This document shows, in pieces, positions 1-64,000 of a stretch of 64,000 nucleotides of DNA; positions within the stretch are counted from its first letter, which is position 1, and each line of letters begins with the position of its first letter. The stretch covers positions 4,216,001 to 4,280,000 of the forward strand of contig CM102283.1 of the NCBI GenBank assembly GCA_046563655.1, written 5' to 3'. The DNA is from Yuukianura sp. NJ FZ-2021. Taxonomy: Eukaryota. Under the pieces are notes generated by a model. It had not been told where the DNA came from. It did no database searches and was given only the letters and a program-made list of their open reading frames with translations. The translations under genes and the position numbers were made by a program.

Positions 1-3000
1 CCGCTGTCACGAGCCAAATGCTATGGGCAATTGACAACTACAGTGGGTCTCCTTCCGGTCAGATAATGATGTGGTTATTTAGAGACATTTTGTAACATTT
101 TGTGACATTCGACGACGAAAAACGACAAATGTTGAAGTTCAGTTAATTTGACAAAGATGCTTCTGTGGGCTCATGTTTGACGAGATTTACTCGACACGCG
201 TTTCGTGAGGTAAGCCGTTTGAAAAACCACCTTGAGATGAAGAATAGGAAGCGTTCTGTTTATTTCACCGGGAGGTAAATATGGAATTCATCTCGTTGTT
301 ATTTGTTGGGCAATATTTACTTTACACTGTCGGCACGCCTAAAAAGAAGACCGCTGTCACGAGCCAAATGCTATGGGCAATTGACAACTTCAGTGGGTCT
401 CCTTGCGGTCAGATAATGATGTGGTTATTTAGAGACATTTTGTAACATTTTGTGACATTCGACGACAAAAAACGACAAATGTTGAAGTTCAGTTAATTTG
501 ACAAACATGCTTCTGTGGGCTTATGTTTGACGAGATTTACTCGACACGCGTTTCGTGAGGTAAGCCGTTCGAAAAACCACCTTGAGATGAAGAATAGGAA
601 GCGTTCTGTTTATTTCACCGGGAGGTAAATATGGAATTCATCTCGTTGTTATTTGTTGGGCAATATTTACTTTACACTGTCGGCAAGCCTTAAAAAAAGA
701 CCGCTGTAACGAGCCAAATGCAAGGGGCTATTGACAACTACAGTAGGTCTCCATGTGGTCAGATGATGATGTGGTTATTTAGAGACATTTTGTAACATTT
801 TGTGACATTCGACGACAAAAAGCGACAAATGTTGAAGTTCAGTTAATTTGACAAACATGCTTCTGTGAGCTTATGTTTGACGAGATTTACTCGACACACG
901 TCTCTTGAGGTAAGTGGTTCGATAAACCACCTTGAGATGAAGAATAAGAAGCGTTATGTTTATTTGACCGGGAGTAAACAGGGAATTCATCTCGTTGTTA
1001 TTTGTTTTCCAATATTTACTTTATCTTGCCGGCACGCCTAAAAAGAAGACCGCTGTCACGAGCCAACTGCTATGGGCAATTGACAACTACAGTGGGTCTC
1101 CTTGCGGTCAGATAATGATGTGGTTATTTAGAGACATTTTGTAACATTTTGTGACATTCGACGACGAAAAACGACAGATGTTGAAGTTCAGTTAATTTGA
1201 CAAACATGCTTCTGTGGGCTTATGTTTGACGAGATTTACTCGACACGCGTTTCGTGAGGTAAGCCGTTCGAAAAACCACCTTGAGATGAAGAATAGGAAG
1301 CGTTATGTTTATTTCACCGGGAGGTAAATATGGAATTCATCTCGTTGTTATTTGTTTTCCAATATTTACTTTATAGTGTCGGCACGCCTAAAAAGAAGAC
1401 CGCTGTCACGAGCCAAATGCTATGGGCAATTGACAACTACAGTGGGTCTCCTTGCGGTCAGATAATGATGTGGTTATTTAGAGACATTTTGTAACATTTT
1501 GTGACATTCGACGACAAAAAATGACAAATGTTGAAGTTCAGTTAATTTGACAAACATGCTTCTGTGAGCTTATGTTTGACGAGATTTACTCGACACACGT
1601 CTTTTGAGGTAAGTGGTTCGATAAACCATCTTGAGATGAAGAATAGGAAGCGTTATGTTTATTTGACCGGGAGTAAACAGGAAATTCATCTCGTTGTTAT
1701 TTCATTTCCAATATTTACTTTATAGTGTCGGCACGCCTAAAACGAAGACCGCTGTCACGAGCCAAATGCTATGGGCAATTGACAACTACAGTGGGTCTCC
1801 TTGCGGTCAGATAATGATGTGGTTATTTAGAGACATTTTGTAACATTTTGTGACATTCGACGACGAAAAACGACAGATGTTGAAGTTCAGTTAATTTGAC
1901 AAACATGCTTCTGTGGGCTTATGTTTGACGAGATTTACTCGACACGCGTTTCGTGAGGTAAGCCGTTCGAAAAACCACCTTGAGATGAAGAATAGGAAGC
2001 GTTCTGTTTATTTCACCGGGAGGTAAATATGGAATTCATCTCGTTGTTATTTGTTTTCCAATATTTACTTTATAGTGTCGGCACGCCTAAAAAGAAGACC
2101 GCTGTCACGAGCCAAATGCTATGGGCAATTGACAACTGCAGTGGGTTTCCTTGCGGTCAGATAATGATGTGGTTATTTAGAGACATTTTGTAACATTTTG
2201 TGACATTCGATGACGAAAAATGACAAATGTTGAAGTTCAGTTAATTTGACAAACATGCTTCTGTGAGCTTATGTTTGACGAGATTTACTCGACACACGTC
2301 TCTTGAGGTAAGTGGTTCGATAAACCATCTTGAGATGAAGAATAGGAAGCGTTATGTTTATTTGACCGGGAGTAAACAGGAAATTCATCTCGTTGTTATT
2401 TCATTTCCAATATTTACTTTATAGTGTCGGCACGCCTAAAACGAAGACCGCTGTCACGAGCCAAATGCTATGGGCAATTGACAACTACAGTGGGTCTCCT
2501 TGCGGTCAGATAATGATGTGGTTATTTAGAGACATTTTGTAACATTTTGTGACATTCGACGACGAAAAACGACAGATGTTGAAGTTCAGTTAATTTGACA
2601 AACATGCTTCTGTGGGCTTATGTTTGACGAGATTTACTCGACACGCGTTTCGTGAGGTAAGCCGTTCGAAAAACCACCTTGAGATGAAGAATAGGAAGCG
2701 TTCTGTTTATTTCACCGGGAGGTAAATATGGAATTCATCTCGTTGTTATTTGTTTTCCAATATTTACTTTATAGTGTCGGCACGCCTAAAAAGAAGACCG
2801 CTGTCACGAGCCAAATGCTATGGGCAATTGACAACTACAGTGGGTCTCCTTGCGGTCAGATAATGATGTGGTTATTTAGAGACATTTTGTAACATTTTGT
2901 GACATTCGACGACAAAAAATGACAAATGTTGAAGTTCAGTTAATTTGACAAACATGCTTCTGTGAGCTTATGTTTGACGAGATTTACTCGACACACGTCT

Positions 3001-3765
3001 CTTGAGGTAAGTGGTTCGATAAACCATCTTGAGATGAAGAATAGGAAGCGTTATGTTTATTTGACCGGGAGTAAACAGGAAATTCATCTCGTTGTTATTT
3101 CATTTCCAATATTTACTTTATAGTGTCGGCACGCCTAAAACGAAGACCGCTGTCACGAGCCAAATGCTATGGGCAATTGACAACTACAGCGGGTCTCCTT
3201 GCGGTCAGATAATGATGTGGTTATTTAGAGACATTTTGTAACATTTTGTGACATTCGACGACAAAAAATGACAAATGTTGAAGTTCAGTTAATTTGACAA
3301 ACATGCTTCTGTGAGCTTATGTTTGACGAGATTTACTCGACACACGTCTCTTGAGGTAAGTGGTTCGATAAACCATCTTGAGATGAAGAATAGGAAGCGT
3401 TATGTTTATTTGACCGGGAGTAAACAGGAAATTCATCTCGTTGTTATTTCATTTCCAATATTTACTTTATAGTGTCGGCACGCCTAAAACGAAGACCGCT
3501 GTCACGAGCCAAATGCTATGGGCAATTGACAACTACAGCGGGTCTCCTTGCGGTCAGATAATGATGTGGTTATTTAGAGACATTTTGTAACATTTTGTGA
3601 CATTCGACGACGAAAAACGACAGATGTTGAAGTTCAGTTAATTTGACAAACATGCTTCTGTGGGCTTATGTTTGACGAGATTTACTCGACACGCGTTTCG
3701 TGAGGTAAGCCGTTCGAAAAACCACCTTGAGATGAAGAATAGGAAGCGTTCTGTTTATTTCACCG
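1..3765. repeat. 350-bp tandem satellite array, segment 1
   Basis: CCGCTGTCACGAGCCAAATG at 1 and 351 and variants recurring about every 350 bp; two monomer subtypes. Confidence 0.97.
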
Positions 3766-4211
3766 TGTCGGAGTTCTAGCGAACTCCTGGTAATCTGAGG
3801 AAGAAAGTGGGCGAAAACGAACAAGACGAGCAGTTGGATTTTTTGGGGCTTTCGCCCTTTTATTTAAAAAAGAAAGAAAAGATGTGATGGAGACAGTAGT
3901 TTCGATTATTGTTTTGAATTGGAAGAATCTGACTTTGACAACTAGAAGTTGATAGGAAGGGCGCTAAAGACAGACTGAAATTGGTGGGGCAGGAGAGTCT
4001 TGACATGATCTGCTGAGTGACCTTGGTCACTCGTCAGCTCATGAACACAAAAATGCCTCACCTTGTGACATGTATCATGTCACAAGGCATGACACTAAGA
4101 CAGGCTTTTTAGCCTGTAAGACTCGGAGAAAGAAAGAATTTTGATTTAATTAGTGGAGGGGTTGACCAAGGTCAAGCGGCTATTGGCTTGGCCTTGTCAA
4201 TTCCTCCAACA
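3766..4211 (-). repeat. BEL/Pao 3' LTR, 446 bp, copy 1
   Basis: TG...CA ends; matches 20327-20772; adjacent minus-strand purine-rich tract AAGGGCCGGGAG (PPT). Confidence 0.93.
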
Positions 4212-4440
4212 CTCCCGGCCCTTGGTGGATTTAAGATCCACCAAGAGATTTTGAAAATGAACGCTGCTGTGGAAAGTGGAAATGAAATGGAGTGTTGCAG
4301 GAAAAGCCAACCCTAGGAAATGAAATTGTAAATTTTGTAAATAATTGTATATAGTTAATTAATTGTAAATTTAAAGTAAATCTAAAGTAAATCTATTGTT
4401 TACTTTACTCGAATTGGAAAAAGAAAAGAAAAACTTAAAG

Positions 4441-6762
4441 TTATTGAAGTGTGGAGTAGTTGGAGATGACATCGTCGTCCAATGGGAGTGGGGAAAGTTT
4501 GGTGATTGGGCGATGGAAGATCTTGTAAGGTTTTCCATCCGGTTTGGCGGGATCAGGTGGGACAGGAATCCGCACATCGCAGCTGCGCACATGTCCGTCC
4601 TTTCCTGGGAACACGTTCTCGATCCGTCCAAGTGTCCAGCGTTGTGGTCCAATGGCAGCATCGGAATCGTGGAGCAGAACGAGCATGTCCTTGTTGAGGT
4701 TCGGCTTGGAGTCGAGCCACTTTCCCTTTTGCTGGAGAGTATGGAGATAGTCCAACTTCCAGCGTTTGAACAAATGTTGGGTCATCTGTTGGACGTGTTG
4801 CCAGCGGCAACGGTGACTTTTCCTCCAAGTGACGTCTTCCTCGGTCACTTCTCTTGGTCCGCGTAGGGTGAGAAAGTGAAAGGGTGTTAGCACCTGGAAG
4901 TCGTCTGGAGAGTCGGAGATCGGAGTAAGCGGTCGAGAGTTGAGGTTGGCGGAGGTTCTGGCCAGCAAGGTCACGAACTCTTCGATTGAAGGATGATGAC
5001 CTTGGGTGACCTTGGCAAGGTTCGTCTTCATACTTTTTACGGCTGCTTCCCAAATACCGCCGTGATGTGGTCCGTAGGGAGGAGAAAAGTGAAAGCGGAT
5101 GCTTTCACCAATGCAGAAGAGATTGACCTTGTTGAGATGTTGTGGAGAGGTGATGAGACGCTGGAGTTCTGCCATCTCATTTTTGGCGCCAAGGAAATTT
5201 CTGCCTCCGTCGCAGAAAATGTCGGATGGTGCATTTCGGATTGCAATGAAGCGTTGGAAGGCGGAGAGAAAGTTTGGAGTGCTGAGCCCTCCAGAAAATT
5301 CCAGATGAATGGCCTTGGTGGCCATACAAATAAAAACACAAACATACGCTTTGAGCATGCGCGGTTTCCTTCCAGTGGTGGCGGCGATTTCGAACGGACC
5401 TGCGTAGTCCGTTCCCACTTTCACAAAGGGAAAGTCAGTGGTGACACGAGCAGGAGGAAGTTGACCCATAATTTGGAGACTTGGTGTTGGATTGGCCTTG
5501 AAGCACTGAATGCAGCGGCGGTCGACCCATTTGCAGAGGTCATGACCCCGTGGAATCCAGAACTCGGTCCGGACAAGAGAAAGGAGTAACTTCGGTCCTG
5601 CGTGTAGATGGTGTATGTGGAAGTCACGAACAATGGCCAAAACGAAAGCGTTGATTTGTTGTTGTTCCGTGTTGCTTGGGCGACGACGGAATTTTGGAAG
5701 TAAAATCGGATGACGCATGTTAAAGTTGATTGGAGACTGCTGGAGTCGTCCACCAACTCGGAGTACTCCGTTTTCGTCCAAAAACGGAGACAAAAAACGA
5801 AGTTTGGTTTTGGCGGGCTTTTTGTGACACTGTGCACAAAAGTCAATTTCAGATGAAAAAGGCAAACGTTGGACACACTTCACCAAGGGAATCACTGCGT
5901 CACTGATTTCCTTTGTAGTGACGTAAATTTGGATGGGCGTGGCTTGTGGTGAGGTCAACTTGGTTTTGACCCTGTCAACACACCGTTGTCGTAGTCGTGT
6001 TTTATAGCGTAACCAATACGCTATAAGTCTTTTCATTTTTTGAAAAGACGAAACGGTGGTGATGAGTCGGAGTAGGCAGGAGTTGACGTAGTCAATTCCT
6101 CTGGAAGTGGAAGTGGTACATGACGTCACTGATTTTGAGTATGGTTGTGGTGGCAGTTCATCTGTCAGGAGAAAGGTGGGCCCGTGCAGCCAAAGTTCAC
6201 TGTTGAGTAGTTGGAGTGCAGTGAGTCCCCGAGTAGGCAAGTCGGCAGGATTCATGCCGCCTGGGACATGAAACCAATGGAGTTGCGCAATAGAATTTTT
6301 GATTTTGCGCACTCGGTTCAGCACAAACACAGATTGTTTTTCGGTAGAAAACAGTTGGCCTAAGGCACCGGTGGAATCCGTAAAGCAGATGAACTTTTCG
6401 ATTTTGATTTTTGTTGGTGAAAGTGCAGTTGAAATGGAGTTCACTAAATTTGTGAGGAGCACTGCACTACACAATTCCAGTTTTGGAGTGGTTTCCCCAG
6501 CTACCGGAGCAACTCGGGTTTTGGCGGCAACTAACTCCACTTTTACTTCTCCATTTTGAATGGAGCGGAGATATGCGCATGCGCAGTACGCTTGGGTACT
6601 GGCATCGCAAAAACCAATTAGGTCGTAGTGAGTGTTGTCGGGAGAGAAAGTGGAGAAAGCCAAACACCGTGGAATTCGGAATTGTTTGAGGAGGGAAAGT
6701 TCACCGCAGTACTTTTCCCATTTTTTGAAAATGTGAAGTGGGATTGGCTCGTCCCATGTCAA
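4441..6762 (-). CDS. pol: BEL/Pao pol C-terminal part: RNase H, integrase, C-terminal domain
   Basis: GFCDAS..AY and TPKLEL (Pao RNase H), HHCC zinc motif, DYAGP, GGIWEAAVKS, RWQHVQQ..WKLDYL. Separated from the upstream part by a premature TGA at 6772-6774. Confidence 0.9.
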   Translation of the reverse strand: MTWDEPIPLHIFKKWEKYCGELSLLKQFRIPRCLAFSTFSPDNTHYDLIGFCDASTQAYCACAYLRSIQNGEVKVELVAAKTRVAPVAGETTPKLELCSAVLLTNLVNSISTALSPTKIKIEKFICFTDSTGALGQLFSTEKQSVFVLNRVRKIKNSIAQLHWFHVPGGMNPADLPTRGLTALQLLNSELWLHGPTFLLTDELPPQPYSKSVTSCTTSTSRGIDYVNSCLLRLITTVSSFQKMKRLIAYWLRYKTRLRQRCVDRVKTKLTSPQATPIQIYVTTKEISDAVIPLVKCVQRLPFSSEIDFCAQCHKKPAKTKLRFLSPFLDENGVLRVGGRLQQSPINFNMRHPILLPKFRRRPSNTEQQQINAFVLAIVRDFHIHHLHAGPKLLLSLVRTEFWIPRGHDLCKWVDRRCIQCFKANPTPSLQIMGQLPPARVTTDFPFVKVGTDYAGPFEIAATTGRKPRMLKAYVCVFICMATKAIHLEFSGGLSTPNFLSAFQRFIAIRNAPSDIFCDGGRNFLGAKNEMAELQRLITSPQHLNKVNLFCIGESIRFHFSPPYGPHHGGIWEAAVKSMKTNLAKVTQGHHPSIEEFVTLLARTSANLNSRPLTPISDSPDDFQVLTPFHFLTLRGPREVTEEDVTWRKSHRCRWQHVQQMTQHLFKRWKLDYLHTLQQKGKWLDSKPNLNKDMLVLLHDSDAAIGPQRWTLGRIENVFPGKDGHVRSCDVRIPVPPDPAKPDGKPYKIFHRPITKLSPLPLDDDVISNYSTLQ

Positions 6763-6771
6763 TTTGAGCTT

Positions 6772-8499
6772 TCATAGCTCTTGGAGGATGATTTTAGGAA
6801 TTATGGTAACTGGAGCAAGCCAATTGAGGGGATCAAACACTTTGGCGGTGTGCGACAAAACTTCACGTTTGGTTGCTTGGGTAACTTTTGGGGGGTCGCA
6901 TATTTTTACACCAAAAGTGTCGGAGTGTGGATGCCAGTAGAGTCCAATTGTTTTGATTGACTCATCTTCCTGGATGTTGAGGGAGAAAGTTTCGCGCTCG
7001 GAGGTGGGAATGGAGCTTAACACTTCCGGGTGGTTAGAGCACCATTTTTGTAGTGGAAACTTTCCCTGGTTGAGAACAGTGGTGACTTGGCTCTTCAATT
7101 CCATCGCTTCTTCCATCGTCGTTGCACCGGAAAGCAAGTTGTCGACGAGAAAGTCGCTGGTGATGGCTGCATGGGCGAGTGGGAATTCGGCTTTAGCGTC
7201 TTCCCCCAGTTGGCGTAATACTCGGATCGCCAAAAACGGAGCCGATGTTACGCCAAAAATTACACGGTTAAAACGGAGGTCGGTGAAAGTGTGATCCGGT
7301 GACTTTCTCCACACGAAGCGTTGAAAGTCAGAATGGGCTGGATGCACTTTCACTTGATGGTAAAATTTAACAATGTCCGCAGACAATGCTATTTGGTGGG
7401 AGCGGAACCGTGTAAGTAGCGGATGCAGATCGGTTTGGATCTTTGGACCAGGGAGGAGGAGACTGTTCAAACTTTCACCGGAAGTGGTCTTCGCGGAAGC
7501 GTTGAACACAATACGCACTTTGGTGGTGGTATTTTCTGGTTTCACTACCACGTGATGTGGTATGTAATAGGGGTTAAGTGTGCACTCGGCTTTAGCCACA
7601 TTGGTCACTTTCACTTTTGTGGATGGTTGGATTGGAGGAACAACTTCCACCCATTTGTTGAAAATGAAATTCTCAATTTGGGTGTGGTAATTTTCCTGGA
7701 GAGCTGGATCCTTTTCCAGTTGCCTCTCCAGTGATCGGAAGCAGGAAACTGCTTTTTGGCGAGATTCCCCCAGAACCCCAGCATTAGTGGAGAACGGGAG
7801 GTTGACCTCGTAGCGGCCTTCGGAGTCGCGGGTGAAAGTGGAGAGAAAGTGATCTTCACACTGTTGGTCACTGGAAGTGAGATTTGAGGAAATGGGAGTT
7901 GGTTCTTCCAATTCCCAAAATTTTTGGAGTGACGATTCGAGGCACTGGTCACTGACTGAACAAGTGGAGTGGAAGGAACTGGCACTAAAATTGGAAGATG
8001 ACACTTTGGTAGGTGCACTGCCACTTAGGTACCACCCAAATTTTGTATTTTGGGCGATTGGAGTACCCGGGAGTCCTCGGCGAAGTCCCGGAAGTTTAAT
8101 GAGTGCTTCCACTTCCGCTCCGAAGAGAATGTCCACGTGAGCGGGAGAGTGAAAGATCGGATCGGAGAGGGTTAGACCCTCTAGATGAGGAAAGTTGATT
8201 TGGCACTTTTCACGGGGAAGGTGACCAGTCAACTTTGGAAGCACAAGTGCTTTCACTGGAAGTGAAAAATTGGTGGAAGTGGAGTGGGCGGTGAAATTCA
8301 CTAGTCCACGAGAAAAGTCACTTTTGGATCCGCCGATGCCAGTGATGTTCACACATGAGTGCTGTCTGGGTAACCAAAACCGTGACATGAAATTTTCAGA
8401 AACGAAATTCGTATCTGATCCTGGGTCTAAAAAGACTCGGCATGGTTGGAGGTTACCATTGGTGTCACATACATTCACTATTAGAGTGGCCATTAGCAC
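6772..8499 (-). CDS. pol: BEL/Pao pol N-terminal part: aspartic protease and reverse transcriptase (premature stop)
   Basis: FLDPGSD protease motif; YIPHH, KVRIVFNAS, ADIVKFYHQV, FGVTSAPF, FLVDN RT motifs. Confidence 0.9.
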   Translation of the reverse strand: MLMATLIVNVCDTNGNLQPCRVFLDPGSDTNFVSENFMSRFWLPRQHSCVNITGIGGSKSDFSRGLVNFTAHSTSTNFSLPVKALVLPKLTGHLPREKCQINFPHLEGLTLSDPIFHSPAHVDILFGAEVEALIKLPGLRRGLPGTPIAQNTKFGWYLSGSAPTKVSSSNFSASSFHSTCSVSDQCLESSLQKFWELEEPTPISSNLTSSDQQCEDHFLSTFTRDSEGRYEVNLPFSTNAGVLGESRQKAVSCFRSLERQLEKDPALQENYHTQIENFIFNKWVEVVPPIQPSTKVKVTNVAKAECTLNPYYIPHHVVVKPENTTTKVRIVFNASAKTTSGESLNSLLLPGPKIQTDLHPLLTRFRSHQIALSADIVKFYHQVKVHPAHSDFQRFVWRKSPDHTFTDLRFNRVIFGVTSAPFLAIRVLRQLGEDAKAEFPLAHAAITSDFLVDNLLSGATTMEEAMELKSQVTTVLNQGKFPLQKWCSNHPEVLSSIPTSERETFSLNIQEDESIKTIGLYWHPHSDTFGVKICDPPKVTQATKREVLSHTAKVFDPLNWLAPVTIIPKIILQEL

Positions 8500-8759
8500 T
8501 ACACTGTCATTGGAGAAAGGAGCTGTGGAGTGAAGTGAAGTGACGTCATTTGGTGGATTTGATTTGGTGGCACTGGTGGATGGAGTTTGACTTTCCTTTG
8601 GTTTGGAATTGGAGTGACCTTGACTCTGGTGTGAATCAGGCTTTGTGGATGTGGTGTCCTTGGAGTCAAACTTGTGTAGTGAGGGATGGTGTTTTTTGTT
8701 GCAGTGTCTGCAGAATGTTTTATAAAAACAATCTGCAGAACATAACGCCGGAAAATAAA

Positions 8760-9371
8760 ATGGAAGACAAAATGAACCAAATCCTAAAACAACTCAGCAT
8801 CCTTCCATCGATTGCTGAGACTGTGGCCACCACAAATACCCAGCTAACGGTTGTCTCCGATGCGGTCGAACGTCTCCATCAACGCTGCCAGGAACTCACG
8901 GATCGCTTAACAGCGCAAGAGCAACATGTAGCGAAATTGGAATCGTCAGTGATCACTCTGAAGGATGAAAACCATGACTTAAAGCTCACGGTCGGCCGCC
9001 TACAAGCGGAAATGAATAAGAACTTCCTCATATTCCAAGGAATCCCTGAAGACACGACTAATCTTGAGAACTTCGTCACACAATTTATCGCTGCAAACCT
9101 CAATCTGTCACAAATTGAAGTAAAACTAGTACGTCGAATTGGAAGATCTCCACAAACTCTGAGTTCCCGCCCACGACCAGTATCTGTCAACTTTCCCAGC
9201 ATCGATCACCGTAATACCGTCTTGAATGCCTCCAAAAAACTGAAGCACACTGAAATCTCAATTTATGCAGATCGTCCCAAGATCCTTAGAGATGAAGCCA
9301 AACGAAAATGGGAAATCACGAGCAAATCACACGCACCGATCAACCAACCAAAACCCCCGAACCAGTATTGA
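8760..9371 (+). CDS. LINE ORF1p (coiled coil plus RRM-like region), MEDKMNQ...
   Basis: ATG 21 bp inside the LINE; heptad-rich N-terminus; NFLIFQGIPE, RRIGR, RPRPVSVNF, ISIYAD motifs. The track ORF from 8550 is a chimera with antisense BEL sequence. Confidence 0.85.
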   Translation: MEDKMNQILKQLSILPSIAETVATTNTQLTVVSDAVERLHQRCQELTDRLTAQEQHVAKLESSVITLKDENHDLKLTVGRLQAEMNKNFLIFQGIPEDTTNLENFVTQFIAANLNLSQIEVKLVRRIGRSPQTLSSRPRPVSVNFPSIDHRNTVLNASKKLKHTEISIYADRPKILRDEAKRKWEITSKSHAPINQPKPPNQY

Positions 9372-10652
9372 CATCTCGGCAGCCCTCAACAAGCACTCAC
9401 TCTTCGCAATCCAGTTACTATTTTATACTACAACGTCAACGGCATTTTAAGTAAGAGATCCGACTTTTTTATAGATTTAATTAAGATCAACCCAACAATC
9501 TTTTGTCTCAGTGAAACTATGCTTACTTCTAAGTCTTTTACAAATTTTCATCTTCAACAATCCTACGAAATTAAAGTAATTCCAGCACAGCAAAGATCCC
9601 GTGGGAGACCAAGCGGCGGACTAATTATCGCATGGGACAAACAAATAGCGAATCAAGTATCAATTTTTAAACAAACCTCATTCTACATTATTCTAAAACT
9701 GAACACTCTGAGCAAAAATATTTATCTAGTTTTCTTCTACCTCTCTCCAGATACCGTGTACTGCCCGAAGCTAACCGAGATGATGGAGGACGTAACATTT
9801 TTGAACAACCCTTTGAACAGTTTAATCCTTGTTGGGGACGCCAATGCCCACACGAGTTCTCTGTCCACGTCAATGGGTCCACAAAGATCAAGTAAAGATA
9901 ACCGACTAAACGCAAGAGGAAAGGAACTACTAAAACACGCAGAATCAAATGGTCTAATTATTGGGAACGGTGCAATTGAAGGTGATAGACTAGGGGAATT
10001 TACATTTATAAGCCCATCCCACTCTACCTCTACAGTAATCGATTACTTACTATTCTCTCCTTCTTGTCTAGACCTAATACGCTCTTTCAACGTCTTAGAT
10101 CTTTCTCACTCACCTCATTTTCCAATACTCACCACTTTAGCCGAGTCGATCCCTGAACATCAACCCAGGTGTAACAAAACACAGATCAAAGTCCCGAAGG
10201 ACACCACCCTATTGCAAAAATTTAAAAATGAGCTAAACGACAACATGCACAGAGTCAATGCAGCACAATCACCATCCACGACACGAAACCAGATCTACGC
10301 CAGCATCTTAGATGCTTGTAAAGCAAGCAGACTCAGCACTGAACGAAGCTCACTGCCGCCCAAAAAGATGCCACCGTGGTTTGACAAGGAATGTGTAACC
10401 CAAAAATACACAAGAAATAAATCGCTACGTCACTTTAGACGCATATCATCACTCAAATATGAAAAAAAGTCGGCGGCGTTACAGAACTACATCCAACTAA
10501 ACAAGGCATACCGCAACACCTGCAAAGAAAAATCGGAATCCTTTGCCCTCCAACTCCAGGAAAAATTCCATAACATCAAAAACTCAAAGGCGTTCTGGAA
10601 CACAGTTAAACACTACAAACCGAAACAAATCAATCAAGTGAACCAAATCGAA
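9372..10652 (+). pseudogene. LINE ORF2 fragment (APE endonuclease), truncated
   Basis: YYNVNG, FCLSET, GDANAH, VIDY, SHSPHFPI motifs; cut at the rearrangement junction. Confidence 0.88.
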
Positions 10653-10665
10653 CCTAACCTAACCT
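10651..10665 (-). repeat. (AACCT)3, equivalent to TTAGG telomere-type repeat, at the LINE/satellite junction
   Basis: AACCTAACCTAACCT; the central 11 nt are absent from both the intact LINE (ATCGAAGGGCC) and the satellite (GGGTCTCCTTG). Confidence 0.75.
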
Positions 10666-13600
10666 CCTTGCGGTCAGATAATGATGTGGTTATTTAGAGA
10701 CATTTTGTAACATTTTGTGACATTCGACGACGAAAAACGACAGATGTTGAAGTTCAGTTAATTTGACAAACATGCTTCTGTGGGCTTATGTTTGACGAGA
10801 TTTACTCTACACGCGTTTCGTGAGGTAAGCCGTTCGAAAAACCAACTTGAGATGAAGAATAGGAAGCGTTCTGTTTATTTCACCGGGAGGTAAATATGGA
10901 ATTCATCTCGTTGTTATTTGTTGGGCAATATTTACGTTACACTGTCGGCAAGCCTTAAAAAAAGGCCGCTGTAACGAGCCAAATGCAAGGGGCTATTGAC
11001 AACTACGGTGGGTCTCCTTGCGGTCAGATAATGATGTGGTTATTTAGAGACATTTTGTAACATTTTGTGACATTCGACGACAAAAAACGACAAATGTTGA
11101 AGTTCAGTTAATTTGACAAACATGCTTCTGTGAGCTTATGTTTGACGAGATTTACTCGACACACGTCTCTTGAGGTAAGTGGTTTGATAAACCACCTTGA
11201 GGTGAAGAATAGGAAGCGTTATGTTTATTTGACCGGGAGTAAACAGGGAATTCATCTCGTTGTTATTTGTTTTCCAATATTTACTTTATAGTGTCGGCAC
11301 GCCTAAAAAGAAGACCGCTGTCACGAGCCAAATGCTATGGGCAATTGACAACTACAGTGGGTCTCCTTCCGGTCAGATAATGATGTGGTTATTTAGAGAC
11401 ATTTTGTAACATTTTGTGACATTCGACGACGAAAAACGACAAATGTTGAAGTTCAGTTAATTTGACAAAGATGCTTCTGTGGGCTTATGTTTGACGAGAT
11501 TTACTCGACACGCGTTTCGTGAGGTAAGCCGTTTGAAAAACCACCTTGAGATGAAGAATAGGAAGCGTTCTGTTTATTTCACCGGGAGGTAAATATGGAA
11601 TTCATCTCGTTGTTATTTGTTGGGCAATATTTACTTTACACTGTCGGCACGCCTAAAAAGAAGACCGCTGTCACGAGCCAAATGCTATGGGCAATTGACA
11701 ACTTCAGTGGGTCTCCTTGCGGTCAGATAATGATGTGGTTATTTAGAGACATTTTGTAACATTTTGTGACATTCGACGACAAAAAACGACAAATGTTGAA
11801 ATTCAGTTAATTTGACAAACATGCTTCTGTGGGCTTATGTTTGACGAGATTTACTCGACACGCGTTTCGTGAGGTAAGCCGTTCGAAAAACCACCTTGAG
11901 ATGAAGAATAGGAAGCGTTCTGTTTATTTCACCGGGAGGTAAATATGGAATTCATCTCGTTGTTATTTGTTGGGCAATATTTACTTTACACTGTCGGCAA
12001 GCCTTAAAAAAAGACCGCTGTAACGAGCCAAATGCAAGGGGCTATTGACAACTACAGTAGGTCTCCATGTGGTCAGATGATGATGTGGTTATTTAGAGAC
12101 ATTTTGTAACATTTTGTGACATTCGACGACAAAAAGCGACAAATGTTGAAGTTCAGTTAATTTGACAAACATGCTTCTGTGAGCTTATGTTTGACGAGAT
12201 TTACTCGACACACGTCTCTTGAGGTAAGTGGTTCGATAAACCACCTTGAGGTGAAGAATAGGAAGCGTTATGTTTATTTGACCGGGAGTAAACAGGGAAT
12301 TCATCTCGTTGTTATTTGTTTTCCAATATTTACTTTATAGTGTCGGCACGCCTAAAAAGAAGACCGCTGTCACGAGCCAAATGCTATGGGCAATTGACAA
12401 CTACGGTGGGTCTCCTTGCGGTCAGATAATGATGTGGTTATTTAGAGACATTTTGTAACATTTTGTGACATTCGACGACGAAAAACGACAAATGTTGAAG
12501 TTCAGTTAATTTGACAAACATGCTTCTGTGGGCTTATGTTTGACGAGATTTACTCGACACGCGTTTCGTGAGGTAAGCCGTTCGAAAAACCACCTTGAGA
12601 TGAAGATTAGGAAGCGTTCTGTTTATTTGACCGTGAGGTAAACAGGGAATTCATCTCGTTCTTATTTGTTGGGCAATATTTACTTTACACTGTCGGCAAG
12701 CCTTAAAAAAAGACCGCTGTAACGAGCCAAATGCAAGGGGCTATTGACAACTACAGTAGGTCTCCATGTGGTCAGATGATGATGTGGTTATTTAGAGACA
12801 TTTTGTAACATTTTGTGACATTCGACGACAAAAAGCGACAAATGTTGAAGTTCAGTTAATTTGACAAACATGCTTCTGTGAGCTTATGTTTGACGAGATT
12901 TACTCGACACACGTCTCTTGAGGTAAGTGGTTCGATAAACCACCTTGAGGTGAAGAATAGGAAGCGTTATGTTTATTTGACCGGGAGTAAACAGGGAATT
13001 CATCTCGTTGTTATTTGTTTTCCAATATTTACTTTATAGTGTCGGCACGCCTAAAAAGAAGACCGCTGTCACGAGCCAAATGCTATGGGCAATTGACAAC
13101 TACGGTGGGTCTCCTTGCGGTCAGATAATGATGTGGTTATTTAGAGACATTTTGTAACATTTTGTGACATTCGACGACGAAAAACGACAAATGTTGAAGT
13201 TCAGTTAATTTGACAAACATGCTTCTGTGGGCTTATGTTTGACGAGATTTACTCGACACGCGTTTCGTGAGGTAAGCCGTTCGAAAAACCACCTTGAGAT
13301 GAAGATTAGGAAGCGTTCTGTTTATTTGACCGTGAGGTAAACAGGGAATTCATCTCGTTCTTATTTGTTGGGCAATATTTACTTTACACTATCGGCAAGC
13401 CTTAAAAAAAGACCGCTGTAACGAGACAAATGCAAGGGGCTATTGACAACTACAGTAGGTCTCCATTTGGTCAGATAATGATGTGGTTATTTAGACACAT
13501 TTTGTAACATTTTGTGACATTCGACGACAAAAAAAACGACAAATGTTGAAGTTCAGTTAATTTGACAAACATGCTTCTGTGAGCTTATGTTTGACCAGAT

Positions 13601-16600
13601 TTACTCGACACACGTCTTTTGAAGTAAGTGGTTCGATAAACCACCTTGAGATGAAGAATAGGAAGCGTTATGTTTATTTGACCGGGAGTAAACAGGGAAT
13701 TCATCTCGTTGTTATTTGTTGGGCAATATTTACTTTACACTGTCGGCACGCCTAAAAAGAAGACCGCTGTCACGAGCCAAATGCTATGGGCAATTGACAA
13801 CTTCAGTGGGTCTCCTTGCGGTCAGATAATGATGTGGTTATTTAGAGACATTTTGTAACATTTTGTGACATTCGACGACAAAAAACGACAAATGTTGAAG
13901 TTCAGTTAATTTGACAAACATGCTTCTGTGAGCTTATGTTTGACGAGATTTACTCGACACACGTCTCTTGAGGTAAGTGGTTCGATAAACCACCTTGAGA
14001 TGAAGAATAGGAAGCGTTATGTTTATTTGACCGGGAGTAAACAGGGAATTCATCTCGTTGTTATTTGTTTTCCAATATTTACTTTATAGTGTCGGCACGC
14101 CTAAAAAGAAGACCGCTGTCACGAGCCAAATGCTATGGGCAATTGACAACTACAGTGGGTCTCCTTGCGGTCAGATAATGATGTGGTTATTTAGAGACAT
14201 TTTGTAACATTTTGTGACATTCGACGACGAAAAACGACAGATGTTGAAGTTCAGTTAATTTGACAAACATGCTTCTGTGGGCTTATGTTTGACGAGATTT
14301 ACTCTACACGCGTTTCGTGAGGTAAGCCGTTCGAAAAACCACCTTGAGATGAAGAATAGGAAGCGTTCTGTTTATTTCACCGGGAGGTAAATATGGAATT
14401 CATCTCGTTGTTATTTGTTGGGCAATATTTACTTTACACTGTCGGCAAGCCTTAAAAAAAGACCGCTGTAACGAGACAAATGCAAGGGGCTATTGACAAC
14501 TACAGTAGGTCTCCATTTGGTCAGATAATGATGTGGTTATTTAGACACATTTTGTAACATTTTGTGACATTCGACGACAAAAAAAACGACAAATGTTGAA
14601 GTTCAGTTAATTTGACAAACATGCTTCTGTGAGCTTATGTTTGACCAGATTTACTCGACACACGTCTTTTGAAGTAAGTGGTTCGATAAACCACCTTGAG
14701 ATGAAGAATAGGAAGCGTTATGTTTATTTGACCGGGAGTAAACAGGGAATTCATCTCGTTGTTATTTGTTGGGCAATATTTACTTTACACTGTCGGCACG
14801 CCTAAAAAGAAGACCGCTGTCACGAGCCAAATGCTATGGGCAATTGACAACTTCAGTGGGTCTCCTTGCGGTCAGATAATGATGTGGTTATTTAGAGACA
14901 TTTTGTAACATTTTGTGACATTCGACGACAAAAAACGACAAATGTTGAAGTTCAGTTAATTTGACAAACATGCTTCTGTGAGTTTATGTTTGACGAGATT
15001 TACTCGACACACGTCTCTTGAGGTAAGTGGTTTGATAAACCACCTTGAGGTGAAGAATAGGAAGCGTTATGTTTATTTGACCGGGAGTAAACAGGGAATT
15101 CATCTCGTTGTTATTTGTTTTCCAATATTTACTTTATAGTGTCGGCACGCCTAAAAAGAAGACCGCTGTCACGAGCCAAATGCTATGGGCAATTGACAAC
15201 TACAGTGGGTCTCCTTCCGGTCAGATAATGATGTGGTTATTTAGAGACATTTTGTAACATTTTGTGACATTCGACGACGAAAAACGACAAATGTTGAAGT
15301 TCAGTTAATTTGACAAAGATGCTTCTGTGGGCTTATGTTTGACGAGATTTACTCGACACGCGTTTCGTGAGGTAAGCCGTTTGAAAAACCACCTTGAGAT
15401 GAAGAATAGGAAGCGTTCTGTTTATTTCACCGGGAGGTAAATATGGAATTCATCTCGTTGTTATTTGTTGGGCAATATTTACTTTACACTGTCGGCACGC
15501 CTAAAAAGAAGACCGCTGTCACGAGCCAAATGCTATGGGCAATTGACAACTTCAGTGGGTCTCCTTGCGGTCAGATAATGATGTGGTTATTTAGAGACAT
15601 TTTGTAACATTTTGTGACATTCGACGACAAAAAACGACAAATGTTGAAGTTCAGTTAATTTGACAAACATGCTTCTGTGGGCTTATGTTTGACGAGATTT
15701 ACTCGACACGCGTTTCGTGAGGTAAGCCGTTCGAAAAACCACCTTGAGATGAAGAATAGGAAGCGTTCTGTTTATTTCACCGGGAGGTAAATATGGAATT
15801 CATCTCGTTGTTATTTGTTGGGCAATATTTACTTTACACTGTCGGCAAGCCTTAAAAAAAGACCGCTGTAACGAGCCAAATGCAAGGGGCTATTGACAAC
15901 TACAGTAGGTCTCCATGTGGTCAGATGATGATGTGGTTATTTAGAGACATTTTGTAACATTTTGTGACATTCGACGACAAAAAGCGACAAATGTTGAAGT
16001 TCAGTTAATTTGACAAACATGCTTCTGTGAGCTTATGTTTGACGAGATTTACTCGACACACGTCTCTTGAGGTAAGTGGTTCGATAAACCACCTTGAGAT
16101 GAAGAATAAGAAGCGTTATGTTTATTTGACCGGGAGTAAACAGGGAATTCATCTCGTTGTTATTTGTTTTCCAATATTTACTTTATCTTGCCGGCACGCC
16201 TAAAAAGAAGACCGCTGTCACGAGCCAACTGCTATGGGCAATTGACAACTACAGTGGGTCTCCTTGCGGTCAGATAATGATGTGGTTATTTAGAGACATT
16301 TTGTAACATTTTGTGACATTCGACGACGAAAAACGACAGATGTTGAATTTCAGTTAATTTGACAAACATGCTTCTGTGGGCTTATGTTTGACGAGATTTA
16401 CTCGACACGCGTTTCGTGAGGTAAGCCGTTCGAAAAACCACCTTGAGATGAAGAATAGGAAGCGTTCTGTTTATTTCACCGGGAGGTAAATATGGAATTC
16501 ATCTCGTTGTTATTTGTTTTCCAATATTTACTTTATAGTGTCGGCACGCCTAAAAAGAAGACCGCTGTCACGAGCCAAATGCTATGGGCAATTGACAACT

Positions 16601-19600
16601 ACAGTGGGTCTCCTTGCGGTCAGATAATGATGTGGTTATTTAGAGACATTTTGTAACATTTTGTGACATTCGACGACAAAAAATGACAAATGTTGAAGTT
16701 CAGTTAATTTGACAAACATGCTTCTGTGAGCTTATGTTTGACGAGATTTACTCGACACACGTCTCTTGAGGTAAGTGGTTCGATAAACCATCTTGAGATG
16801 AAGAATAGGAAGCGTTATGTTTATTTGACCGGGAGTAAACAGGAAATTCATCTCGTTGTTATTTCATTTCCAATATTTACTTTATAGTGTCGGCACGCCT
16901 AAAACGAAGACCGCTGTCACGAGCCAAATGCTATGGGCAATTGACAACTACAGTGGGTCTCCTTGCGGTCAGATAATGATGTGGTTATTTAGAGACATTT
17001 TGTAACATTTTGTGACATTCGACGACGAAAAACGACAGATGTTGAAGTTCAGTTAATTTGACAAACATGCTTCTGTGGGCTTATGTTTGACGAGATTTAC
17101 TCGACACGCGTTTCGTGAGGTAAGCCGTTCGAAAAACCACCTTGAGATGAAGAATAGGAAGCGTTCTGTTTATTTCACCGGGAGGTAAATATGGAATTCA
17201 TCTCGTTGTTATTTGTTTTCCAATATTTACTTTATAGTGTCGGCACGCCTAAAAAGAAGACCGCTGTCACGAGCCAAATGCTATGGGCAATTGACAACTA
17301 CAGTGGGTCTCCTTGCGGTCAGATAATGATGTGGTTATTTAGAGACATTTTGTAACATTTTGTGACATTCGACGACAAAAAATGACAAATGTTGAAGTTC
17401 AGTTAATTTGACAAACATGCTTCTGTGAGCTTATGTTTGACGAGATTTACTCGACACACGTCTCTTGAGGTAAGTGGTTTGATAAACCACCTTGAGATGA
17501 AGAATAGGAAGCGTTATGTTTATTTGACCGGGAGTAAACAGGGAATTCATCTCGTTGTTATTTGTTTTCCAATATTTACTTTATAGTGTCGGCACGCCTA
17601 AAAAGAAGACCGCTGTCACGAGCCAAATGCTATGGGCAATTGACAACTACAGTGGGTCTCCTTCCGGTCAGATAATGATGTGGTTATTTAGAGACATTTT
17701 GTAACATTTTGTGACATTCGACGACGAAAAACGACAAATGTTGAAGTTCAGTTAATTTGACAAAGATGCTTCTGTGGGCTCATGTTTGACGAGATTTACT
17801 CGACACGCGTTTCGTGAGGTAAGCCGTTTGAAAAACCACCTTGAGATGAAGAATAGGAAGCGTTCTGTTTATTTCACCGGGAGGTAAATATGGAATTCAT
17901 CTCGTTGTTATTTGTTGGGCAATATTTACTTTACACTGTCGGCACGCCTAAAAAGAAGACCGCTGTCACGAGCCAAATGCTATGGGCAATTGACAACTTC
18001 AGTGGGTCTCCTTGCGGTCAGATAATGATGTGGTTATTTAGAGACATTTTGTAACATTTTGTGACATTCGACGACAAAAAACGACAAATGTTGAAGTTCA
18101 GTTAATTTGACAAACATGCTTCTGTGGGCTTATGTTTGACGAGATTTACTCGACACGCGTTTCGTGAGGTAAGCCGTTCGAAAAACCACCTTGAGATGAA
18201 GAATAGGAAGCGTTCTGTTTATTTCACCGGGAGGTAAATATGGAATTCATCTCGTTGTTATTTGTTGGGCAATATTTACTTTACACTGTCGGCAAGCCTT
18301 AAAAAAAGACCGCTGTAACGAGCCAAATGCAAGGGGCTATTGACAACTACAGTAGGTCTCCATGTGGTCAGATGATGATGTGGTTATTTAGAGACATTTT
18401 GTAACATTTTGTGACATTCGACGACAAAAAGCGACAAATGTTGAAGTTCAGTTAATTTGACAAACATGCTTCTGTGAGCTTATGTTTGACGAGATTTACT
18501 CGACACACGTCTCTTGAGGTAAGTGGTTCGATAAACCACCTTGAGATGAAGAATAAGAAGCGTTATGTTTATTTGACCGGGAGTAAACAGGGAATTCATC
18601 TCGTTGTTATTTGTTTTCCAATATTTACTTTATAGTGTCGGCACGCCTAAAACGAAGACCGCTGTCACGAGCCAAATGCTATGGGCAATTGACAACTACA
18701 GTGGGTCTCCTTGCGGTCAGATAATGATGTGGTTATTTAGAGACATTTTGTAACATTTTGTGACATTCGACGACGAAAAACGACAGATGTTGAAGTTCAG
18801 TTAATTTGACAAACATGCTTCTGTGGGCTTATGTTTGACGAGATTTACTCGACACGCGTTTCGTGAGGTAAGCCGTTCGAAAAACCACCTTGAGATGAAG
18901 AATAGGAAGCGTTCTGTTTATTTCACCGGGAGGTAAATATGGAATTCATCTCGTTGTTATTTGTTTTCCAATATTTACTTTATAGTGTCGGCACGCCTAG
19001 AAAGAATACCGCTGTCACGAGCCAAATGCTATGGGCAATTGACAACTGCAGTGGGTTTCCTTGCGGTCAGATAATGATGTGGTTATTTAGAGACATTTTG
19101 TAACATTTTGTGACATTCGATGACGAAAAATGACAAATGTTGAAGTTCAGTTAATTTGACAAACATGCTTCTGTGAGCTTATGTTTGACGAGATTTACTC
19201 GACACACGTCTCTTGAGGTAAGTGGTTCGATAAACCATCTTGAGATGAAGAATAGGAAGCGTTATGTTTATTTGACCGGGAGTAAACAGAAAATTCATCT
19301 CGTTGTTATTTTATTTCCAATATTTACTTTATAGTGTCGGCACGCCTAAAACGAAGACCGCTGTCACGAGCCAAATGCTATGGGCAATTGACAACTACAG
19401 TGGGTCTCCTTGCGGTCAGATAATGATGTGGTTATTTAGAGACATTTTGTAACATTTTGTGACATTCGACGACGAAAAACGACAGATGTTGAAGTTCAGT
19501 TAATTTGACAAACATGCTTCTGTGGGCTTATGTTTGACGAGATTTACTCGACACGCGTTTCGTGAGGTAAGCCGTTCGAAAAACCACCTTGAGATGAAGA

Positions 19601-20326
19601 ATAGGAAGCGTTCTGTTTATTTCACCGGCAGGTAAATATGGAATCCATCTCGTTGTTATTTGTTTTCCAATATTTACTTTATAGTGTCGGCACGCCTAAA
19701 AAGAAGACCGCTGTCACGAGCCAAATGCTATGGGCAATTGACAACTACAGTGGGTCTCCTTGCGGTCAGATAATGATGTGGTTATTTAGAGACATTTTGT
19801 AACATTTTGTGACATTCGACGACAAAAAATGACAAATGTTGAAGTTCAGTTAATTTGACAAACATGCTTCTGTGAGCTTATGTTTGACGAGATTTACTCG
19901 ACACACGTCTCTTGAGGTAAGTGGTTCGATAAACCATCTTGAGATGAAGAATAGGAAGCGTTATGTTTATTTGACCGGGAGTAAACAGGAAATTCATCTC
20001 GTTGTTATTTCATTTCCAATATTTACTTTATAGTGTCGGCACGCCTAAAACGAAGACCGCTGTCACGAGCCAAATGCTATGGGCAATTGACAACTACAGC
20101 GGGTCTCCTTGCGGTCAGATAATGATGTGGTTATTTAGAGACATTTTGTAACATTTTGTGACATTCGACGACGAAAAACGACAGATGTTGAAGTTCAGTT
20201 AATTTGACAAACATGCTTCTGTGGGCTTATGTTTGACGAGATTTACTCGACACGCGTTTCGTGAGGTAAGCCGTTCGAAAAACCACCTTGAGATGAAGAA
20301 TAGGAAGCGTTCTGTTTATTTCACCG
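10664..20326. repeat. 350-bp satellite array, segment 2 (about 27-28 monomers)
   Basis: Uninterrupted tandem monomers. Confidence 0.97.
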
Positions 20327-20772
20327 TGTCGGAGTTCTAGCGAACTCCTGGTAATCTGAGGAAGAAAGTGGGCGAAAACGAACAAGACGAGCAGTTGGAT
20401 TTTTTGGGGCTTTCGCCCTTTTATTTAAAAAAGAAAGAAAAGATGTGATGGAGACAGTAGTTTCGATTATTGTTTTGAATTGGAAGAATCTGACTTTGAC
20501 AACTAGAAGTTGATAGGAAGGGCGCTAAAGACAGACTGAAATTGGTGGGGCAGGAGAGTCTTGACATGATCTGCTGAGTGACCTTGGTCACTCGTCAGCT
20601 CATGAACACAAAAATGCCTCACCTTGTGACATGTATCATGTCACAAGGCATGACACTAAGACAGGCTTTTTAGCCTGTAAGACTCGGAGAAAGAAAGAAT
20701 TTTGATTTAATTAGTGGAGGGGTTGACCAAGGTCAAGCGGCTATTGGCTTGGCCTTGTCAATTCCTCCAACA
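20327..20772 (-). repeat. BEL/Pao 3' LTR, copy 2
   Basis: TGTCGGAG...CTCCAACA with adjacent PPT. Confidence 0.94.
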
Positions 20773-21001
20773 CTCCCGGCCCTTGGTGGATTTAAGATCC
20801 ACCAAGAGATTTTGAAAATGAACGCTGCTGTGGAAAGTGGAAATGAAATGGAGTGTTGCAGGAAAAGCCAACCCTAGGAAACGAAATTGTAAATTTTGTA
20901 AATAATTGTATATAGTTAATTAATTGTAAATTTAAAGTAAATCTAAAGTAAATCTATTGTTTACTTTACTCGAATTGGAAAAAGAAAAGAAAAACTTAAA
21001 G

Positions 21002-24000
21002 TTATTGAAGTGTGGAGTAGTTGGAGATGACATCGTCGTCCAATGGGAGTGGGGAAAGTTTGGTGATTGGGCGATGGAAGATCTTGTAAGGTTTTCCATC
21101 CGGTTTGGCGGGATCAGGTGGGACAGGAATCCGCACATCGCAGCTGCGCACATGTCCGTCCTTTCCTGGGAACACGTTCTCGATCCGTCCAAGTGTCCAG
21201 CGTTGTGGTCCAATGGCAGCATCGGAATCGTGGAGCAGAACGAGCATGTCCTTGTTGAGGTTCGGCTTGGAGTCGAGCCACTTTCCCTTTTGCTGGAGAG
21301 TATGGAGATAGTCCAACTTCCAGCGTTTGAACAAATGTTGGGTCATCTGTTGGACGTGTTGCCAGCGGCAACGGTGACTTTTCCTCCAAGTGACGTCTTC
21401 CTCGGTCACTTCTCTTGGTCCGCGAAGGGTGAGAAAGTGAAAGGGTGTTAGCACCTGGAAGTCGTCTGGAGAGTCGGAGATCGGAGTAAGCGGTCGAGAG
21501 TTGAGGTTGGCGGAGGTTCTGGCCAGCAAGGTCACGAACTCTTCGATTGAAGGATGATGACCTTGGGTGACCTTGGCAAGGTTCGTCTTCATACTTTTTA
21601 CGGCTGCTTCCCAAATACCGCCGTGATGTGGTCCGTAGGGAGGAGAAAAGTGAAAGCGGATGCTTTCACCAATGCAGAAGAGATTGACCTTGTTGAGATG
21701 TTGTGGAGAGGTGATGAGACGCTGGAGTTCTGCCATCTCATTTTTGGCGCCAAGGAAATTTCTGCCTCCGTCGCAGAAAATGTCGGATGGTGCATTTCGG
21801 ATTGCAATGAAGCGTTGGAAGGCGGAGAGAAAGTTTGGAGTGCTGAGCCCTCCAGAAAATTCCAGATGAATGGCCTTGGTGGCCATACAAATAAAAACAC
21901 AAACATACGCTTTGAGCATGCGCGGTTTCCTTCCAGTGGTGGCGGCGATTTCGAACGGACCTGCGTAGTCCGTTCCCACTTTCACAAAGGGAAAGTCAGT
22001 GGTGACACGAGCAGGAGGAAGTTGACCCATAATTTGGAGACTTGGTGTTGGATTGGCCTTGAAGCACTGAATGCAGCGGCGGTCGACCCATTTGCAGAGG
22101 TCATGACCCCGTGGAATCCAGAACTCGGTCCGGACAAGAGAAAGGAGTAACTTCGGTCCTGCGTGTAGATGGTGTATGTGGAAGTCACGAACAATGGCCA
22201 AAACGAAAGCGTTGATTTGTTGTTGTTCCGTGTTGCTTGGGCGACGACGGAATTTTGGAAGTAAAATCGGATGACGCATGTTAAAGTTGATTGGAGACTG
22301 CTGGAGTCGTCCACCAACTCGGAGTACTCCGTTTTCGTCCAAAAACGGAGACAAAAAACGAAGTTTGGTTTTGGCGGGCTTTTTGTGACACTGTGCACAA
22401 AAGTCAATTTCAGATGAAAAAGGCAAACGTTGGACACACTTCACCAAGGGAATCACTGCGTCACTGATTTCCTTTGTAGTGACGTAAATTTGGATGGGCG
22501 TGGCTTGTGGTGAGGTCAACTTGGTTTTGACCCTGTCAACACACCGTTGTCGTAGTCGTGTTTTATAGCGTAACCAATACGCTATAAGTCTTTTCATTTT
22601 TTGAAAAGACGAAACGGTGGTGATGAGTCGGAGTAGGCAGGAGTTGACGTAGTCAATTCCTCTGGAAGTGGAAGTGGTACATGACGTCACTGATTTTGAG
22701 TATGGTTGTGGTGGCAGTTCATCTGTCAGGAGAAAGGTGGGCCCGTGCAGCCAAAGTTCACTGTTGTGGGGTGTGTGGCTAGGCCAGTCACACGGAGGAA
22801 GCAAAGTCTGGTTGTTCGCCTCTAGTGGGCCAGGAGGTAGCCATGGTGCAGTGGACAACACTGCCAACCTTACTTTTGCTTCCTCACATGTGGGGACCTC
22901 AGACGGGTTTCGATTCCCCCGTGGCCAAGAAAATTTTTCTTGTCATACCCTAGCCTGAGCCGGGTTGACCATTGACTGCTGGACAGCAGAATAGATAATT
23001 GTCGAAAGACGCTACGTCCCTGATGCCTACTCCCCTTCCCAGACTTTATCAGATCCGACCCAACTGATAAGGTGCTCTGTCTGTCCAGTGTGATAGTGGG
23101 ATCTTGAAGGCTGAGACCTGGGGTCCAGGTCTTAATGTGCGGGGGCCTGTGGGGTGTGTGGCTAGGCCAGTCACACGGAGGAAGCAAAGTCTGGTTGTTC
23201 GCCTCTAGTGGGCCAGGAGGTAGCCATGGTGCAGTGGACAACACTGCCAACCTTACTTTTGCTTCCTCACACTGTTGAGTAGTTGGAGTGCAGTGAGTCC
23301 CCGAGTAGGCAAGTCGGCAGGATTCATGCCGCCTGGGACATGAAACCAATGGAGTTGCGCAATAGAATTTTTGATTTTGCGCACTCGGTTCAGCACAAAC
23401 ACAGATTGTTTTTCGGTAGAAAACAGTTGGCTTAAGGCACCGGTGGAATCCGTAAAGCAGATGAACTTTTCGATTTTGATTTTTGTTGGTGAAAGTGCAG
23501 TTGAAATGGAGTTCACTAAATTTGTGAGGAGCACTGCACTACACAATTCCAGTTTTGGAGTGGTTTCCCCAGCTACCGGAGCAACTCGGGTTTTGGCGGC
23601 AACTAACTCCACTTTTACTTCTCCATTTTGAATGGAGCGGAGATATGCGCATGCGCAGTACGCTTGGGTACTGGCATCGCAAAAACCAATTAGGTCGTAG
23701 TGAGTGTTGTCGGGAGAGAAAGTGGAGAAAGCCAAACACCGTGGAATTCGGAATTGTTTGAGGAGGGAAAGTTCACCGCAGTACTTTTCCCATTTTTTGA
23801 AAATGTGAAGTGGGATTGGCTCGTCCCATGTCAATTTGAGCTTCCATAGCTATTGGAGGATGATTTTAGGAATTATGGTAACTGGAGCAAGCCAATTGAG
23901 GGGATCAAACACTTTGGCGGTGTGCGACAAAACTTCACGTTTGGTTGCTTGGGTAACTTTTGGGGGGTCGCATATTTTTACACCAAAAGTGTCGGAGTGT

Positions 24001-25563
24001 GGATGCCAGTAGAGTCCAATTGTTTTGATTGACTCATCTTCCTGGATGTTGAGGGAGAAAGTTTCGCGCTCGGAGGTGGGAATGGAGCTTAACACTTCCG
24101 GGTGGTTAGAGCACCATTTTTGCAGGGGAAACTTTCCTTGATGGAGAACAGTGGTGACTTGGCGCTTCAATTCCGTCGCTTCTTCCATCGTCGTTGCCCC
24201 AGAAAGCAAGTTGTCGACGAGAAAGTCGCTGGTGATGGCTGAATGGGCGAGTGGGAATTCGGCTTTAGCGTCTTCCCCCAGTTGGCGTAATACTCGGATC
24301 GCCAAAAACGGAGCCGATGTTAGTCGGCGTCGTTTGTCGGAGGTCGGTGAAAGTGTGATCCGGTGACTTTCTCCACACGAAGCGTTGAAAGTCAGAATGG
24401 GCTGGATGCACTTTCACTTGATGGTAAAATTTAGCAATGTCCGCAGACAATGCTATTTGGTGGGAGCGGAACCGTGTAAGTAGCGGATGCAGATCGGTTT
24501 GGATCTTTGGACCAGGGAGGAGGAGACTGTTCAAACTTTCACCGGAAGTGGTCTTCGCGGAAGCGTTGAACACAATACGCACTTTGGTGGTGGTATTTTC
24601 TGGTTTCACTACCACGTGATGTGGTATGTAATAGGGGTTAAGTGTGCACTCGGCTTTAGCCACATTGGTCACTTTCACTTTTGTGGATGGTTGGATTGGA
24701 GGAACAACTTCCACCCATTTGTTGAAAATGAAATTCTCAATTTGGGTGTGGTAATTTTCCTGGAGAGCTGGATCCTTTTCCAGTTGCCTCTCCAGTGATC
24801 GGAAGCAGGAAACTGCTTTTTGGCGAGATTCCCCCAGAACCCCAGCATTAGTGGAGAACGGGAGGTTGACCTCGTAGCGGCCTTCGGAGTCGCGGGTGAA
24901 AGTGGAGAGAAAGTGATCTTCACACTGTTGGTCACTGGAAGTGAGATTTGAGGAAATGGGAGTTGGTTCTTCCAATTCCCAAAATTTTTGGAGTGACGAT
25001 TCGAGGCACTGGTCACTGACTGAACAAGTGGAGTGGAAGGAACTGGCACTAAAATTGGAAGATGACACTTTGGTAGGTGCACTGCCACTTAGGTACCACC
25101 CAAATTTTGTATTTTGGGCGATTGGAGTACCCGGGAGTCCTCGGCGAAGTCCCGGAAGTTTAATGAGTGCTTCCACTTCCGCTCCGAAGAGAATGTCCAC
25201 GTGAGCGGGAGAGTGAAAGATCGGATCGGAGAGGGTTAGACCCTCTAGATGAGGAAAGTTGATTTGGCACTTTTCACGGGGAAGGTGACCAGTCAACTTT
25301 GGAAGCACAAGTGCTTTCACTGGAAGTGAAAAATTGGTGGAAGTGGAGTGGGCGGTGAAATTCACTAGTCCACGAGAAAAGTCACTTTTGGATCCGCCGA
25401 TGCCAGTGATGTTCACACATGAGTGCTGTCTGGGTAACCCCAACCGTGACATGAAATTTTCAGAAACGAAATTCGTATCTGATCCTGGGTCTAAAAAGAC
25501 TCGGCATGGTTGGAGGTTACCATTGGTGTCACATACATTCACTATTAGAGTGGCCATTAGCAC
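21002..25563 (-). pseudogene. pol: BEL/Pao pol (PR-RT-RH-IN), disrupted
   Basis: Track ORFs 21002-22867, 23253-23834, 23850-24305 and 24265-25563. Broken by the TRIM insertion, a TAG at 23850-23852 and a net -8 bp frameshift at 24323-24337. Confidence 0.9.
22765..23271 (+). mobile_element. TRIM-like miniature LTR retroelement, 507 bp
   Basis: Two 124-bp TG...CA direct repeats (22765-22888, 23148-23271), 259-bp internal region, 4-bp TSD CTGT; the site is empty in copy 1. Confidence 0.9.
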
Positions 25564-25823
25564 TACACTGTCATTGGAGAAAGGAGCTGTGGAGTGAAGT
25601 GAAGTGACGTCATTTGGTGGATTTGATTTGGTGGCACTGGTGGATGGAGTTTGACTTTCCTTTGGTTTGGAATTGGAGTGACCTTGACTCTGGTGTGAAT
25701 CAGGCTTTGTGGATGTGGTGTCCTTGGAGTCAAACTTGTGTAGTGAGGGATGGTGTTTTTTGTTGCAGTGTCTGCAGAATGTTTTATAAAAACAATCTGC
25801 AGAACATAACGCCGGAAAATAAA

Positions 25824-26434
25824 ATGGAAGACAAAATGAACCAAATCCTAAAACAACTCAGCATCCTTCCATCGATTGCTGAGACTGTGGCCACCACAAA
25901 TACCCAGCTAACGGTTGTCTCCGATGCGGTCGAACGTCTCCATCAACGCTGCCAGGAACTCACGGATCGCTTAACAGCGCAAGAGCAACATGTAGCGAAA
26001 TTGGAATCGTCAGTGATCACTCTGAAGGATGAAAACCATGACTTAAAGCTCACGGTCGGCCGCCTACAAGCGGAAATGAATAAGAACTTCCTCATATTCC
26101 AAGGAATCCCTGAAGACACGACTAATCTTGAGAACTTCGTCACACAATTTATCGCTGCAAACCTCAATCTGTCACAAATTGAAGTAAAACTAGTACGTCG
26201 AATTGGAAGATCTCCACAAACTCTGAGTTCCCGCCCACGACCAGTATCTGTCAACTTTCCCAGCATCGATCACCGTAATACCGTCTTGAATGCCTCCAAA
26301 AACTGAAGCACACTGAAATCTCAATTTATGCAGATCGTCCCAAGATCCTTAGAGATGAAGCCAAACGAAAATGGGAAATCACGAGCAAATCACACGCACC
26401 GATCAACCAACCAAAACCCCCGAACCAGTATTGA
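25824..26434 (+). pseudogene. LINE ORF1p with a 1-bp frameshift
   Basis: One A fewer than copy 1 in the A-run near 26300; may be a homopolymer sequencing error. Confidence 0.8.
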
Positions 26435-26581
26435 CATCTCGGCAGCCCTCAACAAGCACTCACTCTTCGCAATCCAGTTACTATTTTATACTACAACGTC
26501 AACGGCATTTTAAGTAAGAGATCCGACTTTTTTATAGATTTAATTAAGATCAACCCAACAATCTTTTGTCTCAGTGAAACT

Positions 26582-29500
26582 ATGCTTACTTCTAAGTCTT
26601 TTACAAATTTTCATCTTCAACAATCCTACGAAATTAAAGTAATTCCAGCACAGCAAAGATCCCGTGGGAGACCAAGCGGCGGACTAATTATCGCATGGGA
26701 CAAACAAATAGCGAATCAAGTATCAATTTTTAAACAAACCTCATTCTACATTATTCTAAAACTGAACACTCTGAGCAAAAATATTTATCTAGTTTTCTTC
26801 TACCTCTCTCCAGATACCGTGTACTGCCCGAAGCTAACCGAGATGATGGAGGACGTAACATTTTTGAACAACCCTTTGAACAGTTTAATCCTTGTTGGGG
26901 ACGCCAATGCCCACACGAGTTCTCTGTCCACGTCAATGGGTCCACAAAGATCAAGTAAAGATAACCGACTAAACGCAAGAGGAAAGGAACTACTAAAACA
27001 CGCAGAATCAAATGGTCTAATTATTGGGAACGGTGCAATTGAAGGTGATAGACTAGGGGAATTTACATTTATAAGCCCATCCCACTCTACCTCTACAGTA
27101 ATCGATTACTTACTATTCTCTCCTTCTTGTCTAGACCTAATACGCTCTTTCAACGTCTTAGATCTTTCTCACTCACCTCATTTTCCAATACTCACCACTT
27201 TAGCCGAGTCGATCCCTGAACATCAACCCAGGTGTAACAAAACACAGATCAAAGTCCCGAAGGACACCACCCTATTGCAAAAATTTAAAAATGAGCTAAA
27301 CGACAACATGCACAGAGTCAATGCAGCACAATCACCATCCACGACACGAAACCAGATCTACGCCAGCATCTTAGATGCTTGTAAAGCAAGCAGACTCAGC
27401 ACTGAACGAAGCTCACTGCCGCCCAAAAAGATGCCACCGTGGTTTGACAAGGAATGTGTAACCCAAAAATACACAAGAAATAAATCGCTACGTCACTTTA
27501 GACGCATATCATCACTCAAATATGAAAAAAAGTCGGCGGCGTTACAGAACTACATCCAACTAAACAAGGCATACCGCAACACCTGCAAAGAAAAATCGGA
27601 ATCCTTTGCCCTCCAACTCCAGGAAAAATTCCATAACATCAAAAACTCAAAGGCGTTCTGGAACACAGTTAAACACTACAAACCGAAACAAATCAATCAA
27701 GTGAACCAAATCGAAGGGCCTATTTGGCACAGTCACTTCTCCAACGTATTCAACCCGGAAGTGAAGAAAACGATTCCACCTCCAAACCTAGAGCTCGATT
27801 CTATTCACGCCGACCCGATCCTTGATTCTTCCTTCAGCCCTCTTGAGCTTAAACTTCTAATCCGAAAAACAAAGTTTGGAAAGGCAACTGGACTAGACGG
27901 TATCCCTAATGAAATATTCAAGCTGTTCACAGACGCTTCCATTTCCAAGCTATCCGAACACTTCCAAATCATCTATGACACTGGCGAAATTCCCACCTCT
28001 TGGTCAGAAGCTCTTGTTTCCCCTATCCACAAAAAAGGTCTCAGAAACGATCCTAACAATTATCGCCCCATCTCACTGCTGAATACAATCCTAAAACTGT
28101 TTACGTCTGCGCTCACTAACAGACTTAACCTGTGGATCGTCAAGAACAAAAAGATATCTCCATTCCAAGCTGGTTTCCAGAAACACCGCAGCACAGCAGA
28201 CCACATTTTTACATTAAACGCTCTAATTCAAAAACAACTCGGAAAAAAACAAAAACTGTATGCATGTTTCGTCGACCTTCGTCAAGCTTTCGACACCCCA
28301 AACCATAACATGCTATGGACAACTCTAATAAATCACGGAGTGTCAACTAAATTTGTTCGCGTTCTTCGAAACATCTACAGTCACGCCTCGGCAAAAATAA
28401 ACTGTGGAAATACTCTCACCGAAAGCATCCCAATCACCAAAGGCGTACTACAAGGCGAAGTTGCCAGCCCCTGTCTTTTTAATCTTTACATGGAAGGACT
28501 TTCAGAAAAATTCAAAAATTTAAAAATTTGTGACCTCTCACTAATGTCAACTGTAATCCACCACCTTTTATACGCTGATGACCTAGTGATCCTCGCACAC
28601 TCGGCCGTAGCTCTGCAACAGAAAATCACCTTGACTTCAAACTTCTTCCACTCAAGGCTACTTGAGGTGAACCTCAGGAAAACTAAAGTCATTGTATTCA
28701 CAGAATCAGGACGCTTACCAAAAAACGAAAAATTCCACTGGCGAAAAACCGAAATCGAAAAAACAAAAAGCTACGAATACCTTGGAGTCACATTTCAATC
28801 AAACGGAAAATTTTCTCTACACACAAAAATGGCAATAGTGAAAGGACTCGCCATTTCCGCCACTCTCAAAAGCGTTGTTAAGATCCCCAAAACTTTTAAC
28901 CTCAATTCGACCTTGAAACTCCTAAACTCTGTCCTTTGCTCATCTTTTCTTTACTGTGCGGGTATTTGGGGCTTGGGTCATGGCGACGATCTTGAAACCG
29001 TTCAGCAACGCTTTCTAAAACAGACAATAGGACTGCCACGCACATGCGCCAACTACTTCGTAAGAATTGAAACTGGCAGCCCTCACACTACAATGCATAT
29101 TGCAAAGGCGGCATATAAACAATGGGTAAAAATATTGTCGGGAAACGAAAATTCCTTAACCAAATGCGCGTATAAAGAGACTCGTAGGGCGGCGGCGTCC
29201 GACGCACGGCGAACGAACTGGGCAACACAATTCAGAAACCTACTAATCTCGGTTGGCATGGGTAACATTTGGCTAAACGACTCCTATAATATAGCAGATA
29301 GAAATTATGATACATTTGTAACTAGGTTAAGGAAAAAATTATTCTCTGAAGATCTTAGCAGGGCAGCAAAATCGGAAACGATGCCTCACTACCACGCTCT
29401 CACTAAACCAACAACTCGTGGTTTCTATCTAAATGCCGGGCTCCCAAAATACGCCGTTCTCAGGATTGCGCAACTCCGACTGAACCACAATGCCATCCTT

Positions 29501-29761
29501 CACAACAACGTGTGGATAAATCTGGGCTCTTTTGAACAACAAAATTGCAAATTCTGCGGAGACAACCTAACCTTCGAACACGTGCTGCTCCAGTGCCCAA
29601 ACAGCCAAAAACCCCGAGACCAATTAACCCATAAACTAGCCGTTAAAGACATTCAAGAACTAATCTACAACCTTGCCACATCAATCCAACCTCTTCAAAC
29701 ATACAAACAATTCCATATCTTCGCAATCACTGTAATTGAGCCACACTATACCCGTGCATAA
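26582..29761 (+). CDS. LINE ORF2: APE endonuclease, reverse transcriptase, C-terminal CCHC finger (frame is open from 26435)
   Basis: GDANAH, PWFDKEC, NYRPISLL, QAGFQ, FVDLRQAFD, GVLQG, LLYADD, YLGV, CKFC..HVLLQC. Confidence 0.95.
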   Translation: MLTSKSFTNFHLQQSYEIKVIPAQQRSRGRPSGGLIIAWDKQIANQVSIFKQTSFYIILKLNTLSKNIYLVFFYLSPDTVYCPKLTEMMEDVTFLNNPLNSLILVGDANAHTSSLSTSMGPQRSSKDNRLNARGKELLKHAESNGLIIGNGAIEGDRLGEFTFISPSHSTSTVIDYLLFSPSCLDLIRSFNVLDLSHSPHFPILTTLAESIPEHQPRCNKTQIKVPKDTTLLQKFKNELNDNMHRVNAAQSPSTTRNQIYASILDACKASRLSTERSSLPPKKMPPWFDKECVTQKYTRNKSLRHFRRISSLKYEKKSAALQNYIQLNKAYRNTCKEKSESFALQLQEKFHNIKNSKAFWNTVKHYKPKQINQVNQIEGPIWHSHFSNVFNPEVKKTIPPPNLELDSIHADPILDSSFSPLELKLLIRKTKFGKATGLDGIPNEIFKLFTDASISKLSEHFQIIYDTGEIPTSWSEALVSPIHKKGLRNDPNNYRPISLLNTILKLFTSALTNRLNLWIVKNKKISPFQAGFQKHRSTADHIFTLNALIQKQLGKKQKLYACFVDLRQAFDTPNHNMLWTTLINHGVSTKFVRVLRNIYSHASAKINCGNTLTESIPITKGVLQGEVASPCLFNLYMEGLSEKFKNLKICDLSLMSTVIHHLLYADDLVILAHSAVALQQKITLTSNFFHSRLLEVNLRKTKVIVFTESGRLPKNEKFHWRKTEIEKTKSYEYLGVTFQSNGKFSLHTKMAIVKGLAISATLKSVVKIPKTFNLNSTLKLLNSVLCSSFLYCAGIWGLGHGDDLETVQQRFLKQTIGLPRTCANYFVRIETGSPHTTMHIAKAAYKQWVKILSGNENSLTKCAYKETRRAAASDARRTNWATQFRNLLISVGMGNIWLNDSYNIADRNYDTFVTRLRKKLFSEDLSRAAKSETMPHYHALTKPTTRGFYLNAGLPKYAVLRIAQLRLNHNAILHNNVWINLGSFEQQNCKFCGDNLTFEHVLLQCPNSQKPRDQLTHKLAVKDIQELIYNLATSIQPLQTYKQFHIFAITVIEPHYTRA

Positions 29762-29887
29762 ATTAGCTACATCCATTTCTCTCTTTTATTTCGAATTTAA
29801 ATCTAAGATACATATAAGGAACTCATAATATCTACTTGTTGATCAGGGTGTGCCCATATGTCAATAAATATTCATTCATTCATTCAT

Positions 29888-31075
29888 TCATTCATAAAAA
29901 CAATCTGCAGTGGAATGTCCATGACGAAGGCATAAATTGCATAATTTGCATTTATGCACAAATGTCCATTTGTCGTTGAGTGACAGGCCTTGAAATTCCG
30001 GGCAGTGAAATAGGCGATGGTTGGATGAACACTTTGGACATTTTGTTGGTAGCGGTTGTTTGCCCTGTGTGGTGTTGACTTGGTGGGTGGCGTTGACATG
30101 GTGCGTAGCGGATGAAGTAGATGGTTTGACCTTGGTGGGTTTGGTGGGTTCGGACAGAGCACTGGAACGACGCTCAAGGAATTCCAAAAATTCCGAAAGG
30201 ACTGGGAGATTGTCGTCTTCCGAAAGTAGCCATTGCTTTCGTGTTTCTGCGTCTAACTTTGTTTGGACCCAGTAAACAATGAAGACGTCCCATTGGTCCA
30301 CGGCCAGTCCCATCTGCTTGAGAGAAATTGAAGTTTGATTGACAAGGTCAATGACTTTCCGTAAGCCGGAAGTCGAATCAGAGACTGTCTGGAGTGAGAA
30401 GAGCTTCTGGAGGTGAGAGAAAGCGATTTCTCGCTTTTTGTTGTAGCGTTTTTCGACCAACGCCCAAGCTTCAGTGAAACTTAGATTTGTGGGCGGAAAC
30501 GATGCTGCGATGGATGCTGCTTCTCCTGTGAGTGAATTTTTAAGATACATTAATTTAGACGCACCTGATATTTTTCGGTTGTCGATTACTGCTGCTTTGA
30601 ACAGATCGGCAAAGTGGGGCCATTCCGAGTAGTTTCCGGAGAAAGTTGGAGGTTTGGTCCTTTCCAACTTGAAGTCGGAGCCATCAGGAAGTTCCTCAGA
30701 ATCTTGGTTTGAATTGGAGGTTTGTTTCTTCTTTTCAGTGCACAATTCACGTGCACGAAGAATTTGAAGTTGTGATTTTTCGAGAAGATTCTCGCAGAGG
30801 TCAAGGGTCACTTGGTGGGACTGAAGCACTTTATGAGAATCCTTCACCACTGAACACGCCAGGATGATCTTTTCTCTCCAGAACTCCAGTTGAGTCTCCA
30901 TTTTGGAGAGTTTGCTTTCCTTCGCGGTGACCTCAAGGCCATTGAACTTTGACCAGTTTTGAGGGTTAACCGTGTCAGCAAACTTTTGGGCGCTGATTTT
31001 GAACTGTTCAAGTCCAAAAACAGCGTGTTCGTAAGGGATATCGGGATCCACCATAACTTCCTCTTCAGTGCTCAT
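29888..31075 (-). CDS. gag: BEL/Pao gag N-terminal part, interrupted by the LINE within the zinc-knuckle region
   Basis: PTFSGNYSEWPHF..F and KLMYLKNSLTGEA (DUF1759-type); CPKC..HRLFHC and CNLC..HGHSTADC knuckles. Confidence 0.9.
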   Translation of the reverse strand: MSTEEEVMVDPDIPYEHAVFGLEQFKISAQKFADTVNPQNWSKFNGLEVTAKESKLSKMETQLEFWREKIILACSVVKDSHKVLQSHQVTLDLCENLLEKSQLQILRARELCTEKKKQTSNSNQDSEELPDGSDFKLERTKPPTFSGNYSEWPHFADLFKAAVIDNRKISGASKLMYLKNSLTGEAASIAASFPPTNLSFTEAWALVEKRYNKKREIAFSHLQKLFSLQTVSDSTSGLRKVIDLVNQTSISLKQMGLAVDQWDVFIVYWVQTKLDAETRKQWLLSEDDNLPVLSEFLEFLERRSSALSEPTKPTKVKPSTSSATHHVNATHQVNTTQGKQPLPTKCPKCSSNHRLFHCPEFQGLSLNDKWTFVHKCKLCNLCLRHGHSTADCFYE

Positions 31076-31140
31076 CTTGAGTGATTAGGTTGGGAGGGCG
31101 TGTCACAACACTAGTCACTTTTACCAAAATCCAAAAAACT

Positions 31141-31442
31141 TGTCGGAGTTCTAGCGAACTCCTGGTAATCTGAGGAAGAAAGTGGGCGAAAACGAACAAG
31201 ACGAGCAGTTGGATTTTTTGGGGCTTTCGCCCTTTTATTTAAAAAAGAAAGAAAAGATGTGATGGAGACAGTAGTTTCGATTATTGTTTTGAATTGGAAG
31301 AATCTGACTTTGACAACTAGAAGTTGATAGGAAGGGCGCTAAAGACAGACTGAAATTGGTGGGGCAGGAGAGTCTTGACATGATCTGCTGAGTGACCTTG
31401 GTCACTCGTCAGCTCATGAACACAAAAATGCCTCACCTTGTG
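31141..31442 (-). repeat. BEL/Pao 5' LTR, left part (split by the Polinton)
   Basis: Matches the first 302 bp of the other LTRs. Confidence 0.94.
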
Positions 31443-31720
31443 AGTAATAACCTCAGTTTAGCTAGTAGAACCGAGATGGGAGAATTCCATCTCAGTTCTG
31501 CTGGCTGATTTGTGCTTTATGCTGGAAATCTGAAGTAGGTCAGTGGGAATGAAATGCGTCCCCCACTCCCCGTGTCCCCCCTGAACCTTAGTTTAGCTAG
31601 TAGAACCGAGATGGGAGAATTCCATCTCAGTTCTGCTGGCTGATTTGTGCTTTATGCTGGAAATCTGAAGTAGGTCAGTGGGAATGAAATGCATCACCCA
31701 CTCCCCGTGTCCCCCCCCCT
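31443..31720 (+). repeat. Polinton left TIR core: two tandem units of about 135 bp
   Basis: Units start near 31449 and 31584; reverse-complementary to about 49760-50040; weaker inverted homology continues inward. Confidence 0.92.
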
Positions 31721-32209
31721 GCGCATTGAACAAAACAATGTCACGCTGAAGACTCTACACACAAGAAATGTGAAAAGAGGATTGGAAAAGAGGAATTGAG
31801 TAGTTGCTCTTGAGATGATGCGACATGATGGAAGTTTGTTTAAGAAAATCAAATTTACAAAACTGTAAATTTTTGAATTTAGACTACAAAACAAAAAAAA
31901 ACACACAAAAATATTTTCTGATGTTTGTCGATTCATTGAATGCATAAAACAAATTTGTGAATGTTTTGGATCCAAATTTTGTTTGGTCTTGTTTGGAGGA
32001 GTGTGAGAAAAAGTTTCACATTCTTCACATAAAATTGATGGGTTTCTCGTCACATCTCAAAAGAACAAAAGCAATAAAATTTGACTTGACACAACATGTC
32101 AGAGTTGACACTCTGTAATCCCCTGTTAACTCGATCAATGTCTTTTCAAAATAAGAGTTTGTGGATGTAATTTCGCTTAAGTTCTATCAATCGAATATCA
32201 GTAACAGAA

Positions 32210-32838
32210 ATGGATCACAGTCAGTTGAAACACTGTCATAATTTTGACAGTGTTGTTTTTAAAAATAAGTTACCAGAATCCCATCCAGCTCTTTCTTTTT
32301 TAGAAAAAGAGGGTACTATTTTTGGTAGAAAAGGCGAAGTTTTGGAATTTTCTGAGTCCTCATCAGAGGATTCAGACGGCGATGACGAAGAGAATGGAGG
32401 GCTGTCGCGCCGCTACTGGCGCGAAAAAATTCGAGTGAGACCCCAAGTGGACTTAAGAACGTACAGAATGAGAATAAGGCTTGGAAAGTAAGTGAAAAAC
32501 TTTTTTTCAAATAAAAATGTATGTTTGAAAAGTGAAGTTTTGTAAAAAAACTCTATTTTCAGGCCTTGTGTATTTAGTTTCAAAATCATGACGATGATGA
32601 AGAAGCAAGGTTGGATTCCAGGTCAACGGCTGGGAAAAAACGGGACTGGTCCACTCTATCCAGTAAGTTGTTTAACAAGAAGTTCTGAATATGTTAATAG
32701 TTTTATTTTATATAAGTTAATTAATTTTCATTTGTGATGTAGATGTATGCCGAGGAAAGCCAGGAGCTTTGGGGTCAACACTCGGACGGTCGCGGGTTAG
32801 GAGCGGAAAGTGTGAAAAGTTTTATGCTCGCAAAATAA
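32210..32838 (+). CDS. 3-exon G-patch domain protein, about 157 aa (exons 32210-32487, 32563-32662, 32743-32838)
   Basis: GTAAGT donors, TTTTCAG and TGTAG acceptors, frame preserved. Spliced product contains FKIMTMMKKQGWIPGQRLGKNGTGPLYP...DGRGLG. AATAAA downstream. Confidence 0.82.
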
Positions 32839-33269
32839 TTTTTGTTGGTTAAATAAAAAGTTTGCATTATCAATAAAATTTGATTAATTTGAGAATGAAA
32901 AGTGTTTTGGTTTTGGGAATTCGAGTATAGTCTTTGCAGTTTGGTTAGCTTGAAAGATTAGGAGTTTGAAGGTAATTTCTTTAATTTTTGGTATTTTTAT
33001 GAATTGAAGCGGTTGAGCCGCGGCAGCCTTTTTTACAAATTTCCTTTTACAAAATTTTGATTAGGTTTTTTCATGATTTTGGAATTTTTGTTGCTTGACT
33101 CAAAAAATAGTTGTACGAAGTTGAATGAAGTGTTTTTTTTTTGCTTTGTGAAAGAGAGGAGACGACGAAGCTTTGTGTTTCTTAGGATTTGGAGAAAAAG
33201 GTGGTGGATCTCCAAATCTGTCAAATACTTTGACGGTATTTGATCCACGAATTGTTCTAGTAATTAAAT

Positions 33270-33369
33270 AAGTAACTCAATTGCCCAGTGGTGTAGATGA
33301 TCCATTGAGCAATTGAGTTACTTTTATGCAAATTTTTTTGAAATGTATGCTGCGGGTTCAAATCCCGCA
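33270..33369 (+). other. 22-bp-stem hairpin with A-box-like and B-box-like motifs (candidate small RNA)
   Basis: 33270-33291 pairs with 33302-33323; TGGTGTAGATG at 33289; GGTTCAAATCC at 33355. Confidence 0.35.
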
Positions 33370-33710
33370 CCTTGCAGAATTTTTTAATTTTTTTGTACTA
33401 TTATATAATATGAGAGTTTGGGGAAAGTTTTGAACCGAAAACTAATGTTAAAAATTTCGCTAAAAAATTTAAAACACTTTTATAGTTGGGTTGGAAAACG
33501 CTGACAGTTGTTTTGTTATGTAGCTTTTTTCAGCTTTTGAACACACAAATTTTTCAAAACATGATTCTTTTCAGGGGGAAGTGAGGTGAGTTTAAATGAT
33601 TCCGTAATGGGGTGCGGCTGGAGTTTAGTATAAATTCTTTGAAATTTTGGGAACTTTTGATCAGATATGTGACGCTCATGTAGCTAGATTGAGGTAAATA
33701 CGATTAAGTC

Positions 33711-36700
33711 ATGGCAGGTAATTACTTTTGCTCATTTTGCTCCACATACTTTGATTCACTTGAGCTGTTTGAAAGTCACTGCCGGAGATATCACAACAGG
33801 AATACTGAACAAGCAAGTAAGACTTTGAAAATGTAAATTGTAGCTTTTTTTTTATCTATGTCGAATTGTTTTTTGTTTTAAATTTCAGTGGAACAACCGG
33901 GTTCAAGCAGATCCATGAGGGGTGGACCAGTTCACAATACCAATTTTGAGAACAGCTTAGACAACAGTCAATTCAACGAAGCTTTAACTGATGTTGTTAA
34001 TATTAATAATAACGGTATACTTATTAAATCCTTTCTTTGCTAAAATGTAACTTTATGAATGATTTGGTTTCTCAGAGCTCTTGATGGAGCTTACTGCGGA
34101 TGATCTTGATGTGATTGAGCAAGTACTGCGGGAAGATGACCTTAGCCTTGGTAAGTGAGCTAACATAACCTAGATTTGGTTCAAATTTGTATTTTTTTTC
34201 CAGAACTGTCTCCGCCAAATGATTGGACAGAAAACGTAAATTTTAAGAACCGATTTTGTCCACTGTGTGTTGTTCGTTTCAAAGACGCGGGTGATTTGGA
34301 TTTACATCGGTTTGTCTATCATCCGGAACTTTTTGAGAGAAGTGAAATACCAGTTCAAGTAGGTGGACGATTAAATGCTGCTGAATTTGTTCTCCAGCGT
34401 GGAAGAAGAGGACGTGAAGGTATAGTTCGAGAGTATGTTGCTGACTTGACTAGAAGTATTTATGGTGACATTGAAGGAGTGTTTACGTGTCATGAAGTGA
34501 TTCTATTAGAACTTTTGAGGAACATTTTTTTGGAGATTGGAGCGTATAGAATTTTGGGGACCGTCTACGCTGAAATGACAAGATTAGCCAGAGATGTCGC
34601 TGGTGTCAGTGAAAGTGAAGTTTTCCCATTTCACTCATTTATGCATAGTGTTTTAGATCCTAGTATGGTGTCAACAGTTATTCATCAATTACAGCGCAAA
34701 ATGTCACTATCGTTGGAAGCATTTCTATACAATGGTTCGGGGTGGAGAGTGAAACTGTTTACAAAATTTCAACTACGAATTTTGAAATTTCAAATGGACA
34801 GAGCTTCAAGTTACATTCCTACACCAAAGTCAATTCAAAACAAAAATTGTGTTGTGAATATAAGAAACACTGATGAGTACTGTTTCAAGTATTGTATTTT
34901 GGCGGCATTGTTTCCTCTTTACCAGAATCCAAACATTAACTGGAAAAGATTCACAGATCCGAGAGAGTATCTTAAATACAAATGCAGTGTTGACTTTGAC
35001 TGTATCAACTTTCCAATGTCAATTTGTCAGATGGATAAATTCTTGCACTTTAACTCCAGTTTAGCAGTAAATGTTTATGGTTATGAGGAATTGGATGAAC
35101 TGGACTCTAACATTTCAAAAAAGAAGGTCACCGTTTTTCCATTGTATGTGTGTAAGGAAAGAAGAAAGTTTAACATTGACTTGCTCTTGTTACTAGATGG
35201 TTTGAAAGCTCACTTCACTTTATTAAAGAAAAGTGATTTAAATCCTTCGGAAGGTCTTTCTAGACTTTTGGGAAAGGAAGAACGGAATTATGCAAAATAC
35301 ATCTGCAGATTCTGTTTACTCTATTGGAAAACAAAGAAGAAGCTCGAGAATCATGAGAAATACTGTGCCGCTTTAGAACTACAAAGAGTTTCGTTACCAA
35401 ATGAAAAGTATTTCAATTTCACAAGAATTAAGAGAACACTGCCTGTACCAGTTGTCGGTTATTTGGATTTTGAAGCAATTTTATTTCCACAAGCAGCAAG
35501 TGACCTAACGTCAAAGATTGGTGATGTGTACAATGAGCACATTGCTTGTGGGTGGTCACTCATATTGATTGGACCTCTCGGTGAAGCACTGGAAGGAATT
35601 AAAATTTTTCAAGGTCATGACGCGCAGCATACTGCTCTTGATGAGTTAATCAATACGGCTTCAAAATATTTTCCACTTCTAAAAGTTGATGTTGGGCGGG
35701 ATGCAAGATGGAGTACTACAGACTTTTATAACTTGCTTCATGCCTCAACACACTGTATACATTGTGGTATGGAGGTTCCTAACCGCGAAAAAGTGATTGA
35801 TCATTGTCATTATACCGGAGCTATTCGTGGAATGAGTTGTAGCAAGTGTAACTTAAATTGTGAGACAGTTAATTTCATTCCAATCATATGTCACGGTTTT
35901 CGTCACTACGACTCAAAATTTATTGTACAAGCTCTTAAAAGTACAAAACTGAAAAAAGTGGAAGTGCTACCTCACTCGATTGAAAAGTTTACTTCAATGC
36001 AATTGACAACGTTAGAAGGATATGTACTTAAGTTCATGGATTCTTTTCAGTTTATAAGTTCAAGTTTAGCCGATCAAGTCAAAGTTTTGGCAAAGGATAA
36101 CTTTGATAAGTTTCCCATAACAAAAGCCACATTTGATAAGAATTATAAAAATATTAATTTGTTGTTTCGAAAAGGAGTATATCCTTATACATATTTTGAC
36201 AATTTTGAAAAGTTTGATGAGACAAGTTTACCGCCGAAATGTCTTTGGGTGAGTGACTTAACAGGGAAAGGAATTAGTGATGAAGACTTTGAACATGCAC
36301 AACGTGTTTGGAAAGAATTTGGTTGTAAAACTTTGAGGGATTACCACAACCTATACGTATCTCTAGATGTCACACTTCTTGCTGACTGTTTTCAAAACTT
36401 TAGGCAAAGATTTTTAGCAGATTTCCGTTTAGACCCTGCTCACTATTACACTTTGCCTGGTATAGCATATGATGCTGCTATACTATGTGGCAGTGTTGGT
36501 TTTGAATATTTGCAAGATTTGGATCAATATACGTTTATTGAGAGAGGAATTAGGGGTGGTATTTGTAGCGTTGGCTTGCGCTATGCAAAAGCAAACAACA
36601 AATTCTTAGGTTCATCCTATGACCCTACGCTACCAACAAGTTATTTATGTTTGTGGGATGCAAACGTGCTGTACGCCCACCAACTTCGAAATTTTGTACC

Positions 36701-37995
36701 ATGGAAAGACTTCCGGTGGGATTTATGCTTGTGGCAAAGGTCAGTGAAGCTGGAAGATGTCATAAAGATGATTCGGGGTATGGACGACGAAGCAGAAGAA
36801 GGTTTAATTTTGGAAGTAGATTTGATGTATCCAAAGGAGCTGCATGATTTGCACAACGATTACCCACTTGCAGTTGAGCGGCGATCTATTCAGTTTTCAG
36901 ATTTGTCATCCTACACACATCATGTTATGTATAACGCAGGAGCGAAGTCTTCAACTCAAAAAAAGACAAAGTTGGTGGGAAGTTTAGAAGATAAAAAGAA
37001 TTATGTTGTACATTACAGATTACTAAAACTTTTTCTAGAACTTGGTTTGAAGTTGACAAAAGTACACTGTGCTTTGAGGTTCAGACAAGCACCATTGTTC
37101 CGTGTATACTGTGAGTTGTGTATAAAAAGGCGCCAAGGGTCAACAAATGAAGTAGACAAGAAAGCCTACAAAGCTTTGGGTAACATTTTAGTTGGAAAAA
37201 CCTTTCAAAATGTTAGAAAATATAAGCGAATTAATGTTGCCCTATCAAAAGAGAAGATTTTGGAGTATGGTAAAAAGCCTACGGTGGAAGATATTAGAAT
37301 AATACATGATGACTGTGTTCTATTTCAAATGAAAAAGTTGTCTGTGTGTTTAAATAAGCCAATATTTGTAGGGCTTACAGTGTTAGACGATAGTAAAAAA
37401 CAAATGTATGAAGTATACTATAAGAAACTGAAACCACGTTATGGTAGTAATATGCGTCTAATATTTACAGATACTGATAGTTTTATGTTATATATTAAGA
37501 CAGAAGATGTTTATGCAGATATTTATGCTAGTGTAAGGCAAGACGAAGGGCTATTTGATACGTCAAATTTTAAGAAAAGTGATAAGCTACTAGGACACTT
37601 GTACAGTGACAAGCATGCTGGAGAAGGGGGATACTACAAAGATGAGAGTCCAGAGTGCATAATTTCTGAAGTTGTGGCTCTAAAACCAAAACTATATTCT
37701 TTGAAGCTGGTGACACGTGACGGAGAGGAGAGAGAAATTAAAAAAGCAAAAGGTACTGTGACTGCAGTGCTGGAGTCTCAGTTAAGCTTCAAAGATTATA
37801 AAGATGTATTAGAGGAAGGTAGCTGTAGATTTGTATCAATGAATACTATTCGTAGTTTAAATCAAACTGTACACAACAACAATGAAAAAGCAGAGCTTGT
37901 CTGCGGTAGATGACAAGGCCTTTTATTTGACACCAATTGAATCCCTTAGATTTGGACATTATAAGATTAAAGAGTTTCAAGATAGTGTTGTGTAG
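33711..37995 (+). CDS. polB: Protein-primed family B DNA polymerase, spliced (exons 33711-33816, 33889-34014, 34076-34150, 34204-end), frameshift near 37873
   Basis: YLDFE, DHCH..G..RG..C..CN, KGVYPY, RGG, WDANVLY, K...N...GK, FTDTDS. The conserved DDK...GHY tail continues in another frame to TAG at 37995. The main track ORF is 34176-37913; the upstream exons are inferred. Confidence 0.93.
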
Positions 37996-38083
37996 AAAGA
38001 AAAAAAAAACCAGTTTAATAAAAATTTAATAAATCATGTTTTGAATATGTTTCACTTCATTTGTGTACAGAAGTTCGGATAGG

Positions 38084-38728
38084 ATGGAGTTCAGGCCTGA
38101 ATTGATTCATCCGTTTGTGATGGTGTTGAGTGGACCTACACAAAGTGGAAAGAGTACACTGATTAGACAATTGATTGAAAGGAGAGATGAAGTAATTGAA
38201 CCAAAAATTAGGCGTATTATTTATTGCTACAGTGAGGATGAGCCTAGTTTTGCGGAGACATTGAGATTACATCATAAAGTTGAATTTAAGCAAGGGATGG
38301 AGAATTTGGATGTGGCAGAAGGAAATCAAGTGGAAACAATGGTGATTTTAGATGACTTCATGGAGGTTATTGCCAACTCGAAAGAAGTCTGTGCCATGGC
38401 CACCAGAGGCTCTCATCATCGCTCTCTTAGTTTAATTATAACAGTGCAAAATTTTTTTTATAAGGGATGTAGAAACCTAACTTTAAATAGTAAATATGTA
38501 GTTTTGTTTCGAAATCCCAGGGATACAACAATTATAAAATACTTGGCAAGGCAAATGAATGGCGGAAAGTCAAACGGGTTGTTGGAAGAAGCATATGAAG
38601 ACGCAACAAAAAACAAGCCCAATAGTTATTTGTTTATTGATTTATCTCAAAATCAGGATGACAATTTTCGTTTTAGATCAAATGTGTTTCCCGACTCATC
38701 CTCTTGTATAGTATATATGAAGAGATAA
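38084..38728 (+). CDS. A32-like genome packaging ATPase
   Basis: Walker A GPTQSGKST, Walker B ILDD, RGSHHR, TVQN, LFRNPRD, YLFIDL. Confidence 0.93.
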   Translation: MEFRPELIHPFVMVLSGPTQSGKSTLIRQLIERRDEVIEPKIRRIIYCYSEDEPSFAETLRLHHKVEFKQGMENLDVAEGNQVETMVILDDFMEVIANSKEVCAMATRGSHHRSLSLIITVQNFFYKGCRNLTLNSKYVVLFRNPRDTTIIKYLARQMNGGKSNGLLEEAYEDATKNKPNSYLFIDLSQNQDDNFRFRSNVFPDSSSCIVYMKR

Positions 38729-38744
38729 TAATAAAAGCTTACAG

Positions 38745-39302
38745 TTACAATCTTTTGAGTTTCAAAAGTCCTTCCATCAAACAGTCGTATAACTCAACGG
38801 GCAAAGCGACTCCGACACTTTGATCAAATTGATTCTTAATGTGCAAGTGTGTTGTTCCAGAAAATCCGTTTTCATTTCCAAAAAAAAGTTGCCAACCGTC
38901 TTCCAAGTTAATTTGAGGTGGAGGAAATGGTTTAGGAAATTCTTTCCGGACTTCAACGACCATAGAAAGGGATGTAACTTTCTTTGCACGTTGATTAGGT
39001 GTAGATTGCCGTCTAATTTTTTTTCCACCTCCAGTTCTGCGACAAGTTTGCTCAGATTCAGGCTCAGTTGTAGGTTGAGGAGTTGGGTGGATGACAGTGT
39101 TAATATATGTATCCATTTCGGTAGCAAATGTAGAAGTAGTTGGAGAAGTAGCTTGTTTGTCCATAGTACGTTGCCTTCCAAGTTTATTTAAGTTACAATT
39201 GCAGGAAAAAGTTTTACACACGGTTATCGTAGTTGTATTATTTCTTTTGAAGAAAAAATTGGATAATGTTTGCCAAATAGAACAAAAACTACAAGAGCTC
39301 AT
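38745..39302 (-). CDS. Polinton hypothetical protein with a possibly PC4-like C-terminus (likely start 39164)
   Basis: Low-complexity N-terminus then FSGTTHLHIK...GVALPVELYDCL; resemblance by eye only. Confidence 0.5.
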   Translation of the reverse strand: MSSCSFCSIWQTLSNFFFKRNNTTTITVCKTFSCNCNLNKLGRQRTMDKQATSPTTSTFATEMDTYINTVIHPTPQPTTEPESEQTCRRTGGGKKIRRQSTPNQRAKKVTSLSMVVEVRKEFPKPFPPPQINLEDGWQLFFGNENGFSGTTHLHIKNQFDQSVGVALPVELYDCLMEGLLKLKRL

Positions 39303-39315
39303 TCCTCGATCAAGT

Positions 39316-40301
39316 TCAAACTAGAAATGGTGAAACTTTTAAAAGTTCTTCCCTGTAAAATATTCCAAAAATTGGAACCCCTTTTTGTCTTGGATTTGAA
39401 AGGTGATTGGATTTGTATTATAAATATTTGAAATTGTAAAAATTTCATTTTTCCAAGACTGGGCGTAGCCTTTAGCAAAAGTGGATTTAACTTTACTGAT
39501 AAGTACTTTATCACCAACGTGAAGCAGTTTTGACTTTGGAAATTTGAGTCTAGATGTATATTTTGAGTACAAATTTAAGAAAACTTGAGTTTTTGTTTCG
39601 TTGTTGACTTGATTTGGAGTCATTTTTATTGAGGAATGGTAGGAATTGTTATAAGCCTCAACAAGATTTTGCAAAATATGAGTGTATTTTGTACTATTTG
39701 AATGAGTCATGTACTTTGCAATCCTATTCATGAGAGTTCTGTTAAACCGTTCAACTATTACAGCTTTAAGTTCAGAACGGGTATTAAACAAGTTTACTCC
39801 TACTTTTTTAAGCATAGTTTTGACATTCTTATTAATAAACTCAGATCCCTGATCGCACTGCAACTGCTTAGGCACGCCTCTTTTTTGAAATATTTTTTGT
39901 AAAGTTGTAGCTAAAAGTTTTCCAGTTTTATTTTTGAGTGGAATAGCGTCTGCAACTTTTGAAAAAGCATCAATGCAGGTAGCCAAATATCTATATCCTC
40001 CATTTGTGTCTTTGTACTTGGAAAGGTCAACCAAATCAATACAATACTGATACTTCATTGAGGGAACAAACACTTTTCGCCGAGGATAACGTTTTCTAGC
40101 TTGAACGTGTAAATTATATGCCGGTAGAGATGACAGAGCGTTTCCCACAACCTTAGAAAGTGTGGATGTGGAGAGTTTATTTTCTTTAGATTTAAGTAGA
40201 GTTTTGAGAATTTGGTGTTGTCCAGTAAAAGCAAAACTATTTTTAGGGTTGACATACTGCTGCCTAATTTTTTTTTCAAGTTTGAGGTGACGTCGCGGCA
40301 T
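39316..40301 (-). CDS. int: Retroviral-like DDE (rve) integrase of the Polinton, C-terminal frameshift near 39380
   Basis: IDLVDL, CIDAFSK, QCDQGSEF, KAVIVERFNRTL, YNNSYHSSIKMTP. GIFYREEL lies in a shifted frame (track ORF 39339-40343). Confidence 0.93.
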
Positions 40302-40466
40302 GATGACAAGTAGTTGAGGGGGAGTTGGGGAACTTAAGTTCAAATGTCAAAAGGGGGCGTTGAAAGGTGACTGAACAAATGTTTTGACTATGTAAATTCT
40401 TATAAAGGATTTAGTAATTTGGAAAAGTTTGTTCATTTGAAAAGTTGACATGCCGCTGGGAACATC

Positions 40467-40799
40467 ATGTCTCTAAGATTACGAAAAAATTGTGACTTTT
40501 TGAAATATTTGTCAACTTGTGCAAAAGAACAACGATTAGGGTTAATAAAAAACGCAACAAAGCCTGAAATTGAGTCTATTTGTGAATGCATTTTAAATAT
40601 TTATAAAAAAAACTTTGGAGTGAGTAGTAAAACAATTTCAAAATTAAAACCGCATAAGAAGACAATTCTTTCAATTGTAAAACGAAGAAAAACTTCATTA
40701 TCAAGAAAAAAGAAGCTTTTAACACAACGCGGTGGAGCTATCCTTCCAATTCTCCTTGCATCAATAATTCCACCAGTACTTTCCAGAATTTTAAAATAA
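40467..40799 (+). CDS. Small basic Polinton protein with QRGG and a hydrophobic tail (putative virion protein)
   Basis: ICECILNI and LTQRGGAILPILLASII; lies in the structural gene block. Confidence 0.75.
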   Translation: MSLRLRKNCDFLKYLSTCAKEQRLGLIKNATKPEIESICECILNIYKKNFGVSSKTISKLKPHKKTILSIVKRRKTSLSRKKKLLTQRGGAILPILLASIIPPVLSRILK

Positions 40800-40860
40800 A
40801 GCAGTGAGAAGGGGAATAGGTATCGGGTAGGAGGAGGAGGAGGAGGGAGGATTTGACAGA

Positions 40861-41955
40861 ATGAAGAGGTTGAGATTAGTTTCGGAAGCTGAATATAAAA
40901 AAAAGTTTGACCCTACATTTGAAGTAAGCAGCAGCGGTAACAGTGGAGTTGATTTGACAAAAAGTTTAGATTCAAAGTTGACTCCTACTACTAGTACTTC
41001 TAGTAAAGGGGAACAGTTACAATTTGGTAAACAACTAATTTTGAGTGCAAAGGATATTCCTGATGACATCAAGGCTTTACTTTATCACGACTTTGCGAAA
41101 CGGTTACATGAGAGACGTAAAATTTTAGCCAACCAACCTATTCTTGTTAAAAATGTGGACGGAAAAAAAGGACGAGCGACGAGTGCAATTTTAAACAGTA
41201 ATAATTCTGGAAACTCTTCTATGATTTTGGTTACTGAACCCTACATTTTAAAACAAATTCCAAAAGTGAAAGAAGGAAAAAAATTGTTTAAACATATGAA
41301 AAACTGTAACATTTTTTGGAATGATAAGTTTGAAATTGTTATTGACGAAAACCGAATTCCATTTTCAAATATTATAAATGTCATTTCATATTACTTGGAA
41401 AATTCAAAACGAAGAGAACAGTTTCAACCACCTCCAGGTTGGTATGAAGTACATCAGCACCTTCAATCCGCATTAGTTTCCCCCCCACACGCCATAAGAA
41501 AACTACTAAAGCAATTTAAATCCATACATTATGGTTCCCTAAACATGTCTACTCCAACTAAATCTACTCCAGCGCTTAATTTAGAAAAAACATCTCCAGC
41601 TTCGTCTAGTATCATTTCATTTGAACCGGGTTCAAATTATTCTACAGCTGATTTAAATAGTAGTACAGCAATAGAAACATTACCAAATGACTCTCAGCTT
41701 TTATTGGATGAAGACCAAGAAGTTGGAAGTGGAGGAGTGGAAAGAAGTGGTGTAGTAGATAGACAAGACGAAGAGGGTGTGGAATTTCCTTCAAACAAAC
41801 GTACTACTCCTATGCTAGCACGTTTGAGAAAAAGAAAAACTCCACCTTCAACTCCAAAAAAAGTTAAAGGAAAAGTAGTAAAAGGGAAACAAGTTGGAAA
41901 AGGTTTCAAGCATCGTCCTTCTCCTCCTCCCTTTTTAAATTGGGAAACATACTAA
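40861..41955 (+). CDS. Polinton hypothetical protein, 364 aa (putative core protein)
   Basis: Long ORF with WNDKFEI..IPFSNI..PPPGW core, basic tail, QVGKG, ending WETY. Confidence 0.75.
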   Translation: MKRLRLVSEAEYKKKFDPTFEVSSSGNSGVDLTKSLDSKLTPTTSTSSKGEQLQFGKQLILSAKDIPDDIKALLYHDFAKRLHERRKILANQPILVKNVDGKKGRATSAILNSNNSGNSSMILVTEPYILKQIPKVKEGKKLFKHMKNCNIFWNDKFEIVIDENRIPFSNIINVISYYLENSKRREQFQPPPGWYEVHQHLQSALVSPPHAIRKLLKQFKSIHYGSLNMSTPTKSTPALNLEKTSPASSSIISFEPGSNYSTADLNSSTAIETLPNDSQLLLDEDQEVGSGGVERSGVVDRQDEEGVEFPSNKRTTPMLARLRKRKTPPSTPKKVKGKVVKGKQVGKGFKHRPSPPPFLNWETY

Positions 41956-42049
41956 GAAGAAGAAAAAAAGAGTGAGAAAGAAGGGGAGGCCCCCCCTGGG
42001 GGACAGATCGTGCAACTTTTACTAAAAAAGGGGGGATCCCTTACCGTTT

Positions 42050-42260
42050 TCCTTGGGATTTTTTTCCCAGCGTGTTCACAGTGGATTTAAATCCAGCGTT
42101 CCTCTGGATTTTTTTTTCCAGCGTGTCCACAGTGGATTTAATCCTGCGTTTCTCTTGGATTCTTTTCCAGCGTGTCCACAGTGGATTAAATCCAGCGTTC
42201 CTCGTGGGATTTAAATTCCTGCCTTAACATTGAGTTTTTAAATCCCTGCGTTAACTTTGC
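42050..42260. repeat. About 50-bp tandem repeat (3 copies plus degenerate ends) in the Polinton central intergenic region
   Basis: CCAGCGTGTCCACAGTGGATTTAAATCCAGCGTTCCTC-like units near 42068, 42118 and 42167. Confidence 0.8.
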
Positions 42261-42303
42261 CTTGTTTTTTTTTAAGTGTGTTGTCCATTTTTTAAAAAAA
42301 GTT

Positions 42304-43185
42304 ATGAGTTTAATTGGAAACGAAACTTCATTTTATGTTACTTTACAATCTAATGCTTCCATGGACATTTTCCCTGGAAATAAAATTTCCGATTTTAAAA
42401 ATCGGCTTGGCTCTCCAATTTCTCTTCCACCAGGTCAATGGCAAGTAGCTTTAACAAGTATTAGTTACACATACGGTAGCCCATTCATAAGGAAAGGAGA
42501 TGTTTTATTTGAGAAGAAGAAGAAGAGTGAAGCATCTACTTTGGAAACACCTACTTCAAAAATTATATATTTACATAAAGAAAAACCTTTAGAAACAACA
42601 CATGTGGAAATGAAGGAGGTTGTAGTACCAACAACTGTTCTCATACCACCCCCACCTCCAATCTCATCTTACAAAGATATAACTACAGAATCTGAACTAC
42701 TTCATGTACTTCATAAACTAATTGAGGGAAGTAATTTTGACATTGATGGAAACACATTTTCCTATACTATTCCTCTTAATGAACAAGAAACATTGGAATT
42801 TTCTCCAAAATTATGTGATATTCTTGGCTTAAGTTCTAATCAACTTACCTACTCTCATCAAAATTCAAATGGAAAAAACATTTTTAGCGGGAAAGGAACA
42901 ATGCCAATGTTTTTGAATTCTGGAAATACTAAATTATTCATATATTGTCCTTTAATTCGTCCACAATTTGTTGGAGACGTGATGGTTCCATGCCTCCGTG
43001 TGATTGATTATGATGGAATTACCGGGAAACAGAAAACACATGAATTTATACATCAATTCTTTTATGATATTGCTGTGTCAGAATTTGAAGTAATACACAT
43101 ATATATACGCAATGAAGTTTCTGAACCAGTTGCATTTGAATTTGGTAACGTGACTGTTACACTACGATTTCGAGAAAAACGTTAG
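42304..43185 (+). CDS. Minor capsid (penton, PX) protein
   Basis: FYVTLQSNAS..FPGNKISDF..L..PI.L..QWQVAL N-terminus; LFIYC.LI.PQFVGD...LR and VTVTLRFR C-terminus. Confidence 0.87.
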   Translation: MSLIGNETSFYVTLQSNASMDIFPGNKISDFKNRLGSPISLPPGQWQVALTSISYTYGSPFIRKGDVLFEKKKKSEASTLETPTSKIIYLHKEKPLETTHVEMKEVVVPTTVLIPPPPPISSYKDITTESELLHVLHKLIEGSNFDIDGNTFSYTIPLNEQETLEFSPKLCDILGLSSNQLTYSHQNSNGKNIFSGKGTMPMFLNSGNTKLFIYCPLIRPQFVGDVMVPCLRVIDYDGITGKQKTHEFIHQFFYDIAVSEFEVIHIYIRNEVSEPVAFEFGNVTVTLRFREKR

Positions 43186-43198
43186 GATTTTTTGAAAA

Positions 43199-43687
43199 AT
43201 GAAACATTCAGGATTTAACTGTCGAGTGGATGAGCCGAATCAATTCTTTAAATTAAATTATTATACTCCACAATTTGGATACGGTACAGTAGAACCAAGA
43301 TTATACTTTTCTGGAGTTAGGAGACAAAAGGGAGCTGGAATTGGAGGAGTATTTGGGACTTTAGCTAGACGTTTGTTACCATTTGTTAAACAATTTATAC
43401 TTCCACATGCTGCAAAAGCATTAAAAGGCATTGCTATTGATGCGATTGATGGAAACCAAAATATGAAACAGTCTCTTAAAAGTCATGGTCTTCAGGCACT
43501 TAAGGCTGCAGGGAGGGACGTTCTTAGTCAGAGTGGATTTGGAAGACGAAGACGAAACAAGTCTAAGACAAAGAAGAAGAGTAGGCGTACTTTGAAACGA
43601 GTAGGTCATAAACCCACCAAAAGGAGAAATAAAATCAACAGAAGAAGAAGAAAAAACAATTCAAAAAAAATTAGGTATATTTTTTGA
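43199..43687 (+). CDS. Basic core/DNA-condensing-type protein with QxGxG motifs
   Basis: QFGYG, QKGAGIGG, QSGFG and an Arg/Lys-rich C-terminus. Confidence 0.78.
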   Translation: MKHSGFNCRVDEPNQFFKLNYYTPQFGYGTVEPRLYFSGVRRQKGAGIGGVFGTLARRLLPFVKQFILPHAAKALKGIAIDAIDGNQNMKQSLKSHGLQALKAAGRDVLSQSGFGRRRRNKSKTKKKSRRTLKRVGHKPTKRRNKINRRRRKNNSKKIRYIF

Positions 43688-43697
43688 AAAAAAAAAA

Positions 43698-45041
43698 ATG
43701 CCAAAAGTCAAAGCTTCAAAATTAAAAAGTTCATCCCATGCTGCTCCCTACACTGTCATCCGATCAGAAACACAACTTTTTGAAGAACCTGTCTATGATG
43801 TTTCACTTTCTTCAACTTCAATTTCTGAGTATCATTCAATTAATTCAATCACTGATTCTCAATCTCCACTTGAATTTTTTATTCAATCAAATCAAGTGGA
43901 ATTTTTAGACCTTGCTGAAACTAAACTATATATTAAGGCACGTATTGTTAAAACTGGCAATTCAACTTTAGAGGAAGCGGATATTGTTATACCAACAAAC
44001 AATTTTCTTCATAGTTTGTTTTCACAATGTTCAATTTATCTAAATGAAGTCCAAATCACACCCGCAAATAATTCATATGCTTACAGAGCCTACATTGAAA
44101 CCTTATTAGCATATGGAAAAGAATTTAAAAAATCTCAAAGTCAATGTGCATTTTTCTACAAAGATAAAGATCCTAAAAATACGGATGTAAAATTAGAAGG
44201 CGGTTTGAAAACTCGTTACGATTTGTCAAAATCTTCGAATGTAATTGAATGTTTGGGACGACCATTCACAGATATCTGTATGCAAAATAAGTATTTAGTA
44301 CCTGGAATTGATGTTCGAGTTTCGTTTCTCCGCTCTACTCCAGAATTTTCACTCATCTCCACTGTAGCTAATGCAAAATATCAAGTGCAAATTTTGGAAA
44401 GTAAATTAATAATACAAAAACAAAGCCTTCTTCCATCTCTACTCACTTCTACTCTAAAAACTTGGGAACAAGGAAGACCAGTCACTTATCCTCTGAAACG
44501 TGTTGAAGTCAAAACTTATACAATTTCTCCTGGAACTATAAATAGTGTGAATGAAAACTTGTTAACTGGAATTGTACCAGATAGAATAATTTTGGGACTC
44601 ATTCCTTCTGAAAATTTTATTGGCACTTATGCTACAAATCCTTTTGCTTTTGATCATTTTGGACTAAATTATATTCATGTTTGTGTAAATGGAGATTCTG
44701 GTTCAAGCCTTCCAGTCCATTGTGATTTTGAAGAGAATCAGTACGTACAATTGTACAGTAACCTTTTCTATGGACTTGGAATTTCAAATGATGACGTTGG
44801 AATTGATTTAAATTGGAGTGAATTTAAATCTAATCCACTATTCGTTTACAACTTGAGACATATAAAAGACGGATTTCCAGCTCCAAAATATGGAAATGTT
44901 AAAATTGATTTAAAGTTTAAGGAAGGTTTGAAAAAAGCAATTACTGTCGTTGTCTATTCTGAACTACAGTCAGTCTTGCATATCGATAGTTCCAAATCAG
45001 TTTACTTTAGAGACTACAGCGGATCAACTATTGATTCATGA
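43698..45041 (+). CDS. Major capsid protein (double jelly-roll, PY)
   Basis: 447 aa; SPLEF, NNFLHSLFSQ, YAYRAYIETLL, Q.KYLVPG, NPFAFDHF motifs; adjacent to the protease. Confidence 0.92.
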   Translation: MPKVKASKLKSSSHAAPYTVIRSETQLFEEPVYDVSLSSTSISEYHSINSITDSQSPLEFFIQSNQVEFLDLAETKLYIKARIVKTGNSTLEEADIVIPTNNFLHSLFSQCSIYLNEVQITPANNSYAYRAYIETLLAYGKEFKKSQSQCAFFYKDKDPKNTDVKLEGGLKTRYDLSKSSNVIECLGRPFTDICMQNKYLVPGIDVRVSFLRSTPEFSLISTVANAKYQVQILESKLIIQKQSLLPSLLTSTLKTWEQGRPVTYPLKRVEVKTYTISPGTINSVNENLLTGIVPDRIILGLIPSENFIGTYATNPFAFDHFGLNYIHVCVNGDSGSSLPVHCDFEENQYVQLYSNLFYGLGISNDDVGIDLNWSEFKSNPLFVYNLRHIKDGFPAPKYGNVKIDLKFKEGLKKAITVVVYSELQSVLHIDSSKSVYFRDYSGSTIDS

Positions 45042-45559
45042 ATACTAATCAAATTTTTTCTTATCTTAACTCTTTTTTGTCAAATAAAAATTGTTCATTC
45101 GATGTAATACCATGTGACCTTTTAGACACTTATTCAATTAGAAAGTATCCCTTACTCCTTTGTTGTAACACGGACGAATCAAATTCTCCTGGACAACATT
45201 GGATTTCAATTTTTAGAAAGTCATCTCAAACTCCGCTAATATTTGTTGATTCTTATGGAATGGGAGCCAACTTTTACAACAAATCTTTTCAAAACTTCGC
45301 CTCTCGTCTCAATACCTACTTTATAGAAAATACACAACGGCTCCAAAGTTTTAACAGTACAGTTTGTGGAGAATATTCAATTTACTTTCTATTTAAACTT
45401 TATTCTTCTTGCTGTTTAATGTCAATTTATTGTAACTTTAATCGTAATACTGTTTTTAATGACTCTAAAGTCAAATACTTTGTTAGAAAAAAACTTGCAT
45501 GTAGAAAATTCAATTCAAATTTTAAAGCTATTCAATGTTGTCAACCTTTTTTGAAATAA
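45038..45559 (+). CDS. Adenain-like cysteine maturation protease
   Basis: NTD....PGQHW, FVDSYG, LQ..NSTVCGEY (His-Asp-Cys triad and Gln); ATGA overlap with the MCP stop. Confidence 0.92.
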   Translation: MNTNQIFSYLNSFLSNKNCSFDVIPCDLLDTYSIRKYPLLLCCNTDESNSPGQHWISIFRKSSQTPLIFVDSYGMGANFYNKSFQNFASRLNTYFIENTQRLQSFNSTVCGEYSIYFLFKLYSSCCLMSIYCNFNRNTVFNDSKVKYFVRKKLACRKFNSNFKAIQCCQPFLK

Positions 45560-45681
45560 AAAACAAAAACAACAAAAATCCAAATCTCTTTTTTTCTTCA
45601 ATGCTTCAAATGCCCCCCCTAAACAAGAGGCTTTTATTTAGTTCTTTTTTTCAAAAAAAAACCAAAAAAGATTAAAATGTT

Positions 45682-46132
45682 TTAGTCGTGTGGGATTCCA
45701 ACTAGTTCAGCTCGAAAAGCTTCCAGTTCGTTCAAACAATTTTGAAGGCACTCAGCCAATTTTGTAACCTCTCCCCTATTTGATCGTAGATAAATGTTGT
45801 TGAGACGGCGCATTACATAGGGAATGTTCCGAACTTCAAAATTAGTCGTCTTTCCAAGCCGCTTCATGTAGACCCAAGTAAATGGATTTCCACGGTACAT
45901 GACCTCACGACTCCACAAGTTTAACTTCCTTTCCTCATCGTCCCACACCGTCAAATCCTCAACCTCTTCAGTCCCTCCTGTAGTAGCAGCAGCAGCAGCA
46001 GCGTTTTCCTTTCCTTCTCCTAACATAGAAACAAAATCAGCTATTAAAAAACATCACAAATACTTTCGAAAAGTTATTTTTTTCCTTACCTCCTGAAGGC
46101 AATTCGGGCGAATTTGGTAGAGCCTGAGCCAT
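45682..46132 (-). CDS. Hypothetical 2-exon protein (exons 46132-46090, 46040-45682)
   Basis: A 49-bp GTAAGG...TAG intron joins MAQALPNSPELPSG in frame to the 114-aa track ORF; TATAAAA upstream. Confidence 0.6.
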
Positions 46133-46329
46133 GGTTAACCGGTTGATGCAAAAGCAGAAAGTGTCGATAGCAGAATGATAAGCTTTATGAACAAAATTTC
46201 CTTCTTTTATACCAAAAAATTCCCACTTCAGCATCACTCCCAAACTCAAACCCCCTCCTCCAAAACCAAATTTTCTTTTTTTGCTGAGGAACATTTGTTC
46301 TAGAACCTGTTAGCTATACTTTTATTCAA

Positions 46330-47925
46330 TCAGTATTCATCCTCTGGGACATGCGGAAGTGGATTGAACATTTGACGATAATCACTTTCAATACCTAACA
46401 ATTCAGAAATAAAATTTTGTTTCACCAAATTATTTTTAAATTCAAATTCCAGTTCAAATCCGTTCAGGACTTCGACTCCCATCCGATCCTCCTCCATATC
46501 TTCAACATCGTGCCAAATTCTTAGCCTCCGTGCACAGCATAAAATACGCCTCCAACACTCCTTGTCAACCACGTAACTTTCCCGAGTACGTTGACTTACC
46601 CCACTAATTAACAATACCTTCAGTTGGTCAACTTCAGTTAAAATATGAATGAAGACTTCGTGATCGATTCCACAATTGAAATCAATTGGACTTCCAATTC
46701 GATCTAATTTTAAATAGTACAAATATTTAAGTCCTGAAAGGCTCTGCATTAAATCCCTTCGAGCAATACTACAACCTTTCAATTCTAAAAACTGAAGAGA
46801 TTCAGGAAGTGTAGGCGTAAATGTTATCCGGTTATACGGTTCAAACCCCCCTTCACCTAATCTAAACCTACTAAGTACATGAGGCAAAACTTCTAAGGTT
46901 AACTCTCTCAAGTTTATCATTTGAGAGAGTTCTACAATTCTAAAGGGTCCCCTCGGCGTAATTGTAATATTACTTAGATCTAATACCTTCAAAGAAGTTA
47001 GGCTTCTTTCTACAATAGTAGTTACACGATTTAAACTTAGTACATCTAATTCTATTCTAATAGTTTCAAAAGAATTTGGAATTCTGCAAAGGTTCCACAA
47101 TATAGACACCATACTTGGATGAAAATAGTACAGAGGGGCACATACTACGGAAATATTTTTCAAATTTGGAAAACTACAATTAATTGTACCATCAAAGGTA
47201 CAAGGAGGACAGTAAAATGGAGGAGGTTCACACTCGACCTCAATTGTAACTAAAGTCGTACGATTATTACTAATAAACTCAAAAAAGTTACGAATACATT
47301 TTTCGGAAAACGGGTGGTTGATGGAAAATCGCTGTAGATTTGGAAAACAAATACTTTTACCCAGAAACTTAGCAACAGGGCCACCTACAAGTTGGTTATG
47401 TCTTGTGTCAATAAAGTTAGACTTAAATTCTAAACTAGTTAACTTATTTAAACCAAAGCACATTCGGTCCAAAATTCCCTGGTCCAACTCTTCAACAAAC
47501 ATTAGAAATAAAAATTTAACTGAATTTACCATTGAACATATTTCTAAAGCTTCTCTAATACAATCTTGGGACACTGGTCCTGAAAATAAAATACTTTTTA
47601 CGAGATGTGGATACATCAATGGCGGTAAAAGTGGCTTCTCTGTTGAAGACAACTGCAGAAATTTGATTTTTCTGAATTTGAAAAAATCAAGCGTCGACGG
47701 GTCTGGGTGAAACATTGTCCACATTCCCACAGCGTCTATTGCGTCTTGCCACGTTTTTGAAACGGACCTCATTGTTTTAAGATCCTCATTTTCCAAAAAC
47801 GACAGAATACCTTCACAAACCTTCATCAACAAAAACAAACAAGAATAAAAGTATCCTTAACTGAAATAGGATTATGCTCTTTTTCAAAAGAAATGTACCT
47901 CCAATGGCAAATCTCCCAAACTCAT
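46330..47925 (-). CDS. F-box plus leucine-rich-repeat protein, 2 exons (47925-47899, 47820-46330)
   Basis: Splicing a 78-bp GT-AG intron gives MSLGDLPLEVCEGILSFLENEDLKTMRSVSKTW (F-box), followed by LxxLxL repeats (LKVLDLS, LRELTLE, LQFLELK, LYYLKLD). Confidence 0.85.
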
Positions 47926-48637
47926 TTTATTGTTTAAAAGAAATTTTGTTAACTCGAAGATGCAGTCAAAAAACAAAATGTGAAAACACACTGAGTTCAA
48001 ATCCCAAACAGGTAGCTCCTTTTATTCTGCAAACAGACTCAGCTCAAATCCCAATTTAATTCAAAGAAACAACCAAAGAAAAAGTTTCTGCCTAAATCCA
48101 AAAACTGATATCAATTTTCAATAAAAACTAAGTCTTCGTATGGAGATAATGGTGGGGAGTCCAGACTCATTAGGGCGGGGGGAGCGTCATTAGTAGACTT
48201 TGTGTCTTAAACTCAATTTTTTTCAAGAAAAATATGTTACAAACGCTTTTTCAAAACCCAACGTGTTTTCTGTTTTTAGTGTTTTTAATATAGAAAAAAT
48301 AACATTTACTTAGATTTTTTAAAGAAAGAGCAAATTTTCATTTTGGAATTCAATTCTTGAAGTACAAATCAATTCCGCAAAACTTTGAGCTAGGGGGCAG
48401 AGATTATTTGAATTAGTCGGTCGTTAATTAGTTTTGGGAGCATCAAAACCTAGATCCATTATTTTTCCGAATGTCCAATTTTTTCTGGAAAGGGAAGGGG
48501 GGGGGGGCAAAAGATCATCGATGATTATTTACAAATTTTGAAAAACTTTGTCAACATGTTTCTAAATGTTTCTAAACGTTGAACGTTTCTTTTTGATTAA
48601 AAAATAATGCATTTTACTAATTCTCAAATCCGTTGAA

Positions 48638-49196
48638 CTAATTGCAGTGGTAACCTTCTACTTTTTGTGTCCTCTTGCTACCAAACCCTCTCCTAGCTTG
48701 GAAATCATCCAAATCTTCTACCACCTACAATTGCAATTTTGAAAATGTAGTGTGATATTTGAAGCCACAAAATTACAAAAAACAAACGTAATCACAGAAT
48801 ATTACATACCGCAGAAAGAATCCCATTTCCATTGGTTCCAAGTCGTCTCCCCGGTTTCCAACCCATTCTCTTCATTATTTTTAGTACAACTTTACTAATA
48901 CAGGCAGGACTAGAAAATTTTATTCAAATTAAAAATTAGTTCACATTGAACTTGAAAAAGAATTTCAATTTTGAAAGAACATTTAAGTTTAAAATTATAG
49001 GAATGACTTACATGTTTAACACACTAAAAAAACTAAGCACAAATGAGTTGTAATTTGTGGCAGCTACACTGTCTTCCGATTCCTTAATGAAAACTGTGAA
49101 GTTTTTCTCCAAAAAATCATACACTTTGTGACCCTTCGGGAAACGTTTTTCAAAATTTTCTAGATTAAAATTGTGACACACTGACAAATTTTCCAT
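48638..49196 (-). CDS. 3-exon G-patch domain protein, about 123 aa (exons 49196-49012, 48909-48810, 48724-48638)
   Basis: GT-AG introns in frame; product contains VLKIMKRMGWKPGRRLGTNGNGILSAV...RRGFG; paralog of 32210-32838. Confidence 0.82.
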
Positions 49197-49759
49197 TTTT
49201 TCAGGGCTGAACTTTTGTTCTAGACACCCCTAGTTAGAAACTGATTTTACAAATCTATTTAGAACTGCAACTTTGTCTTCAGAACTGATTTGTATAGACA
49301 AAGTAGCTACATAAAATAATTTTTTGCAAATCCATTGATCGAGTTTGCAAACATCAAACAGTGTCAACTTTGACATTCTATGTCAAGTCGAGACAAAAGA
49401 TTTATTGCTTTTCCCATTTGAAGGGAACCCCATTAATTTAATGTGGAGATTCTCTCACTTCTTCTCACAGTTCTCAAATCTCACACATCTAATACCAAGT
49501 CAAAAAAATCAGTTCCAAACCATACATGTATTGTTTCATATACAAAATAAATCGACATACGTCAGAACTTATTTCTAGTTTTTCAAAAAAGTCAAACATT
49601 GTATTTTCATCAATACATCCTTTTTCAAAAAACTTCTGTCATTTCAATTGGAAAGGGTGGGGGGGGGACAATTAGGGGTGTCATTTCATCTCATGAGCAA
49701 ATCCTCTCTTCACATTTCTTGTGTGTAGAGTCTTCAGCTAGAGATTGTTTTGGTCCAAG

Positions 49760-50040
49760 TGGAGGGAGGGGGATGGGGAGTGGGGGTTGCATGTCATTCC
49801 CACTGACCCACTTCAGATTTCCAGCATAAAGCACGAATCAGCCAGCAGAACTGAGATGGAATTCTCCCATCTCGGTTCTACTAGCTAAACTAAGGTTCAG
49901 GGGGGGGACACGGGGAGTGGGGGATGCATTTCATTCCCACCGACCTACTTCAGATTTCCAGCATAAAACACAAAGCAGCCAGCAGAACTGAGATGGAATT
50001 CTCCCATCTCGGTTCTACTAGCTAAACTGAGGTTATTACT
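49760..50040 (-). repeat. Polinton right TIR core
   Basis: Reverse complement of the left end with scattered mismatches. Confidence 0.92.
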
Positions 50041-50046
50041 CTTGTG

Positions 50047-50190
50047 ACATGTATCATGTCACAAGGCATGACACTAAGACAGGCTTTTTAGCCTGTAAGA
50101 CTCGGAGAAAGAAAGAATTTTGATTTAATTAGTGGAGGGGTTGACCAAGGTCAAGCGGCTATTGGCTTGACCTTGTCAATTCCTCCAACA
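50047..50190 (-). repeat. BEL/Pao 5' LTR, right part
   Basis: Last 144 bp of the LTR (302+144=446), followed by TSD CACCG. Confidence 0.94.
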
Positions 50191-53100
50191 CACCGGGAGG
50201 TAAATATGGAATTCATCTCGTTGTTATTTGTTGGGCAATATTTACTTTACACTGTCGGCAAGCCTTAAAAAAAGACCGCTGTAACGAGCCAAATGCAAGG
50301 GGCTATTGACAACTACAGTAGGTCTCCATGTGGTCAGATGATGATGTGGTTATTTAGAGACATTTTGTAACATTTTGTGACATTCGACGACAAATAGCGA
50401 CAAATGTTGAAGTTAAGTTAATTTGACAAACATGCTTCTGTGAGCTTATGTTTGACGAGATTTACTCGACACGCGTTTCGTGATGTAAGCCGTTCGAAAA
50501 ACCACCTTGAGATGAAGAATAGGAAGCGTTCTGTTTATTTCACCGGGAGGTAAATATGGAATTCATTTCGTTGTTATTTGTTGGGCAATATTTACTTTAC
50601 ACTGTCGGCACGCCTAAAAAGAAGACCGCTGTCACGAGCCAAATGCTATGGGCAAATGACAACTTCAGTGGGTCTCCTTGCGGTCAGATAATGATGTGGT
50701 TATTTAGAGACATTTTGTAACATTTTGTGACATTCGACGACAAAAAACGACAAATGTTAAAGTTCAGTTAATTTGACAAACATGCTTCTGTGAGCTTATG
50801 TTTGACGAAATTTACTCGACACACGTCTCTTGAGGTAAGTGGTTCGATAAACCACCTTGAGATGAAGAATAGGAAGCGTTATGTTTATTTGACCTGGAGT
50901 AAACAGGGAATTCATCTCGTTGTTATTTGTTTTCCAATATTTACTTTATAGTGCCGGCACGCCTAAAAAGAAGAACGCTGTCACGAGCCAAATGCTATGG
51001 GCAATTGACAACTTCAGTGGGTCTCCTTGCGGTCAGATAATGATGTGGTTATTTAGAGACATTTTGTAACATTTTGTGACATTCGACGACGAAAAACGAC
51101 AAATGTTGAAGTTCAGTTAATTTGACAAACATGCTTCTGTGGGCTTATGTTTGACGAGATTTACTCGACACGCGTTTCGTGAGGTAAGCCGTTCGAAAAA
51201 CCACCTTGAGATGAAGATTAGGAAGCGTTCTGTTTATTTGACCGTGAGGTAAACAGGGAATTCATCTCGTTCTTATTTGTTGGGCAATATTTACTTTACA
51301 CTATCGGCAAGCCTTAAAAAAAGACCGCTGTAACGAGCCAAATGCAAGGGGCTATTGACAACTACAGTAGGTCTCCATGTGGTCAGATAATGATGTGGTT
51401 ATTTAGAGACATTTTGTAACATTTTGTGACATTCGACGACAAAAAAACGACAAATGTTGAAGTTCAGTTAATTTGACAAACATGCTTCTGTGAGCTTATG
51501 TTTGACCAGATTTACTCGACACACGTCTCTTGAGGTAAGTGGTTCGATAAACCACCTTGAGATGAAGAATAGGAAGCGTTATGTTTATTTGACCGGGAGT
51601 AAACAGGGAATTCATCTCGTTGTTATTTGTTGGGCAATATTTACTTTATAGTGTCGGCACGCCTTAAAAAAAGACCGCTGTAACGAGCCAAATACAAGGT
51701 GCTATTGACAACTACAGTAGGTCTCCATGCGGTCAGATAATGATGTGGTTATTTAGAGACATTTTGTACCATTTTGTGACATTCGACGACAAAAAACGAC
51801 AAATGTTGAACTTTAGTTATTTCGACAAACATGCTTCTGTGGGCTTATGTTTGACGAGATTTACTCGACACGCGTTTCTTGAGGTAAGCAGTTCGAAAAA
51901 CCACCATGAGATGAAGAATAGGAAGCGTTCTGTTTATTTGACCGGGAAGTAAACAGGGAATTCATCTCGTTGTTATTTGTTGGGCAATATTTACTTTATA
52001 GTGTCGGCAAGCCTTAAAAAAGACCGCTGTAACGAGCCAAATGCAAGGTGCTATTGACAACTACAGTAGGTCTCCATGCGGTCAGATAATGATGTGGTTA
52101 TTTAGAGACATTTTGTAACATTTTGTGACATTCGACGACAAAAAACGACAAATGTTGAAGTTCAGTTAATTTGACAAACATGCTTCTGTGGGCTTATGTT
52201 TGACGAGATTTACTCGACACACGTTTCTTGAGGTAAGCAGTTCGAAAAACCACCATGAGATGAAGAATAGGAAGCGTTCTGTTTATTTGACCGTGAGGTA
52301 AACAGGGAATTCATCTCGTTCTTATTTGTTGGGCAATATTTACTTTACACTATCGGCAAGCCTTAAAAAAAGACCGCTGTAACGAGCCAAATGCAAGGGG
52401 CTATTGACAACTACAGTAGGTCTCCATGTGGTCAGATAATGATGTGGTTATTTAGAGACATTTTGTAACATTTTGTGACATTCGACGACAAAAAAACGAC
52501 AAATGTTGAAGTTCAGTTAATTTGACAAACATGCTTCTGTGAGCTTATGTTTGACCAGATTTACTCGACACACGTCTCTTGAGGTAAGTGGTTCGATAAA
52601 CCACCTTGAGATGAAGAATAGGAAGCGTTATGTTTATTTGACCGGGAGTAAACAGGGAATTCATCTCGTTGTTATTTGTTGGGCAATATTTACTTTATAG
52701 TGTCGGCACGCCTTAAAAAAAGACCGCTGTAACGAGCCAAATACAAGGTGCTATTGACAACTACAGTAGGTCTCCATGCGGTCAGATAATGATGTGGTTA
52801 TTTAGAGACATTTTGTACCATTTTGTGACATTCGACGACAAAAAACGACAAATGTTGAACTTTAGTTATTTCGACAAACATGCTTCTGTGGGCTTATGTT
52901 TGACGAGATTTACTCGACACGCGTTTCTTGAGGTAAGCAGTTCGAAAAACCACCATGAGATGAAGAATAGGAAGCGTTCTGTTTATTTGACCGGGAAGTA
53001 AACAGGGAATTCATCTCGTTGTTATTTGTTGGGCAATATTTACTTTATAGTGTCGGCAAGCCTTAAAAAAGACCGCTGTAACGAGCCAAATGCAAGGTGC

Positions 53101-54901
53101 TATTGACAACTACAGTAGGTCTCCATGCGGTCAGATAATGATGTGGTTATTTAGAGACATTTTGTAACATTTTGTGACATTCGACGACAAAAAACGACAA
53201 ATGTTGAAGTTCAGTTAATTTGACAAACATGCTTCTGTGAGCTTATGTTTGACGAGATTTACTCGACACGCGTTTCGTGATGTAAGCCGTTCGAAAAACC
53301 ACCTTGAGATGAAGAATAGGAAGCGTTCTGTTTATTTCACCGGGAGGTAAATATGGAATTCATCTCGTTGTTATTTGTTGGGCAATATTTACTTTACACT
53401 GTCGGCACGCCTAAAAAGAAGACCGCTGTCACGAGCCAAATGCTATGGGCAATTGACAACTTCAGTGGGTCTCCTTGCGGTCAGATAATGATGTGGTTAT
53501 TTAGAGACATTTTGTAACATTTTGTGACATTCGACGACAAAAAACGACAAATGTTGAAGTTCAGTTAATTTGACAAACATGCTTCTGTGAGCTTATGTTT
53601 GACGAGATTTACTCGACACACGTCTCTTGAGGTAAGTGGTTCGATAAACCACCTTGAGATGAAGAATAGGAAGCGTTATGTTTATTTGACCGGGAGTAAA
53701 CAGGGAATTCATCTCGTTGTTATTTGTTTTCCAATATTTACTTTATAGTGTCGGCACGCCTAAAAAAAAGACCGCTGTCACGAGCCAAATGCTATGGGCA
53801 ATTGACAACTACAGTGGGTCTCCTTGCGGTCAGATAATGATGTGGTTATTTAGAGACATTTTGTACCATTTTGTGACATTCGACGACAAAAAACGACAAA
53901 TGTTGAACTTTAGTTAATTCGACAAACATGCTTCTGTGGGCTTATGTTTGACGAGATTTACTCGACACGCGTTTCTTGAGGTAAGCAGTTCGAAAAACCA
54001 CCATGAGATGAAGAATAGGAAGCGTTCTGTTTATTTGACCGGGAAGTAAACAGGGAATTCATCTCGTTGTTATTTGTTTTCCAATATTTACTTTATAGTG
54101 TCGGCACGCCTAAAAAAAAGACCGCTGTCACGAGCCAAATGCTATGGGCAATTGACAACTACAGTGGGTCTCCTTGCGGTCAGATAATGATGTGGTTATT
54201 TAGAGACATTTTGTACCATTTTGTGACATTCGACGACAAAAAACGACAAATGTTGAACTTTAGTTAATTCGACAAACATGCTTCTGTGGGCTTATGTTTG
54301 ACGAGATTTACTCGACACACGTTTCTTGAGGTAAGCAGTTCGAAAAACCACCATGAGATGAAGAATAGGAAGCGTTCTGTTTATTTGACCGGGAAGTAAA
54401 CAGGGAATTCTTCTCGTTGTTATTTGTTGGGCAATATTTACTTTATAGTGTCGGCACGCCTTAAAAAAAGACCGCTGTAACGAGCCAAATGCAAGGGGCT
54501 ATTGACAACTACAGTAGGTCTCCATGCGGTCAGATAATGATGTGGTTATTTAGAGACATTTTGTAACATTTTGTGACATTCGACGACAAAAAACGACAAA
54601 TGTTGAAGTTCAGTTAATTTGACAAATATGCTTCTGTGAGCTTATGTTTGACGAGATTTACTCGACACACGTCTCTTGAGGTAAGTGGTTCGATAAACCA
54701 CCTTGAGATGAAGAATAGGAAGCGTTATGTTTATTTGACCGGGAGTAAACAGGGAATTCATCTCGTTGTTATTTGTTTTCCAATATTTACTTTATACTGT
54801 CGGCACGCCTAAAAAGAAGACCGCTGTCACGAGCTACATGCTAGGAGCAATTGACAACTACAGTGGGTCTCCATGTGGTCAGATAATGATGTGGTTATTT
54901 A
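50191..54901. repeat. 350-bp satellite array, segment 3
   Basis: Resumes in register after the TSD; includes a 1049-bp (3-mer) duplication. Confidence 0.96.
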
Positions 54902-56159
54902 CCCTTTTCGCGACGGGTAACCCAAAAAGTGGCTTTGGCTTGCTCGTACTCACAGACGGGATCGACAGAACCAAAGTGTGTTTTCTGGACGGGCGACCCA
55001 GAAAGGGGTTTTTGTTCCTGTGCATACCTGGACGGGAGTCCCAAAATAGGGTTTTCATATGTTTAAGCCAACTTATTGCTTTTCGCTTTTGTCTTACTCT
55101 TTGCTTATCACTACCATCGTGTAGCCCCATCTGTTGTGATAATTTTTTGTTTTTACGCTGTTCCAAAATTCCAATGTCTTCTCATTCAATATTGGAGTTG
55201 AATATATTTTGTGCTTTTTCTGGATAGATTTTGATCGTTTCGGTCTCTGTAATTAATTCTGGATCCGAATTGTTTTTACGGGACCAAAATCAATTCTTGA
55301 GATAATTTAATAACATATAATATAAATCTTATTAAGTTATGGTATTAGTGCTTCAAGTTCGGACCCGAAATGAAAAGTTCGAACTTCGAACCTTAAGTTC
55401 TAACTTCTTCACAAGGAGTTCGAACTTTCGAACCTTTTTTAACAGGCAAAAAGCAATGGTCAGTGAAAAAAAAAGTGAACGCGATCATTTTAGCAAGTCA
55501 CATTTGAAATGTGTTTTCCTCTGTATATGTATTCTTTTTCAGACAATGACTTTAAAAAATGGTTTAAATTTAAGAAAAACTTATTCTTGTGGCAATGTGC
55601 TAGGACTTTGGTTGAAATCCATATGTTGCTGGATATTTTGCCTATATTGACCTATAGATTCGAACTCTTTTGGCTGAGGTTCGAACTTCGAACCGGGAAA
55701 AATAGTCGAGTTCGAGTTCGAAAGTTCAAACTTGAAGCACTATATGGTATATATATTATGTTATTATATAATATAATAATAATAAAATGCTATTATATTA
55801 TATGCTTATTTTATAACTTTATTTTTTATTACATACTATATATGTAATATGTAGTATATTATGTAATATTATATAACATATATAATATTATAAGCTATAT
55901 AATATAATATAACGTATAATATTATTTAATATTATACAATAGATAATAATATTATTTAATAAATATACAGATTGAAATGGGATATTCGATTTATGGGCAG
56001 AGACTGTAATGAGATTTGTTGCTTAGAAAAAGAGGCCCCGTCTGGTGGAATCAGTCTACGATTTGTTTACCCGTCTGACACGCCCGAGTAGGGAGAACCC
56101 CAGAATGGGTCCCCCGTCTAACAAACGCACTCGGTGCTAATGACCTTGTCGCGAAAAGG
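54902..56159. mobile_element. Non-autonomous TIR DNA transposon, copy 1 (superfamily uncertain)
   Basis: CCTTTTCGCGAC...GTCGCGAAAAGG inverted ends; TTA duplicated from the satellite. Confidence 0.8.
55346..55742. mobile_element. hAT-type MITE, 397 bp, nested, copy 1
   Basis: TIR TAGTGCTTCAAGTT; 8-bp TSD TATGGTAT (55338-55345, 55743-55750); subterminal TTCGAA repeats. Confidence 0.85.
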
Positions 56160-57211
56160 TTAGAGACATTTTGTAACATTTTGTGACATTCGACGACAAA
56201 AAACGACAAATGTTGAAGTTCAGTTAATTTGACAAACATGCTTCTGTGAGCTTATGTTTGACGAGATTTACTCGACACATGTCTCTTGAGATAAGCGGTT
56301 CGAAAAACCACCTTGAGATGAAGAATAGGAAGCGTTCTGTTTATTTCACCGGGAGGTAAATATGGAATTCATCTCGTTGTTATTTGTTGGGCAATATTTA
56401 CTTTACACTGTCGGCAAGCCTTAAAAAAAGACCGCTGTAACGAGCCAAATGCAAGGGGCCATTGACAACTACAGTAGGTCTAAATGCGGTCAGATTATGT
56501 TGTGGTTATTTAGAGACATTTTGTACCATTTTGTGACATTCGACGACAAAAAACGACAAATGTTGAACTTTAGTTAATTCGACAAACATGCTTCTGTGGG
56601 CTTATGTTTGACGAGATTTACTCGACACACGTTTCTTGAGGTAAGCAGTTCGAAAAACCACCATGAGATGAAGAATAGGAAGCGTTCTGTTTATTTGACC
56701 GGGAAGTAAACAGGGAATTCTTCTCGTTGTTATTTGTTGGGCAATATTTACTTTATAGTGTCGGCACGCCTTAAAAAAAGACCGCTGTAACGAGCCAAAT
56801 GCAAGGGGCTATTGACAACTACAGTAGGTCTCCATGCGGTCAGATAATGATGTGGTTATTTAGAGACATTTTGTAACATTTTGTGACATTCGACGACAAA
56901 AAACGACAAATGTTGAAGTTCAGTTAATTTGACAAACATGCTTCTGTGAGCTTATGTTTGACGAGATTTACTCGACACACGTCTCTTGAGGTAAGTGGTT
57001 CGATAAACCACCTTGAGATGAAGAATAGGAAGCGTTATGTTTATTTGACCGGGAGTAAACAGGGAATTCATCTCGTTGTTATTTGTTTTCCAATATTTAC
57101 TTTATACTGTCGGCACGCCTAAAAAGAAGACCGCTGTCACGAGCTACATGCTAGGAGCAATTGACAACTACAGTGGGTCTCCATGTGGTCAGATAATGAT
57201 GTGGTTATTTA
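56160..57211. repeat. Satellite, 3 monomers
   Basis: 350-bp monomers. Confidence 0.93.
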
Positions 57212-58469
57212 CCCTTTTCGCGACGGGTAACCCAAAAAGTGGCTTTGGCTTGCTCGTACTCACAGACGGGATCGACAGAACCAAAGTGTGTTTTCTGGAC
57301 GGGCGACCCAGAAAGGGGTTTTTGTTCCTGTGCATACCTGGACGGGAGTCCCAAAATAGGGTTTTCATATGTTTAAGCCAACTTATTGCTTTTCGCTTTT
57401 GTCTTACTCTTTGCTTATCACTACCATCGTGTAGCCCCATCTGTTGTGATAATTTTTTGTTTTTACGCTGTTCCAAAATTCCAATGTCTTCTCATTCAAT
57501 ATTGGAGTTGAATATATTTTGTGCTTTTTCTGGATAGATTTTGATCGTTTCGGTCTCTGTAATTAATTCTGGATCCGAATTGTTTTTACGGGACCAAAAT
57601 CAATTCTTGAGATAATTTAATAACATATAATATAAATCTTATTAAGTTATGGTATTAGTGCTTCAAGTTCGGACCCGAAATGAAAAGTTCGAACTTCGAA
57701 CCTTAAGTTCTAACTTCTTCACAAGGAGTTCGAACTTTCGAACCTTTTTTAACAGGCAAAAAGCAATGGTCAGTGAAAAAAAAAGTGAACGCGATCATTT
57801 TAGCAAGTCACATTTGAAATGTGTTTTCCTCTGTATATGTATTCTTTTTCAGACAATGACTTTAAAAAATGGTTTAAATTTAAGAAAAACTTATTCTTGT
57901 GGCAATGTGCTAGGACTTTGGTTGAAATCCATATGTTGCTGGATATTTTGCCTATATTGACCTATAGATTCGAACTCTTTTGGCTGAGGTTCGAACTTCG
58001 AACCGGGAAAAATAGTCGAGTTCGAGTTCGAAAGTTCAAACTTGAAGCACTATATGGTATATATATTATGTTATTATATAATATAATAATAATAAAATGC
58101 TATTATATTATATGCTTATTTTATAACTTTATTTTTTATTACATACTATATATGTAATATGTAGTATATTATGTAATATTATATAACATATATAATATTA
58201 TAAGCTATATAATATAATATAACGTATAATATTATTTAATATTATACAATAGATAATAATATTATTTAATAAATATACAGATTGAAATGGGATATTCGAT
58301 TTATGGGCAGAGACTGTAATGAGATTTGTTGCTTAGAAAAAGAGGCCCCGTCTGGTGGAATCAGTCTACGATTTGTTTACCCGTCTGACACGCCCGAGTA
58401 GGGAGAACCCCAGAATGGGTCCCCCGTCTAACAAACGCACTCGGTGCTAATGACCTTGTCGCGAAAAGG
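57212..58469. mobile_element. Non-autonomous TIR DNA transposon, copy 2
   Basis: Duplicate of 54902-56159 at +2310 with the same insertion site. Confidence 0.8.
57656..58052. mobile_element. hAT-type MITE, copy 2
   Basis: Duplicate of 55346-55742. Confidence 0.85.
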
Positions 58470-59220
58470 TTAGAGACATTTTGTAACATTTTGTGACATT
58501 CGACGACAAAAAACGACAAATGTTGAAGTTCAGTTAATTTGACAAACATGCTTCTGTGAGCTTATGTTTGACGAGATTTACTCGACACATGTCTCTTGAG
58601 ATAAGCGGTTCGAAAAACCACCTTGAGATGAAGAATAGGAAGCGTTCTGTTTATTTCACCGGGAGGTAAATATGGAATTCATCTCGTTGTTATTTGTTGG
58701 GCAATATTTACTTTACACTGTCGGCAAGCCTTAAAAAAAGACCGCTGTAACGAGCCAAATGCAAGGGGCCATTGACAACTACAGTAGGTCTAAATGCGGT
58801 CAGATTATGTTGTGGTTATTTAGAGACATTTTGTAACATTTTGTGACATTCGACGACAAAAAACGACAAACGTTGAAGTTGAGTTAATTTGACAAATATG
58901 CTTCTGTGGGCTTATGTTTGACGAGATTTACTCGACACACGTCTCTTGAGGTAAGTGGTTCGATAAACCACCTTGAGATGAAGAATAGGAAGCGTTATGT
59001 TTATTTGACCGGGAGTAAACAGGGAATTCATCTCGTTGTTATTTGTTTTCCAATATTTACTTTATAGTGTCGGCACGCCTAAAAAGAAGACCGCTGTCAA
59101 GAGCCAAATGCTATGGGCAATTGACAACTTCAGTGGGTCTCCTTGCGGTCAGATAATGATGTGGTTATTTAGAGACATTTTGTACCATTTTGTGACATTC
59201 GACGACAAAAAACGACAAAT
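58470..59220. repeat. Satellite, about 2 monomers
   Basis: 350-bp monomers. Confidence 0.93.
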
Positions 59221-61112
59221 GTGTAGTCCCAACGAAGAAGGGCGTACCTCGGATTTTGAAATTTTTTTCCTTGGAGACGAGAAAAGTAAATAAATTTCGC
59301 CAATAGTCGGAATCAAAAATGTCTGCAGATTTCGATTTCAAAAATGCAATTAGAAATCGCCTTACCAAAGTGTCGATGGTACAAGTAACTTTTTCCGATA
59401 AAAACTTCGTACTTAGCAAAGTAGCGAAAGTGCAAAATATTTTTCATTGTATTCACGAAAACTTTGGAAATTACTGAAATAGTTTCGCACCCTCATTAAA
59501 TTGTGGCAACTGCTTTGAAAATTTTCAATTGCATTGACGAAAAGAACTGAAAATTATTTCATGGAAGCCAATTTGTCAAAGTACATATCCAGCCTCACTA
59601 AACCTAGATAAGGGCCAGAGTGGGGAAGCGGGCCCTTACTTCAGAAGTCAATGTCAACTCGATTCAGAGAACTCAAGTGTTTTCTTGTGAGGTCGACGTT
59701 TCGCACATCACTTTTCACAGGCGCCACAGTCATATAACTTCAAATTTTTTCAAAATTTTCGAATATCTTCAATGATATTAAAAGATCAGCGAGAAGTAGA
59801 CCGACCTGAATTTAACCATACAATATAATAAAATAATTGCTCAGCAATAAGGCGGTTTTCTACAACAAACTCAAAGTAACCTAGTAACCCCCGTTTTACA
59901 CATTAATGATCAAATCCGGGTCATTATATGTTCATTCGTGAAAACCGGAACGAAATCCGTCCAGCAGTTTCTGACTAGTGTGGCTGGTTTTTTCCAGCGT
60001 TGCTGCAAGCTTAAACGTACAGTGGCTTAGTAGCCACTCCCACTGGATATCCACTTGAAGAAATGCACCCAAAATGGGAACTTTTAGCGGATGTAAGAAA
60101 TTCAGAATTTAGCGCGAAATTCAAAAGAAAATTCAAATTTAAAATTATAAAATAATATCACAAAGAGGTTCTTTTATCTTTCATCGTTAAATTTAATAAT
60201 TTATTTAAAACTCATACAAAAACGGTATATCCTTCGTCTTGTACGGTAATTTGAATTGTTTAGGCTTTTTGTATCTAATTAATTCAAACCCCGAGCGCAA
60301 CGCTCAAGCGAGTTGGGTTTGATTTGGGTTTCGATTTGGGTTCATCCAGTTTGTCCTTTGCTACCACCGGATATACAGCCGTGGACCAAATTTCGAAACA
60401 GTGGATATCCAACAACACTGTTTTTTTTTAATACAAACCAAAAATACCTGGTTTTTGGTTTAAAGCATGATTTATTTGGTTTTTAACCAACCAACCAACC
60501 AGTTTAAACCAACATGTCCACAAAAACTCGATATTTCTCAGAAAAATGAATATATCCATTGATTTCAGTTCCAACAATGTTCCTAACAGTGTGAAAAAGG
60601 GTTAGTAATTTGGAAAAAGATAAACGAGTTACTACAAACGAGAGAATGAATTTCATTCAAAAACAAGACTTTTCTGTTCATTCGGTATCCCCTTTTCCCC
60701 ATTTACTCAAGTTGGTTTAAACCTAATTAATGTGAATAAAAACCGTTTGGTTTAAATCGTGGTTTAAACCATGGTTTAGATCATTTCTCTTAAACCAAGG
60801 CCACCCTGTTTCTCATAATTAATCCGGACAGACAGACATACAGACATACAGACAGACACACAGACAGACATGTATAATATTATAATAATATCGTCGCCTT
60901 TACAATAACTCTTAACAGCCAACGAACATACAACACAGCTCGCCCAAACAGAATTACACACAGACAGACACCCAAACATCATAACATGAATCTTTCGGAA
61001 ATGAATTCGTTAATTTCGTTGCCGACTCTCGTTAAATTTTGTTTACGTTTTTTCTTGGCAACGCAAGTCGTCATCGCGTTTTGAGGTACGCCATTCTTCG
61101 TCGGAGCTATAG
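59221..61112. mobile_element. Non-autonomous TIR DNA element, 1.9 kb (Sola1-like by AWWT TSD, tentative)
   Basis: Imperfect 30-bp TIRs (GTGTAGTCCCAACGAAGAAGGGCGTACCTC / GAGGTACGCCATTCTTCGTCGGAGCTATAG); AAAT duplicated; no transposase ORF. Confidence 0.78.
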
Positions 61113-62513
61113 AAATGTTGAAGTTTAGTTAATTCGACAAACATGCTTCTGTGGGCTTATGTTTGACGAGATTTACTCGACACGCGTTTCTTGAGGTAAG
61201 CAGTTCTAAAAACCACCATGAGATGAAGAATAGGAAGCGTTCTGATTATTTGACCGGGAAGTAAACAGGGAATTCATCTCGTTGTTATTTGTTTTCCAAT
61301 ATTTACTTTATAGTGTCGGCACGCCTAAAAAGAAGACCGTTGTCACGAGCCAAATGCTATGGGCAATTGACAACTACAGTTGGTCTCCTTGCGGTCAGAT
61401 AATGATGTGGTTATTCAGAGACATTTTGTAACATTTTGTGACATTCGACGACAAAAAACGACAAATGTTGAAGTTCAGTTAATTTGACAAACATGCTTCT
61501 GTGAGCTTATGTTTGACGAGATTTACTCGACACATGTCTCTTGAGATAAGCGGTTCGAAAAACCACCTTGAGATGAAGAATAGGAAGCGTTCTGTTTATT
61601 TGACCGGGAGTAAACAGGGAATTCATCTCGTTGTTATTTGTTGGGCAATATTTACTTTACACTGTCGGCAAGCCTTAAAAAAAGACCGCTGTAACGAGCC
61701 AAATGCAAGGGGCCATTGACAACTACAGTAGGTCTAAATGCGGTCAGATTATGTTGTGGTTATTTAGAGACATTTTGTAACATTTTGTGACATTCGACGA
61801 CAAAAAACGACAAACGTTGAAGTTGAGTTAATTTGACAAATATGCTTCTGTGGGCTTATGTTTGACGAGATTTACTCGACACACGTCTCTTGAGGTAAGT
61901 GGTTCGATAAACCACCTTGAGATGAAGAATAGGAAGCGTTATGTTTATTTGACCGGGAGTAAACAGGGAATTCATCTCGTTGTTATTTGTTTTCCAATAT
62001 TTACTTTATAGTGTCGGCACGCCTAAAAAGAAGACCGCTGTCAAGAGCCAAATGCTATGGGCAATTGACAACTTCAGTAGGTCTAAATGCGGTCAGATTA
62101 TGTTGTGGTTATTTAGAGACATTTTGTAACATTTTGCGACATTCGACGACAAAAAACGACAAACGTTGAAGTTGAGTTAATTTGACAAATATGCTTCTGT
62201 GGGCTTATGTTTGACGAGATTTACTCGACACACGTCTCTTGAGGTAAGTGGTTCGATAAACCACCTTGAGATGAAGAATAGGAAGCGTTATGTTTATTTG
62301 ACCGGGAGTAAACAGGGAATTCATCTCGTTGTTATTTGTTTTCCAATATTTACTTTATAGTGTCGGCACGCCTAAAAAGAAGACCGCTGTCAAGAGCCAA
62401 ATGCTATGGGCAATTGACAACTTCAGTGGGTCTCCTTGCGGTCAGATAATGATGTGGTTATTTAGAGACATTTTGTACCATTTTGTGACATTCGACGACA
62501 AAAAACGACAAAT
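61113..62513. repeat. Satellite, 4 monomers
   Basis: 350-bp monomers. Confidence 0.93.
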
Positions 62514-64000
62514 GTGTAGTCCCAACGAAGAAGGGCGTACCTCGGATTTTGAAATTTTTTTTTCCTTGGAGACGAGAAAAGTAAATAAATTTCGCCAATA
62601 GTCGGAATCAAAAATGTCTGCAGATTTCGATTTCAAAAATGCAATTAGAAATCGCCTTACCAAAGTGTCGATGGTACAAGTAACTTTTTTCCGATAAAAA
62701 CTTCGTACTTAGCAAAGTAGCGAAAGTGCAAAATATTTTTCATTGTATTCACGAAAACTTTGGAAATTACTGAAATAGTTTCGCACCCTCATTAAATTGT
62801 GGCAACTGCTTTGAAAATTTTCAATTGCATTGACGAAAAGAACTGAAAATTATTTCATGGAAGCCAATTTGTCAAAGTACATATCCAGCCTCACTAAACC
62901 TAGATAAGGGCCAGAGTGGGGAAGCGGGCCCTTACTTCAGAAGTCAATGTCAACTCGATTCAGAGAACTCAAGTGTTTTCTTGTGAGGTCGACGTTTCGC
63001 ACATCACTTTTCACAGGCGCCACAGTCATATAACTTCAAATTTTTTCAAAATTTTCGAATATCTTCAATGATATTAAAAGATCAGCGAGAAGTAGACCGA
63101 CCTGAATTTAACCATACAATATAATAAAATAATTGCTCAGCAATAAGGCGGTTTTCTACAACAAACTCAAAGTAACCTAGTAACCCCGTTTTACACATTA
63201 ATGATCAAATCCGGGTCATTATATGTTCATTCGTGAAAACCGGAACGAAATCCGTCCAGCAGTTTCTGACTAGTGTGGCTGGTTTTTTCCAGCGTTGCTG
63301 CAAGCTTAAACGTACAGTGGCTTAGTAGCCACTCCCACTGGATATCCACTGGAAGAAATGCACCCAAAATGGGAACTTTTAGCGGATGTAAGAAATTCAG
63401 AATTTAGCGCGAAATTCAAAAAAAAAATTCAAATTTAAAATTATAAAATAATATCACAAAGAGGTTCTTTTATCTTTCATCGTTAAATTTAATAATTTAT
63501 TTAAAACTCATACAAAAACGGTATATCCTTCGTCTTGTACGGTAATTTGAATTGTTTAGGCTTTTTGTATCTAATTAATTCAAACCCCGAGCGCAACGCT
63601 CAAGCGAGTTGGGTTTGATTTGGGTTTCGATTTGGGTTCATCCAGTTTGTCCTTTGCTTCCACCGGATATACAGCCGTGGACCAAATGTCGAAACAGTGG
63701 ATATCCAACAACACTGTTTTTTTTAATACAAACCAAAAATACCTGGTTTTTGGTTTAAAGCATGATTTATTTGGTTTTTAACCAACCAACCAACCACTTT
63801 AAACCAACATGTCCACAAAAACTCGATATTTCTCAGAAAAATGAATATATCCATTGATTTCAGTTCCAACAATGTTCCTAACAGTGTGAAAAAGGGTTAG
63901 TAATTTGGAAAAAGAAAAACGAGTTACTACAAAAGAGAGAATGAATTTCATTTCATTCAAAAACAAGACTTTTCTGTTCATTCGGTATCCCCTTTTCCCC
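62514..64000. mobile_element. Second copy of the 1.9-kb TIR element, running off the window
   Basis: Same junction and sequence as 59221 at +3293. Confidence 0.78.

Follow-up and report, generated by a model that had tools for sequence, protein, structure and literature searches.

G-patch proteins are on-switches of DEAH-box RNA helicases, and TFIP11/STIP-1, SUGP1, NKRF and Spp2 are cellular cofactors of this kind. Poxviruses and other linear DNA viruses carry genes duplicated in their inverted terminal repeats. Among viruses, the betaretroviral G-patch pulls DHX15 into virions, as was demonstrated in 2024, and in M-PMV (Mason-Pfizer monkey virus) the substitution of an aromatic residue and two glycines (NKRF W564, G567 and G571) lowered DHX15 in particles, according to PMC11459146; this motif was the only example of a viral G-patch found in the literature searched. 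Adintoviruses and Polintons have accessory genes close to their ends, such as the 'Oncoid' genes upstream of PolB, whose defining features are LxCxE, CK2 sites, CR1 and paired CxxC (PMC8502044), and section 3.2 of that paper does not name the G-patch among accessory genes.

The locus described here lies in a 64-kb window (the whole stretch of DNA that was analysed) and consists of an intact Polinton of an animal genome with a perfect target-site duplication, near each end of which lies a three-exon G-patch gene (genes A and B; Table 1). No earlier report of a G-patch gene in a Polinton was found, nor did the literature search retrieve a paper joining the G-patch with Polintons, Mavericks or adintoviruses; the sole paper containing both terms, G-patch and Maverick, deals with cattle and is unrelated.

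Table 1. Positions of the Polinton and its features in the window
Feature	Coordinates	Strand	Remarks
Whole Polinton/Maverick element	31443..50040	.	Termini, TSD, TIRs, core genes
Left terminal inverted repeat	31443..31783	+	About two 135-bp tandem units
Gene A upstream/promoter region	31909..32209	+	Homologous to gene B upstream region
Gene A exon 1	32210..32487	+	278 nt; start codon, donor GTAAGT, phase 2
Gene A exon 2	32563..32662	+	100 nt; G-patch core; acceptor TTTTCAG, donor GTAAGT, phase 0
Gene A exon 3	32743..32838	+	96 nt with stop TAA; closing GhG and C-terminal tail
Putative pPolB, four-exon model (33711-33816, 33889-34014, 34076-34150, 34204-37913)	33711..37913	+	Open for 1338 aa
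Packaging ATPase	38084..38728	+	AAA_14 above its cut-off
rve integrase	39339..40301	-	PF00665, 54.7 bits, cut-off 32.6
Major capsid protein	43698..45041	+	Relatives include proteins named 'F54H12.2-like'
Maturation protease	45038..45559	+	Position after capsid gene and conservation in relatives
F-box/LRR accessory gene	46330..47826	-	Adjoins gene B, same strand; F-box 22.8 bits, cut-off 20.5
Gene B exon 3	48638..48724	-	87 nt with stop TAG; closing GhG
Gene B exon 2	48810..48909	-	100 nt; G-patch core; donor GTATGT, phase 0
Gene B exon 1	49012..49196	-	185 nt; start codon, orphan N-terminal module, donor GTAAGT, phase 2
Gene B upstream/promoter region	49197..49574	-	Homologous to gene A upstream region
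Right terminal inverted repeat	49700..50040	-	Alignment to left TIR

Exon-intron structure and G-patch identity of genes A and B

The initial annotation had placed two inward-facing three-exon genes at these positions, and the exon models and GT-AG introns bear this out. All four introns are GT-AG, with phases 2 and then 0 in each gene, and the 100-bp middle exon is, as had been claimed, common to both; exon-2 length and phases are identical although intron lengths differ (75 and 80 nt in gene A, 102 and 85 nt in gene B). G+C content is 32-50% in the exons vs. 20-27% in the introns. For gene B, six combinations of exon boundaries were tried, and none but the one in Table 1 leaves the frame open with GT donors. 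AATAAA occurs 16 and 36 nt past the stop codon of gene A, and neither canonical AATAAA nor ATTAAA occurs within 200 nt of that of gene B. To judge from the intron structure and the G+C content, both genes are probably spliced; their expression is presumed, and the predicted products measure 157 aa (A) and 123 aa (B). The ORF list reveals a first exon only, that of gene A (a 93-aa ORF at 32210-32491). ORF-based annotation thus overlooks intron-bearing genes in such elements; the polymerase of this one likewise needs three introns.

The assignment of both proteins to the G-patch family holds when exon 2 by itself is compared with the Pfam profile PF01585 (curated gathering cut-off, 22 bits): the score is 27.9 bits for gene A (E 2.2e-06, covering positions 6-28 of the 45 in the profile) and 33.9 bits for gene B (E 3e-08, positions 2-29 of 45). 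The Pfam scan gave no match for exon 3 alone, and no Pfam domain outside the G-patch was found when the exons were scanned separately. Exon 2 encodes the entire core, that is, the brace-helix region, the aromatic residue and GxxLG; the arrangement G-aromatic-x2-G-x2-aliphatic-G is present in both genes, and a strict core pattern has exactly two matches in the six-frame translation of the window, namely exons 2 of A and B. In the full-length consensus, as given in PMC11459146, GhG closes the motif 10-16 residues past the core. This consensus fits the spliced products only (spanning 46 aa for A, 41 aa for B) and is not matched when exon 2 is read through into intron 2. The proposal that the G-patch is complete only after splicing needs one refinement: the core lies wholly within exon 2, and what splicing contributes is just the closing GhG, from exon 3. 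Among solved structures, the closest chains are the G-patch regions of a TFIP11 homologue (8ro0_TF, E 0.014), SUGP1 (8ejm_B, E 0.016) and TFIP11 (E 0.22). When the 43-aa stop-to-stop frame around exon 2 of gene B was compared with longer proteins, six candidates were returned and none scored.

Residues equivalent to NKRF W564, G567 and G571 are present in both proteins in the exon-2 alignment, the equivalence being taken from the consensus in PMC11459146. The seven-glycine consensus is matched incompletely: the first glycine is I in A and V in B, and the fourth is R in both; the Pfam scores exceed the cut-off all the same. Since two of the seven canonical glycines are replaced in both copies, G-patch activity cannot be assumed.

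It is conceivable that the introns are retained, with no products other than the first-exon ORFs (93 and 62 aa), and that the G-patch exons are relics; in-frame ATGs in exon 2 would make other products conceivable as well. At such divergence, however, relics would be expected to lose Pfam-grade scores, the 100-nt length, GT-AG borders and matching phases, and we regard this explanation as extremely improbable.

The rest of each protein consists mainly of an orphan N-terminal module of about 40 residues, followed by a variable linker that is short in B and, in A, comprises an acidic Ser/Asp/Glu run and then an Arg-rich run, both encoded with the module in exon 1. The N-terminal motif that the initial annotation saw in both genes is real: 11 residues are invariant (C9, H10, N11, F12, F17, P22, H25, F30, L31, E32 and K33 in A numbering), and the score of the N-terminal 60 residues of A against B exceeds those of all 2000 shuffles. 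The Arg-rich stretch of protein A (net charge +4 and +5 in residues 61-100) has no counterpart in B. No candidate came from a word-indexed search with exon 1 of A, and the ESM Atlas held no usable match for exon 1 of either gene. A HMMER search with an A-plus-B exon-1 profile against 1.84 billion representatives returned two matches, which were judged spurious (Ig-like/FN3-like repeats matched through 5-7 short stretches). The motif was also considered as a C2H2 zinc finger and rejected, as the spacing is wrong and only one Cys is present (judged by eye against the CxxC...H motifs of the polymerase). The structure predicted for exon 1 of A from a two-row alignment has a mean pLDDT of 42.2, too low to be used.

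The host Polinton and the paralogy of its terminal genes

Polintons/Mavericks were reportedly defined by Kapitonov and Jurka in 2006 by TIRs, a 6-bp TSD and 5'-AG/TC-3' ends. These terminal features (TIRs, 6-bp TSD and end dinucleotides) are found at 31443-50040: the element is 18,598 bp long, bounded by 5'-AG...CT-3' and flanked by a perfect 6-bp duplication, CTTGTG (31437-31442 and 50041-50046). Its TIRs are 341 bp long, and the left TIR aligned with 50041-49700 is 93.0% identical over 344 alignment columns. The presence of putative pPolB, packaging ATPase, rve integrase, capsid and protease genes together with the TIRs, the 6-bp TSD and the AG/CT ends supports the earlier view that the host element is a real Polinton.

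The capsid module (major capsid, penton, packaging ATPase and protease) is present, with penton and protease named from position and conservation, not from a profile; the Pfam scan gave no match for the maturation protease. The capsid protein has 151 relatives at E<=1e-5 (top identity 61%), and the order penton, o162, MCP, PRO is kept in most of 80 related loci. Apart from AAA_14, the packaging ATPase approaches the thresholds of Adeno_IVa2 (20.5 bits, cut-off 21) and Pox_A32 (18.9 bits, cut-off 22.8). The pPolB frame is open for its full length once three short GT-AG introns are removed, and thus the Polinton's own genes do carry such introns. Its Pfam scan gave only an Endonuclease_7-like insert, and putative PolB motifs were assigned by eye only; tblastn found it at 27% identity (E 1e-8 to 1e-10) in three capsid-bearing loci (L053, L055 and L079). 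The core gene order is common to this Polinton and to loci L001 and L003, the latter of which also holds a homologue of the F-box/LRR accessory gene (E 1.6e-08).

Proteins A and B match in BLASTP with an E of 1.6e-14, none of 2000 shuffles attains the observed score, and their identity is about 30-35%. In the 110 aligned codons, synonymous sites are saturated (pS 0.81) and pN is 0.46, the latter biased downwards because the alignment is protein-guided and covers 110 of 157 and 123 residues. For comparison, this element and L001 give pS 0.82 and pN 0.28 for the capsid gene and pS 0.81 and pN 0.37 for the protease gene. Indeed, the two proteins are strongly diverged and both frames are intact, as had been noted at the outset, with synonymous sites saturated and non-synonymous sites not. 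The upstream regions are homologous as well: about 250-400 bp align at about 67% (67% over 256 columns) and share a 30-bp block (32083-32112 in A, 49389-49360 in B) and a 13-bp block (32128-32140 in A, 49345-49333 in B). One degenerate pattern for the 30-bp block, without mismatch, finds only these two sites in the 64 kb, where none is expected. An A/T-rich, TATA-like stretch lies 3' of the 13-bp block in the upstream region of A. Taken together, the BLASTP homology, the contrast between pS and pN and the homologous promoters indicate that A and B are old, diverged paralogues under constraint.

Distribution among relatives and possible functions

Related loci were collected by capsid alignment and number 81 (80 metagenome loci and one viral contig); viral contigs searched with one protein at a time, integrase or capsid, gave no match. 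A G-patch gene of the A/B type was found in none of the 81 loci, although most of them are short and stop before the element ends, so that its absence is informative mainly for L001 and L003. In these two (capsid 59% identical), small Cys-rich ORFs occupy the place where gene B would sit. The gene is thus absent from the nearest sampled relatives, and hence dispensable for the family. The strict core pattern had no match in the related loci, and HMMs reached at best 8.4 bits for exon 2 (E 1.3) and 11.4 bits for exon 1 (E 0.21). Three kinds of candidate were rejected: the best tblastn match of the six exon peptides (E 0.009, 28% over 53 aa in L045), which was judged to be chance; seven matches of a loose core pattern in six loci, all low-complexity or within other genes; and two occurrences of CHNF, both beside stop codons. 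Viral contigs contained no match to the G-patch core in back-translation, nor to the 30-bp promoter block. The view that this is not a standard Polinton gene agrees both with its absence from the 81 loci and with the lack of a literature link in our search.

Pieces of a host G-patch gene might have been captured in a once-longer terminal repeat and be carried as useless, perhaps unexpressed, passenger DNA. In Polintons, the space near the termini holds variable cargo, the closest relatives have different small genes there, no relative of the gene occurs in the 81 loci, and the introns are compatible with capture from genomic DNA. However, despite saturated synonymous sites, both copies have kept an open frame, their splice sites, the exon length and phases, the N-terminal motif and a G-patch of Pfam grade; pN is far under saturation and near that of the element's protease, conserved blocks are retained in the promoters, and the 1.84 billion representatives yielded no cellular protein containing the N-terminal module. 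Passenger DNA therefore appears highly unlikely.

We consider the chances to be about even that A and B are paralogous, spliced accessory genes whose G-patch proteins act as adaptors of host DEAH helicases. Both would derive from one accessory gene of this Polinton lineage, with one gene inside each TIR, read inwards from its own homologous promoter. Transcription in the host nucleus and splicing of the three exons would yield the 157-aa and 123-aa proteins. The G-patch might then bind a DEAH-box RNA helicase of the host (DHX15/Prp43 or DHX16/Prp2 type), forming a brace that bridges the winged-helix and RecA2 domains of the helicase, and the N-terminal module would set the destination of the helicase. 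Each protein would thus be a virus-encoded helicase adaptor like the M-PMV G-patch. We infer both the binding and the direction of its effect (recruitment/activation or sequestration), and by analogy with M-PMV G-patch and DHX15 it is reasonable to suppose that a host DEAH helicase is redirected. Points against this explanation are the two glycines replaced in both copies, the lack of AATAAA or ATTAAA near the stop of gene B, the absence of the gene from the nearest sampled relatives and the downward bias of pN.

The same G-patch sequence evidence is shared by a decoy function, in which the G-patch would bind the DEAH helicase unproductively and titrate it from cellular G-patch partners or from antiviral RNA sensing. 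The replacement of the fourth canonical glycine by Arg in both copies is a conserved departure that could alter the brace, and protein B barely exceeds the N-terminal module plus the G-patch. The sequence gives no basis for telling activation and inhibition apart. Conservation of the N-terminal module hints at a further interaction, as would suit an adaptor more than a plain competitor, and the M-PMV G-patch recruits DHX15 productively (PMC11459146). A decoy is, in our judgement, unlikely. Less probable still is a helicase-free role, in which the G-patch would act on nucleic acid or in replication or packaging at the element's ends, for example by partnering the protein-primed polymerase. Both genes adjoin the termini, gene A lies directly upstream of pPolB on the same strand, and protein A has the Arg-rich stretch; on the other hand, protein B lacks it, the terminal position is equally expected from an old terminal-repeat duplication, and the G-patch functions described in the introduction and section 6 of PMC11459146 are all helicase-linked.

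Returning to the adaptor function, a more specific version can be put forward tentatively, at somewhat less than even chances: a Polinton DNA-virus lineage of animals would keep two sub-functionalised, free-standing G-patch adaptors, early-gene-like and driven from mirror-image end promoters, that capture for the virus the host's DHX15/Prp43-type helicase, which serves the spliceosome and ribosome biogenesis. It would represent the first case of a DNA virus arriving independently at what betaretroviruses do with their G-patch and DHX15, and the orphan N-terminal module would be a new targeting domain. If a Polinton keeps such a free-standing gene, spliced and in two diverged copies, this would mean that animal DNA elements also target the helicase system. 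If this is true, the locus offers, at 123 and 157 aa, a natural pair of minimal G-patch adaptors bearing a new targeting module, and the accessory genes near the ends of Polintons and adintoviruses, of which little is understood, would gain a new class.

Comparison with known systems

Like poxvirus-type genes of inverted terminal repeats, A and B form a mirror-image homologous pair beside both termini; however, the homogeneous repeat here ends at 341 bp, A and B lie beyond it, and their proteins are only about 30-35% identical. With the Oncoid genes they share the type of element and the place, as small accessory genes near the ends and upstream of PolB, whereas the defining motifs differ: LxCxE, CR1 and CxxC occur in neither protein, and CK2-type sites number four in A and none in B.

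Cellular G-patch cofactors (TFIP11/STIP-1, SUGP1, NKRF and Spp2) have PF01585 in common with A and B, the G-patches of the TFIP11 family and SUGP1 being the nearest solved. A single G-patch in an apparently disordered region would be a further likeness, as the low pLDDT (42) predicted for exon 1 of A suggests. In contrast to the cellular proteins, A and B are very small, lack the usual companion domains, are borne by a mobile element and have the first and fourth canonical glycines replaced.

The M-PMV G-patch is a polyprotein segment of an RNA virus, whereas A and B are two small free-standing proteins predicted from spliced genes that a DNA element carries as a diverged pair, one at each genome end, and each has an orphan N-terminal module. 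Nonetheless, both G-patches are virus-encoded, and the aromatic residue and the two glycines whose substitution lowered DHX15 in M-PMV virions are also present in A and B.

Gene structure, predicted splicing and the host Polinton

The initial annotation placed a pair of inward-facing, three-exon genes (A and B) just inside the two ends of a Polinton, and reading the sequence and assembling the exons by coordinates bore this description out exactly (see table). All four introns are of the GT...AG type; the donor is GTAAGT in three of them and GTATGT in the fourth. A and B share an exon 2 of 100 nt and the intron phases 2, then 0. In gene B, only one of the six boundary combinations tried yields an open frame with GT donors. 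The G+C content is 32-50% in the exons and 20-27% in the introns. AATAAA occurs 16 and 36 nt beyond the stop of A, and no canonical polyadenylation signal was found within 200 nt past the stop of B. Both genes are predicted to be spliced and expressed; the rival account is that the introns are not removed.

Intron removal is also called for elsewhere in the element. The polymerase gene forms a continuous 1338-aa ORF from the ATG at 33711 only when three short GT-AG introns, all in phase 1, are removed; thus, introns are not foreign to this Polinton. In this gene, C2H2-like CxxC...H motifs occur in exon 1 and at the beginning of exon 4, and the sole Pfam match in the polymerase ORF (34176-37913) is Endonuclease_7-like (PF02945, residues 523-560, 29.5 bits, cut-off 23.6).

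Positions of genes A and B, the Polinton and surrounding repeats
Feature	Position	Strand	Remarks
Polinton/Maverick element	31443-50040		18,598 bp; ends 5'-AG...CT-3'
Gene A exon 1	32210-32487	+	gene A introns 75 and 80 nt; predicted protein 157 aa
Gene A exon 2	32563-32662	+	
Gene A exon 3	32743-32838	+	
Gene B exon 1	49196-49012	-	gene B introns 102 and 85 nt; predicted protein 123 aa
Gene B exon 2	48909-48810	-	
Gene B exon 3	48724-48638	-	
Polymerase gene exons	33711-33816, 33889-34014, 34076-34150, 34204-37913		introns near 5' end
F-box/LRR accessory gene	46330-47826	-	
350-bp satellite arrays	1-3765, 10664-20326, 50192-54901, 56160-57211, 61113-62515		
BEL/Pao retrotransposon ORFs	4441-8793, 21002-25857		
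gag	29888-31084		
LINE endonuclease/RT ORFs	9372-10697, 26435-29761		

The first and last 12 bases of the element are exact reverse complements, and a perfect 6-base target-site duplication (CTTGTG) lies on both sides. Its terminal inverted repeats span 341 bp, are 93% alike (344 alignment columns) and each comprise approximately two tandem units of 135-137 bp. The gene content includes a long polymerase, a packaging ATPase (AAA_14 above the Pfam cut-off, Adeno_IVa2 and Pox_A32 slightly below theirs), an rve integrase, a capsid module, a protease and an F-box/LRR gene. The surroundings (1-31442 and 50041-64000) are pieces of BEL/Pao and LINE retrotransposons, a nest of transposable elements within a 350-bp satellite, a setting that marks the host as an animal. 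Beside the target duplication, the right flank (50041-50100) holds a short palindrome, on the minus strand ...CTTGTGACATG ATAC ATGTCACAAG..., and the insertion site may lie within hairpin-forming sequence. Inside the Polinton, an imperfect 49/100-bp tandem repeat occupies 42048-42252, between the ORF o364 and the penton gene.

A split G-patch in a diverged gene pair

Translated by itself, exon 2 of both genes exceeds the curated cut-off of the Pfam G-patch profile (PF01585, 22 bits): that of A scores 27.9 bits (E 2.2e-06, profile positions 6-28 of 45) and that of B 33.9 bits (E 3e-08, positions 2-29). Across all six translated frames of the window, the strict core pattern appears at these two exons alone. 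Among solved chains, those closest in sequence are G-patch regions of a TFIP11 homologue (E 0.014), SUGP1 (0.016) and TFIP11 (0.22), weak values that are expected because the query has 33 residues. In the published consensus, a closing GhG lies 10-16 residues past the core (PMC11459146); in A and B it is encoded in exon 3, and the full consensus is matched by the predicted spliced products only, as had been proposed. The G-patch assignment of both genes is supported.

The N-terminal motif that the initial annotation saw in both proteins is likewise real. The predicted spliced proteins align with a BLASTP E of 1.6e-14 (30% over 120 residues), and all 2000 shuffles stayed below the observed score, whether the full-length proteins or just their N-terminal 60 residues were compared. 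Over 110 codons of a protein-guided alignment, which leaves out 47 residues of A, pS is 0.81 (saturated) and pN 0.46 (not saturated), and both predicted frames are open, consistent with the proposed strong divergence of intact frames. Between this Polinton and L001, one of its two nearest sampled relatives (metagenome), pS and pN are 0.82 and 0.28 for the capsid and 0.81 and 0.37 for the protease. By this yardstick, A and B are about as distant as orthologues of neighbouring lineages, and their constraint, given the protein-guided alignment, is only somewhat below that of the protease. The status of A and B as accessory genes that are under constraint and lie outside the standard Polinton set is supported; a passenger origin is the rival account.

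Non-coding similarity between the two ends is 93% within the repeat and drops to 67% (256 columns) in the stretch upstream of A and B. This upstream region has a 30-bp block that fits one degenerate pattern exactly and occurs only here in the 64 kb (0 expected), and a shared 13-bp block; A/T-rich stretches follow both. The simplest history would be an old, longer terminal repeat with one gene, of which today only the outer 341 bp are kept alike.

Distribution among related elements

The capsid protein has 151 relatives (E<=1e-5; top identity 61%), of which the named ones are 'F54H12.2-like' proteins from spiders, wasps and a limpet (approx. 31-35%). A search with a capsid alignment retrieved 366,764 bases of related sequence, namely 80 loci from metagenomes and a single viral contig. 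In L001 and the other nearest relative, L003, the capsid is 59% identical to that of this Polinton, and the order integrase, o110, o364, penton, o162, capsid, protease, o114 (the o-numbers denote ORFs) is common to all three. At the position of gene B, L003 (4409-5615, -) and L001 (7318-8713, -) have arrays of small Cys-rich ORFs (three or four), which show CxxC...CxxC...H and below-threshold zinc-ribbon matches and are reminiscent of the adintovirus 'Oncoid' genes with their paired CxxC. The F-box/LRR gene (Pfam F-box, 22.8 bits), which adjoins gene B on the same strand, has a homologue in L003 (2799-4232, -; tblastn E 1.6e-08) and, recognised through likeness to that copy, in L001 (5636-7063, -); it is conserved within this Polinton lineage, and its product could be a virus-encoded adaptor of the host SCF ubiquitin ligase.

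No credible match to A or B was found in the fetched, mostly short loci by tblastn, patterns or HMMs, in agreement with the initial view that they are not standard Polinton genes. Since most loci are short and none covers what lies upstream of the polymerase in a close relative, the pair is better termed 'not universal' than 'unique'. Relatives of the N-terminal module, the conserved exon-1 segment common to both proteins, were not found by word-indexed search, by HMMER against 1.84 billion representatives or in the ESM Atlas; the only two HMMER matches were to repeat proteins and are spurious. In the literature searched, no paper combining G-patch with Polinton, Mavericks or adintovirus was found; G-patch and Maverick co-occur in one, an unrelated cattle study.

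Possible helicase recruitment and viral parallels

A G-patch activates DEAH helicases by bracing their winged-helix and RecA2 domains, and that of M-PMV recruits DHX15 in the same bracing mode (PMC11459146). By analogy, the region encoded by exons 2-3 would bind a host DEAH helicase, and the N-terminal module would pick the target to which it is brought; that the proteins act as such carriers appears the most likely reading, and helicase hijack is plausible. The rivals are a decoy role and one independent of the helicase. Both copies have replaced the first consensus glycine with I or V and the fourth with R, and both retain the three positions, an aromatic residue and two glycines, at which mutation reduced DHX15 in M-PMV virions (PMC11459146). 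The linker of A has an acidic run and then an Arg-rich stretch and that of B is short; because they differ, divided roles are suggested for the two putative helicase carriers.

The element type, the domain and a viral precedent in another virus class were already known; the combination and arrangement of a G-patch gene pair in a Polinton appear to be new. The adintovirus genes named in the main-text section on other genes of PMC8502044 are PLA2X, gasdermin, cupiennin, Adintoc, Oncoid, Bcl2 and IAP, with no G-patch among them, and A and B fall outside that paper's definition of Oncoid. Nonetheless, adintoviruses have host-manipulating accessory genes near their termini (PMC8502044), and A and B are likewise placed, each with its own promoter.
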